A stretch of 64,000 nt of DNA, taken from IMG/VR virus record IMGVR_UViG_3300005289_000054, one strand, 5' to 3'. The notes beneath the pieces are model-generated. The model was not told the origin of the DNA. It did not search any database and worked only from the letters and a program-made list of their open reading frames with translations. Source of the DNA: a virus. Its lineage: Duplodnaviria > Heunggongvirae > Uroviricota > Caudoviricetes. Numbering within the stretch: the stretch's first letter is position 1; each line of letters starts with the position of its first letter. Both the position numbers and the translations under genes were made by a program. Shown one piece after another: positions 1 through 64,000 of the stretch.

Positions 1-92
1 TTATAAAGGTGGAATTCACATTGATAGTCGTACTATGGGACTAATCTGGTTTGCAACAATACCAGCAATAATTCTGATGGTTGTGATTATGA

Positions 93-347
93 TTGCCAAG
101 TTTGCTATTTAGGTTACAAGGTTTTAATATGGAACACAAAGAAGAGAGTATTAAGTGGATTCAAGATGAATTGTATAGTAAGATATTTAATACGAATAAC
201 CAAAATATTCAGAATGTAGAAAATATTTGTAAAAAATTTTTAGAAGATGCATTTAATGATGGAATTCTAGAATACAAGTATGGAAATATCATTATGTGGA
301 AGTCGGATGGGTTGGTAATGTGTAGGTATGTCGATGAAAGTGGATAA
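93..347 (+). CDS. hypothetical protein
   Basis: 84-aa ORF in the track. It lies upstream of the repeat region, and the start may be an internal Met. Confidence 0.35.
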   Translation: MPSLLFRLQGFNMEHKEESIKWIQDELYSKIFNTNNQNIQNVENICKKFLEDAFNDGILEYKYGNIIMWKSDGLVMCRYVDESG

Positions 348-371
348 AACGTACATGATATTTATTATATG

Positions 372-500
372 TCGATAAGGTAAACATGTCAGGGTGTTAT
401 ATTTTCAGAAGATATTAGTCAGAGTGTTGTAAATGCTTACGGAAATATGTCAGTGAGTTATTTTAAAAATAGTGATAACTGTATGTCAGAGTGTTAAGCA
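372..500. repeat. four direct repeats, consensus TGTCAGnGTGTT, spaced 30-36 bp
   Basis: Copies at about 387, 418, 448 and 484, read directly from the sequence in a non-coding gap. Confidence 0.6.
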
Positions 501-896
501 CGAAGACGTGCCACCTTATATTTTTCAAAAGTCAAGCCTAAAATATCGATGAATATCCTAAGATCAATAGAGAATATGAATTAATATTTTTATTCTCTTC
601 TTATCTGCATGGTGGTAGCGGATAAAAGAATGAGTACTTATGTTTTGTATTCTATTTATTGTTGTCTAGTCTTGTGGGGTTACCCCCGCTTTGCTTAATA
701 GTAACGGCATTATATTCTGAGATAAATAATATTAATAATCTAAACATAGTGTTATTTACTCTTGTAATGCTTTGTATTCAATTGTATTACAATAAGGTAG
801 GATAGTAGCTGTATAGTTATTATATGCTGTGTAGTGAGTATATACGGCGCTACAATCGTTATATATTGTTATTACACTGGATATATTTTATATAGA

Positions 897-927
897 CGTA
901 AAAAAGCCCCTTAATAGGGGCGCTATC
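897..927 (-). terminator. rho-independent terminator
   Basis: On the minus strand there is a hairpin GCGCCCC-tattaa-GGGGC followed by TTTTTT. It sits just downstream of the minus-strand small gene 942-1106. Confidence 0.55.
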
Positions 928-941
928 TTATACTTCTTATC

Positions 942-1106
942 TTACTCTTCTCCTACACACTCATAAGATACATATTGATTACTATTGCTATAGTTAGCAT
1001 CTATCATGGCTTCTATACAATCTTCACGTGTTAAATTAGAGTCAATAACATAAGCATCACTAATATAACCATTGAGACTAGCAATCATAAGTAATTTAAA
1101 GATCAT
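942..1106 (-). CDS. small hypothetical protein (54 aa, hydrophobic N-terminus)
   Basis: Manually translated ORF that falls below the 60-aa track cutoff. It is followed by the terminator hairpin. Confidence 0.35.
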   Translation of the reverse strand: MIFKLLMIASLNGYISDAYVIDSNLTREDCIEAMIDANYSNSNQYVSYECVGEE

Positions 1107-1265
1107 CTTATTCGTCCTTAGTAGGAATACATTTTAATTCATAATTAGAGCCTTGTAGGTTTTCCATTAATTGAGAAGACAGTTTTAAACAAGACTCTTT
1201 AGACATGTTAGATTTAACGATTGTCGTATCGTATTTCATGCCATTGTTAAGAAAGAACATAATAA

Positions 1266-1466
1266 TTAAACTATACATGATGATAACCCTAGCTGGCTAA
1301 GTGTTGTATTACGAAACACTTCTAAATCTTGTTGAGCTTGAAAGAATGCTCTAACTCTGATCTGATAAAGTTCGTCTGGTACATCAACAAATTGTAGTGC
1401 TTTACTGCACCATTGTACTTCTGATTTAAGTTGTTTAAGTTTGTTGTTAACTTCACGGAAATGCAT
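1266..1466 (-). CDS. hypothetical protein
   Basis: Track ORF 1266-1499. The start was moved to the ATG at 1466, which is preceded by an AAAGGA RBS. Confidence 0.4.
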   Translation of the reverse strand: MHFREVNNKLKQLKSEVQWCSKALQFVDVPDELYQIRVRAFFQAQQDLEVFRNTTLSQLGLSSCIV

Positions 1467-1553
1467 GATATTATTCCTTTGTGTTGTTGAATGCTTCATT
1501 TGTGAATACTTATTAATAGCAACCTTAACAGATTGCTACGGATAAGTAAACAA

Positions 1554-1715
1554 TTAAAACACTAAGTGTTGTAAAATTTCGTCTATTTCACCTTGTGAAA
1601 GTTTACGACACCAAACGAATTGATTGTTTTCTTTCAACTCTTTTAAACGCTTCTCACTAACAAAAGATTCGTAACGAATACCATCAACATCATATTGAGC
1701 TAAATACTTTTTCAT
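1554..1715 (-). CDS. small hypothetical protein (53 aa)
   Basis: Manually translated ORF below the track cutoff, with an AAAAGG RBS-like sequence upstream. Confidence 0.3.
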   Translation of the reverse strand: MKKYLAQYDVDGIRYESFVSEKRLKELKENNQFVWCRKLSQGEIDEILQHLVF

Positions 1716-1804
1716 TTCAACGACCTTTTCAGTTTATCACCTTATATTTTTCATTATACAGACGACAAAAAAGAATGCAAGCATTTAAACTCACATTCTT
1801 TAAA

Positions 1805-2410
1805 TTAATAATCAATTTCTATATCATAGTTCATTAAAGAATCATAAACCTGTGGTGAAATTGTACTCTTGTACTTATCTGCTAAATACTTAACTCTTTC
1901 TAGCTTTTCTTTCTTGTAAACATTAAAAGCTTCTTCTGGTGTTTCATATAACCCTAAATTCTTTTGTTTACCTTCAATTGTTATTTTAGAAAGATACTTT
2001 TTACCTATGTTATGCCAACTAACTCCCATCGGTAAACCACCACGTGTTTTTGTACAATGAGCGCCAATAAAGCTATTTATCTCACTTGGAATAAAACAAA
2101 TAGTATCTCTTGAATATTGCTTATTGCCTTTAACAAGCAAATCTTTATCTAGTTGGTATCTCTTCTCTTTCTCATCATAACAATCAAAACCCTTTACGGT
2201 TCGGATGTAATTAAGAAAGTTATTAAATGACAAAAAGTAATCTTCAACAAAACATTCAATGTAAGTTGGTCTAGTTTCATGATAATCAGCAGAATAACAC
2301 CTTTGAATCATAGCAGTCCAAAGGTTGTATTCATGAATAGGCTTACCGTTTGTCTTAATCTTTCCGTCATAGTCATTAATTCCTACGTCGTGTACAATAC
2401 CTTTTTTCAA
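1805..2410 (-). CDS. hypothetical protein
   Basis: 201-aa ORF in a coding-dense minus-strand block. Confidence 0.5.
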   Translation of the reverse strand: MKKGIVHDVGINDYDGKIKTNGKPIHEYNLWTAMIQRCYSADYHETRPTYIECFVEDYFLSFNNFLNYIRTVKGFDCYDEKEKRYQLDKDLLVKGNKQYSRDTICFIPSEINSFIGAHCTKTRGGLPMGVSWHNIGKKYLSKITIEGKQKNLGLYETPEEAFNVYKKEKLERVKYLADKYKSTISPQVYDSLMNYDIEIDY

Positions 2411-2478
2411 TTCTTATTATGCTCCTTATGCTTAAAAAGCAAAACATAACATATTTTAATATTAATGTCAAGAGCTAA

Positions 2479-2691
2479 TTAAAAAATTAACTCCCTTATT
2501 TGCAAGTCTCTACTCTTAGCAACATTGCATATTTCAACCGATTTATGACCACGTGACCATAAACGAATAGTTTTCTCACAGTATTTCATTTTGCTAGATG
2601 ATGTAATAAGTTTACCATTTCTATAGTCATGTATCATCATCATTTTACTGTCATTCTGAATATTCTCGTAACAGTGTACACGAATAGCCAT
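2479..2691 (-). CDS. hypothetical protein
   Basis: 70-aa ORF. Confidence 0.4.
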   Translation of the reverse strand: MAIRVHCYENIQNDSKMMMIHDYRNGKLITSSSKMKYCEKTIRLWSRGHKSVEICNVAKSRDLQIRELIF

Positions 2692-2703
2692 TTACCAAGC
2701 TCC

Positions 2704-2952
2704 TTACAGTTCAACAACTTTCATGTGTCTATATTTGCCTTTAACTTCTTGAGTTTGGAAAGAGTGAAAACCTTTCGATAAGTCTTCTAAACCAACATAA
2801 TCTTTATATGATATACGTTGCCAACAACCTAGATCAGTATACCCTTCACTACCTACTGCATGATCACAATAATAACGACCTTCACAAGCCATTACAGAAA
2901 CAGTTTTAACACCAAATCTTTTTAAATTGTAATACATAAACATTTCATTCAC
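2704..2952 (-). CDS. hypothetical protein
   Basis: 82-aa ORF. Confidence 0.45.
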   Translation of the reverse strand: MNEMFMYYNLKRFGVKTVSVMACEGRYYCDHAVGSEGYTDLGCWQRISYKDYVGLEDLSKGFHSFQTQEVKGKYRHMKVVEL

Positions 2953-3018
2953 CTTTTAACTAGTTTGTGTTTACATATTGTGTACATCTCATAAGAAATG
3001 TACATGTATATAAACTAA

Positions 3019-3216
3019 TTAATATAAACTTTTAATGGTGTTCACTTGATATTGTGAGTTGTTCCAATTTATATACTCAATTGGGTAATTACTAAACTGT
3101 TTATATTTAATAACTCGATTGTAAGTTTTTCCTTCATGTTCAATCAAAATGTATTGTTTACCGTCTTTAATTTCACCTTTTACAGCATATTTTACATGGT
3201 CAATTAATTGTTTCAT
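3019..3216 (-). CDS. hypothetical protein
   Basis: 65-aa ORF. It overlaps the next gene by 4 nt. Confidence 0.4.
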   Translation of the reverse strand: MKQLIDHVKYAVKGEIKDGKQYILIEHEGKTYNRVIKYKQFSNYPIEYINWNNSQYQVNTIKSLY

Positions 3217-3401
3217 TTGTTTAACTCTCGTCTATCTACCCAACGATAACTATATTCTGGTTGATTCTCTCTGTACTCTTTCAAGCGTTGTTTTCGCTCT
3301 TGTACAGTTGAATCATGTAAATCAAAGCAGTCAACATCTTCCCAACCACATAATGTGTATTGTTGTAATACTCGTAAGTATGTATATTTACGTTGTTTCA
3401 T
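3213..3401 (-). CDS. hypothetical protein
   Basis: 62-aa ORF with ATGA coupling to the neighbouring gene. Confidence 0.4.
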   Translation of the reverse strand: MKQRKYTYLRVLQQYTLCGWEDVDCFDLHDSTVQERKQRLKEYRENQPEYSYRWVDRRELNK

Positions 3402-3403
3402 GA

Positions 3404-3754
3404 TTAAATCGCTCTAAAGAATTTGTAACCGTTGCCGTATACTTGAAAACTTTGAAAATCATGATTGATTTCAAGCAAAGCATCAATAAATAGTTTATCA
3501 TCACCTTTCAAATCTTCTTTACTGTAAGCTTCTGCAAGTTTGTTTAAAGCAACGCTAACACGGTCATAACCACATCCTTTAACCGTTACACGTTTCATTT
3601 CCAAACCATATAGATGCAAGTAACCAATTAAACTCATACCACTAGATGAATACTTAAGATTAAAAGAACCTTGTAACTCACCTTGACTATTAACGATTAC
3701 ATAAGCTTTAGTTAAAGAAAAAGATTTTTCAAATTGCTCATATACTTTAGTCAT
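3404..3754 (-). CDS. hypothetical protein
   Basis: 116-aa ORF. Confidence 0.5.
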   Translation of the reverse strand: MTKVYEQFEKSFSLTKAYVIVNSQGELQGSFNLKYSSSGMSLIGYLHLYGLEMKRVTVKGCGYDRVSVALNKLAEAYSKEDLKGDDKLFIDALLEINHDFQSFQVYGNGYKFFRAI

Positions 3755-4254
3755 TTCATTTACCTTCTATGTTTAAGCGTTATTGCTTGGTATGAAGCTA
3801 TTAAAACAATTTCTCTATAATATGTCAACAACTATTTTAAATTAATTTTATATTTTTTATCTAATCTTTATAAAACAACAAGTTAATCATTAAAACATTA
3901 CAATATTTATTCTAATAAAGATGATCCTTATCTTAAAACACTTCTAAAGCTAAGATACACACATAGAAACACGCCGTGTAACGTTAATAAAGAGCGGGTG
4001 TGCGTGAATAACACAATTAAGTGGTAAACACAACAATTTAATTGTTATTTATGATGAATGGCATTAAAAATGAGATTATTATCCACAAGAGAATAATTAA
4101 AACAGAAAGATTATCAGTCATTTCTGACCTATCAGATAATATTATAATATTTTGTTCACATATTTTTTCTAATTTTTTTAAAAATTCCCCAAAATTTTTC
4201 ATGTGTAGCCAGATTCTGAGGAATTATTTGGTTTTATTTACAGTGTGATTTTTA

Positions 4255-4590
4255 TCAACCCATCCACATATTGTACAAGAAATGGAATGCAAGGATAAAT
4301 GCAATTACAAATCCAGAGGAAAGGGAAGTAAGCACACAGTAACCAGTGAGCTTATCAACCCATTCAGGAGGGTTATACTCTAACACAGTCGTAACAGCAA
4401 AGACACACAAACATATTAAACTACTTACAGTAAACACAGTGGTAATAATTTGAGCAAACATCTTCATAAACACCTTATTAAGTTGGTAAACACATAATAC
4501 ACCCCCTTGGGTCAAAAGTAAAGCCATTAAAGTGGAAATAATAAGAATATCTGCACACACATCATCCGAGTATTCGAGGATAGAGGACAC
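4255..4590 (-). CDS. hypothetical membrane protein
   Basis: 111-aa ORF with three or more hydrophobic segments. Confidence 0.45.
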   Translation of the reverse strand: MSSILEYSDDVCADILIISTLMALLLTQGGVLCVYQLNKVFMKMFAQIITTVFTVSSLICLCVFAVTTVLEYNPPEWVDKLTGYCVLTSLSSGFVIAFILAFHFLYNMWMG

Positions 4591-4772
4591 AGAGTATTAC
4601 ACATAGGATAGTACCAAGAGACGATGATGTCTCTTATTGAATACTCACATTAGAGAGAAGAGTATTATTCTTAGTTATAGTAAGGATTAGATTAGCATTC
4701 ATTCAATCTAGTCTAATCATATAACTAAGAGGAAGTGTTCTATTGTGCGTAGCACATAATTAGTATCCTGTC

Positions 4773-4792
4773 AACATGCAACGTTGCATGTT
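4773..4792. promoter_or_regulatory. 20-bp perfect palindrome AACATGCAACGTTGCATGTT (candidate operator)
   Basis: Read directly from the sequence. It lies in the divergent intergenic region. Confidence 0.5.
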
Positions 4793-4904
4793 ATATATTT
4801 GTGGATAAGTCAAATAGAAAATACCAATTAAAAAATATAATTAATCTAAAAATAAAATAATTGACATATCTTTTAGAGGTGTGTTTAACCCCCTATATCT
4901 ATTT

Positions 4905-5175
4905 ATAGATAATTTATTACACATTCCAATAATCCTCTAACTACTCCTAACTACTCAAAACCATTAATATCAATACATTCCAATAAAATTACATTACACA
5001 TAATTAGTATTCTACATTACACCTATAGTATCCTATTACACATAAACAATATTCGTATTGACACAAACAATACTTTATTACACATAACATATTGTTTACA
5101 CAATAATAACACTATTTATTACACATATGTTATTCTTCTTAATTACACATAGAATATTACATTTACAAAAGATAT
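4905..5175. repeat. iteron-like array of about eight TTATTACACAT-type motifs
   Basis: Full copies at about 4915, 5074 and 5115, and shorter ATTACACAT variants at about 4993, 5015, 5035, 5095 and 5141. Spacing is 26-41 bp. A second motif CATAATTAGTAT occurs twice, at about 4756 and 5000. Confidence 0.55.
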
Positions 5176-5342
5176 ACAATATAGGTGTTAAATAGTTATT
5201 AAATACTCAAAAAATATTCCTTGAGGAGTTACTACCCCGATGAGTTTCAGAACACTTTTAAATTCAATCACTTAAAATCATTTCTTTATATAGGAACATA
5301 GAAAAATATAAATTTGATTTAGGTGTAAAACATGTGTAAGAT

Positions 5343-5376
5343 AGTACAAGATGCTGAGCCGATTTGGTGTTATAAT
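5343..5376 (+). promoter_or_regulatory. candidate sigma70 promoter with extended -10 (TGtTATAAT)
   Basis: The sequence tgttataat sits at 5367-5376, 34 bp upstream of the TTG start at 5410. The RBS AAGGAG is at 5398-5403. Confidence 0.35.
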
Positions 5377-5409
5377 ATAACATTATATATTGACATGAAG
5401 GAGTAATAA

Positions 5410-6744
5410 TTGAAAGTTGAGATTTTAGATGGTGTGATGGGTAGTGGTAAAACTACTGCTATTTGTAAATGGATGGATGATCTGTCAATAAAAGATAGTA
5501 GCTCTAAATTCTTCTACATCTCACCATTGTTGAGTGAAGTTCAAGAAGATGGTGGTCGTATTCACAAACAATGTAATCATGTTAAGTTTGTATCTCCTGA
5601 GAGTAAGGGTAGAAGTAGTAAGGGTGATCACCTCTTAGAGTTATTGAAAGATGGTGTTAATATTGCTTGTACACACAGATTGTATTTGAATATGGATGTT
5701 AGACACTTCAATATTATGAAGGAGTTAGGGTATAACCTCATTATTGATGAAGAGATTGGAATGATTGAGGGTTATAATGCTTACTCGCAAGCTGATTGTG
5801 ATTTCCTCATTGAACAACAATGTATTGGTAAACAAGATAATGATGGGATGTTGATATGGTTGAAAGATAGTGAGAGTTTTCATAAGTCAGATCATAAATA
5901 CTATGAGTTTAAGAAGAATATTGAGAATGGCTTGATTTATGCATGTAAATCTTCTAACTCGATGATGGTTACACAACTTCCTGTTAAACTGCTAGAAGTG
6001 GCTAAACGTATTATCATCCTCACATACATGTTTGAAGGAAACATCTTATCTTCTTTCTTGAAGCTTAAAGAGATTGAATATGTTCCATTTACGGAAGTGA
6101 TTTTAAATGATATCAGTAAGGATAATATTAAACCTTTGATTAAGTTACATCAACCAAGATATTTTAGACAATGGAAGTTTATGGATGAGTTGCCTATGAC
6201 GTACACTTGGTATTCAGGAAAAACACAGGTTAAAGAGAAGCGCATCACCAATCAAGATGTTCTTAATATTACAAAGTACATTAAGAGTGTTAAGAGTGCT
6301 TGTGGTGCTAATTGGGAAGATGTTTTATACACATTTCCTAAATGTCGTAGTTTATTAGATATTGATAGTCGTATGGCTAAAATCAACCCTGAAGATTTAA
6401 AGAGAGTTGATGTGTTAGAAGCTAAACAGACATGGTTACCTAGTAACACTAGAGCTACGAATAATCTTAGTCATAAATGGTGTTTAGTGCATTGTTATAA
6501 TAGATACCCAACTCAATCTGTTATGCAATATTTACGTGATTATGGGGTAGAGGTTAATAATGAAGTTTTTGCACTAACAGAAATGATTCAATGGATATGG
6601 AGGAGTCGTGTTCGTAATCAAGAAGAGATTTATCTTGCAATTGCATCAAAACGTATGAGATTGTTGTTTCTTAACTGGTTACATGATTTACCGTTAAGTA
6701 ATGAAGATCATAGTTACTTTACTGATTATTTGAAGGGTAAATAA
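5410..6744 (+). CDS. P-loop NTPase (Walker A GSGKTT, Walker B LIIDEE); function unknown
   Basis: 444-aa ORF. It apparently starts at TTG 6 nt after an AAGGAG RBS. The N-terminus MKVEILDGVMGSGKTT resembles phage nucleotide kinase or helicase Walker A motifs. Confidence 0.55.
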   Translation: MKVEILDGVMGSGKTTAICKWMDDLSIKDSSSKFFYISPLLSEVQEDGGRIHKQCNHVKFVSPESKGRSSKGDHLLELLKDGVNIACTHRLYLNMDVRHFNIMKELGYNLIIDEEIGMIEGYNAYSQADCDFLIEQQCIGKQDNDGMLIWLKDSESFHKSDHKYYEFKKNIENGLIYACKSSNSMMVTQLPVKLLEVAKRIIILTYMFEGNILSSFLKLKEIEYVPFTEVILNDISKDNIKPLIKLHQPRYFRQWKFMDELPMTYTWYSGKTQVKEKRITNQDVLNITKYIKSVKSACGANWEDVLYTFPKCRSLLDIDSRMAKINPEDLKRVDVLEAKQTWLPSNTRATNNLSHKWCLVHCYNRYPTQSVMQYLRDYGVEVNNEVFALTEMIQWIWRSRVRNQEEIYLAIASKRMRLLFLNWLHDLPLSNEDHSYFTDYLKGK

Positions 6745-6803
6745 TACTTGCATTGTTTTTGTTCATTTGTTAAAGTGTTCGTAATTACTTAGGAGATTTT
6801 GAT

Positions 6804-7100
6804 ATGTTTGATGATGAATATTGGTATGAAGAAACTCGCTATCAACCTGATTTTTGGTGTTTATTTAAAGTAAATAAATATGATAGCATTAAGCTTGCTA
6901 AGATCATCTGGCGAGATGCTATTTGGACAGGAGTTAAAGAATATGGTTATGGTGAATATTCACATACTATCCCAACTGAATCTATTATGACTCGATCTAC
7001 AGATTATAAAATGCTAAAAGAAATCCTTCGAACATATGAAATGATTGAAGACTGGGAAAAAGAAAGATTTAAATGTGTTAAAGTATACATGGAGATTTAA
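6804..7100 (+). CDS. hypothetical protein
   Basis: 98-aa ORF. Confidence 0.45.
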   Translation: MFDDEYWYEETRYQPDFWCLFKVNKYDSIKLAKIIWRDAIWTGVKEYGYGEYSHTIPTESIMTRSTDYKMLKEILRTYEMIEDWEKERFKCVKVYMEI

Positions 7101-7101
7101 A

Positions 7102-7293
7102 ATGTATGTTATTGTTTCAACATTAGATGAAAATTTATGGTTGTGCTATGATGGTCTTGCTAATGAATATTATTATAAACCAGCATTTGATTATCGAGCA
7201 ATTATGTGTAAAACATTGGAACAAATGAATTTAAATGAGATACCGTTTAAATTTTCCATTAAACCAATGAAACTAAAACTTGTTGAGGTATAA
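7102..7293 (+). CDS. hypothetical protein
   Basis: Track ORF 7045-7293. The start was moved to the ATG at 7102, which follows a GGAGAT RBS. This gives TAAAATG coupling. Confidence 0.4.
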   Translation: MYVIVSTLDENLWLCYDGLANEYYYKPAFDYRAIMCKTLEQMNLNEIPFKFSIKPMKLKLVEV

Positions 7294-7295
7294 TT

Positions 7296-7475
7296 ATGTC
7301 AGATATTAATATTACGTTTGAACGATATGAAGAATTAAGAGACGTTATTTATCACAAATTATTTTGGGATGCAAGTGTTACTGGTGATGAAATAGAGTAT
7401 ATTATGAATATTCTCCACAAACACAGAGAGAGTAATATTCATACTTTTCTGGAGAGCTTAGATGAAAGTGAATAA
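7296..7475 (+). CDS. small hypothetical protein (59 aa)
   Basis: Manually translated ORF (MSDINITFERYEEL...). A GAGGT RBS lies 6 nt upstream. It falls below the track cutoff. Confidence 0.45.
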   Translation: MSDINITFERYEELRDVIYHKLFWDASVTGDEIEYIMNILHKHRESNIHTFLESLDESE

Positions 7476-7659
7476 TCTCGATATTCTTATTATGCAAGTA
7501 GAGGATGTTGATTATAATGCAGCTAAATACCTTAAAGAACAAAGGAGTAGTTTGAGAAATAGCTGTACAAAAGTAGAAGAATTATTCATTTGGGATACAA
7601 CCCCGCAAAGGCATTCCTTTTGGGCTGATATTTCTAGAAAACTAGGAGAACGTAAATGA
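7462..7659 (+). CDS. hypothetical protein, tandem paralogue A
   Basis: 65 aa. It shares clear similarity with the next ORF (DxNAAKxxK ... WDxTPQxHxxW ... SxKLGE). Confidence 0.5.
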   Translation: MKVNNLDILIMQVEDVDYNAAKYLKEQRSSLRNSCTKVEELFIWDTTPQRHSFWADISRKLGERK

Positions 7660-7847
7660 AAACTAATTTAGAATCACTTATTGAGCGTGTTGAGAAAATA
7701 GACTTCAATGCTGCTAAATTCATGAAAGACAATCTTCATTGGATGGATGAGGATGTATCAGAGCTGATTGAGTGTTTTAGTTGGGACTACACACCTCAAG
7801 GTCATGCTTATTGGAACAGAATTTCTAAGAAATTAGGAGAGCAATAA
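7656..7847 (+). CDS. hypothetical protein, tandem paralogue B
   Basis: 63 aa, with ATGA overlap to its paralogue. Confidence 0.5.
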   Translation: MKTNLESLIERVEKIDFNAAKFMKDNLHWMDEDVSELIECFSWDYTPQGHAYWNRISKKLGEQ

Positions 7848-8647
7848 TGTCAAAGTACAAATTAAAAGTAACAGATAAATCAAAGAACAGAGAAATTGCT
7901 GATTTATTTGAATGTATTGGGGCTAACCCAATAAGATTTTCTGTTAGTCAAGCTACGCACTTTTTTATGGAAGGGAACTATGTTGGTATTATTTCAGATG
8001 GAGATGATGAGTATTTCTACAAGCAACCTCAAAAAGAAATTAATTATGATGAACTAAAAGCCTTAGTCATTCTTAAAGATGGTAAAAAAGATATTGCTAC
8101 TCACTTTCAAACTTGTGATATTGATGAGAGATATTATGTTGTAAATAATGATATTATTTATTATTACAGCAAGGACAACAATGAATGGGTATTGTCTGGT
8201 GCAAGATTATCAGAATTAGAACCAATCAAGAATTTAAAAATCATCGAAGAAGAGCTTAGTGAGATGGAGTTAATTACTGGAACTTCAGCAATTACAGCTA
8301 TGTTTCTAGGCAAAGATGTAGAGTGGGCTAGACGTACAAACCCTAAAGTGTGGAGAGAATACAAAAGATCGACATCTTTCTCGATTGATTGTCTTACAGA
8401 AGGTGATATCTTATTTAGATTAAAGGAAGAAACCTTCATGATTGGTGGTGTTGAAGTACCAGTTGCAGTAAAAGAGCCAGAATTTGGACAGGTTTATTGG
8501 TTCATTGATGGTTATACTAATACTAAAGGTTATGAAAGAGCTAAATGGGATAATAAGAAGTTTAAATTTCCTCTTGCTTGCTGGGATTCAGAGAAGAAAG
8601 TAAAGAAAGTTGTCCAAGCTTTAGGAAACTTACTACAACCAAAATAA
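7847..8647 (+). CDS. hypothetical protein
   Basis: 266-aa ORF. Confidence 0.55.
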   Translation: MSKYKLKVTDKSKNREIADLFECIGANPIRFSVSQATHFFMEGNYVGIISDGDDEYFYKQPQKEINYDELKALVILKDGKKDIATHFQTCDIDERYYVVNNDIIYYYSKDNNEWVLSGARLSELEPIKNLKIIEEELSEMELITGTSAITAMFLGKDVEWARRTNPKVWREYKRSTSFSIDCLTEGDILFRLKEETFMIGGVEVPVAVKEPEFGQVYWFIDGYTNTKGYERAKWDNKKFKFPLACWDSEKKVKKVVQALGNLLQPK

Positions 8648-8728
8648 ATTAAATGACAGACTTGACAGAAATGTTAGGTCTGTTTTATTATGTAAGAACA
8701 AAATTAATCAGGCTATAAGGTAGTTATT

Positions 8729-9100
8729 ATGGAAACAAATATCAGCGAGACAATCAAAGCAACGAAGAATCATTTACGTAACCTTATTCAAGGTCATGGG
8801 CTAACTAAGCAAGAGATTAGAGATTTGTTTAGTGATGAAATGGCTACATATGTAAAAGATGCGGTTAAAAACTATATTTCTGCTTGGTCATTAGATGAAT
8901 TAATCAAAACAACTATTCATCAAGAAGTACGCCGTCAAGTTGGTATGTTGATTCGCCCTTCATACACACCTGAATTAAATACTAAAATGGAAGATATGGT
9001 TCGACAAGAAATTAACAAAGAAGTTCAACGTCTCGTTAATGAAAACTTTGAAATCAACATTGATTTAAAGAAATCTGAAACTGCTGTTGGGATAAAATGA
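8729..9100 (+). CDS. hypothetical protein
   Basis: 123-aa ORF. Confidence 0.5.
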   Translation: METNISETIKATKNHLRNLIQGHGLTKQEIRDLFSDEMATYVKDAVKNYISAWSLDELIKTTIHQEVRRQVGMLIRPSYTPELNTKMEDMVRQEINKEVQRLVNENFEINIDLKKSETAVGIK

Positions 9101-9327
9101 TCATTAGAAGAGATTTGACACTCTGTTAGCTCTCTTTTATTATACCTACAATTCATTGGAGATTGTGAAGTGGAAAAATTATACAGTGTTTTATGTCATT
9201 ACACAGATATTTGGTATGGACGTATGTGTTATCTTACTTTGGAAAACGTCACAAAAGAGGAAGCAGAGAGATTTGTAGCATCAAAAGAAAATTGTGGTGA
9301 TTTTTATGAAATTGTTGAGGTGAAAAC

Positions 9328-9546
9328 ATGAAAAAATATATGAAAGGTAATCTAGAACAGCTTAAAGCCACTATCGATGCTTTAATTGATGCAGAAGAAA
9401 GTGTTGACATGCATTGCTGGGAATATTCATGCACAACTGAAGAATATCAACAAGAGTGTTTGGATATGTTAGAATTTCGTAAGATGCAATTTGAATCTCG
9501 TGTTAAGTTTATTCTTAGTACATATTTTAAGGAAGGTGACTCATGA
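9328..9546 (+). CDS. hypothetical protein (Cys-containing, acidic)
   Basis: 72-aa ORF, first of six translationally coupled small ORFs. Confidence 0.45.
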   Translation: MKKYMKGNLEQLKATIDALIDAEESVDMHCWEYSCTTEEYQQECLDMLEFRKMQFESRVKFILSTYFKEGDS

Positions 9547-9779
9547 GTAATATTAAAGAAATCTTCAAACAAGTATTTAAAGAAGATTACGTAACAGAAT
9601 CTTATAAAATGCAAGGTCACAGCTTTAGTAAAGTAGTAGGTGGAAAACAGGTTTGTAAGTCTTGTGGACTTGTTGCATTAAATAATGATTTTACCAGATG
9701 GAGTATTGATAAAGGTTGTTATAGTGACTTACATCCTGAATACAAGAATGCTCGTAAACGTTTTACAAAGATATGGTAG
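9543..9779 (+). CDS. hypothetical protein (CxxC zinc-ribbon-like)
   Basis: 78 aa. It carries a CKSCG motif. Confidence 0.45.
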   Translation: MSNIKEIFKQVFKEDYVTESYKMQGHSFSKVVGGKQVCKSCGLVALNNDFTRWSIDKGCYSDLHPEYKNARKRFTKIW

Positions 9780-9785
9780 AAAGTT

Positions 9786-9995
9786 ATGAAAGAACACATT
9801 AAACGATTTGTATGCAACGATATTGTTCTACAAAATGGTGAAATACAATATCATTATGACAAAGTGCTTGGTCAAGCTTGGAGTGTTACCTATGAGAATC
9901 CAGAAATTGATTATTATAAATATCAAGTAGTTCCAACACTACAAGAAGCTTTTAGACTTTATGAAAAATGGTACAATAACATGAGAGGTGCATGA
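9786..9995 (+). CDS. hypothetical protein
   Basis: 69 aa. Confidence 0.45.
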   Translation: MKEHIKRFVCNDIVLQNGEIQYHYDKVLGQAWSVTYENPEIDYYKYQVVPTLQEAFRLYEKWYNNMRGA

Positions 9996-10210
9996 TGAAA
10001 GTTTGGGTTTTATTAAGAGAAGAAAATGATTATAACCAGCATAGTGAGTACTTTGAAAAGGTATTTCGAAATAAACCAACAATTGAAGAGTTAGCTAGGT
10101 TAAAGTTACGTTTAAGTATTCAGGAGTTAACTGATCTACATGAGTTTGGTTCTAGTGCATATTCATATGCAAGTTCTACAGTTTATGGACTAATTGAGGA
10201 AGAGATTTAA
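9992..10210 (+). CDS. hypothetical protein
   Basis: 72 aa, with ATGA coupling. Confidence 0.45.
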   Translation: MMKVWVLLREENDYNQHSEYFEKVFRNKPTIEELARLKLRLSIQELTDLHEFGSSAYSYASSTVYGLIEEEI

Positions 10211-10434
10211 TGGTTATAACTTTAGAAGATCATGAGATACATCCAATCTCAATTGATATTTTTAAATCAGATTCGTCTTACGTTGGTGGTAATTTTGGAG
10301 ATAAAGTTGATAACAAGTTAACTGTTTTTCAAATCTATAATGTTGATGAATATGTTGACCACTTAATTATGAATAAAGAGCAGATGTTAAAGTTTCATCA
10401 ACAATTAACAAAGTATTTAGAGGCTGAATTATGA
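10210..10434 (+). CDS. hypothetical protein
   Basis: 74 aa. Confidence 0.45.
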   Translation: MVITLEDHEIHPISIDIFKSDSSYVGGNFGDKVDNKLTVFQIYNVDEYVDHLIMNKEQMLKFHQQLTKYLEAEL

Positions 10435-10664
10435 CATGTCATCAAATTAAGAATGGTTTTGTTTGTATGAATCATTTTGAACCAATTAAAGTTCAGATTG
10501 AACCTGATGTTTTTGTATGGTTTGAACATCACAAATCCTTTGGCCCTTTCTTTTGGGCAGATGAAGATTGTACAAATGAATTTGACAGATGGTGGGATAA
10601 TGAAGTATTATCTAAATTCGTAGATGATTATTATGGTTACAACAAAGGAGAAAATGATGTATAA
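10431..10664 (+). CDS. hypothetical protein
   Basis: 77 aa. Confidence 0.45.
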   Translation: MTCHQIKNGFVCMNHFEPIKVQIEPDVFVWFEHHKSFGPFFWADEDCTNEFDRWWDNEVLSKFVDDYYGYNKGENDV

Positions 10665-11544
10665 AAACTACAAGAAGAAGATTGAAGTCTTCTTTAGTCC
10701 AAACACTTTACAGTCAGCATTAATGAATTTTGAGAGAGAATACATTCGACATGAAGTGTTCAAATTTAATGATGGTAGTGTTAAGGTCACAATAAACGAT
10801 AATATTCCAGATCATCATTACTGTGAAATCCACATGTTTATGGAGACTATGGATGATTTAATGGTTGTTGCACAAATTAAAGATATTGTGCAACGAAAAT
10901 CTAAAAGCCCTAAAGACTTTGTACTCTACATTTCGTCTCCTGTTTATTCAAGATATGATCGTGTTATGCTTGATAATCAGACAGATGCTTTTGGTGCTAG
11001 AGTCTTTGCCAATTTTATTAACTCTCTTTATTTTGATAATGTCATTCTATTTGACTGTCATAGTAATGTTATGAGTGGCATGATTAACAACTCTTATAGT
11101 GTAGAACAGAAGCTATTAGCTGAAACATGTGTAGGAAGTTTAGAAAATTTTCTTCTTATCGCTCCAGATAAAGGAGCCTTAGTTAAGAACCCAACAGCAG
11201 ATATTGTTTTAAGTAAAGCTCGTGATGTAAATACAGGTAAGATTATTGGAGTACACCTTGATAAAGTACCAAATGCAAGTATTGATGGAAAAGATTGCTT
11301 ACTTATCGATGATATTTGTGAAGGCGGACGAACATTCACAGAAGTTGCTCATTCGATTAATGCTGAACATTCTCCGAATCTCAATCTCTATATTACTCAT
11401 GGTATTTTCTCAAATAATGCAATCGAAAAATTGCTTGTAGATTATAAAGAAATTTATGTTTACTTTATGAAAGAAAGTGTTTATGATTCACTTTGTATCG
11501 CATATAAAGAGCGATTGAATGTTTACAATTTAATTATTAATTAG
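10654..11544 (+). CDS. ribose-phosphate pyrophosphokinase (Prs) family protein; candidate ADP-ribose pyrophosphokinase (Adps) of a NARP1-type NAD+ reconstitution pathway
   Basis: A PRPP-binding-loop-like motif, LLIDDICEGGRTF, resembles the Prs DDIIDTGGT loop. Length is about 300 aa. The start was set at the ATG at 10654, just after an AGGAG RBS. It lies immediately upstream of the Nampt-like gene. Confidence 0.65.
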   Translation: MMYKNYKKKIEVFFSPNTLQSALMNFEREYIRHEVFKFNDGSVKVTINDNIPDHHYCEIHMFMETMDDLMVVAQIKDIVQRKSKSPKDFVLYISSPVYSRYDRVMLDNQTDAFGARVFANFINSLYFDNVILFDCHSNVMSGMINNSYSVEQKLLAETCVGSLENFLLIAPDKGALVKNPTADIVLSKARDVNTGKIIGVHLDKVPNASIDGKDCLLIDDICEGGRTFTEVAHSINAEHSPNLNLYITHGIFSNNAIEKLLVDYKEIYVYFMKESVYDSLCIAYKERLNVYNLIIN

Positions 11545-11553
11545 GAGAAACAC

Positions 11554-13389
11554 ATGGATTTACTTACTAAACAAAATGAAATTTTTCGATCACTTAAAGG
11601 TCATGTTCCTGTTATTAATCCCTTCTTATATGGAACAGATTCATATAAGATGTCACACATTAAGATGCAAACAGAAGGGGTTAAAGAAATTTATTCAAAC
11701 TTCACACCACGTTTCTCTAAGTATTTAAAAGATATGTTGGGTGATAAGTTCGACAATAAATATGTTGTATTTGGATTACAGTGGATGATGCTTCGTTTAC
11801 ACATGATGGCACAAGAAGGTTTCTTTAATCGTCCTAAAGATGAAGTAATTGCTGAAATGAAAGAAGTATTAACTCCTTACATTGGCAATGATAAGTATGA
11901 TCATTTTGAAGCACTCCATGATCTTGGTTATCTACCAATTGTTGTTAAGACTTTAGATGAAGGTACTATTGCTCCTGTTGGCGTTCCATTTTTAACTATC
12001 CGAAATAGTGTTTTAGGATTTGAATGGTTGCCTAACTTCTTAGAAACTATTATCTCAACTGATTTATGGAAGCAGTTAACTATCGCTACAGTAGCTCATA
12101 TCTTCCGTAAAATTACAAACGAGTTTGCTTTAGAAACTACTGGTAGTATTGAAGGTACAGAGTGGCAGAACCATGATTTCCATGTACGTGGTGCTAGTGG
12201 TTTTGAGAGCGCTGCAATTGACGGTGTTGCCTTCTTATTAAGTTCATGTGGCACTGATAACATTCCTGCTTTGTGGGCTGCTGATAAGTTTTATCAAAGT
12301 TCTAATAAACAAGGATTATTAGCTGGTTCAGTTCCTGCTGGAGAACATTCAGTAACAACTTCAGGTATTCTTGCGGAAGTAGAGCGTGCAGCTTTAGATG
12401 GCGAGGATTTAACTAAAGAACAAGCAGAATACTTCTATGCTCGAAAGATTATGATGGAGCGCTTCCCAACTGGAATTGTTTCCTATGTCGCTGACAGCTA
12501 CGATTATTGGAATTTTATTGGTAAGATTTTACCTTCATTAAAAAATGAAGTAATGTCTCGTGATGGTAAGTTTGTTGTTCGTGGTGATAGTGGTAATCCT
12601 GTAGATGTTATTTGTGGTGTTGTTGAAGATTACGAGGTAATCGAAGCAGATAATGAAGAGGAATTCTTAGAAGCAGCTTATGAGATTATCCATGATAATT
12701 TACAGGATGTAACACCTCATGGGGAATATGGAGGCGATGACCATGATATGAACTTTAGTTGGAATGGTCGTATTTACAATGTTTCTTTCTCAGGATTCCA
12801 ATGGAATCGTTACGATAAACAGTACTACTACTTGGACACTTACCGTTCAGATGTAACTCATAAGATGACTGAGATCAAACGAAATATTGAACACAAAGGA
12901 ACGATTGAAGCACTCTGGGATATCTTTGGTGGTCATGTAAATGATAAAGGTTATAAAGTTCTAGATTCACACATTGGTATGATTTATGGTGATGGTATTA
13001 CTGTAGAGCGTCAGATTGAAATCTTAACACGATTGAAGAACAAAGGTTTTGCATCAACTAATATTGTATTTGGTGTTGGTTCTTACTCTTTAAACATGGT
13101 AAGTCGTGATCATTTAGGAATGGCTATTAAAGCAACTAACCAAGTTTTGGAATTAGATAATGGTATTGTCTTAGACCAACCAATCTATAAAGACCCTAAG
13201 ACAGATACTTCTAAGAAGTCTGCTCATGGTTTGATTAGTGTTCATGAAGATGAGAATGGTGAACTCTACTTTAAAGATAAACAGAATCGTAAGGAAGAGA
13301 AAACTGGTTTATTAAATGTTCTTTATATGAATGGTCAATTTCAGAAGTTAACAAACATCTTTGAAATTCGTGAAAAGATGTGGGATTAA
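11554..13389 (+). CDS. nicotinamide phosphoribosyltransferase (Nampt/NadV) family protein; candidate Namat of NARP1
   Basis: 611-aa ORF with a strong AGGAG RBS. The N-terminus (PFLYGTDSYKMSHI...) and length are Nampt-like, and it is translationally coupled to the Prs-like gene. Confidence 0.7.
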   Translation: MDLLTKQNEIFRSLKGHVPVINPFLYGTDSYKMSHIKMQTEGVKEIYSNFTPRFSKYLKDMLGDKFDNKYVVFGLQWMMLRLHMMAQEGFFNRPKDEVIAEMKEVLTPYIGNDKYDHFEALHDLGYLPIVVKTLDEGTIAPVGVPFLTIRNSVLGFEWLPNFLETIISTDLWKQLTIATVAHIFRKITNEFALETTGSIEGTEWQNHDFHVRGASGFESAAIDGVAFLLSSCGTDNIPALWAADKFYQSSNKQGLLAGSVPAGEHSVTTSGILAEVERAALDGEDLTKEQAEYFYARKIMMERFPTGIVSYVADSYDYWNFIGKILPSLKNEVMSRDGKFVVRGDSGNPVDVICGVVEDYEVIEADNEEEFLEAAYEIIHDNLQDVTPHGEYGGDDHDMNFSWNGRIYNVSFSGFQWNRYDKQYYYLDTYRSDVTHKMTEIKRNIEHKGTIEALWDIFGGHVNDKGYKVLDSHIGMIYGDGITVERQIEILTRLKNKGFASTNIVFGVGSYSLNMVSRDHLGMAIKATNQVLELDNGIVLDQPIYKDPKTDTSKKSAHGLISVHEDENGELYFKDKQNRKEEKTGLLNVLYMNGQFQKLTNIFEIREKMWD

Positions 13390-13420
13390 TGTTGACAAAT
13401 TAAAATTAAATAGATAATAT

Positions 13421-13452
13421 AAGGACATGAGTTAATACTTGTGTCCTTTTTT
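13421..13452 (+). terminator. rho-independent terminator (copy 1 of a duplicated element)
   Basis: AAGGACA-14-nt loop-TGTCCTT followed by TTTT, immediately after the Nampt-like gene. Confidence 0.55.
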
Positions 13453-13460
13453 ATTGGAGA

Positions 13461-13643
13461 TTGAAAATGGGTAGAAAGATTAAACCTAATGCTGCAACAC
13501 ATTATGTAGAGAAACAATGTTTCTATGGTTTTACTGAAACAATTTACATAAAGGATTGTGTTATATGTTGGCAATATTGGAATGATGCTTGGTTTGATTG
13601 GTATTATTACGATGGTAGTTGGGGTGAACCAAAACATCTTTAA
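13461..13643 (+). CDS. hypothetical protein
   Basis: 60-aa ORF rich in W, Y and C. Confidence 0.35.
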   Translation: MKMGRKIKPNAATHYVEKQCFYGFTETIYIKDCVICWQYWNDAWFDWYYYDGSWGEPKHL

Positions 13644-13654
13644 AGGAAAATAGA

Positions 13655-13879
13655 ATGTACAGTTATTATAAGCGTGAAGGTTGGTTGATTGAAGATGTTA
13701 AATCAAATGCACCAATCAATGCTACTCACTATTGTTTGTCTGGTTATGGAACTTATGTTCATTATTTTAAATTAACTAAGAAAGAAACATGGGTGTCGTT
13801 AGCTTATGGTAAGAAGTTTGGATTAGCTACAAGTCATGTAATGAGTATTGGTAAACCTTTACCACTGAAAGAGGATTAA
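13655..13879 (+). CDS. hypothetical protein
   Basis: 74 aa. Confidence 0.4.
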   Translation: MYSYYKREGWLIEDVKSNAPINATHYCLSGYGTYVHYFKLTKKETWVSLAYGKKFGLATSHVMSIGKPLPLKED

Positions 13880-13882
13880 ATA

Positions 13883-14224
13883 ATGGGTAATTATGATTTA
13901 CAGATTGAACTATTAGAACGTTTAATTCATAATTGGTATGATATTAAAACACCTGATGATTTTTATAAAGTGTTTCCTGAACATGATAGAGATTACCTAC
14001 ATCGAGATGGTTTGTGTTCTGTTTGTAGATTTGTTTTTATAAACAAACAACAAAGATGGAAGATGTTTCAAGAGTGGTCATTGTATGATTATGATTTATT
14101 ATATCCAGTTGGAGGTGTTAATGAGTTTATTAGTATGAAATTAATCACAGATAATCCAAAACGATTACATCTTGCAGTCTGGTGTCTACAATGGTTAAGA
14201 GAACGAAATATTGAGGAAATTTAA
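13883..14224 (+). CDS. hypothetical protein
   Basis: 113 aa. Confidence 0.45.
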   Translation: MGNYDLQIELLERLIHNWYDIKTPDDFYKVFPEHDRDYLHRDGLCSVCRFVFINKQQRWKMFQEWSLYDYDLLYPVGGVNEFISMKLITDNPKRLHLAVWCLQWLRERNIEEI

Positions 14225-14225
14225 A

Positions 14226-15146
14226 ATGTATGAATGTTTGATTGAAAAATATAAAGATGATGTTAAGTATTATGAATACTACATGAATGAACATGGTGCT
14301 ATTCCTAAAACACCTCATGTTAAAATACCTGAAGGTGCGGAATACTTAATTTGTCATGAAAAAGTTTATGATAAAGAATTGGTATTTAATAAAAATAACT
14401 TTGATTATACTTGGTCAATAACACACAACTATACCAAATGGGAGAATTCAAATTGGGATAGTATAATTGGTGATCGTTTTGAGTATATGAAAGAACATTA
14501 TGGTAGTGTTGTACTTTGGAAGAGAGAGGAAGAATTAAAACCTATGAAAGATTTTTATCCAGATGATGTACTTGCTGTAACAGAATCTAAAAGCACCAAG
14601 TTATGGTGGTACGATAACGGTATGGTTAGTAAACCAAATGATAACTTATACCAACCTTGGCATAGTACATATAAACAATACCTAACCGATGTTCCGTATA
14701 CTAAACTTATTTACAAACGAGAGGATAAAGTAATGGAAATTACACCAGTGAACGAAGATATTTATTTACTAACTAAGTTACAAGCTTGTGATGTGTTATT
14801 AAGTCGAACATCTGTATTGCAATATCAATCAACTGATGGTGATTGGGTTGATTTTAAATCAAATGCAAACAAATCAAACGCTCAGTTGTATGTAATACTA
14901 TTTAATTTAGATGATACTAAATTTAGAATTAAACCTGAGTTAGACCACATTCCTATTGAGTTTTGTGAAGTAATGGATATGTTAACTGATAATAGAGGTA
15001 ATGAAATCTTCATAAATAAAGAAGCTAATCTAGCACAAGCAGAAAATCCTTTATTTTATTTACAATACCATTATCATGATAAATATTCACGAGTAGTAGA
15101 GAAACAAGTAACTTATGATCAATGGAAAACAAAAGGAAATAAATAA
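14226..15146 (+). CDS. hypothetical protein
   Basis: Track ORF 14211-15146. The start was moved to the ATG at 14226, which follows a GAGGA RBS. Confidence 0.5.
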   Translation: MYECLIEKYKDDVKYYEYYMNEHGAIPKTPHVKIPEGAEYLICHEKVYDKELVFNKNNFDYTWSITHNYTKWENSNWDSIIGDRFEYMKEHYGSVVLWKREEELKPMKDFYPDDVLAVTESKSTKLWWYDNGMVSKPNDNLYQPWHSTYKQYLTDVPYTKLIYKREDKVMEITPVNEDIYLLTKLQACDVLLSRTSVLQYQSTDGDWVDFKSNANKSNAQLYVILFNLDDTKFRIKPELDHIPIEFCEVMDMLTDNRGNEIFINKEANLAQAENPLFYLQYHYHDKYSRVVEKQVTYDQWKTKGNK

Positions 15147-15290
15147 TGTTAGATGTAGTTTGGCTTTCTTTATTCACTTGTTCAATTACTTTTATTGGAT
15201 CTTTATTAAGTGGAAATAAGTTTTTATACTGGTTATCATTAATTGGAATACTTTTTAATTCTTTAGCTATATTATTTAAGTGAGAGTCAC

Positions 15291-15473
15291 ATGCGCTTAA
15301 AAAGTGAAATTCAAACCCACATAGATGATCTCTGGACAGAGTATAATGAATCCATTGATAGCTTTGTACTTAGTAATCTTGAAGACCAAGAGTCTTGGTT
15401 AAAAAGTGTTATTGCTTACAAAAAGATTGAAGCTTTAAACTGGGTTCTTGAAACAACAATTAAGGAGAAATAA
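15291..15473 (+). CDS. hypothetical protein
   Basis: 60 aa. Confidence 0.4.
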   Translation: MRLKSEIQTHIDDLWTEYNESIDSFVLSNLEDQESWLKSVIAYKKIEALNWVLETTIKEK

Positions 15474-15692
15474 ATGTCCATAGTAAATGGTTTTTTAGAA
15501 GATAGAACACAATGGTACAAAGTAACAAAATTAGCGACAGTGATAAAAGGAGAGTATTTATTTGAAGATATAGAATTACTTGGTGAGGTTGACTTAGGTG
15601 AACTTGGTGTTTGGTATTACACAGATAGTATACCTAACTACCATACTGGAGTTTGTCAGATGTGGTTTCAAAAAGATTATCTTCGGATGTAA
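15474..15692 (+). CDS. hypothetical protein
   Basis: 72 aa. Confidence 0.4.
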   Translation: MSIVNGFLEDRTQWYKVTKLATVIKGEYLFEDIELLGEVDLGELGVWYYTDSIPNYHTGVCQMWFQKDYLRM

Positions 15693-15704
15693 TTATTTTT
15701 AATA

Positions 15705-15730
15705 AGAGAGCTTGTGCTCTCTTTTTTATT
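15705..15730 (+). terminator. rho-independent terminator
   Basis: AGAGAGC-ttgt-GCTCTCT followed by TTTTTTATT. Confidence 0.55.
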
Positions 15731-15775
15731 GTGTATAATAAATTTATAAAGTAATTAACTAACAGGATAAACACC

Positions 15776-16144
15776 ATGAATAGTTTAAATAAACCAGTGA
15801 TTAAAGTAGAACATACAGATTCAGAAGTTGTTGTACTTAGATTTATTGACGAAGACAAAAATGAATTCTTTATTGAATACTTTTTGGATGGAGAGCCGAC
15901 CTTAGTAGATGAAAGTTTTGATCATGCATTTGGAACTGAAGTTAGTTATGGTTTAGATATTGACTCAATTAACTTCGATAAGATTGTTTACAAAAACTCT
16001 GAGGAAGAAGAGCTATCTGAATGCCCAGAGCAGATCAAACCTTACGAGATTAGTCTTGAGTCAATTGTAAATGAAGAGTTGATTAATTATTTCATTGCAA
16101 GAATGGATAATAAATTTGTTGAGTTTAATGAGTACTGGTTATGA
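15776..16144 (+). CDS. hypothetical acidic protein
   Basis: 122 aa. Confidence 0.5.
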   Translation: MNSLNKPVIKVEHTDSEVVVLRFIDEDKNEFFIEYFLDGEPTLVDESFDHAFGTEVSYGLDIDSINFDKIVYKNSEEEELSECPEQIKPYEISLESIVNEELINYFIARMDNKFVEFNEYWL

Positions 16145-16341
16145 TTAAAAAGATTTGGTTGGAAATTGTTTATTGGTATGGTGTAATATTTCTCAATAAA
16201 CTAACACGAGAAGAGATTGCTTGGAATGAAAAATTTCCATGTAAGTATTGCAGACCACATCCATCTGAAACAATGTGTGGTAGTATTGAAAGTAAGTGTA
16301 GTGAATGCGGCAGAACTATTTATATTTCTTTAGGGTATTAA
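16141..16341 (+). CDS. hypothetical protein (Cys-rich C-terminus)
   Basis: 66 aa. It carries a CKYCRPH...CSECGR motif. Confidence 0.4.
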   Translation: MIKKIWLEIVYWYGVIFLNKLTREEIAWNEKFPCKYCRPHPSETMCGSIESKCSECGRTIYISLGY

Positions 16342-16361
16342 TAGTTGTTATTAAGTGAAAA

Positions 16362-16386
16362 TAAAGGAGCCTCTTGGCTCCTTTAT
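16362..16386. terminator. bidirectional terminator hairpin between convergent genes
   Basis: AAAGGAGCC-tctt-GGCTCCTTT, flanked by A/T runs on both sides. Confidence 0.5.
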
Positions 16387-17064
16387 TTATTTGTTCTTAA
16401 AGTACCACCAAATAGTTTCTATTAACAGGTATACCCATACAACCTGACCAATCAAAGGAATCATAGAAATTAAAGAGGACTTGTACCAATCTGATAACAG
16501 GTAGCTATGTTTTCTAACCATATACTCTTTATATGTTTCATCATCAGGAACTAAGTACCAATCACCATCATCAGTCAGTCCACCATACCCATATTCAATA
16601 TGATATGTTCTTCCAAGTAATTCCTTAGCAATAGGATTAACTATATGTCCAATAAAAGCCTTGCCTTCATAACTGATGGCCTTTCTTCTCAACCACATAA
16701 TGTCATCAACATCTTCTTTATTATTATAAAAGTAATAACCCTTGTAAGGGTTTGTCTCAAACTCAACACCTAACTTCTTAGCTCTGAGTAAGTGCATAGA
16801 TACAAGTAAAGAAGTCAACCTAATTCTAGATTTTGGATTTTCTCTCTCATAATAACCTACTGGAGCAAAATCTTGGTAAGCTTCAGATTTACAATCAATG
16901 CATCCAGTCAGAAAGAATAATGATTTCTTGACTTCTTCTTCATAACTGTAAACTTTAGCCATCCTTGCATTTAATGCATCAAGCTCTGCTTGCTTAACAC
17001 CTTCATCGTATTCAATAAACTCTGACACAAGATGACTATTTATTTTACATACATCTTTTTCCAT
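16387..17064 (-). CDS. hypothetical protein (C-terminal TM segment)
   Basis: 225 aa. Confidence 0.5.
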   Translation of the reverse strand: MEKDVCKINSHLVSEFIEYDEGVKQAELDALNARMAKVYSYEEEVKKSLFFLTGCIDCKSEAYQDFAPVGYYERENPKSRIRLTSLLVSMHLLRAKKLGVEFETNPYKGYYFYNNKEDVDDIMWLRRKAISYEGKAFIGHIVNPIAKELLGRTYHIEYGYGGLTDDGDWYLVPDDETYKEYMVRKHSYLLSDWYKSSLISMIPLIGQVVWVYLLIETIWWYFKNK

Positions 17065-17088
17065 AACAACATCTCCAACTTTTAAACT

Positions 17089-17646
17089 TTATTGCTTATC
17101 TACAAAAGATAGTCTAATCAAGACTCGTCTACAATCTTCAGTAACTATAGGAGAACAATGAAGCTCTCTTCCATACATATACACTCTATTTGGCTCACAC
17201 TGCTTCACTACGCCATCTTCTTTATAATGAGTACCAAATATATTAGAATAAATTAAGTGCGTCTCATGCTTATTAGGATGGTCATAATCACGTACCCAAT
17301 CATAATGGTAATTGTTGTACCAATCTCCAGAACCTCCTTTCTTCAAGTCTCTAACTTTAACATCTAAATAGCATAACTCATAATCTTCAAATTTCCAAGT
17401 GGAGTAAGCTAACATAGATTTAATTACATTTCCAATTGCTGGGTGCAGCATATTAGCCACATAAACTAAATGATCTGCATCTTTAATCAATTTATATTTA
17501 ATTTCTAAAAGATCTGGCAAATCTTTTTTGTCAATAGGTTTAAATTCAATAGGTAACTTCTGCATATTTTCTCCATAATAAAATAGGACTCTATTAGTTA
17601 GAGTCCTATTATACTTAATAATATGATAAGGTTTTAGTATCCACAA
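17089..17646 (-). CDS. hypothetical protein
   Basis: 185 aa with a His-rich segment, HYDWVRDYDHPNKHETH. Any 2OG-Fe oxygenase-like fold is only a guess. Confidence 0.45.
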   Translation of the reverse strand: MWILKPYHIIKYNRTLTNRVLFYYGENMQKLPIEFKPIDKKDLPDLLEIKYKLIKDADHLVYVANMLHPAIGNVIKSMLAYSTWKFEDYELCYLDVKVRDLKKGGSGDWYNNYHYDWVRDYDHPNKHETHLIYSNIFGTHYKEDGVVKQCEPNRVYMYGRELHCSPIVTEDCRRVLIRLSFVDKQ

Positions 17647-18440
17647 TAATAATCCTCAACATCTAAAATTAAAGCTCCGTCTAAATATTTAGCCTTAATT
17701 TCATAGTTAGTATCATGAATATCATCTAAGAAACTAACAAAGTTATCAATAACTTCAAAAAATAACGTATTATCTTTTAAATGAGTATTAATAGTTGTTT
17801 TGCTATCCTGATCATACTCAAATAACGCCCCCATGTCCTCATCTTCATCAACTTCCAAATAAAGATCATCGTGAGTGAATCCATAACCTGAGTCTTTTTC
17901 AACACACAGAGAATAATCATAACTATGCTCACATGGTTCACCATCATTAAAGCTTGGTGTGTATCCACGAGTTACAACAGCAAAGTTACCAAATTCCTTA
18001 CCAATAAGCTTAATATAAGCAAAGATATGCTCTTCTTTAAGACTACCAAGAATTTTCTCATACTCCTGTTTAGCAAGAATAAAAGACTTTACCACTTGTT
18101 CTTCTGTTGTTAAACCAACCAAACCAAGTGCTTGATACACACGCTCATCAATATTAGCACCACGAGACAATGATTCTTTGTAATAATCTAAACTCGTTTG
18201 TTCTGGCTCCCATTGATCTTCCAAGCCATAGCATGAGCAATGACTTCCATGCACTTCATACAATTCACCATCAACACTCTCGAAGATTACCAACGAACTA
18301 CCAGAGTAATCCTCATAAGTGTAATCAGCAAAAATAATCTTACCAACAAGTGCTCGATCATGATCAGATACTTGATATGTGTCAAGAATTTCTTTCTCTG
18401 TTGCCTTGGCAAAGTCATTAATAAAAATTTGTTTATACAT
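17634..18440 (-). CDS. hypothetical protein
   Basis: 268 aa. Confidence 0.5.
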   Translation of the reverse strand: MYKQIFINDFAKATEKEILDTYQVSDHDRALVGKIIFADYTYEDYSGSSLVIFESVDGELYEVHGSHCSCYGLEDQWEPEQTSLDYYKESLSRGANIDERVYQALGLVGLTTEEQVVKSFILAKQEYEKILGSLKEEHIFAYIKLIGKEFGNFAVVTRGYTPSFNDGEPCEHSYDYSLCVEKDSGYGFTHDDLYLEVDEDEDMGALFEYDQDSKTTINTHLKDNTLFFEVIDNFVSFLDDIHDTNYEIKAKYLDGALILDVEDYYCGY

Positions 18441-18450
18441 AAATATCTCC

Positions 18451-18843
18451 TTAATTACTTAAACGTTTCATTTCTTTTTTACAAAAATCATAAATCTCTA
18501 AAGCCAATTCCTCGATAGGAACATAACCATAGACTGTGTCAAGAGGATTAGCTTTATCCTCAGCATACTTCTTAATAAAACTTTCGCTGGTTTCAAAACT
18601 AGGGAATCCAATTTCAACATGAGTATATGAAGAGCAATTCTTACGTGGTAAACAATAAACATACTCATTCGCTTGAATAGATACACTATACTTATGAATT
18701 TCCACACCATCAATAAGGATGTTAAAAGTAAATCGTGGTACTTGCTGTAGTGCAAATAAACTCTCATATGTTTTTACACTACCAAAATCTCGACCATTCA
18801 CAGTCGATTTAACACGCTCTAAAATTTCCTCATACGTCAACAT
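18451..18843 (-). CDS. hypothetical protein
   Basis: 130 aa. Confidence 0.45.
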   Translation of the reverse strand: MLTYEEILERVKSTVNGRDFGSVKTYESLFALQQVPRFTFNILIDGVEIHKYSVSIQANEYVYCLPRKNCSSYTHVEIGFPSFETSESFIKKYAEDKANPLDTVYGYVPIEELALEIYDFCKKEMKRLSN

Positions 18844-19126
18844 TTACATCTCCTAAATACCATCTAACATCTTGCTTTAAAAACCAAAAGAAACCTTGAG
18901 CTGTATCAAATTCATGATATCTTTCTCTCATATACTCATGAATATGTTCTGGTTGTTGATAAAATAATACTTTGTCTGTCATCTCAAATCCAAGCTCCTT
19001 ATCATATAGGAAGTTAATAGCTGTTCTACCACCAATATGATCGGTGATCCTTACTTTGTCAACATACCAACCTTTCTCAATACTAAAACGTCTTACTGCT
19101 ACAATATCATCCATAGTAAATACCAT
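18830..19126 (-). CDS. hypothetical protein
   Basis: 98 aa. Confidence 0.45.
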   Translation of the reverse strand: MVFTMDDIVAVRRFSIEKGWYVDKVRITDHIGGRTAINFLYDKELGFEMTDKVLFYQQPEHIHEYMRERYHEFDTAQGFFWFLKQDVRWYLGDVNVDV

Positions 19127-19141
19127 TTTGTTTTAAAAATA

Positions 19142-19510
19142 TTAAACGATTCTAACAAAGGATGCAAGAGTATCACGTAAATTTTTAAAATTATCTCTAA
19201 CCGACCCTTCAGGAAGTTTCTTATCAAAATCAATTTCATCAAGATTCTTTGTATCTGCATTCTTAACAAATTTAAGAATCGTTTCTCCTGATTCTACAGA
19301 TAACACCTCAAAACTGTTTAAAGAGAATTTGTCTGTGAAAAATCCAGTCTTAGTTAATTTATAATACATAATAAATTTAATTTCAGGAAATAGTTCATGA
19401 ACAAAATCATTCTTAATCCATTCTGCATCATGACATTTCTTAACTGTCTTTGATGAAACAAAGTTAAAAACCGAGAGCATGTTATAAATGGTGTCTTTAC
19501 TTAATTTCAT
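19142..19510 (-). CDS. hypothetical protein
   Basis: 122 aa. Confidence 0.45.
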   Translation of the reverse strand: MKLSKDTIYNMLSVFNFVSSKTVKKCHDAEWIKNDFVHELFPEIKFIMYYKLTKTGFFTDKFSLNSFEVLSVESGETILKFVKNADTKNLDEIDFDKKLPEGSVRDNFKNLRDTLASFVRIV

Positions 19511-19979
19511 ACTTTTTATCCTCTATCTTCTCAAAATATGTATTCCAAATATTAATACCTAAGTCATCAATGATAGCTTCTTTCATCTCATATTCTGACT
19601 TAAAAACACCAATCTCTTCAGTACAATAAGAGTACTCATTTTCCCTAAATAAAATGTATTGTACAACAGCATCACATTTTAAATTCTTAATATCTTTAGG
19701 AGACTTAACTGTAAGAATTTTATAATCTTTATACAGCTTGACTAATTCTTGATGGGTTAAGATATCCTCTTTAATAATCTTAATAAGACGTACACGATCC
19801 TTTAAACACTCTTCAATATATTTCTGTGCTTCTTCTACATCTTGAAATATTTTTCCATCAAACGTAGTGCACTGATGACCAGTAATAGTCTTTTCATATG
19901 TATATTCATAAGGAAGTTTATACACTAACTTATCCAACTTACCAGATTCAATCACTGGGTTTTCTGTAAGCTCACTCAT
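19497..19979 (-). CDS. hypothetical protein
   Basis: 160 aa. Confidence 0.45.
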   Translation of the reverse strand: MSELTENPVIESGKLDKLVYKLPYEYTYEKTITGHQCTTFDGKIFQDVEEAQKYIEECLKDRVRLIKIIKEDILTHQELVKLYKDYKILTVKSPKDIKNLKCDAVVQYILFRENEYSYCTEEIGVFKSEYEMKEAIIDDLGINIWNTYFEKIEDKKYEIK

Positions 19980-20166
19980 TCTTCATTCTCCAATCTGACA
20001 GCTCATCAACAAACAAACGGTAATACAACACGTTTTCTGCAAAAGGAAAGTTAGTGTACTTTTCCTCTACAACAATATAATTTTCATTAAGATTGATATA
20101 AATAACCTTAGCTATATCACCACGATCTTCAATCATATTTCCAACTTTCAAGTCTTCAATTTTCAT
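19972..20166 (-). CDS. hypothetical protein
   Basis: 64 aa. Confidence 0.4.
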   Translation of the reverse strand: MKIEDLKVGNMIEDRGDIAKVIYINLNENYIVVEEKYTNFPFAENVLYYRLFVDELSDWRMKNE

Positions 20167-20410
20167 ACAACCACCTCACTATAGGTTTAATTCTTCCATA
20201 GGCTTCTTGGATAGACAACCTATAACCACCAACATAATCCTTAACATAATTCAAATCATTTAATGAACACGGTATGAAATAATAAGTTGTGTTTCTTAAA
20301 TCTCCAACCGTGTGGCAATGAATAAGAAATACTCTTTCTTTTGTTTTTGAATCAAATAGCTCTTCCTTAAAAGAATCTCCAATCATTTTATTAAACTTAT
20401 ATAGATTCAC
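20156..20410 (-). CDS. hypothetical protein
   Basis: 84 aa. Confidence 0.4.
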   Translation of the reverse strand: MNLYKFNKMIGDSFKEELFDSKTKERVFLIHCHTVGDLRNTTYYFIPCSLNDLNYVKDYVGGYRLSIQEAYGRIKPIVRWLYEN

Positions 20411-20642
20411 TTTTATTTCCTTTCACCAACTCATCACGCATTTTCAGGAGATCGGTTAGTGTTGTATTTGGAAGATCGCTGTCAATACCAATACCATAAT
20501 AAAGACCACAATCGAACGTATTGATATAAGTATCACTGTTTATCAATTCTTCAAGTAAAGAATAACCCATACTTTCTAATATATCACAAACCGCTTTTAA
20601 GTGGGCAGCATCTGTGATTTCTATTTTCATATTCTTGTACAT
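20397..20642 (-). CDS. hypothetical protein
   Basis: 81 aa. Confidence 0.4.
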   Translation of the reverse strand: MYKNMKIEITDAAHLKAVCDILESMGYSLLEELINSDTYINTFDCGLYYGIGIDSDLPNTTLTDLLKMRDELVKGNKSESI

Positions 20643-20650
20643 ATTTCACC

Positions 20651-20884
20651 TCAATTGTATGGTAAATCAGTGTAATAAAGGTATCTTGAGACATCGATAT
20701 TTTCTACAATAGATTTAATTCTATTTTCTTCTAGATAACCTTCATGTCTTATATCTCCATCGATAACAAGAGCGCAACCCCATCTCATTGTAGTGTTGTA
20801 CAAAATGTGGTCTTCTAAATGCTCTGGTCGAACGTTATTTACGATATAACTTCCACTGTTATAAATACGAATACTAATCGCCAT
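20651..20884 (-). CDS. hypothetical protein
   Basis: 77 aa. Confidence 0.4.
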   Translation of the reverse strand: MAISIRIYNSGSYIVNNVRPEHLEDHILYNTTMRWGCALVIDGDIRHEGYLEENRIKSIVENIDVSRYLYYTDLPYN

Positions 20885-20886
20885 GT

Positions 20887-21186
20887 TTACACCTTATTCC
20901 CATAAACTAATTTACCACATTTAAAGAATGTTAGTTTTTCACAGTCGATTACTCGATAACCTTTTGCAACCATATCATACACTGTTACTTGGTGGTTATT
21001 ATCCTTCCACAATCTGCCAGTACCATTTAACCCTTTCTGAACATCAATACGAGCATTCCATTTACGAATCGTTCCGTCAGGTTTACGAGTAGTAGCAGTA
21101 AAGAAACGACCTTGTGATTTCATAATCATTTGTTTAAGTGTTTTAACCTTACTGTTTGAAACATTGACTTTCATAGCAATCTCCAA
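20887..21186 (-). CDS. hypothetical basic protein
   Basis: 99 aa, rich in K and R. Confidence 0.45.
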   Translation of the reverse strand: MEIAMKVNVSNSKVKTLKQMIMKSQGRFFTATTRKPDGTIRKWNARIDVQKGLNGTGRLWKDNNHQVTVYDMVAKGYRVIDCEKLTFFKCGKLVYGNKV

Positions 21187-21290
21187 TATGTTTTCCTATA
21201 TGCTTAATATACAGACAATAAAAAAAGATGTCAACATTAAGTTAACATCTTTTTAAAATTAATTTATGTTTTATGAATTAACTAAAGTTT

Positions 21291-21755
21291 CTATTTCTTT
21301 CCATCATCTTTTGGATCACCATTTAAATCTTCTTTCATGTCATGCTTAATCTGTTCAAGCTTCATATTAACAATCTGATAAACATCATCTGTACTCTTCT
21401 GAAACTTATCTGATGTCACCACTTGTTGACCAATATAACCAGCAGTCATTAAGTAAACTGTACGTTCATCAGGAATCGCTACAGCAACAACTGCAAACCC
21501 CGTAAATAAACAAAATAAACCAATAAGCGTCTTTTTATAATTGAATAGTATTGGTCGTTCATCCATATCAGCCCAATATAAAAAGGAAACAACAGCAATA
21601 ACTGTTAAAACTATGAGACCTACAATCGCAAATAATCCAAACAACTTTGCAATTCCTGATGATACACTTGCAAACCAAATCAATAATGCTAATTCCATAA
21701 TAAACTCCAAATTTTCAGTATAAAAAAGGAAGAGAGTAAAAGCTCTCTTCCACAC
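21291..21755 (-). CDS. hypothetical integral membrane protein
   Basis: 154 aa with 3-4 predicted TM segments. Its real start may be an internal Met. Confidence 0.45.
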   Translation of the reverse strand: MWKRAFTLFLFYTENLEFIMELALLIWFASVSSGIAKLFGLFAIVGLIVLTVIAVVSFLYWADMDERPILFNYKKTLIGLFCLFTGFAVVAVAIPDERTVYLMTAGYIGQQVVTSDKFQKSTDDVYQIVNMKLEQIKHDMKEDLNGDPKDDGKK

Positions 21756-21758
21756 ATA

Positions 21759-22421
21759 TTACTTAGTTTGTTCAGCTTTTAAAGCTTCAAGACGATCACG
21801 AACACTTAACTTAGCTGTTTCTTTCTCAACGAAATCTACATCATTACCAAGCTTCTCATCGATAATTTCTTTAGCTTCTAATTTGCATTTAGCTTTAGTC
21901 ACACGAGCACGTAAATCTTCAATGCTAAAGGCATTAATTGTTCCATCACCACCTTTCAACTCAAGCATTAGTTTGTAATTCTTTTCTTCCAAATCAAGCT
22001 TATCAATCTCGTCCTTTAATGCTTGAATCTCTTCTTCCATTGAAGATACGTTATTAATAATCTTATCAACAATAGGCTGTAATTGAGCGTTAGAGTTGTT
22101 TAGTGTCTCATTGATCTTCTCAAGACGATCAACTTTCGCTAGAGATTTAAGAGCCTCATCATCTTGACCTAAAGACACTTGTTTTCGAGCAAGCTCTGTT
22201 GCCTTCTCAATTACATAGTTGTTGGCCTCAACCTTAGATTTATTTTCTTGGATTGCTTGTTGTGCTTTAGTAGCACGTGACTTTAGTTCTTTAGATTGCC
22301 CTTCCAACTGTTTAATCAAAGCACCGCCTTCACGTTTAATATCTACTGCACTATCAACAACTTTCTCAATCTTCTCTTCTACAACGTTCTTACCAATTTG
22401 GAATAATTTAAAAAATGACAT
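21759..22421 (-). CDS. PspA/IM30-like coiled-coil protein (tentative)
   Basis: 220 aa. The N-terminus, MSFFKLFQIG..., resembles the PspA MGIFSRFADI start. The protein is long, heptad-rich and charged throughout, and its length matches PspA (about 222 aa). Confidence 0.4.
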   Translation of the reverse strand: MSFFKLFQIGKNVVEEKIEKVVDSAVDIKREGGALIKQLEGQSKELKSRATKAQQAIQENKSKVEANNYVIEKATELARKQVSLGQDDEALKSLAKVDRLEKINETLNNSNAQLQPIVDKIINNVSSMEEEIQALKDEIDKLDLEEKNYKLMLELKGGDGTINAFSIEDLRARVTKAKCKLEAKEIIDEKLGNDVDFVEKETAKLSVRDRLEALKAEQTK

Positions 22422-22445
22422 TTTGTTTCTCCGAGTGTTTTAAAA

Positions 22446-22955
22446 TTAAGTATTACTTTCGAGTAGTCTGTTTATATCGATTGATATGTTGTACTTCCTA
22501 CATGACTCAATAATATCTCCATGTGATTTTAATGTCAATACCAAATTATGAAATTCCTGCATATATTTTTCAGAATCCTTGCAGCGATAGCGACCATCAT
22601 GCGTAACTTTTGTTTTAAGTAAGTTACGAGGGAATTTGTCTGGAAGGTATATATTTCCATATTCACACTGTTTGTATGTAATATAGTAATCCCATTCATC
22701 ATCATCCCTATGTCTTTTGTGATTATTATTAACCTCTACGTGGTAGTTATTATATGGTAGCCCAAAAACAGACACAATAAAATTATAATCCTCTATGTGC
22801 TGATCTCGGAGATATTCTTTATTCAACATACCTCGCAATTTATCACCAATTGAATAAGGGGTAGGTTCTGTTTTTTCCTCTTTATTTGCAACCATCAGGA
22901 TAACAAAAGCCAAGATAGGTAGCATTAGAATAACAACAAACAACCAACTAAACAT
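22446..22955 (-). CDS. hypothetical protein with N-terminal TM anchor
   Basis: 169 aa. Confidence 0.45.
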   Translation of the reverse strand: MFSWLFVVILMLPILAFVILMVANKEEKTEPTPYSIGDKLRGMLNKEYLRDQHIEDYNFIVSVFGLPYNNYHVEVNNNHKRHRDDDEWDYYITYKQCEYGNIYLPDKFPRNLLKTKVTHDGRYRCKDSEKYMQEFHNLVLTLKSHGDIIESCRKYNISIDINRLLESNT

Positions 22956-23173
22956 TACTTATCTCCTTTTGAGTCAGCATCTTCAAACACTTCATACTGA
23001 TCTTCTACAATATTCCAAATAATCAAAATAAACATTAGAAAACAAAATAAAACGATATCTTTTGTTATCCCTGTTATCGCCATGATAAAAGCCACAAACC
23101 CAAGGTTAATTGTTGATCTAGACGAAACTAAATCAATCGTCTTATCTTTAAACTTATTAAGAGTATATTTCAT
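22955..23173 (-). CDS. small membrane protein
   Basis: 72 aa with one or two TM segments. Confidence 0.4.
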   Translation of the reverse strand: MKYTLNKFKDKTIDLVSSRSTINLGFVAFIMAITGITKDIVLFCFLMFILIIWNIVEDQYEVFEDADSKGDK

Positions 23174-23216
23174 AGTGTTCCTCTAGAGGGTGTCTTTGAC
23201 ACCCTGTTACACAGCA

Positions 23217-24020
23217 TTAGTGATTTGTATTCCCTAAACTTTGGAAGTTATGTGGAACAATAATTGTTGAAACTCCACCACGAGATGCAGCAATCTTAAG
23301 AGCCTCTGCTTCTGTTACACGGGCTTGAGCGTTTAATAGGTTTACATACTGAGCGTCAGCTTGCTGTGCTAATACTTTCATCTTCTCTTGCTCAACCTTA
23401 GCAACCTCTAATTCATTCTTTCGTGTCTTAAGGTCTTGCTCACTCTTCAGAATAGCAGCAGATGAAGCTGTAATCTGAGCTGGTGGTGTGATATTAAGAA
23501 TGTTAATCTCATTTACACGAACAAACTTACTCTTACCTTGTTGCTCAAGTTTCTTATTAATAGCATCCTTAATCTCTGACTCAATCTTTGTTCGGTTATC
23601 ATTCACCTCTAAAGCCTTATATCGAGATACAACATCATTAACAGATGACTTAGCAACATATCCAACATAGTGCCCTAACAAGTAAACATCACCATCACTT
23701 GTTGTCATATTTTGAGCTTTCTCAGTTTTGTAAGCAATTGCCGCATTGTCTGGAACAATACCATAGTTTACTTTCATTTGAAAGTCCTGCATAGCAATCT
23801 TTTCTTGAACAATAGGATTGCTATTCACATTTAAAACAAGGTTACGCTTAGACACTTTAATAACATCACCAACCACTGTTTGGTGCAATCCTTGAGTTAA
23901 TACTTTTTCTTCGATTTCACCAGTAAATGTCTCACGAATACCAACTTCAGAGTCCATAACTTTTGTACAACCAGTTACTGACAAACCAACTAAACCTAAA
24001 ACAAATAATCTTTTTAACAT
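23217..24020 (-). CDS. SPFH/band-7 (flotillin/HflK-like) lipoprotein (tentative)
   Basis: A signal peptide with lipobox (LSVTGC), followed by an SPFH-like start (EVGIRETFTGEIEEKVLTQGLHQ) and a C-terminal coiled coil. The start was taken as the MLKRLF Met. Confidence 0.45.
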   Translation of the reverse strand: MLKRLFVLGLVGLSVTGCTKVMDSEVGIRETFTGEIEEKVLTQGLHQTVVGDVIKVSKRNLVLNVNSNPIVQEKIAMQDFQMKVNYGIVPDNAAIAYKTEKAQNMTTSDGDVYLLGHYVGYVAKSSVNDVVSRYKALEVNDNRTKIESEIKDAINKKLEQQGKSKFVRVNEINILNITPPAQITASSAAILKSEQDLKTRKNELEVAKVEQEKMKVLAQQADAQYVNLLNAQARVTEAEALKIAASRGGVSTIIVPHNFQSLGNTNH

Positions 24021-24041
24021 ATAACTCTCCAATAATTAAAA

Positions 24042-24416
24042 TTAATCTACATACTTAACAAATACAGCACAAGGGCCATAATCTGTATCATGAATACTCA
24101 CAAGGAAATAATCCTTTGTTGGGGGTTTTGGATTCCATTGACTTAAAGCCCATACCCAATTTTCTGTCTCGTAGAATTCAACAGTTAACTCTTCATCTGC
24201 ATCGTCTTCAAACATAATTACTGCTGTTTGAATTCCTTCACCATTTAAGGCTTCATACCAGACGTCATTAGGAATTAGCTCACTATCTCCAAAACAATCT
24301 AGGAACTTCGACCAAGTCTTGTTTGAATAAAATCCATACTCATCCCTAATAACAGGCATAGGAATAATGTTCCTGCTCGGAAGAACAACCTCTTTAATAG
24401 CTTCTATATTAATCAC
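24042..24416 (-). CDS. hypothetical protein
   Basis: 124 aa. Confidence 0.45.
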   Translation of the reverse strand: MINIEAIKEVVLPSRNIIPMPVIRDEYGFYSNKTWSKFLDCFGDSELIPNDVWYEALNGEGIQTAVIMFEDDADEELTVEFYETENWVWALSQWNPKPPTKDYFLVSIHDTDYGPCAVFVKYVD

Positions 24417-24678
24417 ATTTTTTATCCTTTCGATTCTTAATCTTCTTAAGAATATATTGTGAAATCCAATCTGTCAACAACTTTAATAAATAAATTAATA
24501 AGACTAGAAATGAAGCAGGAACAACAATAACCCAACCAATAGCTGCCATAGCTACAATAAACCAAAACCAAAGCGGTTCTTCCTTTCTGCTCTCTGCAAG
24601 ACCATCAAAGAAATTACAAAGAACATTTGCAATTGTACCAAACACTAAAAATGCCAAACACATACTAAAAATTAACAT
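24409..24678 (-). CDS. small membrane protein
   Basis: 89 aa with 2-3 TM segments. Confidence 0.4.
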   Translation of the reverse strand: MLIFSMCLAFLVFGTIANVLCNFFDGLAESRKEEPLWFWFIVAMAAIGWVIVVPASFLVLLIYLLKLLTDWISQYILKKIKNRKDKKCD

Positions 24679-24847
24679 TCTAAAAACCTCCTAATTCCCT
24701 ATAATATCCAACGAAATGTTAGTATAAACTACAATACCAGACACCCCAAATCCTAAAATTAAATGTGTCCACCAAGGAAAACTATTCATATAAAATATGG
24801 AAGCTAATAATAGGTACATAACAAATAAAGTTAAATTAATTATGAAT

Positions 24848-25078
24848 CTAACCATCGCAACCTCCTTCTAATAATGCAATTTCAATGACTCCCTGCAAGT
24901 CATAATCAAAACAATTTAAAGAATCAAATAACTTGTCGTTAATAAAAACTCTCCAAACGCTATATGGCTCATCACAATCGGGTGCATATTCAACAGCATG
25001 TGAAATATACGTTTTATCATCTACTATAATCAAATCACCATTAAAAGACACATTCATTGTAATAGCTTGACTATTCAT
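24848..25078 (-). CDS. hypothetical protein
   Basis: 76 aa. Confidence 0.4.
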   Translation of the reverse strand: MNSQAITMNVSFNGDLIIVDDKTYISHAVEYAPDCDEPYSVWRVFINDKLFDSLNCFDYDLQGVIEIALLEGGCDG

Positions 25079-25275
25079 TAATTCAACTCCGTTTGTTCAA
25101 CATCGTATATAACATCTTCATGGACATTTTTACTATTTAACCATTGAGCTTCACATTTAGCTTCTCGTAATGTTCCATAGGCTGAAATAATTTCAGTTTC
25201 AGTAATATATTTTTCATCACCATAGCTTGTATAACATTCAACATCCTTATATTCCACTACAATAAAAATTTTCAT
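25078..25275 (-). CDS. hypothetical acidic protein
   Basis: 65 aa. Confidence 0.4.
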   Translation of the reverse strand: MKIFIVVEYKDVECYTSYGDEKYITETEIISAYGTLREAKCEAQWLNSKNVHEDVIYDVEQTELN

Positions 25276-25283
25276 AGCCTACC

Positions 25284-25703
25284 TCAAAACGGATTAATAT
25301 TTGTATTTAACCAAACAATATTACCATCAACATGGTAACCATCTACAGCGTGTTGTGATGATAAAGACGGACAAAGAGTGACATAAAAAATATCACCATC
25401 TTCGTATTCGTATTCACCACCCTTATAACCCTCATGAACTTCATCTAGTTTTTCATAAATCATATTATGAAGTTCAAGTCCTGAAATCTCTTCTTCATCA
25501 GCCAAGATTGCAGGAATATTATAACTACCGCGCCAGCTAATTATTGTGTATGGACTATAGTTAGTATCAATAAATTTAAATATTTTATCGTGGTACTTTA
25601 GCCCTAATTCTGCTAATTCAAATAAACTATAAAAGTCTTTAAGTTCTTCTTCGTCAACAAGACTTTCATCATATTCAAAATTGTTAATTGAAACGTAACT
25701 CAT
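25284..25703 (-). CDS. hypothetical protein
   Basis: Track ORF 25284-25760. The start was moved to the MSYVSINN Met, which is preceded by GGAGAATTAAAATG. Confidence 0.45.
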   Translation of the reverse strand: MSYVSINNFEYDESLVDEEELKDFYSLFELAELGLKYHDKIFKFIDTNYSPYTIISWRGSYNIPAILADEEEISGLELHNMIYEKLDEVHEGYKGGEYEYEDGDIFYVTLCPSLSSQHAVDGYHVDGNIVWLNTNINPF

Positions 25704-25704
25704 T

Positions 25705-26070
25705 TTAATTCTCCAACGGTATGTGAAAATTTCCATAATCAAATGTTCGCCATAGATCATTTTCTATTTTTCTATGTGCAAAACCAATACTTTTATTCCC
25801 ACCAACAATAGGGAATGTATTATCAAAGTACATGTACTTAAATGGTAGAAATCCAGAACGACTAGAAGTTCCAATTTTCAGACTTGATTCATTTTTAAAC
25901 CAAAGTATTTGATAAATCTGACTATCAACTTCAAATTGAATTGTTCTTGAATAATCATAGTCTTTATGAAAATTAACATACTCTGAATTAATTCCATAAT
26001 CTTTCAAAAAATTAACAATTTTTTCAAGACCTTGTTCATCATCTGATAAATCTATATACCTATGACTCAT
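25705..26070 (-). CDS. hypothetical protein
   Basis: Track ORF 25705-26097. The start was moved to the MSHRYIDL Met, which is preceded by GGAGATTTAAAATG. Confidence 0.45.
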   Translation of the reverse strand: MSHRYIDLSDDEQGLEKIVNFLKDYGINSEYVNFHKDYDYSRTIQFEVDSQIYQILWFKNESSLKIGTSSRSGFLPFKYMYFDNTFPIVGGNKSIGFAHRKIENDLWRTFDYGNFHIPLEN

Positions 26071-26084
26071 TTTAAATCTCCAAT

Positions 26085-26117
26085 AAAAAAAGAACACAAG
26101 TATTAACTCATGTCCTT
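26085..26117 (-). terminator. rho-independent terminator (copy 2, 24 nt identical to the element at 13421)
   Basis: On the minus strand, AAGGACA-loop-TGTTCTT is followed by TTTTTTT. Confidence 0.5.
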
Positions 26118-26156
26118 ATAGTAATTGATTGAGATTTAGTTGTCAAATATTATTTA

Positions 26157-26438
26157 TCACCCAGCATTAAATGAAGCTAGAACTACTCCTGACTCAACAT
26201 CCTCACTTGTTATTCCAATCAATTCTACTTCAACAAGATTAGGATGACACCATGCAGATGAATTGCACTGCTCATAAGACCCGTCTGAGTAAAGAAAATT
26301 CCAACTAGAATTCTTCCAAATATAATGTGGACTAGGAGACATCACACGAGCGTCTTCTTCTGATTCAGCGTAGCATACAAAGCTATCGTAAGTATCATAA
26401 CCGTTATTTTCATCTTGACTTACTAAGTATATGTTCAT
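26157..26438 (-). CDS. hypothetical protein
   Basis: 93 aa. Confidence 0.45.
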   Translation of the reverse strand: MNIYLVSQDENNGYDTYDSFVCYAESEEDARVMSPSPHYIWKNSSWNFLYSDGSYEQCNSSAWCHPNLVEVELIGITSEDVESGVVLASFNAG

Positions 26439-27104
26439 TTAAACAACTCCAATAACTTCTTCTAAAAATGGGAAGTGTTTTAAAATTTCTTTCTTAGCCT
26501 TACGAGCAACATCAACTACCTCCTTCTGAGCAACACCCTCATCGTCTCGAACGTTAATGAAATGCAACCATGAACGAACCGTACCATTCATATACATCCG
26601 ACTCATTGTTAAACCTTCAGGTAAAATTGTACGAGCAACTTCTTTAGCAACACCACAGTCTAAAGCATGCTGATAATTTTTAGTAACAACATCTAAAACT
26701 TCCTTTTGCATCACACTCCACACATGATTTAAATCTTCATCAAATGAATCTAAACTGTTCTGACGATTCTTTTCATCTTGCAAACGACACTCACGAGTAA
26801 TGAAGTTTGTTGATTGTGCATAACGTTGACTAAACTCTTGGAAAGAGAATGAACGGTGACGTAAGATTTGACGAGCAATATCACGTGGTGTTTCAATCTC
26901 CATGACAATATTTACCGTTTCAAAAACTGAATAGTGTTTATGTTTTACGCAATAAGCTAATAATTTCCCTGCTGTATCAAAACTTGTTTGATTACTTGGA
27001 TTAGATACACGTGCAGCATAACTTAAAATCCCTTCACTATCTGGAATATAATCAACAGTTGGGGTAGTTACACCAATCACTTGTACTTTATTAAAATCAA
27101 ACAT
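26439..27104 (-). CDS. thyX: flavin-dependent thymidylate synthase ThyX
   Basis: The ThyX signature RHRSFSFQEFSQRY is present. The start was taken as the MFDFNKVQVIG Met. Confidence 0.65.
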   Translation of the reverse strand: MFDFNKVQVIGVTTPTVDYIPDSEGILSYAARVSNPSNQTSFDTAGKLLAYCVKHKHYSVFETVNIVMEIETPRDIARQILRHRSFSFQEFSQRYAQSTNFITRECRLQDEKNRQNSLDSFDEDLNHVWSVMQKEVLDVVTKNYQHALDCGVAKEVARTILPEGLTMSRMYMNGTVRSWLHFINVRDDEGVAQKEVVDVARKAKKEILKHFPFLEEVIGVV

Positions 27105-27513
27105 CTTTTTCTCCTTTGTGTCTTGAATATTTACCGTGTTTATAATTATAACAACTTTCACCAATTTGATGTAAGCCAGTATTTACAGCATGTTGTGTAT
27201 TTTCCGAATAAGTAACCCATTCTAAATTATCTAGAGAGTTATTCAACTTATTACCATCTATATGATTCACACACTTCTTACCTTCTGGATTATCAATAAA
27301 AACTTCCGCTAGTAGTCTATGTACATAGTATAATTTACGTTTACCTCCAATTGATAACCCAATTCTTTTATACCCATTGGTTTCAACATACGCTTTAACT
27401 ATTTTACCATTTGAACCCTGACTAATGATTAATTTCCTAACTTCTCCGTTTTGATTTATCCCATATGAACCATTTAAAGATTCAATTGGGATAAATTCTT
27501 TTGTTAAACTCAC
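27097..27513 (-). CDS. HNH homing endonuclease
   Basis: A NUMOD4-like N-terminus (NGSYGINQNGEVR) and an HNH_3 motif, NHIDGNKLNNSLDNLEWVT. Confidence 0.6.
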   Translation of the reverse strand: MSLTKEFIPIESLNGSYGINQNGEVRKLIISQGSNGKIVKAYVETNGYKRIGLSIGGKRKLYYVHRLLAEVFIDNPEGKKCVNHIDGNKLNNSLDNLEWVTYSENTQHAVNTGLHQIGESCYNYKHGKYSRHKGEKDV

Positions 27514-27710
27514 ATTTCACCCCATAATTCAAGTCGTTGCTTTAATACTTCTTGATAACCTTCCATATACTCAAACTGATCCTCAAGAAGTAGGAATTGT
27601 ATTGGGGTAATAAAATCAGGTCTATCTCCATCTAATAAGATTCTCAACTTATCAATCTTATTTGTTAATTCATTTAATTCTTCAATAACTCTATCTTTTG
27701 CTTCACTCAC
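27510..27710 (-). CDS. hypothetical protein
   Basis: 66 aa. Confidence 0.4.
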   Translation of the reverse strand: MSEAKDRVIEELNELTNKIDKLRILLDGDRPDFITPIQFLLLEDQFEYMEGYQEVLKQRLELWGEM

Positions 27711-28021
27711 TTTTTATCCTCACTAAAGCCCTTATAATTACTATTTATATCTTTCAAAATTTCTTGCTTCCATAGATTCAATTCCCAATATAATTCACTA
27801 TATTCAGCTTGAATGACTCTCAAAGCATCAATATCATCCATTGTAGATAAACCAAGAACACTTGTTTTACGAATCACCTGAAGTTCATCAGTTTCATCTA
27901 TCTTTCTATGATTTAGAATCCTGTGAAATTTTACAGACTTTTCTGTAACTTCTTCAATCAAACCAATAGAAAAAGGATGATCTAAACGAAACGCTCCATA
28001 AATTACAATCATTCCTTTCAT
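27707..28021 (-). CDS. hypothetical protein
   Basis: 104 aa. Confidence 0.4.
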   Translation of the reverse strand: MKGMIVIYGAFRLDHPFSIGLIEEVTEKSVKFHRILNHRKIDETDELQVIRKTSVLGLSTMDDIDALRVIQAEYSELYWELNLWKQEILKDINSNYKGFSEDKK

Positions 28022-28203
28022 TCAATCTCCCAATATTCATGTTTCGTTTCATCAAATTTAAATGAATGGTGTTCAAATAAATTAAGAAGTTCATTTTCAT
28101 AATTCTTATAGTTGATGTTTTCATAATCTTCTAAAGTAATACACCAACCTTCCCAACGATAACGAAAATCTCCACCATCTAAGACTTTTATTAAATCAGT
28201 CAT
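28018..28203 (-). CDS. hypothetical protein
   Basis: Track ORF 28018-28290. The start was moved to the ATG at 28203, which is preceded by a GAGGAAG RBS. Confidence 0.4.
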   Translation of the reverse strand: MTDLIKVLDGGDFRYRWEGWCITLEDYENINYKNYENELLNLFEHHSFKFDETKHEYWEIE

Positions 28204-28204
28204 T

Positions 28205-28519
28205 CTAATCTTCCTCATCGTCTTTTGGATAAGCTCTATTGTAAAGTTCTGGATATTCTTTTTGAAAAAACAATGCAGCATTAAAAGCAAAACTCAACCT
28301 ACTCTCCTCTCCATGAGGATAAGAACTAGTTTGCTTAATATAACATTGGGTGTTTTCAACTAAAATAGCTTGCATTACATACAACCCATCCAATTGATAA
28401 AAACCGACTTTAGCAATACAACCATTTTTATTATATAACAACCAAAACTCTTCAATATCCACATCGTCTAATAGGTAATAATCTAAGGGATTTCCTTTTG
28501 TTTTTACTAGCTTACTCAT
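28205..28519 (-). CDS. hypothetical protein
   Basis: Track ORF 28205-28606. The start was moved to the MSKLVKTKG Met. The upstream part of the track ORF overlaps the neighbouring gene. Confidence 0.4.
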   Translation of the reverse strand: MSKLVKTKGNPLDYYLLDDVDIEEFWLLYNKNGCIAKVGFYQLDGLYVMQAILVENTQCYIKQTSSYPHGEESRLSFAFNAALFFQKEYPELYNRAYPKDDEED

Positions 28520-28706
28520 CTTCTTCTTCCTTTTCAAATGTAAAACCATAAGAAATAACATTATCCATCTTATACCAATGATCATCAAAATCACTAGGTT
28601 TAACATTGATACCTAGTTGTTTATTTAAATGATCACAAAAGATAAACTGAGCATCTTTATAGACAGCTTTGTATTCATCAAAATCAATATATGTACGTTC
28701 TCTCAC
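28512..28706 (-). CDS. hypothetical acidic protein
   Basis: 64 aa. Confidence 0.4.
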   Translation of the reverse strand: MRERTYIDFDEYKAVYKDAQFIFCDHLNKQLGINVKPSDFDDHWYKMDNVISYGFTFEKEEEDE

Positions 28707-28966
28707 TCTTTATTCTCCAATGCATCATTATATAAATCAATTACCTGCCTAATTGTACAGAAACAACCATAAGGAGGATATGTAACATATTTAGCATTTC
28801 TCACTTCATCAGCACAAAGAATACTTACAGCATTTCCCAATACCATCGGATTATAATTAAAGCCTTTATTGTCAGAAATAAATTTCAGTAACTCTTTAAC
28901 TTCTTCAACAGTACAATATTCAGGATTGATTTTATTCATCATCATCCTCAAGTAAATTAATTTCAT
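28703..28966 (-). CDS. hypothetical protein
   Basis: 87 aa. Confidence 0.45.
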   Translation of the reverse strand: MKLIYLRMMMNKINPEYCTVEEVKELLKFISDNKGFNYNPMVLGNAVSILCADEVRNAKYVTYPPYGCFCTIRQVIDLYNDALENKE

Positions 28967-29101
28967 CTACATCAAAGCTATCAACAGTTGAAAACTCAGC
29001 ATGAGCTAAATCATAAGCAATCCGTTGTGCATCCTCTTCTGTTTCAGCAGTTATCTCATAAGTGAACCCATTAGTAACACTTCCTGATACTTCAAATAAT
29101 T

Positions 29102-29368
29102 TCACGATTCTTCACCATTGTATTCCCTTAAGATATCACAAGCTTCATCATAACCAGTCCAATTATCTACACCAGCAGCTTCTAAAGCAGACACCCAAGC
29201 CTCATGATCCAATAACTCATTGTATCGCTCTAAGCTAATAGTGATTGTTTCTTCTTCCTTATTCTCTACAACAAAACCATTGCGAATAAAGTCTTCTTGC
29301 TCTTCACGTTTTACACCATTACCATCATCAACAGCTCTTGCTATTGCGTTCATTAAGTCAATATTCAT
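29102..29368 (-). CDS. hypothetical strongly acidic protein (DNA-mimic candidate)
   Basis: 88 aa with about 25 Asp or Glu against about 7 Lys or Arg. Confidence 0.45.
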   Translation of the reverse strand: MNIDLMNAIARAVDDGNGVKREEQEDFIRNGFVVENKEEETITISLERYNELLDHEAWVSALEAAGVDNWTGYDEACDILREYNGEES

Positions 29369-29547
29369 TAAGCTTCTCCTTTAAACTCAGTACGCACACC
29401 ATGAAATAATTCATCATAATCACCAATAACTTCTCTATCCCACTCACCACAATCAAGAGCATCCTGAATAGCCTCTTCTTCAGAATCAGCAGCAATATAT
29501 TGATACTCAACAACCAAGCGTTCAACAAGGTATAATTTTTGACTCAT
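29368..29547 (-). CDS. hypothetical acidic protein
   Basis: Track ORF 29368-29580. The start was moved to the ATG at 29547, which is preceded by a strong GGAGGAAATT RBS. Confidence 0.4.
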   Translation of the reverse strand: MSQKLYLVERLVVEYQYIAADSEEEAIQDALDCGEWDREVIGDYDELFHGVRTEFKGEA

Positions 29548-29809
29548 AATTTCCTCCGATTCCATTTTCCATATTTTCAATCATTTCAAACCACATCTTA
29601 AGTTTGTAATAAGACTCTAAAGCATCAATACCAAAACCTTGTCTTTTAGCTTCAAGTCTAGCAGCAGATAAACTAGCATAAAACAACTCATTGATTGGTG
29701 CAATATCCACATCAGACATTTCATTATTTAAAATCTCAAACAAGTTGTTTAATTTCTCACAATCTTCTTTGATATCATCTGCTGTAGGTGCTGTAAACTT
29801 CATTTTCAT
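29522..29809 (-). CDS. hypothetical protein
   Basis: 95 aa. Confidence 0.45.
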   Translation of the reverse strand: MKMKFTAPTADDIKEDCEKLNNLFEILNNEMSDVDIAPINELFYASLSAARLEAKRQGFGIDALESYYKLKMWFEMIENMENGIGGNYESKIIPC

Positions 29810-29827
29810 TGTAAAACCTCATTTAAG

Positions 29828-30118
29828 TTATGTATATGGTACACAATCCATTGCATCACGCATCCACTGAGTCGCCTCTTCCTCTTCTGGATGATCTGAA
29901 ATTTCCTTATCCAAGTTAATAAATACAGAATCAAATTCAATTTCTTGAATTTCGAACATTCCATCTTCCAACTCCTCATGATAATCCATATCATTTGCAC
30001 AGCAATAGTTTTCCAAATGGCGATGCACTTGCTTGATATCTTTTGCTTTAAAATAAGCATTATACGGATTATCTTCATCACCAATGTCATATTCAGACCA
30101 TACTTTAAAATATTTCAT
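29828..30118 (-). CDS. hypothetical acidic protein
   Basis: 96 aa. This frame is preferred over the overlapping ORF 29806-30090. Confidence 0.45.
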   Translation of the reverse strand: MKYFKVWSEYDIGDEDNPYNAYFKAKDIKQVHRHLENYCCANDMDYHEELEDGMFEIQEIEFDSVFINLDKEISDHPEEEEATQWMRDAMDCVPYT

Positions 30119-30121
30119 AGA

Positions 30122-30493
30122 TTAACTCCAACTAGATATTCTTTCAAAAGATTTATTCTCACTTACTCTTAATACAGACTTACTCCACACCTTAGCTCTA
30201 CATGGTCTTTTCTTACCATCTATAATTGTAATGCTTTTACAAAGTTTCTTAGGAATCCAGTATAAATCTTCCTTCAACTTAAAGCAATATGCTTTTTCAG
30301 TTTGCATGTATAAAGATTCAAATTTATGAATGATATATTGATCTTTTCTTCGATATTCATATATATCATCATAACAATTATTACGAATAAAACGTGGTGT
30401 GCTCTCTCGATATCTCTCATAACCATCGTGTGACCACAGGTCCTCGTAGGCGTCTAAACAGTGATTAAATGTGTCACTCATCTTGAACTCCAT
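30122..30493 (-). CDS. hypothetical protein
   Basis: 123 aa. Confidence 0.45.
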   Translation of the reverse strand: MEFKMSDTFNHCLDAYEDLWSHDGYERYRESTPRFIRNNCYDDIYEYRRKDQYIIHKFESLYMQTEKAYCFKLKEDLYWIPKKLCKSITIIDGKKRPCRAKVWSKSVLRVSENKSFERISSWS

Positions 30494-30634
30494 AAATATC
30501 CATTATTGTATAAGATTCATAGTTACTAAGGTTTGCAACTTGGTCAGCTCGCATATTCGCTTCAGCCCAATCTTCTGCCTCAATAAGTATCTCTTCAGTT
30601 GTTGTATATTCAACTACAACTTTATACCAAGGCA

Positions 30635-30829
30635 TTATAATTCTCCATTAATATCTTTAATGACTCGCTCAATACTAGAATAAGTAGTATCAACATAATG
30701 CATATCACTATCGTATAACACAACATACCAATCACCCATTGCATCTCTTGTGATTCTCTGGATGTCTTTTGAATTGATTATTGTATCTTCATTTACTTTA
30801 ATTAACATCTTTACCTCCAAACGGTACAT
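30635..30829 (-). CDS. hypothetical protein
   Basis: 64 aa. Confidence 0.4.
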   Translation of the reverse strand: MYRLEVKMLIKVNEDTIINSKDIQRITRDAMGDWYVVLYDSDMHYVDTTYSSIERVIKDINGEL

Positions 30830-30971
30830 TATTAAGAAGAACAGAAATTACCATATCAAATTCCTCCTTTGAAATAGGCTCCTCATTATCGCAAGGATAT
30901 ACTGAATCTAATAAACTGTCGTGTACAGTGTCAACAATCTCCAACCATCTTGAATTGTTCATAACATGCTC

Positions 30972-31154
30972 CTATTTGCTCTTGAATGACTCATAGTACA
31001 TCATCTCAGTATCTTCTGCTACACTACTACCAGAACCCCACAAACTACCCTTATTTCTCAAATTACGAGAATTTAAAGCATCCTTCTTTACTTTACGTTT
31101 TGCTTTCTCATATTCGTAATCAGATTTAAAGCTACCAATATCCAACTTCTTCAT
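30972..31154 (-). CDS. hypothetical protein
   Basis: 60 aa. Confidence 0.35.
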   Translation of the reverse strand: MKKLDIGSFKSDYEYEKAKRKVKKDALNSRNLRNKGSLWGSGSSVAEDTEMMYYESFKSK

Positions 31155-31159
31155 TTAAA

Positions 31160-31441
31160 CTAAACCTCACACCAAGCAATACATGTGTTTTGAATTAATG
31201 AAAATACATCAACAACATCCCGTTTTGTTTTAAAATCATTTCCATAAGAATAACACTCTACCTCTCTATCAGGAGTATTAATCTTAAATAGAAATAAAGC
31301 TCCCATTTGGTTTACAGCAACCACATTAAAACCCTCCAGTTTCTTATTCATATTGTTAAGATCAGGATGACTTCGAGAGTTCATCATTACTGTATTAAAA
31401 TCACTACCAACTAAATAACCCAAATTAAAATCACCAAACAT
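31160..31441 (-). CDS. hypothetical protein
   Basis: 93 aa. Confidence 0.4.
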   Translation of the reverse strand: MFGDFNLGYLVGSDFNTVMMNSRSHPDLNNMNKKLEGFNVVAVNQMGALFLFKINTPDREVECYSYGNDFKTKRDVVDVFSLIQNTCIAWCEV

Positions 31442-31709
31442 TTATTTCTCCAGAAAATATATTCCTTGTTTCGAGGACAAGCAAGGGAACTTGTTTTTTA
31501 TTACCCTACCTCTTACATGTTATTTAAAGTACACAACAAGCTACTATTGACACTAGAACTGAAAGTCCTCATCATCCATTTCTAGCGCTTGCCAAGGAGT
31601 ATAGACGTTCGCATTGAAGCGCCACATGTCAGGGCTGTACTTTTCCTAAATATCTACAATACACATATAATAAAAAACCCTACCGACAATGTCAATAGGG
31701 TTTTGTTAA

Positions 31710-31931
31710 TTATTTTAAAATATTTTTTAGGTCTTGCAATCCGCCAACATACTCACCATCTTTAGTGATCATTGGGAAAGTTTTATGCTTGCCTCCGCCA
31801 ATCTCAACAATTGTTTTTAGTTGGTAATCCACACCAAGCATCAAATACTCATGTTCAATACCTTTCATATTACACAACTGTTTAGCTTGTTCACAAGCAC
31901 CACAACCTTGCTTACCATAAATTGAAATCAT
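31710..31931 (-). CDS. glutaredoxin/NrdH-like redoxin
   Basis: 73 aa with a CGAC active-site motif near the N-terminus (IYGKQGCGACEQAK). It lies directly downstream of the nrdA/nrdB-like genes. Confidence 0.6.
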   Translation of the reverse strand: MISIYGKQGCGACEQAKQLCNMKGIEHEYLMLGVDYQLKTIVEIGGGKHKTFPMITKDGEYVGGLQDLKNILK

Positions 31932-31940
31932 CTTACCTCC

Positions 31941-33677
31941 TTATTCACAATTAGAACACCCAAAACGTTCATAGTCGCCACCACGACTTGAATAACAATA
32001 ATACAACCCATTAGTCATATCATCCAATAAAGCTTGTTTGTGACAATCAGCAATATAATCTGGACTATCATTACCACTAAAATATAAATTAATAGATTGT
32101 TGTTGATCAATATATGGTTGACGTTGAGAACATAATTCTAAGTGTGCCTTCATGTCAAGCTCAAAAGCGTTTCTCAATACATCCTTTAAATGTTGTGGCA
32201 TAAAATTACACTTCTGAACACTGCCTTTATTCTCAGCAATAAACTTAATATTTTCGGCAGTGTACTCACCTAACTCTTTCAACACTTTTAATAATTCCGT
32301 GTTGATTCTAAATATATCTCCACCAACAGTTTCTTTAACTCGTATCAAAGCTGTCTCTGGATTAATACTTTCAGTAGGAGATTCTTTAGCTAATTCAGCA
32401 GAAGATTTTGTTGGTGGCATCATCATTACTGTAGCAGTTCGTTTACCATAACCAACAAGCTTTTCAGGTTCTCCCATCACTGTAGCCAACCAACTATTAC
32501 ATTCATCTAAGTCGTGTCGCATTCGTTTAAATACTTCTTCGTTTAAAACCATAGACTCGAATGAACCAAATACGATTCTTCGCTTCATGAATAGAGAGTG
32601 CAAACCACAAACCCCCGTACCTACAGCCCTAAAGTCTTTTGTAAACTTCAACACTTTAGATAAGAAGATTTTATTTTCTCCTGTTTTCTTTTCCAATTCC
32701 TCAATATATCCACTCACATTACAATCTTGCATAATGTGCAAAATGTGAAACAAGTGTTCTGGGAATTCATCATATAGAGCTAGGTTAGCATTGACAATAA
32801 CACAAGTAAAAGAATACTCTTGACTTGATGGTAAGTTTACCTCATTGCAAAGGTTACTAGCATGTACTTTTAAATTTAAATCTTTAAAAACTTGAGCTTT
32901 ATTTCTGTTCATTGTGTCAATCTTGGTAAAATATCCTTTACCTGTTTGCATACGAATCTGCACTACCCGACCAAAACGAGAAACAGCATCTTCATCTCCG
33001 TTAACCAATCGACCGATGAATTCATCATCAATCAACCAAGAGATGTTGAGAGAATCACTTTCAGCAAAAAGTTTATCAGCAACTTTCCAAAAATCACCAT
33101 GAGCAATGTTTACTGCAAATTGCGTTTGACCTCTACGTATGCCTTGATTGATATCAAAAGTACTTTTTTGCATATCATCAATCACAGGGATAATTCCTTC
33201 ACTGATGTTTCCATCTTTATCATAGACAGTGCCTTCAGCTAACCAATCAGAAACAGGCATAGAGCACCCATGAGAGTTCTTAATCAAAACCTCCAACTCA
33301 CCACGAATAAATGCTTTTGATGCAACACTATTACCCATGTATTGACCACAACACGACACTGTTAGCCCACGGAAAGGTAGTCCTGCATTAGCTTTAAGTG
33401 GTGTTGAGTGAACAGCATACCCATCCCATGCAACACTGAAGAATACTTCTTCGTAAGTCTTACCTTTTGTGTATACATCCTCTTCCCACCAATCAGGATA
33501 AACACTTGGAGCGTATTTAGCTAGGTATTTAGCAATAGTCTTCTCTCGACTTTTAACTGTTTCTCCCTGATAAGAATATTTGTCCATAAAAAACTGAAGT
33601 GCATTTGTTGAGTACCACTGAGGAATCTCGTCCTTACTCTTTAATTCATCTTTAAGCGCTCGAAAATCCAAACCCAT
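31941..33677 (-). CDS. nrdA: ribonucleotide reductase large subunit (class I NrdA-like, no obvious ATP cone)
   Basis: Carries the active-site motif HASNLCNEV and a C-terminal Cys pair (CSNCE). The start is uncertain between 33677 and 33686, and the 33677 ATG overlaps the nrdB stop. Confidence 0.65.
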   Translation of the reverse strand: MGLDFRALKDELKSKDEIPQWYSTNALQFFMDKYSYQGETVKSREKTIAKYLAKYAPSVYPDWWEEDVYTKGKTYEEVFFSVAWDGYAVHSTPLKANAGLPFRGLTVSCCGQYMGNSVASKAFIRGELEVLIKNSHGCSMPVSDWLAEGTVYDKDGNISEGIIPVIDDMQKSTFDINQGIRRGQTQFAVNIAHGDFWKVADKLFAESDSLNISWLIDDEFIGRLVNGDEDAVSRFGRVVQIRMQTGKGYFTKIDTMNRNKAQVFKDLNLKVHASNLCNEVNLPSSQEYSFTCVIVNANLALYDEFPEHLFHILHIMQDCNVSGYIEELEKKTGENKIFLSKVLKFTKDFRAVGTGVCGLHSLFMKRRIVFGSFESMVLNEEVFKRMRHDLDECNSWLATVMGEPEKLVGYGKRTATVMMMPPTKSSAELAKESPTESINPETALIRVKETVGGDIFRINTELLKVLKELGEYTAENIKFIAENKGSVQKCNFMPQHLKDVLRNAFELDMKAHLELCSQRQPYIDQQQSINLYFSGNDSPDYIADCHKQALLDDMTNGLYYCYSSRGGDYERFGCSNCE

Positions 33678-34690
33678 TACAACCATACCCCTTTAAAACT
33701 ATCTGCTGTCCACGCCATCTCATACTCTTTATTCTTACCTTTACCAAAAAAATCAGGTTCAGCATAAGCAATCGACTGTGTGACAAACCAAGAGTGTAAC
33801 TCACTTTTCTCAACATTAAATGGTAATTTCTTACAATTTAATCTAACAAAATAATCATCTGCTAATTTTTCAATCAAAGTAAAATATTCTTCAATCTTCA
33901 CACCATTGAAACTACCTTCTTCTCCAATTAACTGTGTAAGTATGTACTTCTCATTTTCTACAACATTATATGTTTGATCGAGTAGTTTATTGTAGTATTC
34001 TTCATCTTCTTCTAATGTAATACCGCGCTCCGCATAGTAATAATTAAATGCGGTTGCTAGATATTCACTATGAAGTAGCTCATCAATTGCAGATTGCTTA
34101 GTTCCTTTAACAGTCGTGGAAATCAGATTATATCCATTTGCCTGAAAGCTTCGTAATAAAGCAAACATAGAGAATAGCGACACACCTTCTACCAATCCAT
34201 AAACCAAACACACTTCATGTTTATCCTTCCCTTTAAGTGTTTTACCCAACCACTTAGCACGTTCTTTGAATATTGGGTCTTGTAGGTAAGAAAGATAATG
34301 TTCATCCGTATCTGTTCCATAAACCTTATTGACTTTATCATAAAAACGCTCATGTACCGCTCTTTCCATCATACCAATAACTAAAGCACCCTCTTTACAT
34401 TCTGGTGCTTTAAAATACTCTGCAAAAACTTTCACCCAAAATTCAGCAACATTATCTTCATACTTCCTAAACATAGGTAGGATTGCTTTCACCACCCGTT
34501 GTTGTGTTGGGGTGAGCTTGTACAACATCTCTAAGCGATCCTCTTCATAAACTTTAGTTTCTGAAGCAAACCACATTTGTTTCTCTAATTGTCTATCAGA
34601 CAATTCTAACAATCTTGGGTATCGTGTTTCATATCCATCGTACTCCGATGTTATATATAGTTTTGTATTTCCTTCCTTATCAACTATCAC
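33677..34690 (-). CDS. nrdB: ribonucleotide reductase small subunit NrdB
   Basis: 337 aa with a ferritin-like diiron motif region (VEGVSLFSMFALL). It is coupled to the nrdA-like gene. Confidence 0.7.
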   Translation of the reverse strand: MIVDKEGNTKLYITSEYDGYETRYPRLLELSDRQLEKQMWFASETKVYEEDRLEMLYKLTPTQQRVVKAILPMFRKYEDNVAEFWVKVFAEYFKAPECKEGALVIGMMERAVHERFYDKVNKVYGTDTDEHYLSYLQDPIFKERAKWLGKTLKGKDKHEVCLVYGLVEGVSLFSMFALLRSFQANGYNLISTTVKGTKQSAIDELLHSEYLATAFNYYYAERGITLEEDEEYYNKLLDQTYNVVENEKYILTQLIGEEGSFNGVKIEEYFTLIEKLADDYFVRLNCKKLPFNVEKSELHSWFVTQSIAYAEPDFFGKGKNKEYEMAWTADSFKGVWL

Positions 34691-34923
34691 TTTTTACCAC
34701 CAAATGAATTTTTAATAAAATCGATTACATTTACAACCAACATACATGCCAAGGCAATAGGACTAATCAGCAAAAGAAAGCCAATAAAGAAAAAATTATT
34801 TTCTTTGTATTGCTCTAAATCCTCTTTATCATCAAGAATCGCCTCAATATTAAAATGAATTAGAAGGGTAATAATAATCCCTAATAAAAAGTATAATAAC
34901 ACAAAAAATAATTCCATAATCAA
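34687..34923 (-). CDS. small membrane protein
   Basis: 78 aa with two TM segments. Confidence 0.4.
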   Translation of the reverse strand: MIMELFFVLLYFLLGIIITLLIHFNIEAILDDKEDLEQYKENNFFFIGFLLLISPIALACMLVVNVIDFIKNSFGGKK

Positions 34924-35331
34924 TTACCACCTTTCATGATATTTACGAGCGTTCCAACTCTCAATACGATTTTTCATCTCGTCAGAACACATTCTATTTT
35001 TATACCACTCATCATCACAACGCTCATAGCCACTGTAACGAATACCTGTATGGACACTATTAAATCGTGTCTTATGTGTTAGTTTCTCACTATCAAATCC
35101 AAGAGGTGTATTAATACCCCATACCTTAAAAAGAATTTCTTCAATTGTTGGGTTTTCCGATATTTCCCCTGAAACAATACCAGCCTTTAGAACATTCTGA
35201 TATACTGGATTCTTAAGATCACTCTCTGAAACAAATACACCAACAGCTTGATGCAAATGATTATATCTTTCAATAGAATCTTTCTTTTTACTATCGTACT
35301 GTCCTTCAGCCTTACTTTTAGTCTTTGACAT
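34924..35331 (-). CDS. hypothetical protein
   Basis: 135 aa. Confidence 0.45.
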   Translation of the reverse strand: MSKTKSKAEGQYDSKKKDSIERYNHLHQAVGVFVSESDLKNPVYQNVLKAGIVSGEISENPTIEEILFKVWGINTPLGFDSEKLTHKTRFNSVHTGIRYSGYERCDDEWYKNRMCSDEMKNRIESWNARKYHERW

Positions 35332-35965
35332 TCAAATGTTTCTCCAATAAATCTCCCAGTTCAACAGTTGGGAATCCTTCACGTTTACGAACTTTTCCAT
35401 GTTCATTTTTCAACATATAATATGTCACATCATCAACCACAACAATAGATTTAGTCAGATGCTCATTAGCAGGGGCTTTCCATTTCTTAAATTCAGCCTT
35501 ACTTGTAGTTACCTTAGCCATATTATTTTCAATAACTCGATCTACAGCTTCTTCAATTAAGTTATATGTACCATCACTACCTAACATTAAGTTTGATAAT
35601 ACAAGGTTAGCCATTGTCGTTACAAGAGCGATTCGTTTATGATTAACCATAACGTTTTCACGTTTACGCGCCTCGTCAATCAAGTAGTGAAGATATGGAA
35701 CAGTATATAGTACATCACAACAGGCATCCAGCTCCTCAGTTACATCATACCCAAAGTTATCACACCACTCCTTAATCTCTTCGTAAGATACAATGTCAGC
35801 CTGAACACGAATAGCTTCTGACATCTCTTCATCAGAATAATCTTCAACAGACTTACCACGAATGATTTTATTTAAAAGGATTGCTGATTCTAAGGACTTG
35901 TTGACAATTTTTTGATAGTGCTCTTTCTTATTATATTTATTAACCGATTCTTTCTCATTTGACAT
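35318..35965 (-). CDS. hypothetical protein
   Basis: 215 aa. Confidence 0.5.
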   Translation of the reverse strand: MSNEKESVNKYNKKEHYQKIVNKSLESAILLNKIIRGKSVEDYSDEEMSEAIRVQADIVSYEEIKEWCDNFGYDVTEELDACCDVLYTVPYLHYLIDEARKRENVMVNHKRIALVTTMANLVLSNLMLGSDGTYNLIEEAVDRVIENNMAKVTTSKAEFKKWKAPANEHLTKSIVVVDDVTYYMLKNEHGKVRKREGFPTVELGDLLEKHLNVKD

Positions 35966-35995
35966 TCTTACTAAATCTCCTTACTATTTAATATT

Positions 35996-36073
35996 TGGTT
36001 GGACTGGTCGGACTCGAACCGATCGACCTGACAGTTATGAGCCATCTGCTCTTACCACATGAGCTACAGTCCA
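35996..36073 (-). tRNA. tRNA-Met/Ile2 (anticodon CAU)
   Basis: Manual fold of the minus-strand sequence. The acceptor stem is TGGACTG/CAGTCCA, the D stem GCTC/GAGC, the anticodon loop CUCAUAA, the T loop TTCGAGT, and the CCA is encoded. Confidence 0.6.
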
Positions 36074-36074
36074 T

Positions 36075-36359
36075 TTACTTTAACTTTATCTTGGCTTCAA
36101 ATACGAAACGATAATTATTGTCTGTTAAAACCTTTGCTCTTTCATATGTTGTTGCCATTCGCAATACAGCTCCAGTATAAGAAACAATTGCAAAAACACA
36201 ATCAGTTGAATCCTCTGTAGCAATATCTCCAACCTTAAATTTAAATTTTCTATATGTGTATGTCTTATCATACGCACACAGAAATTTAGCTAAAGATTTT
36301 GAGAATGTAAATCTCATTACCTTTCCTTCTTTATTTAAGATTCCATATATACTTCGCAT
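36075..36359 (-). CDS. hypothetical protein
   Basis: 94 aa, between two tRNAs. Confidence 0.4.
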   Translation of the reverse strand: MRSIYGILNKEGKVMRFTFSKSLAKFLCAYDKTYTYRKFKFKVGDIATEDSTDCVFAIVSYTGAVLRMATTYERAKVLTDNNYRFVFEAKIKLK

Positions 36360-36424
36360 AGAAGTTTTATCAATACAGTTGCGACAAATCTAATGTTTCA
36401 TAATAATTCCTTTAAAATAATATT

Positions 36425-36499
36425 TGGTCAGATATCTCAGATTCGAACTGAGGAAGACAATTTTAGGGATTGCTGTTTTACCGCTAAACTAATATCCGA
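36425..36499 (-). tRNA. tRNA with apparent CUA anticodon (possible amber suppressor); identity uncertain
   Basis: Manual fold. The acceptor stem is CGGATAT/ATATCTG, the D stem GTTT/AAAC, the anticodon stem GCAAT/ATTGT with loop CCCUAAA (C33 is unusual), the T arm CTCAG-TTCGAAT-CTGAG, and the CCA is encoded. It is 75 nt long. Confidence 0.5.
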
Positions 36500-36502
36500 A
36501 TT

Positions 36503-36571
36503 TGGGGGTGATAGAGGGATTCGAACCCATATGTTATCTAGAATATACACCTCAGTCCACAAGGTATCACC
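36503..36571 (-). tRNA. degenerate or atypical tRNA-like element
   Basis: It has a perfect 7-bp acceptor stem (GGTGATA/TATCACC), a TTCGAAT T-loop and an encoded CCA. However, it is only 69 nt long, with a weak T stem and a D arm that cannot be assigned. Confidence 0.35.
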
Positions 36572-36577
36572 CATAGT

Positions 36578-36654
36578 TGGCGCGCTGTACTGGATTCGAA
36601 CCAGCTACCATTCGCTTAGAAGGCGAATGCTCTATCCATCTGAGCTAACAGCGC
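36578..36654 (-). tRNA. tRNA-Arg (anticodon UCU)
   Basis: Manual fold. The acceptor stem is GCGCTGT, the D arm TAGCTCAGATGGATAGAGC, the anticodon stem TTCGC/GCGAA with loop CUUCUAA, and the T arm GCTGG-TTCGAAT-CCAGT. Confidence 0.7.
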
Positions 36655-36746
36655 TTTATGTTTTGTATATTACATATAAATATTTTTGGTGTCAACAAGT
36701 ATTTCAATCATTAACACCATTTTATTACTGTTTGGTTGTTTTTAAA

Positions 36747-37040
36747 TCAATTAAAAACTTTTTGTAGTGTTGCAACAACCTTTCCCATGTCAGATTGTTG
36801 CTGGGAATTTTGAGGCTCAATACTTACTTTCACATACCCAAAATCTTCACTCCATACAGTAAAATTAGCACTACCATATCCCCTAGGATACCATCCAACA
36901 GTATTAACCCCCTCAACAAGAGAAACATCTGGATGCTCGATATGTAATTCCCGCAATCTTGCTGCATTAATATTCTTTAACGAGATAACATCTGCATGTA
37001 TGTGTGCGACAGATACAACTTCTTTAATCTCAATGCTCAC
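36747..37040 (-). CDS. hypothetical protein
   Basis: 97 aa. Confidence 0.4.
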   Translation of the reverse strand: MSIEIKEVVSVAHIHADVISLKNINAARLRELHIEHPDVSLVEGVNTVGWYPRGYGSANFTVWSEDFGYVKVSIEPQNSQQQSDMGKVVATLQKVFN

Positions 37041-37996
37041 CGTGAAACTCCTAGTAATTTGTCACCTTTGCTGTTAATGCGGCTAACGCCGTCACAACTA
37101 TTGCAACGATATAATTCAAATCCATTTTGTGCCGTATAGTCAAATCCCGTTTCTTTGCGGACATCATCACTTCCACACTTAGTACAACGTAGATGATCTG
37201 TGTTGTATTTCTGATTAAGCAACGTTCCTATATTAATACCTGTTGTCCAAGACATAATCTTCTTGTGAAGCTCACGAGTAACCTCAATATCTCCACGATT
37301 ATACTCACACATCTGATCTAAAGCATTAATAGACTGCTGATAATTCTCAATCATCATACATCTTTTCCATAAACCAAAACCACCTGTGTCTTGCTTAAGA
37401 ATAGAGAATCCTAAGTACTTACAGATATTCTGCATTGAATTAGAAGGGAATCTAAATAATGTTTTTGCTTGAGAGTACAAATCAAGATGCTTGATAGGTT
37501 TTAATGGTGGTAATCCCCAGAATAACATTCTGGTACGCAAGTATTTAATATCAAATTTAATTCCGTTGAAAGATACAAGTAGGTCAGATTCATTAATTGC
37601 TTTAGCAAGATTAACAACCAATGTTAAATCGTCTTCTTGTGCAATTTCTTCTGGAGAAATTTTGTAACCAACAACAGGACCATCATTATAAGCATATGCT
37701 ACAGATAGAAGATGTGAGTGACGCTTAATCATCTCCTCCGATAGATTTTGTTTCCATCTACCCCAAACATAACCCTCTTCTGGAGATGTCTCAATATCAA
37801 AGTAAAGGATTTTCAACTTCTTCTCAGCACTCTCATCAAGCAATTGCTGAACAGCTTGTTGCTCACGATCATATCGTGTAAAAAAATCATTAACTGTTGA
37901 TTTTTGAGTTCTATTCCAACATAACTTATCACAAATCTTTCGAGAGGATAATCCTTGCTTACGATAATCTAAAGCTTTCTTTTGCCAATCTTTCAT
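37037..37996 (-). CDS. DEDD-family 3'-5' exonuclease (DnaQ/RNase T-like) with C-terminal zinc ribbon
   Basis: Exo I motif ILYFDIETS, and a C-terminal CTKCGSDD...CNSCDG. Confidence 0.5.
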   Translation of the reverse strand: MKDWQKKALDYRKQGLSSRKICDKLCWNRTQKSTVNDFFTRYDREQQAVQQLLDESAEKKLKILYFDIETSPEEGYVWGRWKQNLSEEMIKRHSHLLSVAYAYNDGPVVGYKISPEEIAQEDDLTLVVNLAKAINESDLLVSFNGIKFDIKYLRTRMLFWGLPPLKPIKHLDLYSQAKTLFRFPSNSMQNICKYLGFSILKQDTGGFGLWKRCMMIENYQQSINALDQMCEYNRGDIEVTRELHKKIMSWTTGINIGTLLNQKYNTDHLRCTKCGSDDVRKETGFDYTAQNGFELYRCNSCDGVSRINSKGDKLLGVSR

Positions 37997-38166
37997 TCAT
38001 CCTCCTCAACAATTTCTAATTCAATATCTTGTATCGAACCATCAAAAGCAGCATACGCTTCATTCCAAGCAATATCTCGAATTTCGTCATATGTAGTTTC
38101 AGGTGAAAGATGATCAAGTTCAATTGTTTTATAACAATCCAATCGCACATGTACATAAACTTTCAT
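37997..38166 (-). CDS. small hypothetical acidic protein (about 56 aa)
   Basis: Manually translated ORF. Its TGA stop abuts the ATG of the exonuclease gene. It falls below the track cutoff. Confidence 0.3.
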
Positions 38167-38339
38167 TCATCACCTTCTGCATAAACATCTGTCGATCCAT
38201 CTTCATAGCCTTTTTCATAACCTTGCTTATGCCCAAGGTTGTAATAAAACTCAGCCACACCAACACAAAGATTTTCAACATAACTAGGTAAATCAGAAGG
38301 TAGAATCATAGAAGTTACATTTTCTTTAAACTTACTCAT
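38167..38339 (-). CDS. small hypothetical protein (about 57 aa)
   Basis: Manually translated ORF (MSKFKENVTSM...), with ATGA overlap to the upstream gene. Confidence 0.3.
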
Positions 38340-38647
38340 TCCACAATCTCAACTTCAACATTAGACAAATAGAAAAGCCTAGAAATAAACAAAGCACTTA
38401 ATAAAGAATCTCCATCAATGTCATGTGCCAAGCACAACTCATCGTATTCTTTAATTCTAGCTTCAGTATCTTCTTTTCCTAAAACTTTAACCAACTGATC
38501 TTTGTTTTTAAATACAATAGCAAACTTCATTAACTCTTCTTGAGTTGGAAGAATGTCATCATAATCGATGACAATTTCCGAACTTAATTCATCATGAGTT
38601 TCTACTGCAACTTCTGGTTGCTCACTCATCAATACTTTCCTCACCAA
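38336..38647 (-). CDS. hypothetical acidic protein
   Basis: 103 aa. Confidence 0.45.
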   Translation of the reverse strand: MVRKVLMSEQPEVAVETHDELSSEIVIDYDDILPTQEELMKFAIVFKNKDQLVKVLGKEDTEARIKEYDELCLAHDIDGDSLLSALFISRLFYLSNVEVEIVE

Positions 38648-38948
38648 TCAGGATTTGATATTTATCAATAAGCTGCTCTAGCTTCTCAATATTACCTTCA
38701 ACCTTTCCTGTTAATTGAGCATCAACAAGCTTACCAAGATCACCTTTTGAGATTTTAAATGCTTCTGCTGTAGCATCAATATCATCTTTTAGCAACTCAC
38801 CAGAACGCTGAATATTACGTTTTTGTTCTGCTAGTTTTTTTACTTGAGCAATAAACTGTTTGCGTGCATCTGGTTTAGCAATAACTTCATCAAAAGTTTT
38901 TTCTGCATTCTCTTCAATTAATTCAAATAATGATTTTTCATTAGTCAT
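38622..38948 (-). CDS. hypothetical coiled-coil protein
   Basis: 108 aa. Confidence 0.45.
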   Translation of the reverse strand: MTNEKSLFELIEENAEKTFDEVIAKPDARKQFIAQVKKLAEQKRNIQRSGELLKDDIDATAEAFKISKGDLGKLVDAQLTGKVEGNIEKLEQLIDKYQILIGEESIDE

Positions 38949-39102
38949 CTAAATTCTCCACATTTAATTTATCTAAAATATTTTGTAATCTATAATATTC
39001 ATCATAAGCGTCTGCATGAACATTACCCATTAAGTTTAAAGCATCTACAGCAGATTCCAACAACTCATCCATTTGTTCTCGACTAACAACAACTTTACTC
39101 AT
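38941..39102 (-). CDS. small hypothetical protein (53 aa)
   Basis: Manually translated ORF (MSKVVVSREQMDELL...). It overlaps both neighbours by 8 nt. Confidence 0.35.
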   Translation of the reverse strand: MSKVVVSREQMDELLESAVDALNLMGNVHADAYDEYYRLQNILDKLNVENLDD

Positions 39103-39694
39103 TAACACTCTCCAACATTAATTTTTTCAATAATTCATTCCTAGCCTTAATAGTCTTAGGTATAGATTCTACGCCAAATTCTTTTAATTTGTCAACAACC
39201 AAAAGCTTATCCTTGATTATTAAAATGTATTCTTTTTGTATTCTAGCCTCTTCAAAAGAGCAACCATAACGCTCTGAGTATGTCTTAATCCCATGACATC
39301 CGAAGTATGTTGTAATACCTTTTTTCCTTTTATCTTTACAGACAATTTGCAGCTTGTAAGGTGATGTTAAAACAATAGCCTTAAATATATCTTCAATGTC
39401 TGAATACTCCTTCAAAGTATTCTCTGACTCAAGATGATCAAGCTCTACGTCATTACTTCCAAAGTACTCCCCACAAATCTCACACTTGTATCGCTTAACT
39501 TTTGGAAATCTCTTCATACTCCTTGGGTTGGTATTTTCAACAATAATCATTCGTCTGTTTAAGAATTCTTGTTTAAATATTGAATCTCCCCATGCACTTC
39601 GAATCATCGTTCTTACTGATTTTAATGCCTCTTTATCAGAAATTTCAAACTCTTCTGCCATCCTTTTGAATTCTTTTCCCAAATCAATTGCCAT
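39095..39694 (-). CDS. HNH endonuclease
   Basis: A CEICGEYF zinc-binding pair together with the ELDHLES HNH motif. Confidence 0.55.
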   Translation of the reverse strand: MAIDLGKEFKRMAEEFEISDKEALKSVRTMIRSAWGDSIFKQEFLNRRMIIVENTNPRSMKRFPKVKRYKCEICGEYFGSNDVELDHLESENTLKEYSDIEDIFKAIVLTSPYKLQIVCKDKRKKGITTYFGCHGIKTYSERYGCSFEEARIQKEYILIIKDKLLVVDKLKEFGVESIPKTIKARNELLKKLMLESVNE

Positions 39695-39893
39695 AATCTA
39701 TCCAATCTAATTCATTCTGAAACAATTCTTCTCCTTTATGGTTTTCACAAGCTTTATTACTACAATAGCACCACCAATCAGAGAACTTTGATTCAAGGAA
39801 CTTCTCAGTATCCCAATTAACCAAACAAGATACGACATTCCAACCACAAGATTTACAAGACTCGCTGGATGGCATCCAAGAACTACTCTTCAT
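39684..39893 (-). CDS. Cys-rich small protein (putative zinc binding)
   Basis: 69 aa with CKSCGW...CYCSNKAC. Confidence 0.4.
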   Translation of the reverse strand: MKSSSWMPSSESCKSCGWNVVSCLVNWDTEKFLESKFSDWWCYCSNKACENHKGEELFQNELDWIDYGN

Positions 39894-40131
39894 ATCTCAC
39901 CCCACTCTCATTTTTTAAGTGAAACTTGTTCCAATCAGTCTCATATCCAAGTTGAATGCCTTCTTCGTAAGACAAAGTTTTTAATTTTAAAAGATATTGT
40001 TGGGCATAGTTAGTAAACCAATTAACATCCTTCTCTAAAATTTCTAAACTGTCTTTTGTTAAAACACCATCAACATATTCTAAAATAGGTGGCTTAATTG
40101 GAAGTAAGGGTATCAATCTACTATTTATCAT
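39883..40131 (-). CDS. hypothetical protein
   Basis: 82 aa. Confidence 0.4.
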   Translation of the reverse strand: MINSRLIPLLPIKPPILEYVDGVLTKDSLEILEKDVNWFTNYAQQYLLKLKTLSYEEGIQLGYETDWNKFHLKNESGVRYEE

Positions 40132-41305
40132 AGATAACTCCTAGTTCATCAAACAATTCTCTGATATCAGCAACATAACTTGTATGTTCCATCATCTTTG
40201 CACACTTATAATAAAGATTAACAAAGTAAATAGGTGTGCAATAATACCTCACTTCTCCAAAACAATCTTCATAGTCTAGCTCTTCAGGTAAGTATTTGCA
40301 AAAATGATCATAAACAATCTGCCAAAGTTCAGTTCTTGTTTTCGCTTTACTCAACAACTTCAAAGCGGCGACATCTCCAAAGTCTCCTAAAGTTCCATAT
40401 TGCTTTAGAAATTTCTTAGCTGAATAATTATCAGCATCATCTTCTGTGATCATCTGGTAAGCTAAGAACATATCTCCATGACCTTTCATCTTAGGAGGCT
40501 TCTTAGTTCTATCCAATCCCAACCAACCCAATCTGTTCTCTTCCGTGTCTTGAAACATGGTAGGTTTATCATGATGCCCAATGATGTAAAGACCTCCACA
40601 GTGTTCCTGATTGTAATCTTTATCGACAGCACAAAGCACTGCTTTAATTCCTTTATCTGTCATTCTATGGAAAGTAATTGTAATATCATCATCAGTTTCA
40701 CGCCCTACTGACCAATGACTGTAATAACTTGTGCGAGTCCACTCTTTTAAATTATCAAGAGTTTCTGGAACCCATTCTGATCCACGCTGTCCTTTGTATT
40801 TAAAGCAAGAAATAGAATCTGACTGTAGTTTTGGGAGTGGTAAGCTGTCACGATGATTCCCATCACTTCCCATAAAAACAATAACCACCGTAGCTCCAAC
40901 TTCATCAGCAATATTTTTAATCTTTTTCTTAATTGTTGATTTTGCATTTATTAAAGCTCTAGGATTATTATATTGTCCGCGAATACACTTATCATAAAAA
41001 TAACTATATTCGTCTTCACGATCAATTTCCTTTAAGTATTTCTTTAACTCTCTATAACCGCCAAACTTCTTAATTACTCCATCGATCTCAACTTGGATAT
41101 AACGTTTCATTTCATTAGAAGCTGCTTTAAAAACAACAAAATCTCCGTCAATAAGAGCTACAACATCATCGTCTTTTATAAATGAGATATCAAACTCTTT
41201 CCAGTGTTCTGTATTTCTTTTACGCTTATGCTTGCTCATGTAATAGTCAGAATCTGTTAGTTTCTTTCTTGTCTGTTTTACATCTTCATAAAATTCAAAA
41301 GACAA
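40121..41305 (-). CDS. hypothetical protein, possibly metallophosphoesterase-like
   Basis: 394 aa. The DGDFVV and GSDGNHRD segments loosely resemble calcineurin-like phosphoesterase motifs. Confidence 0.4.
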   Translation of the reverse strand: MSFEFYEDVKQTRKKLTDSDYYMSKHKRKRNTEHWKEFDISFIKDDDVVALIDGDFVVFKAASNEMKRYIQVEIDGVIKKFGGYRELKKYLKEIDREDEYSYFYDKCIRGQYNNPRALINAKSTIKKKIKNIADEVGATVVIVFMGSDGNHRDSLPLPKLQSDSISCFKYKGQRGSEWVPETLDNLKEWTRTSYYSHWSVGRETDDDITITFHRMTDKGIKAVLCAVDKDYNQEHCGGLYIIGHHDKPTMFQDTEENRLGWLGLDRTKKPPKMKGHGDMFLAYQMITEDDADNYSAKKFLKQYGTLGDFGDVAALKLLSKAKTRTELWQIVYDHFCKYLPEELDYEDCFGEVRYYCTPIYFVNLYYKCAKMMEHTSYVADIRELFDELGVIYDK

Positions 41306-41317
41306 AATTCACTCCTA

Positions 41318-41521
41318 TTATTTTAAACTTACTTTCTCTCTAGATACGTTTGTTAATGTTCCGTATATCGCAACAATAGACCATAAAGTCATGTAAACAG
41401 CGAACACCCAAATAGGTAAACTCCAGTAATCAACCAACGTATAAACAATAAAAGGGTAAAGTATATTTGTTCTGATTGGTAAATGTGCTGGGTCAAGCAT
41501 CTTAATTGTTTTTATCTGCAT
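41318..41521 (-). CDS. small membrane protein
   Basis: 67 aa with two TM segments. Confidence 0.4.
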   Translation of the reverse strand: MQIKTIKMLDPAHLPIRTNILYPFIVYTLVDYWSLPIWVFAVYMTLWSIVAIYGTLTNVSREKVSLK

Positions 41522-41718
41522 TCTTTTTTCTCCAGTAATATTAAAATGATTTCCTGAACATCGATTAATTCACTATAAGACAAATCATGTAAGTGGTTAA
41601 TTATATAATCAACATCCACAACATTACCTTGTAAAATATCAAACTCGTATAATCTATTTGTATTTTGCTTGTTTGGAAAACTGTCAAAATAAGACTTCAT
41701 TCCTTTTTCTGTATACAT
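41512..41718 (-). CDS. hypothetical protein
   Basis: 68 aa. Confidence 0.4.
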   Translation of the reverse strand: MYTEKGMKSYFDSFPNKQNTNRLYEFDILQGNVVDVDYIINHLHDLSYSELIDVQEIILILLEKKECR

Positions 41719-41727
41719 AAAACCTCC

Positions 41728-42132
41728 TTATGATACTAAAACACCGTGATGAAGGTCTGGTTTTAATTTTACATATTTCATTACTTGGTCAACTTCTTTT
41801 TCATAATTTCTATTTTGATCAAGAATAACCTCAATACCAACATAATCAATCAGACCAGAAAAATAGTTCCCTATTACACCATTAAAACCAAACCACTCGT
41901 GGCAAATTTCAAGCTTATTATCATTAAATAATTCTTCGGCTGCTGCCTCCCACTCTTTCTCAACTTCGTCTTGGTTAATAATAGTTAGATATTCATTGAT
42001 TTCGTACATAGATTTTGAAGCTTCTCGGACATCCTCTCTAACCATTTCCTTAGCCGCGTCAGTCAGCTCTTCATAAGTAAGGTTATCGTAATCTACACCA
42101 ATCAATACAACAGCACTATAATTTACACTCAT
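41728..42132 (-). CDS. hypothetical acidic protein
   Basis: 134 aa. Confidence 0.45.
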   Translation of the reverse strand: MSVNYSAVVLIGVDYDNLTYEELTDAAKEMVREDVREASKSMYEINEYLTIINQDEVEKEWEAAAEELFNDNKLEICHEWFGFNGVIGNYFSGLIDYVGIEVILDQNRNYEKEVDQVMKYVKLKPDLHHGVLVS

Positions 42133-42437
42133 TATTTAACCCTCTTCCTTTGCTCAACAAACCATTTCTCAGTTCTTGATTTAATATGTGTCCACATATG
42201 AACGTTATATTCTGGATTTTCTCTATTCATAGCATCTGCCATAACTCTGAATAATGTCATTAATCTTTCACCATCAATCTCTCCATTATGTACGCTCTTC
42301 TTAAAAGCTTCATACAATTGGACAGGCTGTAGAGTCACATTAAATCTACGATGAGAAACATCTTTCTCTTCTTTCTTAGGTGACTTGTTATCTTTCTTTG
42401 TGAAAGGAATCCAATTTCCATTTTCATCAACTGCCAT
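42132..42437 (-). CDS. hypothetical basic protein
   Basis: 101 aa. Confidence 0.45.
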   Translation of the reverse strand: MAVDENGNWIPFTKKDNKSPKKEEKDVSHRRFNVTLQPVQLYEAFKKSVHNGEIDGERLMTLFRVMADAMNRENPEYNVHMWTHIKSRTEKWFVEQRKRVK

Positions 42438-42529
42438 AACTTCTCCTTATAAAAATAAAAACGCCCTACCACGAATGATAGAGCGCTTACAACCTAGTAT
42501 CGTGGGATACTTTGGCTAGTTATGTTTGA

Positions 42530-43519
42530 TCAAAAAGGAAGGTCATCATCTAAGTCTTCGTTACTAACTACAGTGTTAGAAGCTGGAGTAGATACTGTAT
42601 CATTCTTTTTAAATGTGTGAGGACGAGCTTCTAAAAGTTGTGCTTGGATTGCACTTCCTTCGAAGTTTGTAGCATTCTCAATTGTGTTGATAATGTGTTT
42701 ACGAAGCTCTTTTAAAGCCTCTGGATCGTTCTCTTTGTTAAACTGAATCAGATAGGTTTTATCTAACTCAATCTCTTTCTGTCCACGCCCTAAACCACCT
42801 ACAAAAGAAAGTTTCTCTTTGTAGTATTGTTTTCCATCTTTACCTTGCTCATTAAAGATTTGAACTTTAAATTGCATTGTTTTACCAAGTAAAAGATCGA
42901 CATCTTGAGGTAAGAACGCCTCACCTTGCTTTCTGACTTTAGAAGCTACTGCCATTTTATAAGGCAATGAAGTGCTTTTCATAGTCCAACCAACTTTATC
43001 ATCTTTAGTGATTTTTAAAGGTGTTAAGTTTTGGATTTGCATTTTCTTTTGGAACTTATTCCAATACTGACCACCAGACCATAAACGTAATGGTCGAGTT
43101 TCACCAGAATCATCTCCAAAGAATTGTCCTTTATCCAGTTGGATATCTGGAAAATCCACAGCATATGCAATAGATTGACGATCTTTTTGTGGAACAAACT
43201 TACGAAGTACCCAATTTTTTGAAACTGAATCGTAAGACTTATCAAACTTAGTGATTTTACCATCCTCAATTTCTTGAGCATATTTCTCTGTCAATTCAGC
43301 AGCAGTCTTACCAACATCCTCTCCTTGCAAATCGTATTCTGCATCTGGTTGTTTTTGAGAACCAAGATCAACAATCACAGAAATAACACCAGTTAATGTT
43401 TCAGGCTCTTGACAAGCTGCTGTCTCAATGACATAGTTGTTAAGTGCATCAAAATCTACTGTTGGTTTCTTAGATTCATTATTTGAGTTAGTGCCTACGC
43501 TGTATGCATCAAAAGACAT
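42530..43519 (-). CDS. ssb: single-stranded DNA-binding protein (SSB) with acidic C-terminal tail
   Basis: 329 aa ending in EDLDDDLPF. This tail resembles the DDDIPF tail that bacterial SSBs use as a protein-interaction tip. The gene lies next to the replication genes. Confidence 0.5.
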   Translation of the reverse strand: MSFDAYSVGTNSNNESKKPTVDFDALNNYVIETAACQEPETLTGVISVIVDLGSQKQPDAEYDLQGEDVGKTAAELTEKYAQEIEDGKITKFDKSYDSVSKNWVLRKFVPQKDRQSIAYAVDFPDIQLDKGQFFGDDSGETRPLRLWSGGQYWNKFQKKMQIQNLTPLKITKDDKVGWTMKSTSLPYKMAVASKVRKQGEAFLPQDVDLLLGKTMQFKVQIFNEQGKDGKQYYKEKLSFVGGLGRGQKEIELDKTYLIQFNKENDPEALKELRKHIINTIENATNFEGSAIQAQLLEARPHTFKKNDTVSTPASNTVVSNEDLDDDLPF

Positions 43520-43781
43520 ATTATTCTCCTGTTTTCAGTCTCTATGACTGTGTTTTATTATTAAAATAACGCGCTATGCGCTTAATGAAAAATGATAGTC
43601 TTTCCTATCAGTCATTTCGAAATTGTTATGGTCATACCGAAAATAACCTATGAAGAGCTTAGTTTATAGACTACTTCACTCTTAGTCTTATTATCTGAAG
43701 TATTTATCAGATTAGGATAACATTATTACACTTATTTAAACATTTGTCAACTGGAATTGTTGACTTTAATGTTTTATTATG

Positions 43782-44333
43782 TTAATCAGAAATTCTACCC
43801 AGATAGTTCTGCAATTCATCTTCGGAAAAGAAAACTGCTTTCTTTAAATCGTACTTCTCATCTGCTCCTAACTTACCACGCCCATTTCGAAGATCGATAA
43901 CACGACAATGCGCCTTAAAAACATTCGACATATTAAAATCATTATTCAAAAATAATCTCATTACATCCTTAGCCTCGATTTTACCAGTCTCATTCCATCG
44001 ATCTAACATATGTTTTGGAATAATTTTTTGATAATACTCTGAACTACCACCATCTGATACAACAGCAGAAGGAATATAAGTATTAACCTCCTTTTCAACA
44101 ACAACAGTTAAATCTTCTGGATTAAACCAGTAATAATTACAATCCTCAAATAAAACTTGGACAGGTCTAAGATCAACACTATTTTTAAAAACCTTAGTAA
44201 CTTTTCCAGTTTTCCCCCTATAGTTATATACCTCTAAGGTATATGGAGCTGAATAGTTGACAGGATGTTCTCCCACATCTTCACTGACTAAAACAGTATC
44301 TCCAGCTTTTAAATTATCCAAATCACAAGGCAT
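43782..44333 (-). CDS. hypothetical protein
   Basis: 183 aa. Confidence 0.5.
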   Translation of the reverse strand: MPCDLDNLKAGDTVLVSEDVGEHPVNYSAPYTLEVYNYRGKTGKVTKVFKNSVDLRPVQVLFEDCNYYWFNPEDLTVVVEKEVNTYIPSAVVSDGGSSEYYQKIIPKHMLDRWNETGKIEAKDVMRLFLNNDFNMSNVFKAHCRVIDLRNGRGKLGADEKYDLKKAVFFSEDELQNYLGRISD

Positions 44334-44334
44334 A

Positions 44335-44589
44335 TTAATCTCCTTTCTTTAAATCTTTAATAGATGAAGTAACACCAACACACTCAAGACTTATCTGCTT
44401 AATGTTGTTTAATGATGTTAATCCTGACCATTCTTTTTTAGTGTAATACATAACCAGCTCTAAAGTCTTATCACACTCATCTTTTGTAAATAAATTTTGC
44501 TCGTCATAAGTGATCGGAGCAACAACATAGTCATTTATACCAGAAGGTTGGTACGTATTCAAAAATGCTGTTAAAAGTAAAACATACAT
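44335..44589 (-). CDS. hypothetical protein
   Basis: 84 aa. Confidence 0.45.
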   Translation of the reverse strand: MYVLLLTAFLNTYQPSGINDYVVAPITYDEQNLFTKDECDKTLELVMYYTKKEWSGLTSLNNIKQISLECVGVTSSIKDLKKGD

Positions 44590-44602
44590 ATCATTCTCCT
44601 AA

Positions 44603-46981
44603 TTAGTGACATTGGAACCAATTCATTCCAACAACCCATTCCATTCCCAAAGGAACTTTCAAACCAACTGTCTCAACAGCACGATTGATTGAGTTTTCAA
44701 CAGCTTCAGAAACAACGTTTGGTAAAGCAATAGCTAATTTACCATTCTGCAATTTAACTTCACCTCCTAGTTTACCTCCATTCCAATCCTCCTTAAAGTC
44801 ATTAAGTTGCTCTTCTGTATCAAATACCTCAAACTCAATTAAGTTTTTAGCTACAGCTAACTGAGCTTCATCATGATACTCAATCATACTACTCATATCA
44901 ATCTCTGAATCTTCAAAAGGATTGCAGCGATAGCCTTTTGACTCCATTTCTTCATATAAGAATACTGTTGTGTATTTAGCACAAATAACACCACCAGATT
45001 GGAATAATGCGTTAAGTAAAGAGTGTTCAGAGCGAGTTCTAATTAAACGACCATCAACTCCAACAACAAATGACCCTCCACGTCTCTTCCAGATTTCTTT
45101 AACAGCATCTCTTAACTTCTTAAGTGCTGGTACAGCATCCCAGTATGCATCCACAATAACTTTAGCTTCTTCTAACGTGCAACCTAACATCGCCATAGCT
45201 CGTTTGGCACTACCACCATACATAAGCATATATGAGATAGCTTTAGCAAAATCTCGGTCAATGCCAAGCTTCTTAGCATTAATACTATGAATATCATTTG
45301 GCTTCTTCGCCAACAATTGTTTTGCTAATTCTGCGCCATCAAAAGGTAAAATATAGTGCCCTTGAATACAAGCTTCTAATGATGAAAAGTCAAAACCAAG
45401 TTGACGCATATCCTTACCACAACCAAACATCGACCTAGCTTCTTCACCAAATACAGATGATGCTCTAGGAACGTTACACACACCAATATGTTTGTATCGG
45501 TTTGTTGAAGCACCAATCTCAATTGCTGCTGTTGGTATACGACCATCTTCTTCCCGATAGATAGATAAATATCCAGTGTTTGGAGCCTCTTCATCAAAAT
45601 CAATATCTTCAATATCACCGCCAGCAATACTACTCTTACGATGTTTGTAGGTTAAATACAAAACAAAGTCTTTTGCGAATGCTACCTTATCACCCAACTT
45701 CTGTAAGTTTTTACAAAGTTCTTTCTCAACACCCACTCGAACAGATGGAGATGTTGGTACTCTTACAGGTTTATCTTTCTTTAAAGCTGCTGACAGTTCA
45801 CGCTTGATCTTTTCCTTATCAGTTCCTTTACCAAGCTCTCTCAACCTAAGCTTCTTGTAACGACCTTCATCAAAAGTTTGATCCAACCATCGATTTAAAG
45901 CCTCTATTCGCTTCACATAAGAGATAGTTTGTTTCTTACTATCCTTTGTTAAGTCTCTAAGCTTCCATTCAGTAGGAACCCAACCAAGAGCAATCAGGTA
46001 CTCTTTAACGAGATCAAGATCATCAATAGTTGCTGGTTCTTGGAGTTTAAGTGGTTGTGTTAAAGGTAAATCCAAAACTTCACCTTCGTAAACACACTTC
46101 CGATCTCCAAGGTACTCAATATTATTCTTCTCCATAAAGTTCTTCATATGAGCACTAAGTGAACCATCTGATTTCTTAAATTGAGAAGCAGGAGGTGTAA
46201 ATTTCTTTAAGTTAGTTTTATTTAACTTTTTTGGTGGTAACAAAGGATTTACAATATTAGACAATCTATCCATTTCTTTTACCAAGAAATCTAGATTTTT
46301 AATTGCCAAATCTTTATCAAACCAAAAACCATAACTCTCTCTTCGGATAGAAATATCAGCAAGTTTATTTTCTATCTTTTCTGCCTGAACCCAACCAGAA
46401 TAAGCATCATACTCTTTCTTTAAATCTTTATAAATTTCTACTGTTACTTTCGTATCTTGAATACAGTAGTCAACCATAATTTCTGAGTAGACAGAGAACT
46501 CCCTCCCTTTTAATGCATTCTTTTCAATTAACCCAGCATCAATACTTTGCTGTCTAAAATCATCCTTATACTCTCCTTTTCTCTCACCCCAAGCTTTTAA
46601 GCTATGACCACCTCTTCGGTCTGGGTTTAATAAGCGTGATAGGATTAGAGTGTCAGTAATCTTAACCTCTTTACCAAATATTGTATCTGGTTTATTGAGA
46701 TATCCAATCTCATAATCTAAAACACCAAATAATTTTAAAGCAATTAAATCGAACTTAATACCATTGTGAGCAATAATCTCTGTAGTATCTTTTAACTTAT
46801 CTTTAAACCATTCTTTTGTTAAATCACTTAAACAACCTACATCAACTTCATCTGTGTCTACATCTCGAATAACCACACACCAAAGCTTAGCACTTTCTTT
46901 TAATTTATATGGTAATGTTCGAAAATCTAGCATTTCTGATAGCAAGTTATTTGTTTCAATATCTAAAACCTTTCTTGACAT
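44603..46981 (-). CDS. family A DNA polymerase with 3'-5' proofreading exonuclease domain
   Basis: Exo I motif VLDIETNN near the N-terminus, and a Pol A motif-B-like KAISYMLMYGGSAKR. The start was set at the ATG at 46981 after a GGAGGGG RBS. The track ORF extends to 47011. Confidence 0.75.
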   Translation of the reverse strand: MSRKVLDIETNNLLSEMLDFRTLPYKLKESAKLWCVVIRDVDTDEVDVGCLSDLTKEWFKDKLKDTTEIIAHNGIKFDLIALKLFGVLDYEIGYLNKPDTIFGKEVKITDTLILSRLLNPDRRGGHSLKAWGERKGEYKDDFRQQSIDAGLIEKNALKGREFSVYSEIMVDYCIQDTKVTVEIYKDLKKEYDAYSGWVQAEKIENKLADISIRRESYGFWFDKDLAIKNLDFLVKEMDRLSNIVNPLLPPKKLNKTNLKKFTPPASQFKKSDGSLSAHMKNFMEKNNIEYLGDRKCVYEGEVLDLPLTQPLKLQEPATIDDLDLVKEYLIALGWVPTEWKLRDLTKDSKKQTISYVKRIEALNRWLDQTFDEGRYKKLRLRELGKGTDKEKIKRELSAALKKDKPVRVPTSPSVRVGVEKELCKNLQKLGDKVAFAKDFVLYLTYKHRKSSIAGGDIEDIDFDEEAPNTGYLSIYREEDGRIPTAAIEIGASTNRYKHIGVCNVPRASSVFGEEARSMFGCGKDMRQLGFDFSSLEACIQGHYILPFDGAELAKQLLAKKPNDIHSINAKKLGIDRDFAKAISYMLMYGGSAKRAMAMLGCTLEEAKVIVDAYWDAVPALKKLRDAVKEIWKRRGGSFVVGVDGRLIRTRSEHSLLNALFQSGGVICAKYTTVFLYEEMESKGYRCNPFEDSEIDMSSMIEYHDEAQLAVAKNLIEFEVFDTEEQLNDFKEDWNGGKLGGEVKLQNGKLAIALPNVVSEAVENSINRAVETVGLKVPLGMEWVVGMNWFQCH

Positions 46982-47040
46982 AACCCCTCCAGTAAATATT
47001 GTATTATACAAAATAAAAGAGGTCTGTCAAGACCTCTGTG

Positions 47041-48780
47041 TTAAAAAGCTGGTTTCGAGTCGATATCTTCTTGATCAGGATCAACTGTATTTCCAGCAAA
47101 TTGATCATCGTCATAATGAATAATAGACCAATCGTTTTCATTCAAGTTAAACGTATCAGCAACGCCTAAATCACCACCCTCACGGTTCTTAAGAACAACC
47201 CATCGCACACGACCTCGCTTCCTGTTTGGTAATATTTCTTGCTCAATAGCTAAAACATTCCAAGCAATCTGCTCTAAAGCTCCAGAACCACGCATACTTT
47301 CTTTAGTGACAGTAATCCAGTATGGCTCATTTTCCTTACCTTTTGGTGGAGGAGGAATAGCCGAACCTTGTCGATTCAAATGTACAACAAGCATAATTGC
47401 CACATCATTTGCAGCACAGAATGCTGCAAGCTCTGTCATAACAATATCAATTTCTTTTCGCTCATCCGCAACATCACTACCAGAAATCACCATAGATAAA
47501 TGGTCAAGGAGAATATAACGACAACCTTCAACAAAATACAAATGCCGAACTTTAGCCATTAACTCAGAAATAGGCAAAGATCCAAAGTGATCAACAAAGA
47601 CAAGTTGTTTATTATCTCTTAACTTATCATAAGCTGTTTTCGCTTGCTCACGAGTAGTTACAGACAAAGGATTTCTCTTGAATTTCTTATAAGAAACCTT
47701 AAGCTCTGACGCAACAAATCGCTGAAGAGTTTGTTTAATCTTTTCCTCAAGATAAATAGCTCCTAATCGCTCTCCTTGATCAATAGCATCTTCAGCAACT
47801 TTAGTCATACAAGTTGTTTTACCGCCACCAGACCGAGAAGTTACAATGGTAAGCTCTCCAGTTCTCCAAGTGTATAACATTTCATTTAACTTTGGAAAGC
47901 TTGTAATCTTAATACCTTCAGCAATCGGTGTAATGACTTCTTCAAAATCGATATCTTCAATATGTGCAATCTTCTCAGTCACCATTGGCTTTCGATCAAA
48001 TTGAACTAATTTAGCGAGAGCTTGCTGAGCCTCCTTATAACTTTTAAATGTATCGCCTTTGTTCTGTAGGTAATCAGAAGCATCTTTTAATCCATGTTTA
48101 GGCTGTACACACCACAACTCAACAGAACCAATAAAAGCAGAAGCAACAGCTTCACGAGCCTCTTTGCCCTTCATAATTCCTTTCTTTAACTCAGCAGGAG
48201 TAGCTTCATCATTATCAAAGAATACTGTCATAGAGTCAAACCCTTCAACAAAATCTTTGTTATGTAATAGGCTTTCTACAGCATTCTTAGTTCCCAGAGG
48301 AATAGAAACAACAAAAGGCTCTTGGCCCTCGTATTTTGTTCCTTTTACACTTTCACACTGAGCCTGATGAATTGATAGGCAATCCCACTGACCTTCTGTG
48401 ACAGTAAAGTTTGTGTGTTTACGAGTAATTGTCTCTGCCACATTTTGACCAAACAACTTATTCCCAATACCAACATTACCAATTGCAGACCAATGACCTT
48501 TTTCATCTTTTGATTTTGTTACATCTTGTTTTGTATAACCAACTACCTCTCCAGATTTATTATAGGAAGGAAAGTAATAAGCTTCAATCGTCTTGCCATC
48601 TTTCTCACTTAAAGCAGCTCTAACACCAAATCTTTCACATGTTTCTTTTTTAATGTTTCGTTCTTTATTTTCAGCAAATCCGTAACCTTGAATCTCCTTA
48701 ACTGTTTCTTTCACATATATTTCATTCATTTCACTTCCACTCTTCTTCACCTTATAATCATATGACATAATTATCAGCAC
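47041..48780 (-). CDS. bifunctional primase-helicase (T7 gp4-like, DnaB-family)
   Basis: A TOPRIM-like TVTEGQWDCLS segment in the N-terminal half, and Walker A SRSGGGKTT in the C-terminal half. The start is uncertain (alternatives at 48768 and 48729). Confidence 0.55.
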   Translation of the reverse strand: MLIIMSYDYKVKKSGSEMNEIYVKETVKEIQGYGFAENKERNIKKETCERFGVRAALSEKDGKTIEAYYFPSYNKSGEVVGYTKQDVTKSKDEKGHWSAIGNVGIGNKLFGQNVAETITRKHTNFTVTEGQWDCLSIHQAQCESVKGTKYEGQEPFVVSIPLGTKNAVESLLHNKDFVEGFDSMTVFFDNDEATPAELKKGIMKGKEAREAVASAFIGSVELWCVQPKHGLKDASDYLQNKGDTFKSYKEAQQALAKLVQFDRKPMVTEKIAHIEDIDFEEVITPIAEGIKITSFPKLNEMLYTWRTGELTIVTSRSGGGKTTCMTKVAEDAIDQGERLGAIYLEEKIKQTLQRFVASELKVSYKKFKRNPLSVTTREQAKTAYDKLRDNKQLVFVDHFGSLPISELMAKVRHLYFVEGCRYILLDHLSMVISGSDVADERKEIDIVMTELAAFCAANDVAIMLVVHLNRQGSAIPPPPKGKENEPYWITVTKESMRGSGALEQIAWNVLAIEQEILPNRKRGRVRWVVLKNREGGDLGVADTFNLNENDWSIIHYDDDQFAGNTVDPDQEDIDSKPAF

Positions 48781-48784
48781 AACC

Positions 48785-48949
48785 TCAAATTAAATCATCA
48801 AAAACTAAATCAAAACACTCTTCAGGACTTAATTTACCTTTTGACCAATGTTTTTTAATTAGTTCTTTACGATTCTCAAAAACACTTCCTTCCAAATCAA
48901 AATTACTAAACAATTCTGAAACAACACTTAAATACTCAGACCAAGACAT
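48785..48949 (-). CDS. small hypothetical protein (54 aa)
   Basis: Manually translated ORF (MSWSEYLSVVSELF...) below the track cutoff. Confidence 0.35.
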   Translation of the reverse strand: MSWSEYLSVVSELFSNFDLEGSVFENRKELIKKHWSKGKLSPEECFDLVFDDLI

Positions 48950-48960
48950 AGATTACCTCA

Positions 48961-49311
48961 TTACTTATTAAAAATCCACAACTCTCCGATTTCTTCTCCA
49001 GCTAAAAGCTCAATCGGCGAAACATCTTCATTCTTCACAACTACCAAAGGAACACCTTTATAACCTGATGGAAATGGTGTATGAACCATTTGAATAACAC
49101 CTTTTTTTGCGATTGACTTACGCAAGTAGAATTTTCCGTAAGGCATTTTAACACCAGTTGCTTCTCCGTATGAGTCAAAAACTGGGCTTATACCATCAAC
49201 TTCTATTACTTCATTTACCTCAATCTCAACAACACTCCCAGATTCGATTGTTGATCTATTCTTTACAGTTAGTTTAATAATATTATACAATCTTAACCTC
49301 CTTACGACCAT
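48961..49311 (-). CDS. hypothetical protein
   Basis: 116 aa. Confidence 0.45.
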   Translation of the reverse strand: MVVRRLRLYNIIKLTVKNRSTIESGSVVEIEVNEVIEVDGISPVFDSYGEATGVKMPYGKFYLRKSIAKKGVIQMVHTPFPSGYKGVPLVVVKNEDVSPIELLAGEEIGELWIFNK

Positions 49312-49687
49312 GTGTTAGATAAGTTGTCTTCCCAGTCTTCTTATCATATTCAGTCCACATACTATCCCAACTTCCACGGATTGTCAAACACCAGCTATCT
49401 TTTACTGCAATTACACGGTGATTATTTGACCTTAAAGTAATCTTAGGGAAAATTGATCTTCTATATAAGTGTAAATCACCATTAACTTTCTCTTCAACAA
49501 GATTACCACTAATAAACCAAGTCAATGCATTAAATGCATGTGTATGGAATTGTTCGCGTGTTCCTTTATTAAACTTCAATAAAGCTACAGAGCAAAGACC
49601 CTTAATCTCAAATAAGAAATAACCATCAACAGGGGATTCTTTACCACCATCTTTTGCTTTACTAAAAAACTGTGTGACTAATTTCAT
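49283..49687 (-). CDS. hypothetical protein
   Basis: 134 aa. Confidence 0.45.
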   Translation of the reverse strand: MKLVTQFFSKAKDGGKESPVDGYFLFEIKGLCSVALLKFNKGTREQFHTHAFNALTWFISGNLVEEKVNGDLHLYRRSIFPKITLRSNNHRVIAVKDSWCLTIRGSWDSMWTEYDKKTGKTTYLTHGRKEVKIV

Positions 49688-49850
49688 TCTTCATAATCTT
49701 CAAATTCATACTCCCAACCGTTCTCATTATACACTTCATACTTAGCTATTTGATTAGTCAAAAAACAATATTCTCTAACAAGATGTATCTCATTATAATC
49801 AAAAATCATATCATGTAAATGGTCAATTCTATCTTCAACTTCTTCCAAGG

Positions 49851-50102
49851 TCATTTACACTCTCCAAAATAACACATCAACCAAGTTGATTCATCAATTA
49901 AAGAACGAAATGTCTTCTCAGTCCAAAGCTTAAGCTCTTGATAACTTTTATCTTTATGGTCATCAACAAACCTATACATTGAGTCAGCAGTGTACACACC
50001 ACCTTTATGCAATGTAAAACCATCTGTGTAATCGTCATTGTATATTACCAATTTTCTAACATCATAATAAAAATGCTCCATAACCCAATCTCGCTTAATC
50101 AT
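49851..50102 (-). CDS. hypothetical protein
   Basis: 83 aa. Confidence 0.4.
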   Translation of the reverse strand: MIKRDWVMEHFYYDVRKLVIYNDDYTDGFTLHKGGVYTADSMYRFVDDHKDKSYQELKLWTEKTFRSLIDESTWLMCYFGECK

Positions 50103-50278
50103 TTACTTCTCCCAACAGTCACTAATATCAATAAATTTTCGACCATCAATCTCACAAACACTGATTACATAACTTTCTTTTGGTAAACAACCATACTTTG
50201 TTTGTTCAAGAAGTTCTACATCTAAATCACCAACTTCTCTTTGAAACATATTTAATGCAGCAACCATTTCTGAAATCT

Positions 50279-50731
50279 TCATTTAACCACCATAAATTTA
50301 CGAACTTTATCAATAGCTAAAAGAACATACCTATTGGCTTCTTTCAAATCATCATTTAATATGTAATCAGAATAGTAATTTAAATCAAATTCAACATCAT
50401 ATAGAGAGTTAATACTTTCAATCATAACATCTTTAGTTCTTTGAATCCTCTTATCAAGCTGTTCACCATCTGTTTCTAAATCACCATTCAGTAATTTTAA
50501 ATCGAGTGCTTTAGTAAATTCTTCAGTTTCATAACAATCCCACGTATAATTTCTTTCTTCAAAATCATAAGAATGAATGTTAATATCATCAATAAATGAA
50601 GCATTAAAACCAAAATCACAAATAAAATCAAATTTACTATTTTTCCAAATTTCACCACTATCATCTGCTTTTTCTAAAGTATACCCTTGCTCTTTTAAAA
50701 AACCAATCACAGTTTCATATACATAACTCAT
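50279..50731 (-). CDS. hypothetical acidic protein
   Basis: 150 aa. Confidence 0.45.
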   Translation of the reverse strand: MSYVYETVIGFLKEQGYTLEKADDSGEIWKNSKFDFICDFGFNASFIDDINIHSYDFEERNYTWDCYETEEFTKALDLKLLNGDLETDGEQLDKRIQRTKDVMIESINSLYDVEFDLNYYSDYILNDDLKEANRYVLLAIDKVRKFMVVK

Positions 50732-50994
50732 TTACCAAAACTCCTAACTTTAATTCCAGCTAATGTGAATTCAGTCTTATTATCTGAATCATATTTAAAG
50801 AACTTATTAGCAGGAGAATTAGGATATTGTAATACACTAAACCACCAATTAAAGTCCTCTCTAGGAAGCATAATGACAAGTTCATCTTTACTACTACCAG
50901 ACTTCAACATAGCACCATTAATAGCCAATAAAGCTTCAGTAAACGATTTTACAGCTTGATTTTCTAAATCCTGCGTCATTGAAAATGCTCCCAT
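50728..50994 (-). CDS. hypothetical protein
   Basis: 88 aa. Confidence 0.4.
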   Translation of the reverse strand: MGAFSMTQDLENQAVKSFTEALLAINGAMLKSGSSKDELVIMLPREDFNWWFSVLQYPNSPANKFFKYDSDNKTEFTLAGIKVRSFGK

Positions 50995-51251
50995 GTCATG
51001 ATAATCTCCTTAGAACAAAAACCATTATCGTAAGTCACAACAGCATATCCAACAAAAGGACTATACTCATTTAAATCCAAAGATGATTGAGGTATATCAG
51101 TAAAATCAGATAAGAACTCAATAATAAGCCAACAATCGTTTAGTCTCTTTCCATCCTCACCATCTGTCTCACGTACAACTACATATTCAATAGCCTTACC
51201 ATCAAATACAGTTATTGCAAATTTTGTTGTCATTTTTACACCCTTTTCCAT
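50976..51251 (-). CDS. hypothetical protein
   Basis: 91 aa. Confidence 0.4.
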   Translation of the reverse strand: MEKGVKMTTKFAITVFDGKAIEYVVVRETDGEDGKRLNDCWLIIEFLSDFTDIPQSSLDLNEYSPFVGYAVVTYDNGFCSKEIIMTWEHFQ

Positions 51252-51541
51252 TCATAAGTTGCGACTGGAGTCTTCTCAACTTTATACAACTTATCAACAA
51301 CATCTTCAATATAAATATCATCACCTACATCGCCATCCCAATTCCAACTTTCAATTTCAGCAGCATAGTAGGTGAACTCTTCATCCCAAGTACCGAAGCA
51401 CTCTACCATATCAACACACTGAAAAACTACTAGGTTAATTGGAGCATGTCTTCCATGATCAAGTAATACAACATCATGCTCTTCACCATGAATTAGCATC
51501 GTCTCGATTTGGTCTAGATGTTCTTCTGGTATAAAATTCAA
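51236..51541 (-). CDS. hypothetical acidic protein
   Basis: 101 aa. Confidence 0.45.
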   Translation of the reverse strand: MNFIPEEHLDQIETMLIHGEEHDVVLLDHGRHAPINLVVFQCVDMVECFGTWDEEFTYYAAEIESWNWDGDVGDDIYIEDVVDKLYKVEKTPVATYEWKRV

Positions 51542-51666
51542 AATAATATCTCCTATAATTACTAATAAGAATGTAATCTATTATAAAATCATTGTCAACA
51601 GAAGATTACTATTGTTTACAAACTGATCTGTATTAACCATATTTGTAATATATTTGTAATTCCTGT

Positions 51667-51695
51667 TGACTTATCTCTTGACAAATGCTATATTT
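51667..51695 (+). promoter_or_regulatory. candidate sigma70-type promoter (TTGACT-17 bp-TATATT) with no annotated downstream CDS
   Basis: Hexamers read directly from the sequence. It lies in a 290-bp non-coding gap. Confidence 0.3.
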
Positions 51696-51828
51696 TACCT
51701 TTCTTTTCACTTTTTCTTTGGGTTGTATATAATGTGAGATTTATTGAACATTATTCCTTAATATCTAATCTTTAGATTAGTAACGAATAAACGATAGTTT
51801 ATTTGGGTAAGAGAGAGTGTTAGTAATC

Positions 51829-52038
51829 TTAACTATCTCTCTCTTTAGTTCTTAAGTACATATCATGTACATTCATTGCTTGATAAATACAATTGATATC
51901 AGTGTTAGCATGAATAGTATAACCCTTCTTAATCTCTCCATTCTCAACCGTATATTGACATAAAAAATACCAATCCTCTTCCCATATCTCCATTTTCTCT
52001 ATAATGTATAATTCATCTTGATAGTAGTATTCTTTCAT
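51829..52038 (-). CDS. hypothetical protein
   Basis: 69 aa. Confidence 0.4.
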   Translation of the reverse strand: MKEYYYQDELYIIEKMEIWEEDWYFLCQYTVENGEIKKGYTIHANTDINCIYQAMNVHDMYLRTKERDS

Positions 52039-52047
52039 AACACTCGC

Positions 52048-52227
52048 CTATTTAATATGAGGGCTAGATGGGCGCATCCAATGCGTCACTCCGCTATAAG
52101 AATCAACACCTTCTGTATCAAAGAACACTCCTTCCTTATACCAAGATTCAAACCATCTATGTGTATAAACTATTACACATTCGTTATCATCAGGCAATCT
52201 ATCATTCACATCAATCCAATCACTCAT
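52048..52227 (-). CDS. small hypothetical protein (59 aa)
   Basis: Manually translated ORF (MSDWIDVNDRLPDD...) with a strong GGAGAT RBS. It overlaps the upstream gene by 8 nt and falls below the track cutoff. Confidence 0.4.
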   Translation of the reverse strand: MSDWIDVNDRLPDDNECVIVYTHRWFESWYKEGVFFDTEGVDSYSGVTHWMRPSSPHIK

Positions 52228-52468
52228 TAATATCTCCTAAAGCTAATTCTAGCTGTTCAATAATATATTTCACATTTTGCATGTAATTACATTCTGGTGG
52301 AAATTCCTCTTCAAATGCATTAAATTCCATAAACTTATCGTGTAGTTCATCATACATTTCTTGTGCTGTATCTAATGCAAATGAAATCCTCGCCTTCAAT
52401 ATACCTTTATTCATATTAGTTGTCAAACCTCGTATACTTTTCCATAAGCTCAAGTAACTCTTGTTCAA
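52220..52468 (-). CDS. hypothetical protein
   Basis: 82 aa. Confidence 0.4.
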   Translation of the reverse strand: MNKSYLSLWKSIRGLTTNMNKGILKARISFALDTAQEMYDELHDKFMEFNAFEEEFPPECNYMQNVKYIIEQLELALGDINE

Positions 52469-52760
52469 AACAAAAGTGATCGTGCAGTATTTCTGGTTTA
52501 TCGCTTAATACTTTTATAGTATCTCTGTACCCATCTACTGTGTCAACAATAATATTTGTAGAGATATCATGATTAAAATATTTCTTAACAATGAATTCAA
52601 TCTCACGAACACTCTGATTTGTTTTAGCAACAATAACTACTGTTCTTCCTTCCAAAAATACTAGACGAGCTGCTTCAAACACCATACGTCTAGTTCTTCC
52701 TGTGCTTCTCTTGCTTTGCATCATTTCTTTCAATGATAATACATCAATGTTGTTTTTCAT
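52416..52760 (-). CDS. hypothetical protein
   Basis: 114 aa. Confidence 0.45.
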   Translation of the reverse strand: MKNNIDVLSLKEMMQSKRSTGRTRRMVFEAARLVFLEGRTVVIVAKTNQSVREIEFIVKKYFNHDISTNIIVDTVDGYRDTIKVLSDKPEILHDHFCFEQELLELMEKYTRFDN

Positions 52761-53071
52761 AATTCACCTTTTACGACTTTTAAGATTTTAAACTTTTGCT
52801 CTCTTGTTAATTTATAAGACATATTAATTTCAAAATCTTTCCACTCTAAAAATTCCAAATAGTCCTGTTCTGTTTTGTAAATTGTACCATAAGGCCATTC
52901 ATCCACACTACCCAAACAATAACCGTTATGACTATTTTCAATACACTTTAGTTCATTAAAAGAAACACTAATATAGAAGTATTTTCTTCCAACTTTTACA
53001 ACATCAACTAACTTTCCAGAACCATGTCTAGAATCGGAAGGAACATAATAAACAATATCATTAACTTTCAT
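52757..53071 (-). CDS. hypothetical protein
   Basis: 104 aa. Confidence 0.45.
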   Translation of the reverse strand: MKVNDIVYYVPSDSRHGSGKLVDVVKVGRKYFYISVSFNELKCIENSHNGYCLGSVDEWPYGTIYKTEQDYLEFLEWKDFEINMSYKLTREQKFKILKVVKGEL

Positions 53072-53074
53072 AAC

Positions 53075-53272
53075 TTACTCCAAAATCAATTCACCATCAT
53101 TAATTATAATATAACAATGTTGCTCAATATCAAAAGCAAAACAACTTAAACAATATCTATATTGATTAGTGTGAGAACCAATAATAGCTGTCTTTGTTCC
53201 AACAGGAAGTTCTGATTGGCATTCCCTACATTTAGCTTTACGTGAAACTACAACGAACTTTAAACCTTGCAT
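53075..53272 (-). CDS. small zinc-ribbon protein
   Basis: 65 aa with CRECQ...CLSCF. Confidence 0.4.
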   Translation of the reverse strand: MQGLKFVVVSRKAKCRECQSELPVGTKTAIIGSHTNQYRYCLSCFAFDIEQHCYIIINDGELILE

Positions 53273-53418
53273 TATTAATCCTCAATCAAAATAAAATTTA
53301 ACTTCCCAATCACCATAATCATTTTGATAAATAAAGTATTCACACATTCCTGCAATAATACTGTTATTAATTGCAAATTCTTTTGCTTCTTCAAAAGAAG
53401 AAAATGATCTATTTCTCA

Positions 53419-54180
53419 TTAATAATCCTCCAAATAACCATTTTGTAATTGTGACATCTGATAGATTCTCTCTCTAGCTTCTGACACACCTGATTTATAT
53501 ACAGAACTAAGACTACCTAATAATTGACCACTTGTCAACTTGTTTTCTGTCAAATCATCTTGATGATACTCTACAGGGATATTCAAACTATTTGAATTAT
53601 TCAATGAATTTAACATAGCAATATCACATTCATCATAATCTTGTTGTGTTACTTCATCTTCCTCTTCATGAATATCTTCTTCTTTGTTCTTCAATAAGTG
53701 TTTAAGTGCATCAGGAACACCCTTCACAACATTTGAACGTTCCTTACCTTGTTTATCAAAACTTTCTTTCATGGCTTGTGAAACATTCGATTTAGGCATC
53801 TTTTTACCATGCTGTTCCTTACTTTTAGGTTTACTTGGTACGGTAGTGCCTGTATTTACTTTCGTGTCACCAGAAGCTTCTGAAGAGCTTTTAGAGCTAT
53901 CTAATAAATCAATTGCTTTCTTAGTTAAAGAATAATGTGTTGTTCTGTCGTATCCTTTCCCATAAGTGATTTCAATTAATCCATTTTCAATAAGTTTCTT
54001 TTTAGCACGTTGAATCTGAGATGCTGAAAACATCCCTTCTAAATCTTCTACAAGTTGTGTGTTTGTACGATATACAACTTCTCTTCCTGATGAATCTTTC
54101 CAATACTTTAAGTGACGTAATAGAACACTCGCAATGCTACCAACAATCTTAACTACTGATGGATTTAAAATTTTAATCAT
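53419..54180 (-). CDS. putative DNA-binding protein (winged-helix-like N-terminus, low-complexity basic linker)
   Basis: 253 aa. The N-terminal 90 aa look like a wHTH, but function is unknown. It lies immediately upstream of the tail fibre operon on the other side of a terminator. Confidence 0.4.
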   Translation of the reverse strand: MIKILNPSVVKIVGSIASVLLRHLKYWKDSSGREVVYRTNTQLVEDLEGMFSASQIQRAKKKLIENGLIEITYGKGYDRTTHYSLTKKAIDLLDSSKSSSEASGDTKVNTGTTVPSKPKSKEQHGKKMPKSNVSQAMKESFDKQGKERSNVVKGVPDALKHLLKNKEEDIHEEEDEVTQQDYDECDIAMLNSLNNSNSLNIPVEYHQDDLTENKLTSGQLLGSLSSVYKSGVSEARERIYQMSQLQNGYLEDY

Positions 54181-54212
54181 TATGTTTTCCCTACAACCAA
54201 CAACAGGTGTGA

Positions 54213-54242
54213 AGTTTAGTCTTGTGTTTTTTGTTTGTCAAT
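54213..54242 (-). promoter_or_regulatory. candidate sigma70 promoter for the wHTH gene (TTGACA-18 bp-TAAACT on the minus strand)
   Basis: Hexamers read from the reverse complement. A nearby inverted repeat, TATTTCGAT/ATCGAAATA, sits at about 54333 and 54366. Confidence 0.3.
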
Positions 54243-54392
54243 TCCCCTATAAAAGAAATATTTAAAAACTATTCTATTCCTATTAGACATTTTTCAATTG
54301 TGAAATATTGAATTTTCATAAACGTAAAATTGTTATTTCGATATTGAATTATGCTTATTGTGAAATCGAAATATGAATAAAAACAATAGACG

Positions 54393-54425
54393 TAAAAAAT
54401 CCCCACCCGAAGGCAGGGATTAGAA
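54393..54425 (-). terminator. rho-independent terminator ending the tail fibre operon
   Basis: On the minus strand, AATCCCTGCC-ttcg-GGTGGGGATT is followed by TTTTTT. Confidence 0.6.
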
Positions 54426-54441
54426 TAGAAAATATTAATTT

Positions 54442-57400
54442 TTAATTAACATCTTTTAATATCTTCGATGCAGCCTGACCAAACACCAATAATCCATTTG
54501 GATTGTTGGGATGACAGTAGTCTGCTGACCAAAGCTTAGAAGACTTTTTAATTACAATGGATGCGCCATTTGCTGGAACATTGGCATCAAAAACCAACTG
54601 ATAAGGCTTAAATAAGGTTGAATCATTACTTAATGTTGGGTCGGTAATCCCACTTGCCCAGTGCATTGATAAACCGCCAGTAATACGGCATTTCTTGTGT
54701 TCAACACCATCGACTGTAACAATCCAGTCTCCCAATACATATGCCGTGCCACTGACAGCATAAGAACTTGCCCCAGTGCTCGTTATTGTTTGATGAGTTG
54801 TCATGGTTTGTGTGTGTTGATACAAGCGAGTCGCATTATAGAAATCAACAAAAGTGATGTTGTAATCTTTTGCGATCTTTTGACCGAGCTCACGGTAGCC
54901 AAATAAACGACGATGATAGTAATTTGGGATACCACTTGTGCCGATTGCAAATTTACAATCAGGTAAAGCAGACCAAACAGTGTCACACAATGTTTTGACT
55001 TGAGATGCCCATGTCGGTGCATTTGTAATAATTACATGTTCACCAACAAGATCTGACAACGTATTGCACTGATAGAAATCAGATGCAGAGATTGTTCGAT
55101 TTAGGGTGATTGTATTAGTAGCACTGTTGTACGATTTAATCATGCGAACAGCAACACGACTTACTTTGCCACCATAATTACCGATAGTTACAACATCACC
55201 TACTGCAATACCTGTATCTGTGATGCTTGATGCAAGCTGAATAGTGCTTTCAGTTATTGCAATGATTGGAAGCCTTGTATCTGTAACCGTCTTATTGTCA
55301 GAAGTGCCTGTAATCGTTGTGAAGTAATTACTTGAGCTATCTGCAAGGATTTGAGCATTCGTCAAACCCGATCGTGTCATAGTCGCTTTTGCTACAAATG
55401 TTTGCCAGTCATCATTCGTGCATGACTCCAACAAAACAATGTCAGGATTAAAGTTAATGACTTCACTAATCGTATTTAACTTAATAGCATGATCAATAAA
55501 GTAATCAGCCATCCAACCGCCAATACCAGCATTCATAATATGATGCATACGGTTAGTGACAAAATTCAAATCAAGATATGGAGTTGATCCAGTTGCACCA
55601 GTAGCTAAACTTTTAACAAGCAACTTAAATTTGCGAGATTTAATATCGTCAAACTTGTATGTCACTACAGCACGACTATCTGATTGTCTAAATCCAATGC
55701 CACTTGATACAGAAGCAGGCAATGTCGTATCAAATGATACTGATCCATCCCCATATGCACTTTCTAAATTTGAAGTGAATCCAACTGCAACATTCCCAAG
55801 CGTTCCACGCATATGCGAAATGCTTTCACCGTAGTTGTAATTAATGTTAATATTTCCAGTTGGTGCGACTTTAAACCAGATTTGATGAGTCACTTTGTTT
55901 AAAGTGCTGTTGTACTTTCTAGTAACCATGTAATCATCTGATGCGGGAATAGTTCCACCCGCACCTTGCACATTCAAACTACCCGTCTTAGCGACACCAT
56001 CTACTGTTACAGCGTGACCATATGTAAAGCATTCTTCTAGATCAAATTTGAGATCAGCACCATTACCTGTGAATGATTTTGAACGAGTACCAAAGGGTAA
56101 TGTATTTAATGTGCTGAAAGTGTCATAGAGAACATCATCTACATACACTTCAATATTTGCTGCGCCTGCATTACCACGCTCACGACCGATTGAGATTGAT
56201 AGCTCATCACCACTTAGTGTGAATTCAGTAAAACTATTAACACCTGAAATACGCTTAGCTTGACCTAAATACCAATTTTCACCTGTCAGGGTAGTTGCTG
56301 TTTGAGCAACATCTTTAGCATGTAATGTACTTGCATATTTAGTTCGAAAATTTTGTTCAATGATACCAACAAAACTTTGCTGACCCAAATAACCCTGACC
56401 CCAAGTGATTGATGAGCCTGCAACTGCAATTCTATACGGTTTTGTAGCTAAGAAAGTTGAACTTGACTGCGTAGAGATCTGAGCAATAGCAGATGTATTT
56501 GCATCTGCAATTTCACGAGCTAATGCTAAGTTCTTAGCTGTTGGGTTGATCTTTAATGCACTATTTGCATTGTTAAGTAGCAAGCCATCGCTTAATGAAT
56601 CCCAATCAATTGTCATTTTTGCAGTAAGTGCACTTGCACCAACTGGTATTAAGTCAACTGTTTGAATCCCTTTTCTCTGAACACCAAGCTCATTAAACTG
56701 CATTACAGACAGACCAGCATTATTAGCAACAAAGATGCGGTTGCCATAGCTCACATGGTTTTTTGCAAAAACAGATATTACAAAATATGGGTAAGCATGG
56801 GTGCCTGTTACTTCAATCCCTTTAATTGCGTACGCAAGCTTTTTGTCAGCTTCACTTGCAATAGAGAAAGCTGTCTCATAAGTTGGAGCTAACCAAATCG
56901 GCTTATTTGTCTTAAATGGCTCAGCAACTTTTGCAGTATTTTGAGATACTTCGTTATATAAATTGCGTGCTGACTTATCGATATAAAGCCGAGATGATGA
57001 GCTAAGCGAAGCGGAAAAACCATCTGGCAATGCATCCCAATTTATCGTAGCAAATCCTGACACTGTAGCTCCAGTTAAGGCTACGGTCTCTTGCCCTTTC
57101 TTGATAACTGTTGAGTCGGCAATATAGCTACTAACAACTGCACTGTCATCTAGAACAAGAACACGTGAACCTAATGTACTATGGTTTTTAGTTACTGTCG
57201 CAACACGATAGTTTGTGCTCGAATTAGTGCCTGTTAAAGACAGTGCTGATATTGATAAGGCTGCTGTTTTAAAGTCTGCCGAACTTAACAGAATGTCAGC
57301 TTTTTTGGAAAGATCTAACCAAGGTTGCTTTAACAGTATGTCTTGATTGATCATGGTTACTTTTGAGTCTGTATATGCCTTTGAATCTGTCAAAGAGTCA

Positions 57401-57855
57401 TAACCTTTTACCCAAGCCGTTCCATTATAGTAATAATCACCATTATTAGTTGCTGTTGGGTCGTTCATTACTTTAGCAACTTGACCTGTAGTCATACCTG
57501 TTGCTGCTTGTAGGTTAGCTAACGTATCAAAGGCTTTGAAGTAACCACCAGAAACCGTACCAACTTTTGTATCTATCTCTGATTTAGTATATGTTTCCGT
57601 TTTTTTATAAACATCTGAAATATTTGCTTTAGGTGAAACAAGACTGTCTGTTTCAATTTTAGTATATGTGGTAGCTTGATCAGCTTTTAAAGAAACATCT
57701 TGTTTTGTTGCGACATCTTTAAAGTTTACCAACCAATCACGAATTGTTAAGAAAGTTACAGCATAATTGCCGTAACCTCCAGTTGGTACTTTTAAAGCAT
57801 CTTGTATCTGAGATGAACTTAATTCTGGTGCATCTACAATTCTTAAATCTGCCAT
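54442..57855 (-). CDS. large tail fibre protein with C-terminal SGNH/GDSL hydrolase-like domain
   Basis: 1137 aa. Its N-terminal anchor region is paralogous to the next fibre (KVPTGGYGNYAVT ... LKADQATTYTK). There are internal repeats (TINWDALPDG and TIDWDSLSDG). The C-terminal motifs AGSSITWG, ESCTNDD and DYCHPN fit SGNH blocks I, III and V. Confidence 0.6.
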   Translation of the reverse strand: MADLRIVDAPELSSSQIQDALKVPTGGYGNYAVTFLTIRDWLVNFKDVATKQDVSLKADQATTYTKIETDSLVSPKANISDVYKKTETYTKSEIDTKVGTVSGGYFKAFDTLANLQAATGMTTGQVAKVMNDPTATNNGDYYYNGTAWVKGYDSLTDSKAYTDSKVTMINQDILLKQPWLDLSKKADILLSSADFKTAALSISALSLTGTNSSTNYRVATVTKNHSTLGSRVLVLDDSAVVSSYIADSTVIKKGQETVALTGATVSGFATINWDALPDGFSASLSSSSRLYIDKSARNLYNEVSQNTAKVAEPFKTNKPIWLAPTYETAFSIASEADKKLAYAIKGIEVTGTHAYPYFVISVFAKNHVSYGNRIFVANNAGLSVMQFNELGVQRKGIQTVDLIPVGASALTAKMTIDWDSLSDGLLLNNANSALKINPTAKNLALAREIADANTSAIAQISTQSSSTFLATKPYRIAVAGSSITWGQGYLGQQSFVGIIEQNFRTKYASTLHAKDVAQTATTLTGENWYLGQAKRISGVNSFTEFTLSGDELSISIGRERGNAGAANIEVYVDDVLYDTFSTLNTLPFGTRSKSFTGNGADLKFDLEECFTYGHAVTVDGVAKTGSLNVQGAGGTIPASDDYMVTRKYNSTLNKVTHQIWFKVAPTGNININYNYGESISHMRGTLGNVAVGFTSNLESAYGDGSVSFDTTLPASVSSGIGFRQSDSRAVVTYKFDDIKSRKFKLLVKSLATGATGSTPYLDLNFVTNRMHHIMNAGIGGWMADYFIDHAIKLNTISEVINFNPDIVLLESCTNDDWQTFVAKATMTRSGLTNAQILADSSSNYFTTITGTSDNKTVTDTRLPIIAITESTIQLASSITDTGIAVGDVVTIGNYGGKVSRVAVRMIKSYNSATNTITLNRTISASDFYQCNTLSDLVGEHVIITNAPTWASQVKTLCDTVWSALPDCKFAIGTSGIPNYYHRRLFGYRELGQKIAKDYNITFVDFYNATRLYQHTQTMTTHQTITSTGASSYAVSGTAYVLGDWIVTVDGVEHKKCRITGGLSMHWASGITDPTLSNDSTLFKPYQLVFDANVPANGASIVIKKSSKLWSADYCHPNNPNGLLVFGQAASKILKDVN

Positions 57856-57867
57856 TTATTTTCCTTA

Positions 57868-60378
57868 TTAATATGCCATTCGACCAATTAGTTTGCTAAC
57901 AATGTAATTGGCTTGCAAGATACGTCCTGCTGTGTTTGGGTGAAGACCGTCTGCTAAATACAAATGTTGACTTCCTGTTTCAAGATCACGAATAATTCCA
58001 CATTCATGATGTTGATCGATAAGAGTAAATCCATACCGAAGAGCCATTTTAGAAAGACCATCAATCAAAGGGGATAATTCTGTACTGTCAGCACTTGCTC
58101 GTTGTAATGGGTTCGCATAAAAACAAACTGCATTAGGAAAGTTTTTCTTAATTGTCCAAAATGCCCAGCGTGCAGCTTCTAGTGTCTTAGTTCTATCTAG
58201 ATCATTGAGAGTAGCTTTTGACATTGCTGTTTCATAATCACCTAAACTTACTAAACCATCATTAGTACCCATTGCTGTGATAATAATGTCAGGTGTCTCC
58301 GCATTCGTAATTGCAGTATTAACTTGGTGAGACATCATTTGCCAAAGGTTAGTTTGACCATATTCTCTAAAAGCAGCACCAGATTTTGCATAGTTTCGGT
58401 ACGCAGACATCTGTAATTGTTCTTTAGCATACGTAGGCCAGTTTGGAAATGGTGTGGTTGTTTCATCAAAAATACCATCATCTACACGACTTGTTTGTGT
58501 GATAGAATCACCGAAGAATAAGTATTTAGCACCAAAAGCACGAGAAACCAAACCACCATCAGAACCAGAGCTTGCTATATCTGTTCCAAATAGAGCTTTT
58601 AAATCACCTTTAACATAAGCCTCATATGTTGTAGCTACTGAGCCACTTTCAATTTGAATAGTGTCTAAATTAAGTGACCAAGTATCGATTCCATCTTTAA
58701 GACAAATTTGGAAATAAACAGCATTTGCTGGGATGGTACTAGCAGTAACACCTGTTGCGTTAAGTAAAACAGGAGCATTACTGATCCAATTTTTATCTTT
58801 GTCTAAAAAACGATATGCTCGATATGCAACACTACTTGGTGTCAATCCACTTACAGTAAGTGAATTCAAACCTCTAATATAAATTGGTTGAGTAGTTACA
58901 CTATTGAGATGATATTGAAGAACACCCTGTGCAGTAATTCTATAGTTATATAAAAGTGGTGAACTCTTATCAAAAATATTTTTAGAAAGACTTTCAAAAA
59001 CAGGCTCAACGATTGCATAAACTTGTGCTGGATCAACATAAAAGTCTGCTGCATAAATGCTTTTTAATTTTCCTCTAATATAAGCTGTATAAGCTGTAGA
59101 AACTATTCCAACTTCAAGTTGAATTGTATCTAAGTTTAGAGTCCAAGTATCAATACCATCTTTTAATGTGAGTTGAAACCACATAGCATTTGTTGGTACA
59201 GTAATAACTTTAGCTGTTTGATTTAGGTCAATTGGAGCGTTACTAAGCCACTTCTTATCCTTATCAAGAAATCTGTAAGCTCTGTAAGCTTGTGTACTTG
59301 CAGTAAGACCACTAACTACAATAGAAGACATTCCTGCAACGCTTATCAAAGAAGTGGTTACACTGTTTGTATGTTCTTCTATATTACCAAATTGATTTAT
59401 TCGTCTATTCATTAATAGAGGAGAATTTTTATCAAAAAAGTTTTTTGATAAACTCTCAAAAATAGGATTGATACTATTAACCGTTCTTGCATCGAAAGTA
59501 GAATCTATATCTAAATTAACAGCAGTTTTTACTAGTGTTGTTAATGCTGTGTCATCACTAAATGTTAACCAACCAGACCACACATTTGAGGCATTTCGAA
59601 AACGATATGTAATTTTCTGAGAATTAAATGACCAAACATATTGGGCCACAACGCTAGTAGAAACAGGCATAACTAACATGTAAGCCCATTGGTTATTAAA
59701 CGGTGGTTTATTAGGGCTGCTATCCCACGTTGCTCCAGAAAAGAAGTAATACATTCCATAACCAGTAATTGTATTAAAATCTGTTGGTTCTGAAATAGGT
59801 TGTGGTTTAAATATTTTATTTGAATCAGAATAAGCTTTTGCCTGCGTTAGAGGGTCGAAAGTAGATTTTACAAAACTCGTACCATCATATTGATATAAGC
59901 CATTATTGGCACTGGTAGGATCATTTGTAATGTAAACCGAACTGTTTGCAGGGATATTTGCCTTATCAGTATTAGCTTCAGCTAATGTCTTATATGCCTT
60001 ATTACCTGTATTTGCGTATGCTGAAATTAAAGATTCAAGTTGGTCATCTAAAGAATCAACTTCTGATTTCGTGTAAGTTGTTGCCTTGTCTGCTTTAAGG
60101 TCTAATGCTTGTTGTTGTGCTGTGCTGACAGGCTTGTTAAGATCAGAAGTATTATCCGCGTGCTCTAATCCAACTTGATACTTAGTAACATTATGTGGAT
60201 TATTTTTATTTGAAGTGTGTGAATATAACTCTTCATCAGTAGCAAAATCACCATTAAGTTTAAAGTGTTCTGCAATTTCTCCTATTGTTACAGCGTAATC
60301 TCCGAATCCACCTGTAGGTATTTTCATTGCATCAATCGGCTTTAATGTCGGAAGGTTTTGAATTTTAATACTAGACAT
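57868..60378 (-). CDS. tail fibre protein with internal tandem domain duplication and C-terminal SGNH/GDSL esterase domain
   Basis: 836 aa. It carries GDSITQ, GTNDG and DGLHPN motifs. A segment of about 145 aa is duplicated in tandem (ESLSKNFFDK... and ESLSKNIFDK...). The N-terminus is paralogous to the 1137-aa fibre. Confidence 0.6.
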   Translation of the reverse strand: MSSIKIQNLPTLKPIDAMKIPTGGFGDYAVTIGEIAEHFKLNGDFATDEELYSHTSNKNNPHNVTKYQVGLEHADNTSDLNKPVSTAQQQALDLKADKATTYTKSEVDSLDDQLESLISAYANTGNKAYKTLAEANTDKANIPANSSVYITNDPTSANNGLYQYDGTSFVKSTFDPLTQAKAYSDSNKIFKPQPISEPTDFNTITGYGMYYFFSGATWDSSPNKPPFNNQWAYMLVMPVSTSVVAQYVWSFNSQKITYRFRNASNVWSGWLTFSDDTALTTLVKTAVNLDIDSTFDARTVNSINPIFESLSKNFFDKNSPLLMNRRINQFGNIEEHTNSVTTSLISVAGMSSIVVSGLTASTQAYRAYRFLDKDKKWLSNAPIDLNQTAKVITVPTNAMWFQLTLKDGIDTWTLNLDTIQLEVGIVSTAYTAYIRGKLKSIYAADFYVDPAQVYAIVEPVFESLSKNIFDKSSPLLYNYRITAQGVLQYHLNSVTTQPIYIRGLNSLTVSGLTPSSVAYRAYRFLDKDKNWISNAPVLLNATGVTASTIPANAVYFQICLKDGIDTWSLNLDTIQIESGSVATTYEAYVKGDLKALFGTDIASSGSDGGLVSRAFGAKYLFFGDSITQTSRVDDGIFDETTTPFPNWPTYAKEQLQMSAYRNYAKSGAAFREYGQTNLWQMMSHQVNTAITNAETPDIIITAMGTNDGLVSLGDYETAMSKATLNDLDRTKTLEAARWAFWTIKKNFPNAVCFYANPLQRASADSTELSPLIDGLSKMALRYGFTLIDQHHECGIIRDLETGSQHLYLADGLHPNTAGRILQANYIVSKLIGRMAY

Positions 60379-60405
60379 ATTTTCCTCGAATATTATTATA
60401 ATTTA

Positions 60406-62010
60406 TTATGGTATAGCTAACTCTTCAATACCTGTTGTATGTATTGTAAATACGTTACCTGAGTTCATACTTGACATTGAGCTTATAGTTTCATTTACTC
60501 CAGCAGCAGTAGCTGCATCTGAAATAATCGCCCCAGCTCTGATAGCCCAAAAAATCAATGCAGTTTGTTCTTGTTGAGAAGCTAAAATCTTACTATTAAT
60601 TTGGTTAACACCAATTGTTTTTATTTTATAATTGTCATTTGTTATGGTGAAGAAGTTTGCTGAAGTTGCTACGGTTACTGTAGGTAAAACTTTACCTTTC
60701 ATCCATAACATACCACCATAACGAGCAAAATATAAATTAGTATAAGTCATATTCCAATTGGCAGGAGTTACAAACGTACCAACTTGACTATGATGTACCC
60801 AAGTAATTCCTGTAGCAGCATCAGTTACAGACTTTTGTAGTTTACCCATTGCTGTTAAAACAGTATCAGATGCAGTAATTGCACTTGCTGAAGATGGAAT
60901 AGATAATCCTGTAAGGAGTGTATTACGAACAGTTGTTGCAAAATTACTTGTTAGATTATTCAGTTGTCCTTGTAGCTTACCAAATGCTGATAGAACACTA
61001 TCTGTTGCTGTAACTAAAGCATTACCAATTAACAAGTTTGTCAATAAGGTATTTTGAACTTTTGTCTCAGAGAATTGGTTTATATTATTAATCTGGTCTT
61101 GAGTTTTACCAAATGCTTGTAATACCGTATCAGAATTTGTAATTGAACCACCAGTAACAGGAACGAATCCAGCTAAGGGAGTTAATCTAACTCTTGGTTC
61201 TGTGAAATATAAATTTGTGCCTTCTGGAATCTGAGTGGTAATCGTATTATGTGGATTACCCTGAGATTGAGAATGATCATAAGCTATCTTACCTCTATCA
61301 CCACGATAAGCTGTAGCTGAAGTTTCACCTAGTGCTACTCCGCCGCCTCCAATCTCAACATAAGTTGACCCAGACCATCTATATGTTTTATTTACATCCA
61401 TTGCAATGTAAATCTTACCTGATTCACCAGTTGTGGGGAAAGAAGATAAATTTGGATATTCTATGACATCATCAACAAATGATGGCAATTGATTGGCAGG
61501 AATAACACCATTAACTAAATCTGCTTTAGTTGTTAATGCTTGATTAACAGCTTGTGCATCTGCTTTTAAATCAATTTGGTCTTGAAGTAAAGAATCTTGC
61601 TGGTCTACGTAAACTTTATTAGACTTGTCGGCAATAGAAGTTGCTAATGCTTGATCTTGTGAATCCACATAAGTTTTATTGGCTTTTAAATTAACTTGTG
61701 CAGTAATTGAAGAATCCACACTGTTTACATAACTTAAATCAGCTTTTGTGTCGTTTAAGTTGCCAATCTGATCATCGATGTCAACTCTAAGGGCATTAAC
61801 ACTTCCAATTGGTTCTGCACCAACATCTGAATAGTTTAAAGTAATGTGTTCGCCTGTTTTATTGTTTACACTCTGTATTCCACTTTGAGCTGTAGGGTTA
61901 GTTATCATTGCTCCAAAAGGAATAATGAATACTTTTTCACCTTCTTGGATTTGAGGATTTATATCATAAGGACTTACATCCCAATAAACTTTAATAACTG
62001 CTTCCATCAC
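60406..62010 (-). CDS. tail fibre/receptor-binding protein with short fibre repeats
   Basis: 534 aa. There are YVDSQD-type repeats, and three copies of a motif of about 30 aa (TLLTxL...SDTVLxAFGKLQxQxNN). Confidence 0.55.
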   Translation of the reverse strand: MMEAVIKVYWDVSPYDINPQIQEGEKVFIIPFGAMITNPTAQSGIQSVNNKTGEHITLNYSDVGAEPIGSVNALRVDIDDQIGNLNDTKADLSYVNSVDSSITAQVNLKANKTYVDSQDQALATSIADKSNKVYVDQQDSLLQDQIDLKADAQAVNQALTTKADLVNGVIPANQLPSFVDDVIEYPNLSSFPTTGESGKIYIAMDVNKTYRWSGSTYVEIGGGGVALGETSATAYRGDRGKIAYDHSQSQGNPHNTITTQIPEGTNLYFTEPRVRLTPLAGFVPVTGGSITNSDTVLQAFGKTQDQINNINQFSETKVQNTLLTNLLIGNALVTATDSVLSAFGKLQGQLNNLTSNFATTVRNTLLTGLSIPSSASAITASDTVLTAMGKLQKSVTDAATGITWVHHSQVGTFVTPANWNMTYTNLYFARYGGMLWMKGKVLPTVTVATSANFFTITNDNYKIKTIGVNQINSKILASQQEQTALIFWAIRAGAIISDAATAAGVNETISSMSSMNSGNVFTIHTTGIEELAIP

Positions 62011-62354
62011 GTAATTCCTTTAATCACTCTAAAGCTAAAGTTATGTGAATGTCTAACCTCATCTGAGATGGTAATTTTTAAATCTAAGGTTGCTATTCCA
62101 ATTTTCCAAAGTGAAGTTTGACTACTTGGAACAGATAAAAGAAAGAACCCAGAATCTGCAACTTGATCTGTATAAGGTGAAATTATTGGAGAGCTAATAA
62201 CTGTTCCTACTGAATTTACAATTTTACAATCAATTGTTATATCAGGGGTGATTGGAATTCCTACATTATTTGTTTGATCAAAAAATCTCATTGGAATATT
62301 AAAGCTATCACCAATTTTAAATAATGGTAAATCTGTACTACAATTGATTGTCAT
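62007..62354 (-). CDS. hypothetical protein (possible fibre-associated or assembly protein)
   Basis: 115 aa, coupled to the fibre gene. Confidence 0.4.
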   Translation of the reverse strand: MTINCSTDLPLFKIGDSFNIPMRFFDQTNNVGIPITPDITIDCKIVNSVGTVISSPIISPYTDQVADSGFFLLSVPSSQTSLWKIGIATLDLKITISDEVRHSHNFSFRVIKGIT

Positions 62355-62362
62355 AATCCACC

Positions 62363-62959
62363 TTAAAATAATGCATCTTCAAATAGTTTTGCATAGTCAG
62401 AAACTAAGGTTGCTTTATCTAAACCATTAATAATCTTTCTTGCGTTATAATAATCTTTGTTTGTATAATTTATATAATCAGACAATTTCTTACCAGTGAA
62501 CCATCCATCCATCATCCCAACAACCAATATTTCAGAAGCATATTTTAAATCCATTACTTGATCTGGGTTTCTTAAAAAGTCTGAATTTAATAGTTTTCCA
62601 GCTTTTAAATAATTATCGTACCAAGTTATTTGTAAATATGATCTTCCATAGTAAAGATGTGGAAAGTCTTTATGAAGATAAGCTTTATCTTTCTTTCCAT
62701 TTGTCCAGCTATACAACTCACCTCGTGAATTTTTATACCAAGTTCCGTATGGTCTTCCACTTCCCTTTCCATACTCTTCTATAGGTTGCATTGTTCTTGC
62801 TGTCTCATGATAAGTAGTAGCAAAAACATAAGCTGATTGTGTCTTACTTATTCCATGTTTATTTATTGATGCTAAAATGGAGTTTATGCCATCTACTTGA
62901 GTTTGTTTTAATGATCCACCAAACAATGTATTTCTTATTTTTGAAAAGTTAATGTTCAT
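62363..62959 (-). CDS. endolysin, glycoside hydrolase family 19 (chitinase-like lysozyme)
   Basis: GH19 signature TYHETA...YYGRSYLQITWYDNY. The start was moved to the MNINFSK Met after a GAGGA RBS. Confidence 0.65.
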   Translation of the reverse strand: MNINFSKIRNTLFGGSLKQTQVDGINSILASINKHGISKTQSAYVFATTYHETARTMQPIEEYGKGSGRPYGTWYKNSRGELYSWTNGKKDKAYLHKDFPHLYYGRSYLQITWYDNYLKAGKLLNSDFLRNPDQVMDLKYASEILVVGMMDGWFTGKKLSDYINYTNKDYYNARKIINGLDKATLVSDYAKLFEDALF

Positions 62960-63269
62960 TCTTGTGTTCCTCACAATGCTTTAATATTTTATTTATTCTT
63001 TCATCTCTTAAATTATATTCTTTAATAATATATTTAACTAAAAGCAATGTTGCGATAACAACAATAAAGAATGCTGATAACAATACAGGCTCTGGGGCTT
63101 TTTCCAAGTAATGAGCACTACTACCTAAAACAATAAGTGATAAAGCAGTTAGTGCTCTAAAGATAGCGCTCTTAAACGTGTTTGCAAATAGAGGGGTACA
63201 TTCACACCAAATAACAATAAATGTCTGTATAATTAAACAGAGTTGAATCAAAGCAATATATATAGTCAT
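62949..63269 (-). CDS. three-TM membrane protein (holin/antiholin candidate)
   Basis: 106 aa with three hydrophobic helices, immediately upstream of the endolysin. Confidence 0.45.
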   Translation of the reverse strand: MTIYIALIQLCLIIQTFIVIWCECTPLFANTFKSAIFRALTALSLIVLGSSAHYLEKAPEPVLLSAFFIVVIATLLLVKYIIKEYNLRDERINKILKHCEEHKNEH

Positions 63270-63283
63270 GATAAATCCTAATA

Positions 63284-63673
63284 TTATTTATTGGTAAACT
63301 TGGAAATCAAGTTTTTAATAATATCTTTAATACCAGTGAAAATTAAAGATATGATATCATCAGTGTTTTTTACAACAGCATCTAATATTTTTAATGATGA
63401 TAGTCCGAAAAGTAAGTAAATAAGAAAGCAGTACCAGTACTCTGTAACATGAAGTTTTACGATCAATGCATTTCCAACACCAATCGAAATAACAACACCA
63501 ACAACAATACAGGCGATACCAACTAAACTATAAAATATCTTCTCAGCTAATTCTTTCTTTTGCCATTCAACATCATGTCTTTTATACCAAACAGCTAAGG
63601 CACTTCCAATTAAAGAAGGGAATAACCATTTAAGAATACCGATGGCGGTAATTGTTGAGGTGTTTGCTTCCAT
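63284..63673 (-). CDS. multi-TM membrane protein (holin candidate)
   Basis: 129 aa with 3-4 TM helices and a charged C-terminus. Confidence 0.45.
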   Translation of the reverse strand: MEANTSTITAIGILKWLFPSLIGSALAVWYKRHDVEWQKKELAEKIFYSLVGIACIVVGVVISIGVGNALIVKLHVTEYWYCFLIYLLFGLSSLKILDAVVKNTDDIISLIFTGIKDIIKNLISKFTNK

Positions 63674-63674
63674 T

Positions 63675-63995
63675 TTATTTAACTCTTATTAGTGTAACAA
63701 AGGCTATATTTTTAGGACGTGTCTCGTCTCCCATTACATTAGGGTTTTCTTCATTAGGATCAGCACCTTGATAAACTTCTCCATCATTTGTATACCAAAG
63801 GTAGTTATCATTATCTAAACCACCACTAGAGCCTTGGAACCCTTTGTTACTTGATTTACCAAACAACCCAGCAGTTTCATATGTTTCACCTAGTTGTTGA
63901 ATATGCTTGTGCTTTTCTACAGTATCTTCTTGAATTGTTCCAAGCTCACGACCAGAATCAATTCCTTTACCATTATCCCATTCACGCTCAAACAA
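63675..63995 (-). CDS. hypothetical protein (Gly/Asn-rich)
   Basis: 106 aa. Its ATG lies 5 nt from the window edge, so the gene could extend further. Confidence 0.35.
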   Translation of the reverse strand: MFEREWDNGKGIDSGRELGTIQEDTVEKHKHIQQLGETYETAGLFGKSSNKGFQGSSGGLDNDNYLWYTNDGEVYQGADPNEENPNVMGDETRPKNIAFVTLIRVK

Positions 63996-64000
63996 ACCAC

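Follow-up and report, generated by a model that had tools for sequence, protein, structure and literature searches.

Introduction

Arrays of short repeats that flank the terminal repeat of a linear phage genome are known from T7. In the T7 sequence, which we checked, the 160-bp terminal repeat contains three copies of CCTAAAG and is followed by eight more on one strand. All 11 copies, at nt 17-340, have the same orientation; the motif recurs, together with variants, just before the right copy of the repeat. The early promoters are found just beyond the array. The T7 arrays are reportedly the SRL and SRR of Dunn and Studier 1983. We know of no established function for them, so that an analogy with T7 gives a position and not a mechanism. 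Direct repeats in non-coding DNA have other well-described settings. In the iteron origins of the plasmids RK2, R6K and P1 and in the lambda ori, repeats about 21-22 bp apart lie beside an A+T-rich tract and a DnaA box. In T5, a 1,662-bp untranslated region at the edge of the direct terminal repeat (DTR) contains a direct repeat in nine copies, many palindromes and DnaA boxes, and the order of this repeat region is conserved among relatives (Davison, bioRxiv 10.1101/866236).

The myophages with long DTRs include Acinetobacter baumannii phages studied for their capsule-degrading tailspikes. For this group we know of essentially no description of the cis-acting signals for terminase cutting or of the duplication of the multi-kilobase repeat.

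The DNA analyzed here, called the window, is a stretch of 64,000 nucleotides (IMG/VR record IMGVR_UViG_3300005289_000054) whose source is a 90,951-bp metagenome contig (ENA ERZ27251527) with a collapsed terminal repeat. A preliminary description had noticed in it an iteron-like array between divergent gene blocks, read either as replication-origin iterons or as clustered sites for a regulator of the early/middle switch. The phased, one-strand architecture of direct repeats stands, but origin and regulator are not the best fit. Judged from sequence, the array most likely adjoins the physical end of an Acinetobacter phage genome, at a terminal-repeat boundary, and is best filed as a further example of the repeat arrays flanking such boundaries, of the kind known from T7.

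Results and Discussion

A new Acinetobacter myophage and the array locus in its relatives

By its sequence, the window is from a new Acinetobacter myophage, a distant relative of TaPaz, B9, BS46, Ab3, Ab5, MD-2021a and phiAB441, whose genomes measure ~88-97 kb. It encodes a ribonucleotide reductase, ThyX, NAD-salvage enzymes, a family A DNA polymerase, a DnaB-like helicase and tailspikes. Adjacent genes for a ribose-phosphate-pyrophosphokinase-like protein and a nicotinamide or nicotinate phosphoribosyltransferase (10624-13389) would together make up a module for NAD salvage within the rightward early block. On the minus strand at 36425-36498, ARAGORN predicted a tRNA with the anticodon CTA, labelled Pyl, which adjoins tRNA-Met and tRNA-Arg(TCT) and would be of the amber-suppressor type. 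The literature on TaPaz and B9 is silent on genome ends, promoters and origins, and a search for work on the DTR of Acinetobacter myophages gave nothing on these phages among the papers listed.

The complete TaPaz genome contains a homologous non-coding region between two divergent blocks of small unannotated genes. At the array locus, TaPaz, B9, Ab5, MD-2021a and phiAB441 have 0.9-1.2 kb of non-coding DNA with (A/T)ACACTAA arrays, predominantly on one strand, while the repeats of BS46 are of the TAGTTATTAG type. Across the complete genome of TaPaz, the ACACTAA-type motif is enriched at this locus and is not distributed genome-wide as a promoter would be. When Ab3-TPeters is included, the seven relatives resemble the window in the place of the locus (between the small-gene block and the YonV-like/helicase block), in its length, its same-strand arrays, its A+T-rich core, its hairpins and a junction element AGGTG..TTAAC. 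They differ in the motif, which is ACACTAA or TAGTTATTAG instead of TTACACATA, and in the irregular phasing of the B9-type arrays. Similarity to the window at the DNA level is limited to the promoter-proximal part. The relatives' arrays thus occupy the same locus with motifs other than TTACACATA and, on the sequences compared, the locus is conserved in architecture, not in motif. The array is not annotated in any of these relatives' records. Alignment of the five B9-type regions revealed a block of ~130 bp that is nearly invariant and very A+T-rich, with variable flanks.

In MD-2021a (L093 4477-6760) and Ab3-TPeters (L102 1945-4228), a two-gene cassette on the opposite strand, encoding a 'DNA helicase' and a 269-aa protein, replaces the YonV-like gene, so the genes adjacent to the junction can be exchanged.

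DNA pattern scans of IMG/VR and metagenome contigs for a relative with the array motif returned unrelated matches only, among them satellite-like tandem repeats, and no relative was found in IMG/VR with the YonV-like protein. One IMG/VR contig, very A+T-rich, viral and otherwise dissimilar to the window, has a 21-bp unit, TTTTATTACACATAAAATTTA, in five perfect tandem copies between divergent genes (L089 10863-10970). Its TTATTACACATAA core is also found in the window, which is probably a coincidence.

A phased repeat array on one strand

The array lies in a gene-free region between a leftward block of small genes and a rightward block (Table 1), and the long non-coding stretch between divergent blocks that had been reported is real. 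The gene caller of the source contig called no gene in it, and 4591-5409 contains no ORF of at least 40 aa. The region is bordered on the left by a small membrane-protein gene and on the right by the gene of a YonV-like P-loop protein. Comparison by eye of its translation with the TaPaz sequence places the start of the leftward gene at the ATG of 4476 (4474-4476, reverse complement) instead of the GTG at 4590, which lies farther upstream.

Table 1. Coordinates of the features at the array locus and at the predicted inner boundary of the terminal repeat (positions in the window)
Feature	Position	Strand	Basis or remark
Second array, 4 x ATGTCAGRGTGTT (AACACYCTGACAT on the minus strand)	386-500	+	unique side of the predicted inner boundary at ~510
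Gene-free region, from the leftward small-gene block to the rightward YonV-like gene (5410-6744)	4477-5409	.	ORF list, translations
Full repeat unit GTATTACACATAGGATAGTACC apart from the main array, within the predicted terminal repeat	4594-4615	+	
Hairpin-rich segment	4616-4730	.	fold and inverted repeats
Degenerate repeat unit TAGCACATAATTAGTATCC (the 'second motif' of the preliminary description)	4750-4769	+	
Perfect 20-bp palindrome AACATGCAACGTTGCATGTT, terminator-like on the plus strand	4773-4792	.	
Consensus DnaA box TTATCCACA	4800-4808	-	
A+T-rich tract, just inside the predicted genome end	4809-4860	.	
Junction element TTGACATATCTTTTAGAGGTGTGTTTAAC	4861-4889	+	homology to BS46 TTGACATATATTCTTGTAAGGTGATTAAC and to B9-type TTGTATTTATTTGT and CTAAGGTGATTAAC on either side of the cut
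Main array, 8 x (T)TATTACACATA, period ~21/42 bp	4905-5175	+	motif scans, weight matrix, autocorrelation

The TTATTACACATA repeats are genuine and restricted to a single spot in the 64-kb window. About eight copies on one strand had been counted; the 933 bp of the gene-free region contain nine copies of (T)TATTACACATA, all on the plus strand, eight of them within 4905-5175. They start at 4594, 4914, 4991, 5014, 5033, 5075, 5093, 5116 and 5140 (anchored on TTACAC, at 4597, 4917, 4994, 5017, 5036, 5078, 5096, 5119 and 5143), and degenerate copies are found near 4750, 5055 and 5154 (the last two at 5058 and 5157 with the TTACAC anchor). The three copies said to be exact are so (TTTATTACACAT at 4913, 5074 and 5115). 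The supposed second, separate motif turned out to belong to the same repeat: CACATAATTAGTAT, at 4753 and 4997 with 14 of 14 nucleotides matching, is the 3' half of the ~20-nt repeat unit TTACACATAATTAGTATYC.

The clustering is not a matter of general composition. ATTACACAT occurs eight times in the window against 1.92 ± 1.38 expected, a count reached in none of 100 shuffles, and seven of the eight occurrences are at 4596-5150, each on the plus strand. A position weight matrix built from the copies placed eight of its nine plus-strand hits (at least 12 bits) in the gene-free region, which makes up 1.5% of the window. It found one hit on the minus strand of the window, and the only minus-strand hit in the array region appeared at the lowest threshold. 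In a sliding scan of k-mers over 300 bp, the array was the strongest local cluster of the window, with one 7-mer occurring seven times against at most four elsewhere. The array is non-random, well beyond chance.

The spacing, estimated earlier at about 41 bp, was measured as 42, 42 and 41 bp between the strong copies at 4993, 5035, 5077 and 5118, and weaker copies interleaved among them bring the basic period to ~21 bp. The autocorrelation of the array has peaks at lag 42 (z 3.8-3.9) and lag 21 (z 2.4-3.3), which indicates that the sites lie on one face of the helix. From this sequence pattern the array is very probably protein-binding.

The terminal-repeat boundary in the relatives and the predicted genome end

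Exact DTRs are present in the database records of Ab5 (3,864 bp), Ab3-TPeters (3,972 bp) and Ab15, a phage of a different genus (5,018 bp), each with 0 mismatches; these are the repeats as deposited. The outer boundary is identical in Ab5 and Ab3 and falls inside the homologous non-coding region. It reads ...TTGTATTTATTT(G/T)T up to the cut and CTAAGGTGATTAAC... beyond it or, in a wider view, ...TTTTACACTAAAGTAGTTGTATTTATTT(G/T)T and CTAAGGTGATTAACACTACA..., in the middle of the ~130-bp block, the best-conserved non-coding block and nearly invariant in five phages. Copies of the ACACTAA type flank the relatives' cut on both sides. The inner boundaries of Ab5 and Ab3 coincide as well. In Ab15, about five direct repeats of ~20 bp end ~15 bp before the outer boundary, on its unique side.

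The sequence around this boundary has a counterpart in the window. The 12-mer AAGGTGATTAAC is exact in B9, Ab5, MD-2021a, phiAB441 and BS46, where it is preceded by TTGACATAT, and the composite junction element TTGACATATCTTTTAGAGGTGTGTTTAAC occurs once in the window. The homology predicts that the genome end, or outer DTR boundary, of this phage lies at ~4873/4874 within the element, with the repeat to its left and unique DNA to its right. The predicted end is ~40 bp from the array. The flanking BLAST anchors place the boundary only within ~4750-5040, an interval that still overlaps or abuts the array, and the similarity of the window to the Ab3 core is not significant beyond the short junction element. 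The motif copies nearest to the predicted cut lie ~40 bp away on one side and ~120 bp on the other, a looser arrangement than in the B9 type.

For this phage, the terminal repeat is predicted to extend from ~510 to ~4873, over ~4.4 kb, and to contain the leftward small-gene block. The inner boundary at ~510 was set by homology, 538-560 matching an Ab5 sequence 28 nt inside the inner boundary of that phage. On the unique side of this point and after ORF 93-347 is a second array, whose copies are 30-36 bp apart. Its unit differs from that of the main array; the common part is an AACAC core on the opposite strand. The two arrays thus have an ACAC core and are oriented away from the repeat. Two motif copies, at 4594 and 4750, lie inside the predicted repeat.

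The segment left of the predicted end has several elements of its own. As single-stranded DNA, 4590-4800 folds with z = -6.2 relative to shuffled sequences into three hairpins, one of which is the 20-bp palindrome reported earlier. This palindrome is indeed perfect, and its outer arms AACATG/CATGTT form a shorter palindrome in TaPaz. A 7-bp stem, AAGAGAC-GATGAT-GTCTCTT at 4616-4635, would be ~250 bp inward of the predicted end, and 4669-4730 contains a long imperfect hairpin. At the position of the 7-bp stem, the relatives have CTAAGAC/GTCTTAG (TaPaz, B9) or CTGATC/GATCAG (Ab5, MD-2021a), which indicates that the stem has been kept through changes on both of its sides. The A+T-rich tract is the positional counterpart of the core of 90-95% A+T conserved in the B9-type relatives.

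These observations bring the locus close to T7. In both phages, a short motif forms a local, non-coding array on one strand; in T7, and by prediction here, this array lies beside a DTR boundary at the genome end and some copies are inside the repeat. In our phage all nine copies are on the plus strand and the motif is confined to the junction within the 64-kb window, the last 27 kb of the genome lying outside it. The exact DTR itself is seen in Ab5, Ab3 and Ab15, the repeat being collapsed in the source contig. The differences are also clear. The T7 motif has 7 nt and is mostly spaced by 13 or 25-26 nt, whereas the window has a core of 9-12 nt in a helix-phased unit of ~21 bp. The T7 repeat has 160 bp, whereas the repeat predicted here has ~4.4 kb, contains genes and belongs to a myovirus. 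Unlike in T7, the array at the other predicted boundary is of a different sequence and in opposite orientation.

End-near arrays of unrelated phages have a CTAAAG core: (A)CCTAAAG in T7, ACACTAAAG in the B9 type and CCTTTAGG, the reverse complement of CCTAAAGG, in AM24. The window motif does not have this core.

An array that may mark the genome end

We tentatively regard the array as a set of binding sites for terminus recognition, packaging or end processing, a reading that we hold to be somewhat short of probable. The array would be one of the short-repeat arrays that border the long DTR of a linear phage genome, and the leftward small genes within the terminal repeat would presumably be early genes. 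With the left end of virion DNA at ~4873/4874, the array would be the first unique DNA past the cut site in concatemers during replication and, in virion DNA, at the right end. Its 9-11 same-strand copies, spaced by two or four helical turns, could load several molecules of one DNA-binding protein along one side of the helix, for which the most plausible candidates would be the small terminase subunit or another end-processing factor. We infer that such loading would mark the terminase cut site and the start of the terminal-repeat duplication, and would give them a direction.

In this scheme the motif would set lineage specificity, being TTACACATA here, ACACTAA in B9, TaPaz and Ab5, and other sequences in BS46 and Ab15. 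A lineage-specific motif is what is expected of a recognition sequence that co-evolves with its protein. A 117-aa protein encoded just upstream of the large terminase has 85-100% identity among the phages with ACACTAA arrays and 78% in BS46. These identities fit the end-processing idea weakly, and do not discriminate; in the present phage, the candidate small-terminase gene is located outside the window.

A wider proposal is that the arrays 386-500 (minus) and 4914-5150 (plus), together with the junction element, form a dedicated end-defining system of long-DTR myophages. We consider it rather unlikely. If it were true, the bound flanks would tell the terminase and the replication machinery where the repeat starts and stops, and a swap of the motif (TTACACATA, ACACTAA, TAGTTATTAG) would change packaging specificity between co-infecting lineages. 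The locus is a compact candidate for experiments: it combines a junction element of 29 bp with an array that is phased and has a motif specific to the lineage. Knowledge of such a system would allow genome ends to be placed in collapsed assemblies, packaging-competent vectors or transducing plasmids to be constructed, and packaging specificity to be studied. The locus is also a caution that a phased repeat array in a divergent region need not be an origin.

Possible control of the divergent gene blocks

The array is also upstream of the rightward gene block, and a transcriptional role fits this position equally well. It could be an operator array with which a phage or host regulator switches the divergent early blocks on or off, cooperative binding on one face of the helix occluding or looping the promoters; we take this as a serious alternative, possible but doubtful. 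The array sits between divergent blocks of small, probably early genes and 200-500 bp upstream of the first rightward gene, before which an extended -10-like promoter, TGtTATAAT, was read by eye at 5368-5376. The 21/42-bp phasing is typical of cooperative operators, and lineage-specific motifs would suit a co-evolving regulator. However, no helix-turn-helix or other DNA-binding domain was detected in the ten small neighbouring proteins, which we rejected as binders for that reason, and the copies all have the same orientation although the flanking genes point in opposite directions. The region shows no enrichment of sigma-70-like sites, with 8 where shuffled sequences have 10.7 ± 3.0, and the repeat core does not anchor any of them. 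Furthermore, an operator leaves unexplained the DTR boundary in the relatives' conserved core and the boundary arrays of Ab15 and T7. The earlier suggestion of sites for an early/middle regulator is possible, but it leaves the same boundary arrangements unaccounted for.

Two kinds of promoter were discarded as an identity of the repeats themselves. A cluster of sigma-70 promoters was rejected because the sites are not enriched and the core does not coincide with the -35/-10 hexamers. Promoters of a phage RNA polymerase were rejected because the motif is local and not genome-wide and no polymerase is among the large ORFs of the window. No RNA polymerase gene was found in the window, whose large ORFs encode tail fibres and tailspikes. 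There is a resemblance between the B9-type motif CACTAAAG and the promoter cores of T3 and SP6.

The initiator-like protein and replication

The array is probably not a replication origin. As an origin, it would consist of iterons for a phage initiator, with the A+T-rich tract and the DnaA box as the unwinding region, which we judge improbable. The architecture is suggestive: at least three helically phased direct repeats (21/42 bp) lie beside an A+T-rich tract, as in the iteron origins of plasmids and of lambda, and repeats, tract and a perfect DnaA box are all within 120 bp. The window encodes, besides the DnaB-like helicase and the family A DNA polymerase, a winged-helix protein with matches to the PHROG families of O-like and replication-initiation proteins. 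The promoters phiOL and phiOR annotated in T7, which mark secondary origins, adjoin the arrays. In the record of vB_AciJM_313, a 'putative replication origin' is annotated ~1 kb from the equivalent divergent region.

The DnaA box gives little weight to this reading. Two exact boxes in the window against 1.04 expected are not significant, and the homologous regions of the relatives contain no exact box, only variants with one mismatch at non-corresponding positions. Conserved host DnaA boxes are thus missing from the locus; the box is probably incidental as judged by this comparison, and a DnaA-dependent origin was rejected on the same grounds. In addition, the A+T-rich tract and the array lie on opposite sides of the predicted genome end. 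The GC skew does switch at the locus, as an origin would lead one to look for, but the switch coincides exactly with the change of gene orientation and is fully confounded as a test.

The comparison of the initiator-like proteins argues in the same direction. The window protein (53419-54180, minus-strand gene), proposed earlier as a candidate binder, is replication-initiator-like with a winged-helix N-terminal domain, and its gene is 48 kb away from the array, while iterons usually lie beside the gene of their initiator; the conserved core of the array, moreover, is 9-12 nt only. By eye, the N-terminal winged helix of the window protein (type A) is near-identical to those of TaPaz, phiAB441 and MD-2021a, three phages with ACACTAA arrays. 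The domain of B9 and Ab5 (type B) differs from type A, and their arrays are ACACTAA as well. The domain type does not co-vary with the array motif, and the winged-helix protein was rejected as the array binder.

Immediately upstream of the initiator-like gene, where iterons are usually placed, the direct repeats differ from one domain type to another. In the window, 54181-54440 contains, in the orientation of the gene, two copies each of ATTTCACAAT, AATTCAATAT and ACGTAAAA. The ATTTCACAAT and AATTCAATAT pairs are present in phiAB441 and MD-2021a as well, and TaPaz, also of type A, shares only the first of these sites. At the same place, B9 and Ab5 have TTACTRTAGTTCA and BS46 has near-classical repeats of 17-18 bp. 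As these upstream repeats differ with the N-terminal domain type, 54181-54440 is a better candidate for an origin or an autoregulatory operator.

The initiator-like proteins (window; L006, L094-L098) have a common C-terminal part and three unrelated-looking types of N-terminal winged helix, a pattern that points to domain swapping. The window protein is without an internal segment of ~45 residues that is present in most relatives.

Remaining readings

That the array has little or no function, as a decaying tandem duplication of ~21 bp, or acts as an RNA element, a G-poor leader with UUACACAUA sites for an RNA-binding protein, is quite improbable. Tandem Repeats Finder described the array as a 23-nt unit in 2.6 copies, and the spacers between the copies have a weak mutual resemblance. 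The plus strand of 4905-5175 contains 3.3% G against 19.6% C and is almost structure-free as a single strand; together with the orientation of the copies on one strand, this is as expected of an unstructured RNA or a G-poor duplication. However, the 9-nt core is exact in seven copies while the spacers have diverged, and analogous arrays with different motifs occupy the same locus in all relatives examined, which argues for selection. Rfam gave no match at threshold (the GA-cis family scored 18.7 bits against a gathering score of 34.7, E = 0.67), and the scan for sigma-70-like sites revealed no evident promoter upstream of the array.

It is very improbable that the array region controls injection or protects the end in the manner of the T5 injection stop signal, stalling or organizing DNA entry or circularization: the two have in common a long untranslated region at a DTR edge (a predicted one here) with direct and inverted repeats, hairpins or palindromes (a perfect one here) and DnaA box(es), but in T5 this region is found at the left repeat's inner edge and here at the predicted outer edge, the T5 hallmark is eight paired and conserved DnaA boxes against a single unconserved one here, and two-step injection, demonstrated for the siphovirus T5 with a mechanism that is itself hypothetical, is not known for these myophages.

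The genome has another divergent intergenic region, around which seven independent metagenome assemblies of relatives (L231-L235, L238 and L239) break; measured from the gene located just before that of the large terminase, these breaks lie ~1.6-1.8 kb upstream, and that of L228 ~1.3 kb upstream.

Follow-up and report, generated by a model that had tools for sequence, protein, structure and literature searches.

NAD+ reconstitution pathway 1 (NARP1) counters many NAD+-depleting defences, among them Thoeris type I, DSR1, DSR2, SIR2-HerA and SEFIR and, in later work, Kongming and SPARSA. In the proposed scheme, the SIR2, TIR or SEFIR effectors of these defences would convert NAD+ to ADP-ribose and nicotinamide; Adps would then transfer the beta,gamma-pyrophosphate of ATP to the 1'' hydroxyl of the terminal ribose of ADP-ribose, giving ADPR-PP, and Namat would replace the pyrophosphate of ADPR-PP with nicotinamide to yield NAD+ directly, without an NMN adenylyltransferase. 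Both enzymes of the Bacillus phage SPbetaL1 system have been characterised biochemically and structurally (PDB 9w5x, 9w5w), and a second system is known from the Escherichia phage Bas63 (genes 79-80; 10.1101/2024.02.11.579819). Published marks of Adps are a remodelled PP loop, the site of ATP-donor binding (C215-S220 followed by F221 in ICP1 Adps), and the loss of the alpha11-12 module of Prs (PMC13586617). For Namat, a selectivity-clamp loop (SCL) and a selectivity-clamp helix (SCH) have been described: the third SCL residue is Arg, Lys or Tyr and, in the latter two cases, stacking falls to the fourth residue; the SCH follows the consensus GS-X-phi-X-phi-X-phi-TRD, in which positions 3 and 7 are aromatic (PMC12774641).

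Here we describe a new copy of this already known system, from an Acinetobacter-phage sub-lineage. It lies in the window, the 64-kb stretch of DNA that was analysed, whose source is an uncultured Acinetobacter-type phage of ~91 kb, a relative of Acinetobacter phage Phab24. The features discussed below are as follows.

10582..10611, + strand: candidate promoter-like site, TTGACA, 18 nt, TATTAT (11/12 matches)
10657..11544, + strand: adps, homologue of Prs-family ADP-ribose pyrophosphokinase, likely 295 aa
11209..11253, + strand: predicted catalytic beta-hairpin LSKARDVNTGKIIGV, bearing K198 (306-aa numbering)
11308..11337, + strand: remodelled PP loop DDICEGGRTF, aa 229-238 (306-aa numbering)
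11554..13389, + strand: namat, homologue of Nampt-family nicotinamide ADP-ribose transferase, 611 aa
11707..11727, + strand: SCL, PRFSKYL, placed by alignment
12622..12867, + strand: insert of ~82 aa, a small alpha+beta subdomain, aa 357-438 of Namat
13078..13110, + strand: SCH variant GSYSLNMVSRD, aa 509-519
13421..13456, + strand: intrinsic-terminator-like hairpin, 12-bp stem then UUUUUUAUU

The pair of Prs-family and Nampt-family genes named in the first-pass annotation is present as two ORFs on the + strand and, as had also been proposed, sits in a block of small genes (+ strand, 5410-16341), the small genes having no Pfam matches. The start of the first gene requires correction. It had been placed at 10654 with a product of 306 aa, but a start at 10654 gives 296 aa, and the 306-aa product is that of the longest ORF (10624-11544). 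The Shine-Dalgarno sequence AAGGAG at 10645-10650 best fits the ATG at 10657, which gives 295 aa and was also chosen by two independent metagenome gene calls. The spacer between adps and namat is 9 nt, with AGGAG directly 5' of the namat ATG. Because the genes lie close together without overlapping, the translational coupling proposed earlier is only plausible. The promoter-like site is found just 5' of the cassette, within the terminal part of the small ORF before it, and is one of only three 11/12 matches between 4000 and 17500, all on the + strand; it is a candidate only, because promoter-like sites overall are no more numerous than shuffles predict. The hairpin, 32 nt 3' of the namat stop codon, has a folding energy of -16.6 kcal/mol (z = -4.4) that was equalled in 0 of 200 shuffles. 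Together, these two elements bracket the gene pair, the terminator hairpin being a strong one.

The family of the first protein is clear from its match to PHROG 619 (E=1.6e-62), but this profile was set aside as a discriminator because it does not separate Adps from Prs (window protein, 212 bits; E. coli Prs, 193; validated Adps, 246 to 333). Raw identity was rejected for the same use, the protein being 24% identical to E. coli Prs and 23 to 29% identical to validated Adps. The curated models were more informative. The Prs model TIGR01251, whose cutoff is 113 bits, gives the protein 85 bits, compared with 96 to 138 for validated Adps and 423 for E. coli Prs; with the remaining NCBIfam Prs models, equivalog and subfamily, it scores 31 to 74 bits against cutoffs of 296 to 536, and its Pfam domains fall below the gathering score. 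The motif DDICEGGRT reported in the first-pass annotation was found at aa 229-237, where bona fide Prs has the ribose-5-phosphate loop DTGGT. Residues C232-E-G-G-R-T237-F238 correspond to CDGGRTF in Bas63 Adps and IDTGGTL in Prs, so that the whole segment (DDICEGGRTF) is of the Adps type, like DDICDGGRTF of Bas63 and unlike DDMIDTGGTL of Prs. The latter, together with DKRRPxxN, occurs in 9/9 gammaproteobacterial Prs of our set. The PP loop of SPbetaL1 Adps, SSFGGTF, is different from both the window and the Bas63 form.

Beyond the PP loop, the counterparts of K198 in the window protein are K162 (SPbetaL1 Adps) and K185 (ICP1 Adps), in a column occupied by Lys in every Adps of the alignment; the equivalent catalytic lysines have been mutagenised (10.1101/2024.02.11.579819; PMC13586617). 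The surrounding hairpin, K-x-R-D-x-x-T-G-x-I, reads SKARDVNTGKI in the window and SKVRNLKTGEI in Bas63, so that Bas63 Adps matches the window protein nearly throughout both elements (DDIC[DE]GGRTF and SK.R[DN]..TG.I). ICP1 residues F18, R87, H121, D161, K185, D212 and D213 map to F48, R110, H146, D182, K198, D229 and D230, the mapping having been made by motif through an ICP1-like IMG/VR homologue and not by structure; the position of ICP1 F92 is M115 in the window protein and is likewise Met in Bas63. The protein lacks the alpha11-12 module found at the C terminus of Prs and, in the alignment, ends ~24 residues before E. coli Prs does. Compared with Bas63 Adps, the window protein has ~20 extra Prs-like N-terminal residues. 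A neighbor-joining tree split Prs from all phage homologues with 100% bootstrap support and placed the window protein among the Adps of Bas63, SPbetaL1 and FADO, although the outgroup consisted of gammaproteobacterial Prs only and the root inside Adps is unresolved. The comparison with Prs models and pocket residues that had been suggested for this protein thus returned Adps-like low scores and an Adps-type PP loop, and supports the view that it fits the published marks of Adps rather than those of a true PRPP synthetase, with ADP-ribose as its predicted substrate.

The second protein matches PHROG 448 (E=6.8e-171) and NF006629 (415 bits; cutoff, 405). Its best solved relative is SPbetaL1 Namat (9w5x, 371 bits), compared with 179 bits for human NAMPT, and its AF2 model (pLDDT 92.8) aligns with SPbetaL1 Namat in Foldseek with E=1e-50 and TMt 0.93. 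Measured against the SPbetaL1 core (D13, Y15, F189, R192, D215, R306, D308, G360, D361 and the catalytic His), the catalytic residues are conserved as D29, Y31, F209, R212, D235, H265, R343, D345, G479 and D480, and all residues that contact nicotinamide and NMN in SPbetaL1 Namat are shared. The Nampt fold and catalytic core are also common to NARP2 (KVP40 NadV + NatV) and cellular Nampt/NadV, but KVP40 NadV and human NAMPT have GGGLLQxL[DT]RD instead of the clamp and lack an adjacent Adps. Given both donors, KVP40 NadV favours PRPP over ADPR-PP; SPbetaL1 Namat has a strong preference for ADPR-PP. In the tree, human NAMPT and KVP40 NadV were separated from all Adps-linked proteins with 100% bootstrap support. 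On the NARP2 side the tree contains only KVP40 NadV, human NAMPT being the second outgroup, because a scan of IMG/VR for KVP40 NadV relatives gave only KVP40 and one near-identical contig. The comparison with Nampt, Namat and NadV proposed at the outset therefore places the 611-aa protein closest to SPbetaL1 Namat and apart from KVP40 NadV. Its phylogenetic bracket is not firm, since the Acinetobacter-phage sub-lineage branches below the clade of all validated Namats in 52% of bootstraps. Position in the clade does not by itself fix specificity, because the NadV of Haemophilus ducreyi, which makes NMN in vivo, nests among the Namats. PDB 9ke8, considered as a phage NARP2 enzyme, is this H. ducreyi NadV and was rejected.

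The clamp of the window Namat combines familiar and altered parts. Its SCL, whose register was taken from the alignment with R40 of SPbetaL1, reads PRFS-K56-Y57, with Lys followed by a Tyr that is at least 90% conserved. SPbetaL1 uses Arg40 directly, while the window SCL is of the same Lys-plus-aromatic type as that of Bas63, in which the fourth residue stacks on adenine. The SCH is GSYSLNMVSRD, compared with the canonical GS[FY]TYQY[NM]TRD (GSFTYQYNTRD in SPbetaL1, GSYTYQYMTRD in Bas63). It agrees with the consensus in G, S, Tyr at position 3, Ser at phi1, Asn at phi2, Val at phi3, R and D, and departs from it in Leu at position 5, Met at position 7 and Ser for Thr. Position 7 is the adenine-stacking Tyr396 of SPbetaL1, so that with the non-aromatic Met the second aromatic is missing. 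This variant was found in 120/120 of the nearest homologues and recurs in four Acinetobacter-phage lineages that are unrelated to one another, and such strict conservation suggests selection for this form. The variant clamp strings do not occur in the portion of the supplementary tables of Osterman et al. that was covered. SPbetaL1 Namat, with 491 aa, lacks the insert of the 611-aa window protein. The site is an insertion hot spot among Namat homologues, and Bas63 Namat has a long insert there as well (129 versus 134 aa, from RxDSG to YGD), but the two insert sequences are unrelated. Within its own subtype, the window insert has the invariant motifs TPHGExG and WNRxDKQYYYLD.

The organisation of the locus is shared widely. 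Within the Adps clade, 97% of members have a Namat gene close by, and a Namat homologue lies directly 3' of an Adps homologue in 44/44 IMG/VR loci; these were found with an alignment-based scan, a scan with a single Adps protein having given no matches. Bas63 has the same gene order and close spacing, with identities to the window of 29 to 33% for Adps and 35% for Namat, and an 86%-identical homologue from another sample shows the same order (295 aa + 617 aa). Higher identities to known phages were obtained with pairs annotated as Prs + Nampt in the Acinetobacter phages vB_AciJM_313, Acj9, Acj61, AB1I1M-1 and Saclayvirus Aci05 (Adps, 43 to 48%; Namat, 55 to 63%). Their Namats share the SCH variant GS[YF]SL[NG]M[VL]SRD with the window protein and resemble it in the type of SCL and in the position of an insert. 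Osterman et al. (10.1101/2024.02.11.579819) list the homologue from Acj9, which is 59% identical, as 'Adps-associated'. The carriers are unrelated, comprising T4-like phages (~165-170 kb), Saclayvirus-like phages (~100-104 kb), vB_AciJM_313 (106 kb) and the Phab24-like phage of the window, and the genes flanking these pairs are not shared with the window. Consistent with this, tblastn of window ORFs between 5000 and 17700 against 51 other NARP1 loci detected no conserved accessory genes beside the cassette; the loci share just the two cassette genes. The closest sequenced relatives of the phage were absent among the best matches to either cassette gene, a comparison of gene matches and not of full genomes.

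We also searched for other genes of NAD+ metabolism. The first-pass annotation had seen no NMN adenylyltransferase, and none was found in the 64-kb window: ORFs of at least 60 aa outside 54442-62354 gave no matches to Nmnat, CTP_transf_like or Nudix, and the precomputed Pfam calls for the ORFs in 54442-62354 included no Nmnat. The next 8 kb of the contig (to ~72 kb of ~91 kb) contains tail and baseplate genes. Acinetobacter hosts have an NMN adenylyltransferase, NadM. The missing phage Nmnat is therefore compatible with classical salvage, and the argument from its absence is weak alone, because the host enzyme could complete that route. The window thus has neither the phage Nmnat nor the KVP40-clade Nampt of NARP2, and PnuC-like transporters and NadR-like enzymes, the components of NARP3, had no Pfam matches in the window. 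Macro (Adpp) and RyR domains had no Pfam match in the flanking ORFs with hmmscan, a method of lower sensitivity than HHpred, on which the published work relied; the Macro ADPR-1P phosphatase Adpp and the RyR cADPR glycosidase that mark NARP1-AP and RyDEP-extended NARP1 were accordingly not seen. The window further contains genes for ribonucleotide reductase, ThyX and glutaredoxin; these nucleotide-metabolism genes are on the opposite strand from the early small genes among which the cassette lies.

Taken together, the marks of Adps, the grouping of the second protein with Namat, the gene order and the Acj9 listing bear out the NARP1-like Adps + Namat cassette of the first-pass annotation, and the pair is quite probably a plain two-gene NARP1 cassette. 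The substrate specificities of both enzymes and the anti-defence phenotype are predicted from homology. In classical salvage, a true PRPP synthetase and a true Nampt would make NMN, which the host NMN adenylyltransferase would complete to NAD+. Both proteins do match the Prs and Nampt families, the SCH lacks its second aromatic, and Namat-clade enzymes can make NMN from PRPP, as SPbetaL1 Namat itself does in vitro (PMC12774641) and H. ducreyi NadV in vivo. We nevertheless regard this route as unlikely here. In place of DTGGT, with which Prs grips the 5-phosphate of its substrate ribose-5-phosphate, the protein has the Adps-type CEGGRTF; its scores with all curated Prs models are far under the cutoffs, and the regulatory and filament-forming C terminus of Prs is missing; SPbetaL1 Adps gave no product in an assay for Prs activity (Osterman et al., 10.1101/2024.02.11.579819), and the phage Nampts of the NMN route (NARP2) form a separate clade and are linked to a phage Nmnat in 94% of cases. 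It is even less probable that the pair is a general metabolic booster, raising NAD+ or PRPP for phage nucleotide or DNA metabolism regardless of defence, to the point that we give this very little weight. The nucleotide-metabolism genes of the window would suit such a role, and NARP2 raises NAD+ even in cells without a defence system (Osterman et al., 10.1101/2024.02.11.579819), but an Adps-type enzyme needs ADP-ribose, ADPR-PP appeared in the Bas63 experiments only under active NADase defence, and the cassette lies away from those genes.

It is conceivable that Adps is true to type while the variant clamp and the inserted subdomain relax or change the donor preference of the second enzyme, which might then work with PRPP as well as ADPR-PP, or with a different ADPR-like pyrophosphate. 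The strictly conserved Tyr, Leu and Met in place of Phe/Tyr, Tyr and Tyr, the deep branching of the sub-lineage and the invariant motifs of the insert could all be read in this way. We consider it improbable, however, as single clamp substitutions in SPbetaL1 Namat cost merely 1.3- to 1.7-fold (PMC12774641), the two other stacking positions, SCH Tyr511 and SCL Tyr57, are kept, and Bas63 Namat, validated in vivo, carries an identically placed long insert; the strict linkage to Adps moreover argues that ADPR-PP is the relevant donor. A broader form of this idea, also doubtful, is that the Acinetobacter-phage sub-lineage as a whole is a functionally distinct NARP1 variant, defined by the Tyr/Leu/Met clamp and the family-specific insert, with either a changed or broadened Namat donor or an insert that acts as a regulatory or partner-binding module; such a module might, for example, channel ADPR-PP from Adps or evade a host countermeasure.

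On the preferred reading, a complete and apparently self-contained copy of NARP1 is placed in an uncultured Phab24-like Acinetobacter-type phage, and its conserved variant clamp may still enforce specificity for ADPR-PP. Accessory genes of the Macro and RyR kinds are absent from the cassette, which, if it works as NARP1, should stay sensitive to aRES-type defence, which yields ADPR-1''-phosphate. The window copy strengthens the view of NARP1 as a mobile two-gene module, passed among phages that share a host genus but are otherwise unrelated, and this has a bearing on the choice of therapeutic phages for Acinetobacter.

The two genes of the cassette lie on the plus strand, in the following layout.

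10582-10611, plus strand: promoter-like TTGACA-18-TATTAT, a consensus match only
10624-11544, plus strand: adps, longest open reading frame (ORF), 306 aa
11554-13389, plus strand: namat ORF, 611 aa
13421-13456, plus strand: terminator-like hairpin, 12-bp stem followed by a U run

A 9-nt spacer separates adps from namat, with AGGAG immediately 5' of the namat ATG. For adps, ATG 10657 is most likely the start, since a Shine-Dalgarno-like AAGGAG (10645-10650) precedes it by six bases and the gene calls of two independent metagenome records with identical sequence give a 295-aa product, as does a third record whose homologue is 86% identical. The first-pass annotation had correctly placed a Prs-family gene here, but its start at 10654 is one codon off, and its length of 306 aa fits a start at 10624 instead. 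The hairpin has a folding energy of -16.6 kcal/mol (z = -4.4), and 200 shuffles gave no equally stable fold. Because this hairpin and the candidate promoter, itself only a consensus match, bracket the pair, the arrangement suggests a separate two-gene transcription unit.

The first protein belongs unambiguously to the Prs family (PHROG 619, E=1.6e-62; TIGR01251, E=3e-24), as originally annotated. By definition, Adps enzymes belong to a Namat-linked clade distinct from cellular Prs, bind the ATP donor through a remodelled PP loop, carry the catalytic lysine on a beta-hairpin, and lack the C-terminal alpha11-12 module (10.1101/2024.02.11.579819; PMC13586617); in ICP1 Adps, ADPR is contacted by F18, R87, F92, H121, D161, D212, and D213 (PMC13586617). 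We compared the window protein with the validated Adps of SPbetaL1, FADO, and Bas63 plus 44 IMG/VR homologues, and with the Prs of E. coli and 12 other gammaproteobacterial Prs.

Window first protein: PP loop DDICEGGRTF, hairpin SKARDVNTGKI
Bas63 Adps: PP loop DDICDGGRTF, hairpin SKVRNLKTGEI
Every Prs tested (gammaproteobacterial): PP loop DDMIDTGGTL, hairpin DKRRPxxNV

In both motifs, the window protein resembles Bas63 Adps. Its K198 aligns to the catalytic K162 of SPbetaL1 Adps, it has HS where Prs has HA, and it has F48, R110, H146, D182, D229, and D230 as the predicted equivalents of ADPR contacts in ICP1 Adps; the equivalent of ICP1 F92 is Met, as in Bas63 Adps. The protein stops short of the Prs C-terminal module (alpha11-12). 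The profile comparison that had been proposed gave 85 bits on TIGR01251, against 96 to 138 bits for validated Adps and 423 bits for E. coli Prs (533 bits on NF002320). A neighbor-joining tree separated Prs from all phage proteins with 100% bootstrap support, with a narrow, gammaproteobacterial outgroup and an Adps-internal root that is not fixed; among the validated Adps, the window protein formed a 100%-supported group with that of vB_AciJM_313 and two IMG/VR contigs. The Adps reading is supported by the PP loop, the hairpin lysine, the contact residues, the C-terminal truncation, and the tree: the protein has every Adps feature that can be assessed from sequence, and its substrate specificity is predicted to be that of an Adps.

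Assignment of the second protein to the Nampt family, also made in the first-pass annotation, is equally unambiguous (PHROG 448, E=7e-171; NF006629, 415 bits). Its scores against individual relatives were as follows.

SPbetaL1 Namat (9w5x; also 9w5w), the best solved relative: 371 bits
9ke8: 295 bits
Human NAMPT: 179 bits
Xanthomonas Nampt: 145 bits

An AF2 model built with 72 homologues as input was very confident (pLDDT 92.8), and a Foldseek search with it ranked Namat at the top (E=1e-50, TMt 0.93), followed by 9ke8/9keo and then NAMPT. The protein keeps every residue that contacts nicotinamide or the NMN moiety, the catalytic histidine among them. In a neighbor-joining tree, a split with 100% bootstrap support set human NAMPT and KVP40 NadV, an enzyme of the Nampt-Nmnat pathway NARP2, apart from every Adps-linked protein.

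The mark specific to Namat is an adenine "selectivity clamp" composed of a helix (SCH) and a loop (SCL); the SCH motif is GS-X-phi-X-phi-X-phi-TRD, in which the third and seventh positions are aromatic, and the SCL contributes one stacking residue (PMC12774641). The window SCL, PRFS-K-Y, is of the type found in Bas63 Namat, in which the residue after the Lys stacks on adenine. The window SCH, GSYSLNMVSRD, fits the consensus at the Gly-Ser, first aromatic, Ser, Asn, and Val positions but departs from it at position 5 (Leu), at position 7 (Met), and in having Ser for Thr; by contrast, the corresponding segments are GGGLLQQLDRD in KVP40 NadV and GGGLLQKLTRD in human NAMPT. This variant is not peculiar to the window phage, since it is common to vB_AciJM_313, Acj9, AB1I1M-1, and Aci05 and, in a search across 5.8 billion proteins, is present in all of the 120 top-ranking homologues, which follow the pattern GS[YF]-x-L-[NGS]-[MLY; rarely V or T]-[VLI]-[SG]-RD. 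By analogy, one altered stacking position should be tolerated, because single clamp substitutions in SPbetaL1 Namat cost only 1.3- to 1.7-fold, compared to 2.4- to 16.6-fold for double substitutions (PMC12774641).

Haemophilus ducreyi NadV, the protein in PDB entries 9ke8 and 9keo, calls for caution. It forms NMN in E. coli (PMC6095924), yet it groups with the SPbetaL1 and FADO Namats within the phage Namat clade (89% bootstrap), sharing 57% identity with SPbetaL1 Namat. Clade position alone therefore does not prove ADPR-PP use, and the clamp and the Adps linkage matter beside it. In the H. ducreyi SCH, GAQTYQRNTRD, neither stacking aromatic remains, and the enzyme looks like a member of the Namat lineage that went back to using PRPP or was co-opted for it. 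A second caution is that, in 52% of bootstraps, the window sub-lineage branches more deeply than all others in the Adps-linked clade, so validated Namats do not bracket it firmly. Against both cautions stand the gene linkage, with Adps followed by Namat in every one of 44 related viral loci, and the listing of the Acj9 protein, which shares 59% identity with the one in the window, as "Adps-associated" in the table of Osterman et al. (10.1101/2024.02.11.579819). With SPbetaL1 Namat as its closest solved relative, the tree split, and the strict linkage, the 611-aa protein agrees with the Namat reading of the first-pass annotation in all but its partly divergent clamp helix, and Namat specificity is what we would predict for it.

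The second protein also carries an insert. Between RGDSGNP and YGDGIT lie 134 residues, similar to Bas63 Namat (129) and unlike SPbetaL1 Namat (52) or the KVP40 and human enzymes (40). The extra ~82 residues (aa 357-438) are modelled by AF2 as a helix, a beta-hairpin, and one more strand, with lower confidence at 421-430. The site is an insertion hot-spot among homologues, hypervariable in length and sequence; in the subtype to which the window protein belongs, TPHGExG and WNRxDKQYYYLD show little or no variation.

The window is identical to part of the 90,951-bp ENA contig ERZ27251527:k141_1833293, and positions 3744-18427, around the cassette, are identical in a 14.7-kb JGI contig. Its DNA polymerase shares 88.5% amino acid identity with that of Acinetobacter phage Phab24, and only 4 to 6% of the length of its first 25 kb matches known Acinetobacter phages at the nucleotide level. 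When positions 1-25000 were compared with Phab24, TaPaz, Ab3/5/7, and MD-2021a, the replication genes were near those of Phab24 and the early region was mostly unmatched. The best-conserved part of that region is an ORF at 5410-6744 (plus strand, 444 aa) that opens the early block; it has 86% DNA identity to a TaPaz hypothetical gene, a P-loop N-terminus (weak DEAD match), and a precomputed YonV_C match. These comparisons show a highly mosaic early block, in which the NARP1 pair looks like an acquired accessory element. Neither cassette protein had Phab24 or its relatives TaPaz and Ab3/5/7 among its best matches, and a 22-kb stretch of the Phab24 genome contained no cassette homologue. The nearest homologues belong to Acinetobacter phages unrelated to the window phage, with the following identities.

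vB_AciJM_313: Adps 48%, Namat 63%
T4-like Acj9, Acj61, and AB1I1M-1: Adps 43-47%, Namat 57-61%
Saclayvirus group: Adps about 31-32%, Namat about 56%

The window and 51 other loci had no neighboring genes in common apart from the pair itself; the conserved unit is exactly adps-namat. In vB_AciJM_313, the nearest cassette-bearing phage (locus 14860-19763), annotations for cyclic-phosphate processing, polynucleotide kinase, amidoligase, and amidophosphoribosyltransferase follow within a few kilobases of the pair; the window lacks these genes.

Window ORFs of 60 aa or longer were concatenated and scanned with Pfam, except those at 54442-62354, for which the source contig has precomputed Pfam calls. 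The scan matched ribonucleotide reductase, ThyX, family A DNA polymerase, a DnaB-like helicase, glutaredoxin, a gp5.9-like RecBCD inhibitor, and an SPFH protein. In these ORFs it found neither a cytidylyltransferase-like Nmnat nor a Nudix domain (NARP2), neither PnuC nor NadR, which make up NARP3 (PMC13464706), no Macro-domain Adpp (NARP1-AP), and no RyR-domain RyDEP; the precomputed calls gave only GDSL lipase domains in an 836-aa protein. The next 8 kb of the source contig encode baseplate and tail proteins, and a further ~19 kb lie outside this view. The lack of an NMN adenylyltransferase noted in the first-pass annotation thus stands for the scanned ORFs, but as an argument for NARP1 it is weak, because a host enzyme could replace Nmnat.

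Other loci, all on the minus strand, were also recorded. The 88-aa ORF at 29102-29368 matches Phage_T7_Gp5_9 (RecBCD inhibitor; E=2.5e-16) and is a second candidate anti-defence gene. At 23217-24032, a 271-aa protein combines a lipoprotein-like N-terminus with an SPFH/Band 7 domain (E=1.3e-13), which is unusual for the early or middle part of a phage genome. The ORFs at 57868-60378 (836 aa) and 54442-57855 (1137 aa) encode very large tail-fibre-like proteins; the GDSL lipase/esterase domains of the former suggest a deacetylating or depolymerising receptor-binding protein.

Taken together, the Adps features, the placing of the second protein with Namat, and the strict linkage of the two support the NARP1-like reading of the first-pass annotation, and the cassette probably works as a plain two-gene NARP1, with the enzyme specificities and phenotype predicted from sequence. 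Adps would pyrophosphorylate ADP-ribose, Namat would join the product to nicotinamide to give NAD+, and the pair would be expected to protect against defences that cleave NAD+ to ADPR plus nicotinamide. By its sequence relationships, the cassette is a member, from an Acinetobacter-phage sub-lineage, of the already-known NARP1 system.

Follow-up and report, generated by a model that had tools for sequence, protein, structure and literature searches.

Adjoining SPFH-lipoprotein and PspA-like gene cassettes in the early region of an Acinetobacter myovirus

By comparison of gene content across phages, the membrane-directed genes described here form two separately inherited cassettes that lie side by side, and not the single seven-gene membrane module that an earlier note had proposed. 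Cassette A (24855-23217) consists of g54, the gene of a protein with two transmembrane (TM) segments (g89), the insert g124 and an SPFH lipoprotein gene; cassette B (22955-21728) consists of g169, whose product has an N-terminal TM helix, followed by a PspA-like gene. Positions refer to the window, the whole 64,000-nucleotide stretch of virus record IMGVR_UViG_3300005289_000054 that was analysed. The best explanation overall, to which we give slightly better than an even chance, is that two independent, mobile, membrane-directed cassettes happen to adjoin. The SPFH protein would be exported and lipid-anchored, with every architectural element of the cage-forming SPFH proteins, and most likely assembles with its two-TM partner into a periplasm-facing SPFH cage or microdomain. 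The PspA-like protein would polymerize at the inner membrane, on its cytoplasmic side, possibly through recruitment by g169, and, by analogy with bacterial PspA, the polymer could prevent membrane leaks and maintain the proton-motive force (pmf) during infection. Threats that might be countered in this way are leakage upon genome injection, superinfection, premature holin firing and pore-forming abortive-infection (Abi) effectors; protection of the membrane and pmf, anti-Abi activity, exclusion and control of lysis timing are all plausible candidate functions. Pairing of PspA homologues with small membrane anchors has a precedent in PspA-YdjG/H (PMC8581546).

The phage-borne combination of PspA and SPFH genes is less novel than had been supposed, because homologues are already annotated as PspA/IM30 in GenBank, from the Acibel004 record onward, and reports of SPFH genes in phages go back to 2006 (PMC1524935). 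Both types of gene are thus annotated in related phages; what is added here is the pair of conserved partners, g89 and g169, together with the cassette structure.

Gene content of the locus

Seven consecutive minus-strand genes had been claimed between 21291 and 24678, and all seven ORFs were recovered at the same coordinates. The features of the locus are as follows.

24691..24855, minus strand: g54, small hydrophobic protein of 54 aa with 1-2 TM segments (TM scan), first gene of the SPFH cassette
24409..24678, minus strand: g89, 89-aa protein with two TM segments (TM scan) and a basic C-terminal tail, conserved SPFH partner
24042..24416, minus strand: g124, acidic soluble protein of 124 aa, phrog_1372 (1e-18), no TM segment (TM scan)
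23217..24020, minus strand: SPFH/Band-7 lipoprotein of 267 aa (Pfam PF01145, lipobox, AF2/Foldseek)
23187..23203, minus strand: hairpin GGGTGTC-AAA-GACACCC without a U-tract, directly 3' of the SPFH stop codon (read from the sequence)
22955..23173, minus strand: g72, lineage-specific 72-aa protein with a single TM segment (TM scan)
22446..22955, minus strand: g169, protein of 169 aa, TM helix at the N-terminus (TM scan), conserved neighbour of the PspA-like gene
22510..22538, minus strand: sigma-70-type promoter of the PspA-like gene, TTGACA-17-TATTAT (11/12, consensus match), within the 3' end of g169
21759..22421, minus strand: PspA/IM30/Vipp1-like protein (ESCRT-III superfamily) of 220 aa, predicted cytoplasmic and all-helical (profile and fold matches)
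21728..21751, minus strand: intrinsic terminator (9-bp stem and T-run) located 8 nt past the PspA-like stop codon
21291..21698, minus strand: g135, protein of 135 aa, roughly three TM segments (TM scan), phrog_3878 (3e-20), with a ribosome-binding site (RBS) at ATG 21698
21206..21254, minus strand: terminator-like hairpin at 21222-21254 that overlaps a further near-consensus promoter (21206-21234) and ends the g135 unit

Two gene starts were corrected. The SPFH protein is a lipoprotein with an SPFH domain, as had been claimed, but the length of 271 aa was counted from an upstream TTG; from the ATG with a GGAG RBS it is 267 aa. The ORF previously given as 154 aa in fact starts at ATG 21698 (135 aa), because the terminator of the PspA-like gene lies inside the GTG extension and a GGAG RBS is found at the ATG. 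Among the five small products described as TM proteins, four have hydrophobic segments in the TM scan and the 124-aa product has none; since the latter is soluble, the locus is not a run of seven membrane genes. An additional, eighth small TM gene (24691-24855) goes with the SPFH cassette. The neighbouring genes encode DNA polymerase, primase-helicase, RNR and ThyX, with no structural genes among them, in agreement with a position outside the structural arm. The locus would be an accessory region in the early/replication arm of a ~91-kb Acinetobacter myovirus of the TaPaz/phiAB441 type.

The SPFH lipoprotein and its two-TM partner

The SPFH assignment holds. The protein scored 54.7 bits with Pfam Band_7 (PF01145; cutoff 23.6, E 1.7e-14) and matched phrog_200 'lipoprotein'. 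It comprises a signal peptide with the lipobox VTGC, confirming the predicted lipoprotein, followed by the SPFH domain, a single long coiled-coil helix and, at the C-terminus, a conserved IIVPxxFxSLG segment. Its AF2 model (pLDDT 81) was matched over its full length by prohibitin, HflK/C, stomatin, erlin, QmcA and flotillin in Foldseek (E 1e-12 to 1e-8). At the level of sequence, solved SPFH proteins gave a marginal match (QmcA, E 3.8e-3). Like HflK/HflC, QmcA, prohibitin and stomatin, the protein has a membrane anchor at the N-terminus, the SPFH domain, the long coiled-coil helix and a conserved segment at the C-terminus, and the predicted periplasmic orientation is that of HflK/C. The phage protein differs from these cage-forming proteins in being anchored by lipid and not by a TM helix, and its 89-aa two-TM partner is of no known family and is not NfeD (OB-fold). 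There was no sign of an FtsH connection.

Acinetobacter chromosomes encode homologues of 62-65% identity, which are anchored by a TM segment at the N-terminus instead of the lipobox of the phage copies; on the chromosomes of A. shaoyimingii and A. equi this homologue stands alone. We propose that the phage gene derives from, or shares ancestry with, such a TM-anchored chromosomal gene. The Sec/lipoprotein signal of the phage copy and the type-II-like anchor of the chromosomal homologues place the SPFH domain, by prediction, in the periplasm. Other phage SPFH/Band-7 genes occur in the T4-like phages 44RR, Aeh1 and RB43 and in the Vi01-like PhiSH19 and Sajous1 (gp200) (PMC1524935, PMC3220722, PMC10892097). 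They likewise belong to phrog_200 'lipoprotein' and possess the SPFH domain and, where checked, the lipobox, but the Acinetobacter versions are 25-30% identical to them or less, and the conserved small two-TM upstream partner had escaped annotation, being an uncalled ORF in PhiSH19.

This partner is well conserved. An HMM of g89 built from the window lineage alone matched the ORF directly 5' of the SPFH gene in phiAB441 (5e-23), in a second record, IMGVR_UViG_3300044475_000054 (2e-14), and in the T4-like AbTZA1 (4.5e-12; Z=1e6), in each case with its stop codon abutting the SPFH start codon or no more than 8 nt away; the analogous unannotated ORF of Kuttervirus PhiSH19 encodes 72 aa with two TM segments. 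No Pfam, NCBIfam or PADLOC family matched g89. Homologues of g54 precede the g89-like gene in L008 and L009, two further loci of the window lineage, a tail of the type PWW...TNI.LD was seen at this place in phiAB441, and AbTZA1 has a 57-aa TM ORF at the equivalent position. The insert g124 is confined to the window lineage (L008, L009); phiAB441, AbTZA1 and the second record lack it between g89 and SPFH. The hairpin at the SPFH stop codon keeps its stem in L008 and L009, where the loop differs.

An alternative to membrane maintenance is superinfection exclusion by one or both cassettes, in which early membrane proteins would block later adsorption or injection; we regard it as unlikely. Models for exclusion proteins are T4 Imm/Sp and T5 Llp, the latter a lipoprotein. 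The genes described here lie in the early region, the PspA-like gene has a host-type promoter, and the SPFH protein is predicted to be an exported lipoprotein like several exclusion proteins, another example of which is Ltp (PMC3952083). Moreover, the SPFH gene of PhiSH19 adjoins a gene annotated 'superinfection exclusion protein' (PMC3220722), and a gain-of-function truncation of pspA in Klebsiella alters the envelope and blocks phage adsorption (PMC12234005). However, Pfam, PHROG and defence-family searches revealed no homology of the cassette proteins to known exclusion proteins, the PhiSH19 neighbour is a soluble acidic protein that is not conserved in Acinetobacter phages, and the location of chromosomal SPFH homologues among housekeeping genes suggests a general membrane role.

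Separate inheritance and probable separate transcription of the two cassettes

The pair of two-TM protein and SPFH lipoprotein recurs in phiAB441, the second record, AbTZA1 and PhiSH19 and is thus conserved in phage groups that are unrelated. The pair of N-terminal-TM protein and PspA-like protein recurs in TaPaz, Acibel004 and Saclayvirus, and in six or more lineages altogether. The g169 HMM matched the ORF immediately 5' of the PspA-like gene in Acibel004 (1.6e-13), TaPaz (1e-11) and, in a second iteration, the second record (1.3e-11), and an ORF one gene farther 5' in Saclayvirus Aci05 (3.2e-13); tblastn matches in Ab3, Ab5, Ab7, BS46 and Phab24 all adjoin a PspA-like gene. g169 matched no Pfam domain and is a candidate membrane partner of the PspA-like protein. 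Its topology is ambiguous: no positive charges precede the TM helix and the C-terminal flank is acidic, so that the soluble domain may face the periplasm, out of reach of the PspA-like protein.

Presence of the two cassettes is reciprocal in complete genomes. Searches of all ORFs with hmmsearch --max found the PspA-like gene and its TM neighbour in TaPaz, where the cassette lies in a different arm of the genome, with SPFH and g89 absent, and found SPFH and g89 in phiAB441, with the PspA-like gene and g169 absent. Among 55 GenBank genomes (28 phages with a PspA-like gene, 27 Acinetobacter phages with SPFH) none carried both.

The PspA-like gene also appears to be its own transcription unit: in each of the nine loci examined it is preceded by a near-consensus promoter and followed by an intrinsic terminator. 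Promoters were called as consensus matches only; the window contains 13 sites matching the consensus at 11/12 or better, compared with 4.5+-1.9 in shuffled sequences, and their strands agree with gene orientation. The pattern TTGACA-N17-TAxxAT also precedes the PspA-like gene in L008, L009, TaPaz, Acibel004, the second record, Aci05, D22 and phiAbaA1. The terminator folds at -14.6 kcal/mol (z -4.9), a hairpin with a U-tract (-13 to -18 kcal/mol) follows the gene in the window and in 7/7 other loci folded, and the stem shows compensatory changes between the window and L008/L009. From its own host-type sigma-70 promoter and terminator, the PspA-like protein is probably made early by host RNA polymerase.

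These findings bear on a reading in which both cassettes form one cooperative trans-envelope module resembling B. subtilis PspA-YdjGHI, with g89, g72 and g169 linking an SPFH scaffold to the PspA-like polymer and SPFH microdomains recruiting or positioning PspA for membrane repair. The products of the pspA-ydjGHI (samGHI) operon indeed include an SPFH protein and small integral membrane proteins alongside the PspA homologue, and B. subtilis PspA reaches the membrane only with the SPFH protein YdjI and YdjG/H (PMC8581546). [quoted passage not shown] In L008 and L009 cassettes A and B are adjacent and conserved together in the order SPFH-g72-g169-PspA (PspA identity 66-71%; g72 homologues are limited to these two loci), and the second record, a more distant contig, has both genes. 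There, however, the PspA-like gene lies 4.6 kb from SPFH in reversed order. YdjI is cytoplasmic, like PspA, and co-transcribed with it, whereas the phage SPFH domain is predicted to be periplasmic and the PspA-like protein cytoplasmic, and the phage halves are separate transcription units that segregate independently among phages. Together with the genomes that carry only one cassette, these differences leave the one-module reading unsupported, and we consider it improbable.

Two adjoining cassettes thus remain the preferred explanation. That the PspA-like protein is instead an anti-defence decoy, for instance a mimic of host PspA that serves as a conjugation substrate of CBASS Cap2 and keeps the cyclase inactive, is very improbable. 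When a B. cereus CBASS is present in B. subtilis, PspA is the sole conjugation target of the cyclase, an attachment thought to keep the enzyme inactive (PMC11153139), and the strong early-type promoter would suit a decoy; but the idea is purely speculative. Nothing ties the CBASS of Acinetobacter to PspA, the search of defence and anti-defence families gave no match, and the conserved membrane-protein neighbour g169 indicates a membrane role instead.

The PspA-like protein

Profile matches and predicted-fold comparison agree that the 220-aa protein is a genuine but divergent PspA/IM30 homologue of the ESCRT-III superfamily, as the earlier note had suggested. The Pfam PF04012 alignment spans residues 3-220 of 220, with a score of 18.9 bits (E 1.2e-3) that lies under the curated cutoff of 33.9 bits; 15/28 family members match PF04012 at E<=0.01. 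A profile of 26 phage-only sequences gave collinear matches to Vipp1/PspA in the PDB (E 3.7e-4 to 1e-3) and, with hhalign, a probability of 95.9% (E 5.5e-9) against bona fide bacterial PspA. In the AF2 model (pLDDT 72 overall, hairpin >85) a long alpha1-alpha2/3 hairpin is followed by two shorter helices, as in PspA/Vipp1, and the best 11 matches of a Foldseek PDB search were all Vipp1/PspA, ahead of other hairpins. The hairpin helices are joined by a largely conserved turn, GxD..A..L (G85, D87, A90, L94), which aligns with that of Vipp1 and bacterial PspA and in which D87, A90 and L94 are invariant across the family. The N-terminus reads M-S-F-F-K-L-F..., as in PspA; the N-terminal amphipathic helix that binds membranes in PspA/Vipp1 has no statistical support and is of low confidence in the model. 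The TM scan found no TM segment. A generic structural or scaffold coiled coil with a merely compositional likeness to PspA is hardly credible: the single-sequence Pfam match stood among other coiled-coil matches, a six-sequence profile reached only E~0.4 against Vipp1 and a pattern scan of genomes retrieved an SMC coiled coil, but the end-to-end collinearity, the hhalign and Foldseek results, the conserved turn and the distance of the gene from the structural module all speak against it.

The phage protein is ~15-22% identical to solved PspA and Vipp1 and belongs to a small, phage-restricted family (phrog_26980), which made up 22 clusters at 50% identity in a set of 1.84 billion representatives. 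Its gene differs from bacterial pspA in being an autonomous promoter-gene-terminator unit, with no pspBC/pspF nearby and the novel g169 family as partner. Genes annotated 'PspA/IM30 family' or 'shock protein A' in Acinetobacter myophages (Acibel004 gp66, TaPaz_151, Aci05_134, phiAbaA1_131, BS46) are true homologues of the same length (31-42% identity), are flanked by the same promoter and terminator and adjoin the same TM-protein gene, but their genomes lack the SPFH lipoprotein cassette; the publications consulted on these phages do not mention the gene. The PspA homologue of another virulent phage, Kuttervirus SeF3a gp125, was proposed in 2022 to be an anti-Abi factor that prevents pmf loss (PMC9409062), a hypothesis that the earlier note also put forward, and Kutterviruses likewise carry an SPFH lipoprotein (PMC10892097). 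The assignment of gp125 to phrog_1203 makes independent acquisition probable.

g135 is distributed independently of both cassettes, to judge from its positions: in phiAB441, which has no PspA-like gene, it lies 1.4 kb 3' of SPFH, and in TaPaz it is found ~5 kb away on the opposite strand.

Genome setting and composition of the gene block

The window has a low G+C content of about 32%, and its protein-level matches are to Acinetobacter myophages throughout. Its minus strand encodes DNA polymerase, primase-helicase, ribonucleotide reductase, exonuclease and ThyX, and its plus strand carries NAD-salvage genes. No DNA-level match to the region was obtained by megablast against GenBank phages. Judged by these comparisons, the phage appears to be new at the DNA level, with phiAB441 (88 kb) and TaPaz (94 kb), both collinear with it, as its closest protein-level relatives. 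The 220-aa PspA-like protein recurs in identical form on metagenomic contigs of about 91 kb, where its JGI name is 'Phage shock protein A (IM30)'.

All seven minus-strand ORFs that the earlier note had assigned to a membrane module are present. They lie downstream of ThyX among small early/middle-type genes, remote from any structural module. A hydropathy scan bore out four of the five small TM proteins claimed for the block; the fifth, g124, is soluble and acidic.

Features of the block on the minus strand (TM segments from the hydropathy scan)
24691-24855 (-), g54, extra upstream gene, one or two TM segments
24409-24678 (-), g89, 89 aa, two TM segments
24042-24416 (-), g124, soluble, acidic, zero TM segments
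23217-24020 (-), SPFH lipoprotein, start ATG at 24020 with a GGAG ribosome-binding site
23187-23203 (-), perfect hairpin GGGTGTC-AAA-GACACCC, without U-tract
22955-23173 (-), g72, one TM segment
22446-22955 (-), g169, one N-terminal TM segment
22538-22510 (-), predicted PspA-like promoter, TTGACA-17-TATTAT, within the end of g169
21759-22421 (-), PspA-like gene
21751-21728 (-), predicted PspA-like terminator, 9-bp G+C-rich hairpin and T-run, 8 nt after the stop codon
21291-21698 (-), g135, 135 aa, true start ATG at 21698, about three TM segments

Searches of the eight neighbouring proteins against Pfam and NCBIfam yielded no member of the Psp families PspB/PspC or PspF, and nothing meaningful was returned by NCBIfam as a whole; the PADLOC-DB defence and anti-defence models gave chance-level matches only (E>=0.0037). 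Whereas the canonical pspF-pspABC arrangement co-encodes PspB/PspC anchors or PspF, the conserved neighbour here is the novel g169 family, for which Pfam contained no match. Similarly, the NfeD protein encoded next to SPFH genes in SPFH-NfeD operons combines TM segments with a C-terminal OB-fold, which is not the case in the window: g89, g54 and g72 had no NfeD (PF01957) match in Pfam or NCBIfam, and g89, with two TM segments in 89 aa, leaves no room for an OB-fold. We likewise discarded g89 as an analogue of T4 Imm, there being no family match, and the 'superinfection exclusion' gene of PhiSH19 as a relative of g89, since it encodes an unrelated soluble protein.

Elsewhere in the window, a ribose-phosphate pyrophosphokinase and a nicotinamide phosphoribosyltransferase gene form an NAD-salvage pair at 10624-13389 (+), with near-consensus promoters ahead of it at 8662, 9115 and 10582; Acibel004 and phiAbaA1 carry this pair as well, a few genes upstream of the PspA-like gene. 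A 268-aa ORF at 17634-18440 (-) matches an 'integrase' PHROG over residues 33-95 only, which probably reflects a shared DNA-binding domain and not a temperate lifestyle, and a 1137-aa ORF at 54442-57855 (-) has no PHROG match at E<=1e-5.

Identity of the PspA-like and SPFH proteins

PspA and Vipp1 constitute the bacterial branch of the ESCRT-III membrane-remodelling superfamily. Taken alone, the PspA-like protein aligned end to end with Pfam PF04012 at 18.9 bits, under the gathering score of 33.9 bits; 15 of the 28 aligned family members matched the same model at E<=0.01. Neither the single-sequence Pfam search nor a six-sequence profile run against the PDB was strong enough to decide PspA identity, for which profiles of 26-28 sequences were required. 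Profile A3, composed of phage sequences and two bona fide bacterial PspAs, matched Vipp1/PspA structures at E 5e-14. Because this result was partly circular, we discounted it and rebuilt the profile from 26 phage-type sequences alone (A4). Profile A4 matched Vipp1/PspA chains of the PDB collinearly (positions 8-219 on 4-217; E 3.7e-4 to 1e-3) and aligned over 189 columns with P0027, a bacterial PspA and the nearest non-phage relative, at an hhalign probability of 95.9% (E 5.5e-9). The family is small and confined to phage-like contigs, with 22 clusters at 50% identity among 1.84 billion representatives.

The AF2 model of the protein (pLDDT 72 overall, 85-98 in the hairpin) contains helices at residues 14-83, 87-155, 167-190 and 207-219, corresponding to the long alpha1-alpha2/3 hairpin followed by alpha4 and alpha5 of an ESCRT-III-type fold. 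Foldseek returned exclusively Vipp1 and PspA at PDB ranks 1-11, with TM-scores of 0.48-0.61. The hairpin turn carries G85, D87, A90 and L94, the last three being invariant across the family, and it aligns with the corresponding turn in Vipp1 and bacterial PspA. The N-terminal pattern also resembles that of PspA; residues 1-16 were modelled at a pLDDT below 50, and the hydrophobic moment of alpha0, the putative amphipathic helix that would bind membrane (0.49, compared with 0.46 for P0027), was reached by a fraction of 0.15 of the shuffles and thus did not stand out from them. The protein has neither a TM segment nor a signal peptide and is therefore predicted to be cytoplasmic.

We weighed the alternative that the protein is just a coiled coil, a reading that the sub-threshold Pfam score would allow. 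The hhalign probability, the PDB matches of A4 and the eleven best Foldseek matches instead uphold the PspA resemblance proposed earlier, and sequence and model together indicate a divergent PspA/Vipp1 homologue. Profile scans of viral contigs, with their stringent pattern step, returned two loci each only. The PspA-like profile scan of genome contigs gave no hit beyond an SMC coiled coil from an Asgard MAG, and we dismissed this as a chance match. A 56-aa ORF in TaPaz (locus L024, 43262-43432 (-)) matched the PspA-like profile at E 1.6e-5, a match that reflects either a fragment or coiled-coil noise.

SPFH proteins are universal membrane organisers. The SPFH protein of the window (267 aa) matched Pfam Band_7 (PF01145) over residues 25-209 with 54.7 bits (cutoff 23.6; E 1.7e-14) as well as phrog_200, 'lipoprotein'. 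Its N-terminus, MLKRLFVLGLVGLSVTGC, comprises a K/R n-region, a hydrophobic core and VTGC with Cys18, a classical lipoprotein signal ending in the lipobox pattern [LVI][ASTVI][GAS]C; the +2 residue is Thr. The lipobox Cys is kept in the lipoprotein-type members of the family, which stem mostly from phage-sized or short metagenomic contigs, and a C-terminal VPxxFxSLG is conserved in the family. In the AF2 model (pLDDT 81), the SPFH domain (residues 18-178) is followed by a long helix of about 65 residues (181-246). Full-length Foldseek alignments of 240-296 columns were led by prohibitin and HflK/C at about 1.5e-12, with stomatin, erlin, QmcA and also flotillin after them. According to the model, the protein has the full predicted architecture of a cage-forming SPFH protein, that is, an N-terminal anchor, the SPFH domain, a coiled-coil helix and a C-terminal oligomerisation segment. 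The earlier reading of this gene as an SPFH lipoprotein was thus sustained by a Pfam score above cutoff, the VTGC lipobox and the full-length fold matches, and we consider the identities of both large proteins to be highly probable.

Chromosomal SPFH homologues with 62-65% identity stand alone among housekeeping genes in A. shaoyimingii and A. equi and carry, in place of the lipobox, an N-terminal TM anchor after a charged N-terminus. The lipoprotein signal of the phage protein and the N-in TM anchor of the chromosomal ones both predict a periplasm-facing SPFH domain, as in HflK/C. In A. shaoyimingii (CP049801, locus L012), the homologue at 8001-8834 adjoins a 4.5-kb stretch without called genes, beyond which lies a type I-F Cas (Csy1-4) operon; the stretch is probably a CRISPR array.

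Predicted transcription signals and distribution of two probable cassettes

Eight other loci have an equivalent TTGACA-N17-TAxxAT promoter before the PspA-like gene and a hairpin/U-tract terminator after it, namely L008 and L009 (close relatives), TaPaz, Acibel004, the contig IMGVR_UViG_3300044475_000054, Aci05, D22 and phiAbaA1; the annotators of the Acibel004 record had marked both signals. The terminator stem sequences vary by lineage, with compensatory changes between the window and L008/L009, and upon folding of the window and all of these loci except D22, eight of eight terminators gave -13 to -18 kcal/mol with z-scores of -3 to -6. With this conserved promoter and terminator at its ends, the PspA-like gene has the appearance of a self-contained unit, predicted to be read by host RNA polymerase, and it is probably transcribed early.

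Near-consensus sigma-70 promoters (at least 11 of 12) number 13 in the window compared with 4.5+-1.9 in shuffles, an enrichment of about threefold, and their strands agree with gene orientation. They include sites at 21234, 22538, 31695, 39195, 43750, 47030, 49819 and 52426 on the minus strand and at 8662, 9115 and 10582 on the plus strand. The enrichment is confined to this class, window-wide; a general promoter scan of the 4.5-kb region found 20 sites versus 20.1 expected in shuffles. This distribution suggests that much of the early and middle transcription of the phage uses unmodified host RNA polymerase. In phiAB441 and the IMGVR contig, the SPFH gene is succeeded by a terminator. In the window, the hairpin at 23187-23203 (-) occupies the interval between the SPFH stop codon and the g72 ribosome-binding site; its stem is kept in L008 and L009 with a different loop, and a role in RNA processing, RNA stability or attenuation is possible.

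At the distance of L008 and L009, whose PspA-like proteins are 68-71% identical to that of the window, the order g54-g89-g124-SPFH-g72-g169-PspA-g135 is wholly kept; at greater distance the block breaks up in a regular way. An HMM built from g89 of the window lineage only matched the ORF directly upstream of SPFH in phiAB441 (5e-23), the IMGVR contig (2e-14) and the T4-like phage AbTZA1 (4.5e-12), the g89-like stop and SPFH start being joined as TAAATG or TAAAATG or separated by an 8-nt spacer. The g169 HMM matched the ORF directly upstream of the PspA-like gene in Acibel004 (1.6e-13) and TaPaz (1e-11) and, after one iteration, in the IMGVR contig (1.3e-11); the tblastn matches of g169 in Ab3, Ab5, Ab7, BS46 and Phab24 each adjoin a PspA-like gene, and in Saclayviruses the homologue is located one gene further upstream (Aci05_132, 3.2e-13).

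The two pairs part company in complete genomes. Searches of all ORFs with hmmsearch --max found the PspA-like and g169-like genes without SPFH and g89 in TaPaz, and SPFH and g89 without the PspA-like and g169-like genes in phiAB441. There was zero overlap between the 28 GenBank phage records with the PspA-like gene and the 27 Acinetobacter phage records with SPFH. The TaPaz PspA pair resides in the opposite, divergently transcribed genome arm. In the IMGVR contig the PspA-like gene is about 4.6 kb upstream of SPFH, so that the gene order is reversed. Gene g135 occurs in phiAB441 without the PspA-like gene, and in TaPaz it is 5 kb away from it on the other strand. We consider it likely that the block contains two cassettes, one of g54, g89, g124 and SPFH and the other of g169 and the PspA-like gene. 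The separate promoter and terminator, the reciprocal absences in TaPaz and phiAB441 and the zero overlap in 55 GenBank genomes speak against the single module of the earlier note; on this evidence, the adjacency of the cassettes in this phage appears to be a juxtaposition and not a demonstrated module.

Several related arrangements were seen in other phages. In Salmonella phage PhiSH19 (Kuttervirus, JN126049, locus L018), an unannotated 72-aa two-TM ORF at 2432-2650 (-) overlaps the start of the SPFH lipoprotein gene, an arrangement like that of g89 and SPFH in Acinetobacter phages; a 2-TM partner of this kind may have been overlooked in phage SPFH cassettes generally. In TaPaz (locus L001), the PspA-like gene is preceded by a tandem pair of g169-family genes (3975-4451 and 4462-4938), the second of which has diverged strongly (E 5e-5 within the genome). 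Just upstream of the SPFH cassettes of AbTZA1 (locus L006, 8997-9494) and Herod (locus L019, 3301-3975), which are unrelated Acinetobacter phage types, related soluble proteins of about 165-225 aa are encoded, whose N-termini (MKYAGIGSRR... and MFRVALIGSRE...) by eye recall DprA- or SLOG-type proteins.

Proposed roles and previous records

In the reading that we prefer, the two cassettes are separable and each combines one large membrane-organising protein with a small integral membrane partner; they are predicted to lie on opposite faces of the inner membrane. The PspA-like protein would be synthesised early and then polymerise on the cytoplasmic face, where g169 may recruit it to the membrane. 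PspA homologues are recruited in this manner by PspBC or LiaI, and one by YdjG/H (PMC8581546). The polymer could limit ion leakage, so that the proton-motive force would survive injection, superinfection, premature holin action or pore-forming abortive-infection effectors. The SPFH lipoprotein and g89 would build a periplasm-facing cage or microdomain, with FtsH-type proteases, transport or injection channels, or receptors as candidate clients. Protection of the proton-motive force by the PspA-like protein is put forward tentatively, as a possibility we would not call probable, and the combined statement of identities, two cassettes and function lies just on the probable side.

An attractive alternative is that the PspA-like and SPFH proteins act as one cooperative module. 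[quoted passage not shown] However, the SPFH protein of the PspA-YdjGHI module is cytoplasmic and able to bind PspA, whereas the phage SPFH domain is predicted to be periplasmic and thus on the other side of the membrane from the PspA-like protein; and the PspA and SPFH genes of that module are co-inherited and co-transcribed, whereas in the phages synteny and promoter/terminator sequence point to neither, with separate transcription units and either gene present without the other in TaPaz and phiAB441. We regard it as very improbable that the cassettes were united in this lineage by cooperation, with an SPFH cage and a PspA polymer coupled across the inner membrane by g89, g72 and g169 as a two-sided repair or insulation device against pore-forming Abi effectors or superinfecting genomes. 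If true, it would give viruses a counterpart of the ancient ESCRT-III-SPFH partnership, in a topology not seen in cells, and such cooperation across the membrane would make the finding far more significant. Superinfection exclusion and a CBASS-decoy role of the PspA-like protein (cf. PMC11153139) were also weighed as rival explanations.

The pair was correctly identified, and its members are new examples of known, annotated kinds; the analysis reveals no new kind of system. The earlier note was not aware of such a phage-borne combination, a claim of novelty that previous records weaken. In GenBank, homologues bear the labels 'putative shock protein A', 'PspA/IM30 family protein' or 'putative phage-shock protein', as in the Acibel004, TaPaz, Aci05 and phiAbaA1 records. 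T4-like phages have had SPFH/Band-7 genes on record since 2006 (PMC1524935), and Vi01-like phages have them on record too (PMC3220722). An anti-Abi function was explicitly suggested for a Kuttervirus PspA homologue in 2022 (PMC9409062), and a pspA-like gene is present in jumbo gut phages (PMC12880540). The phage PspA gene goes unmentioned in the TaPaz and vB_AbaM_P1 papers, and our literature searches turned up no experiments on the PspA or SPFH proteins of phages. What is new here is the partner families, g169 with the PspA-like gene and g89 with SPFH, including the uncalled PhiSH19 ORF; the autonomous structure of the PspA-like gene as predicted from its promoter and terminator; the host-chromosome SPFH relatives with a swapped anchor; and the recognition of the adjacency in this phage as a juxtaposition.

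The phage PspA-like gene emerges as a putative promoter-to-terminator unit that is always accompanied by one particular TM protein, and phage SPFH lipoproteins travel with a small 2-TM protein in three unrelated phage groups, including Kuttervirus. As separable units, they lend themselves to clean two-gene constructs for membrane-potential protection, exclusion and anti-Abi assays in Acinetobacter baumannii, a host of phage-therapy interest; they also warn that adjacency in one genome is not evidence of a module. The bacterial pair, P0027 followed by the Band_7_1 and Zn-ribbon SPFH gene, is of the pspA-ydjI type and spans 3611-5539 of L016, a metagenomic contig that also carries PcrA/UvrD-type helicase, PHP and Trp-repressor genes.
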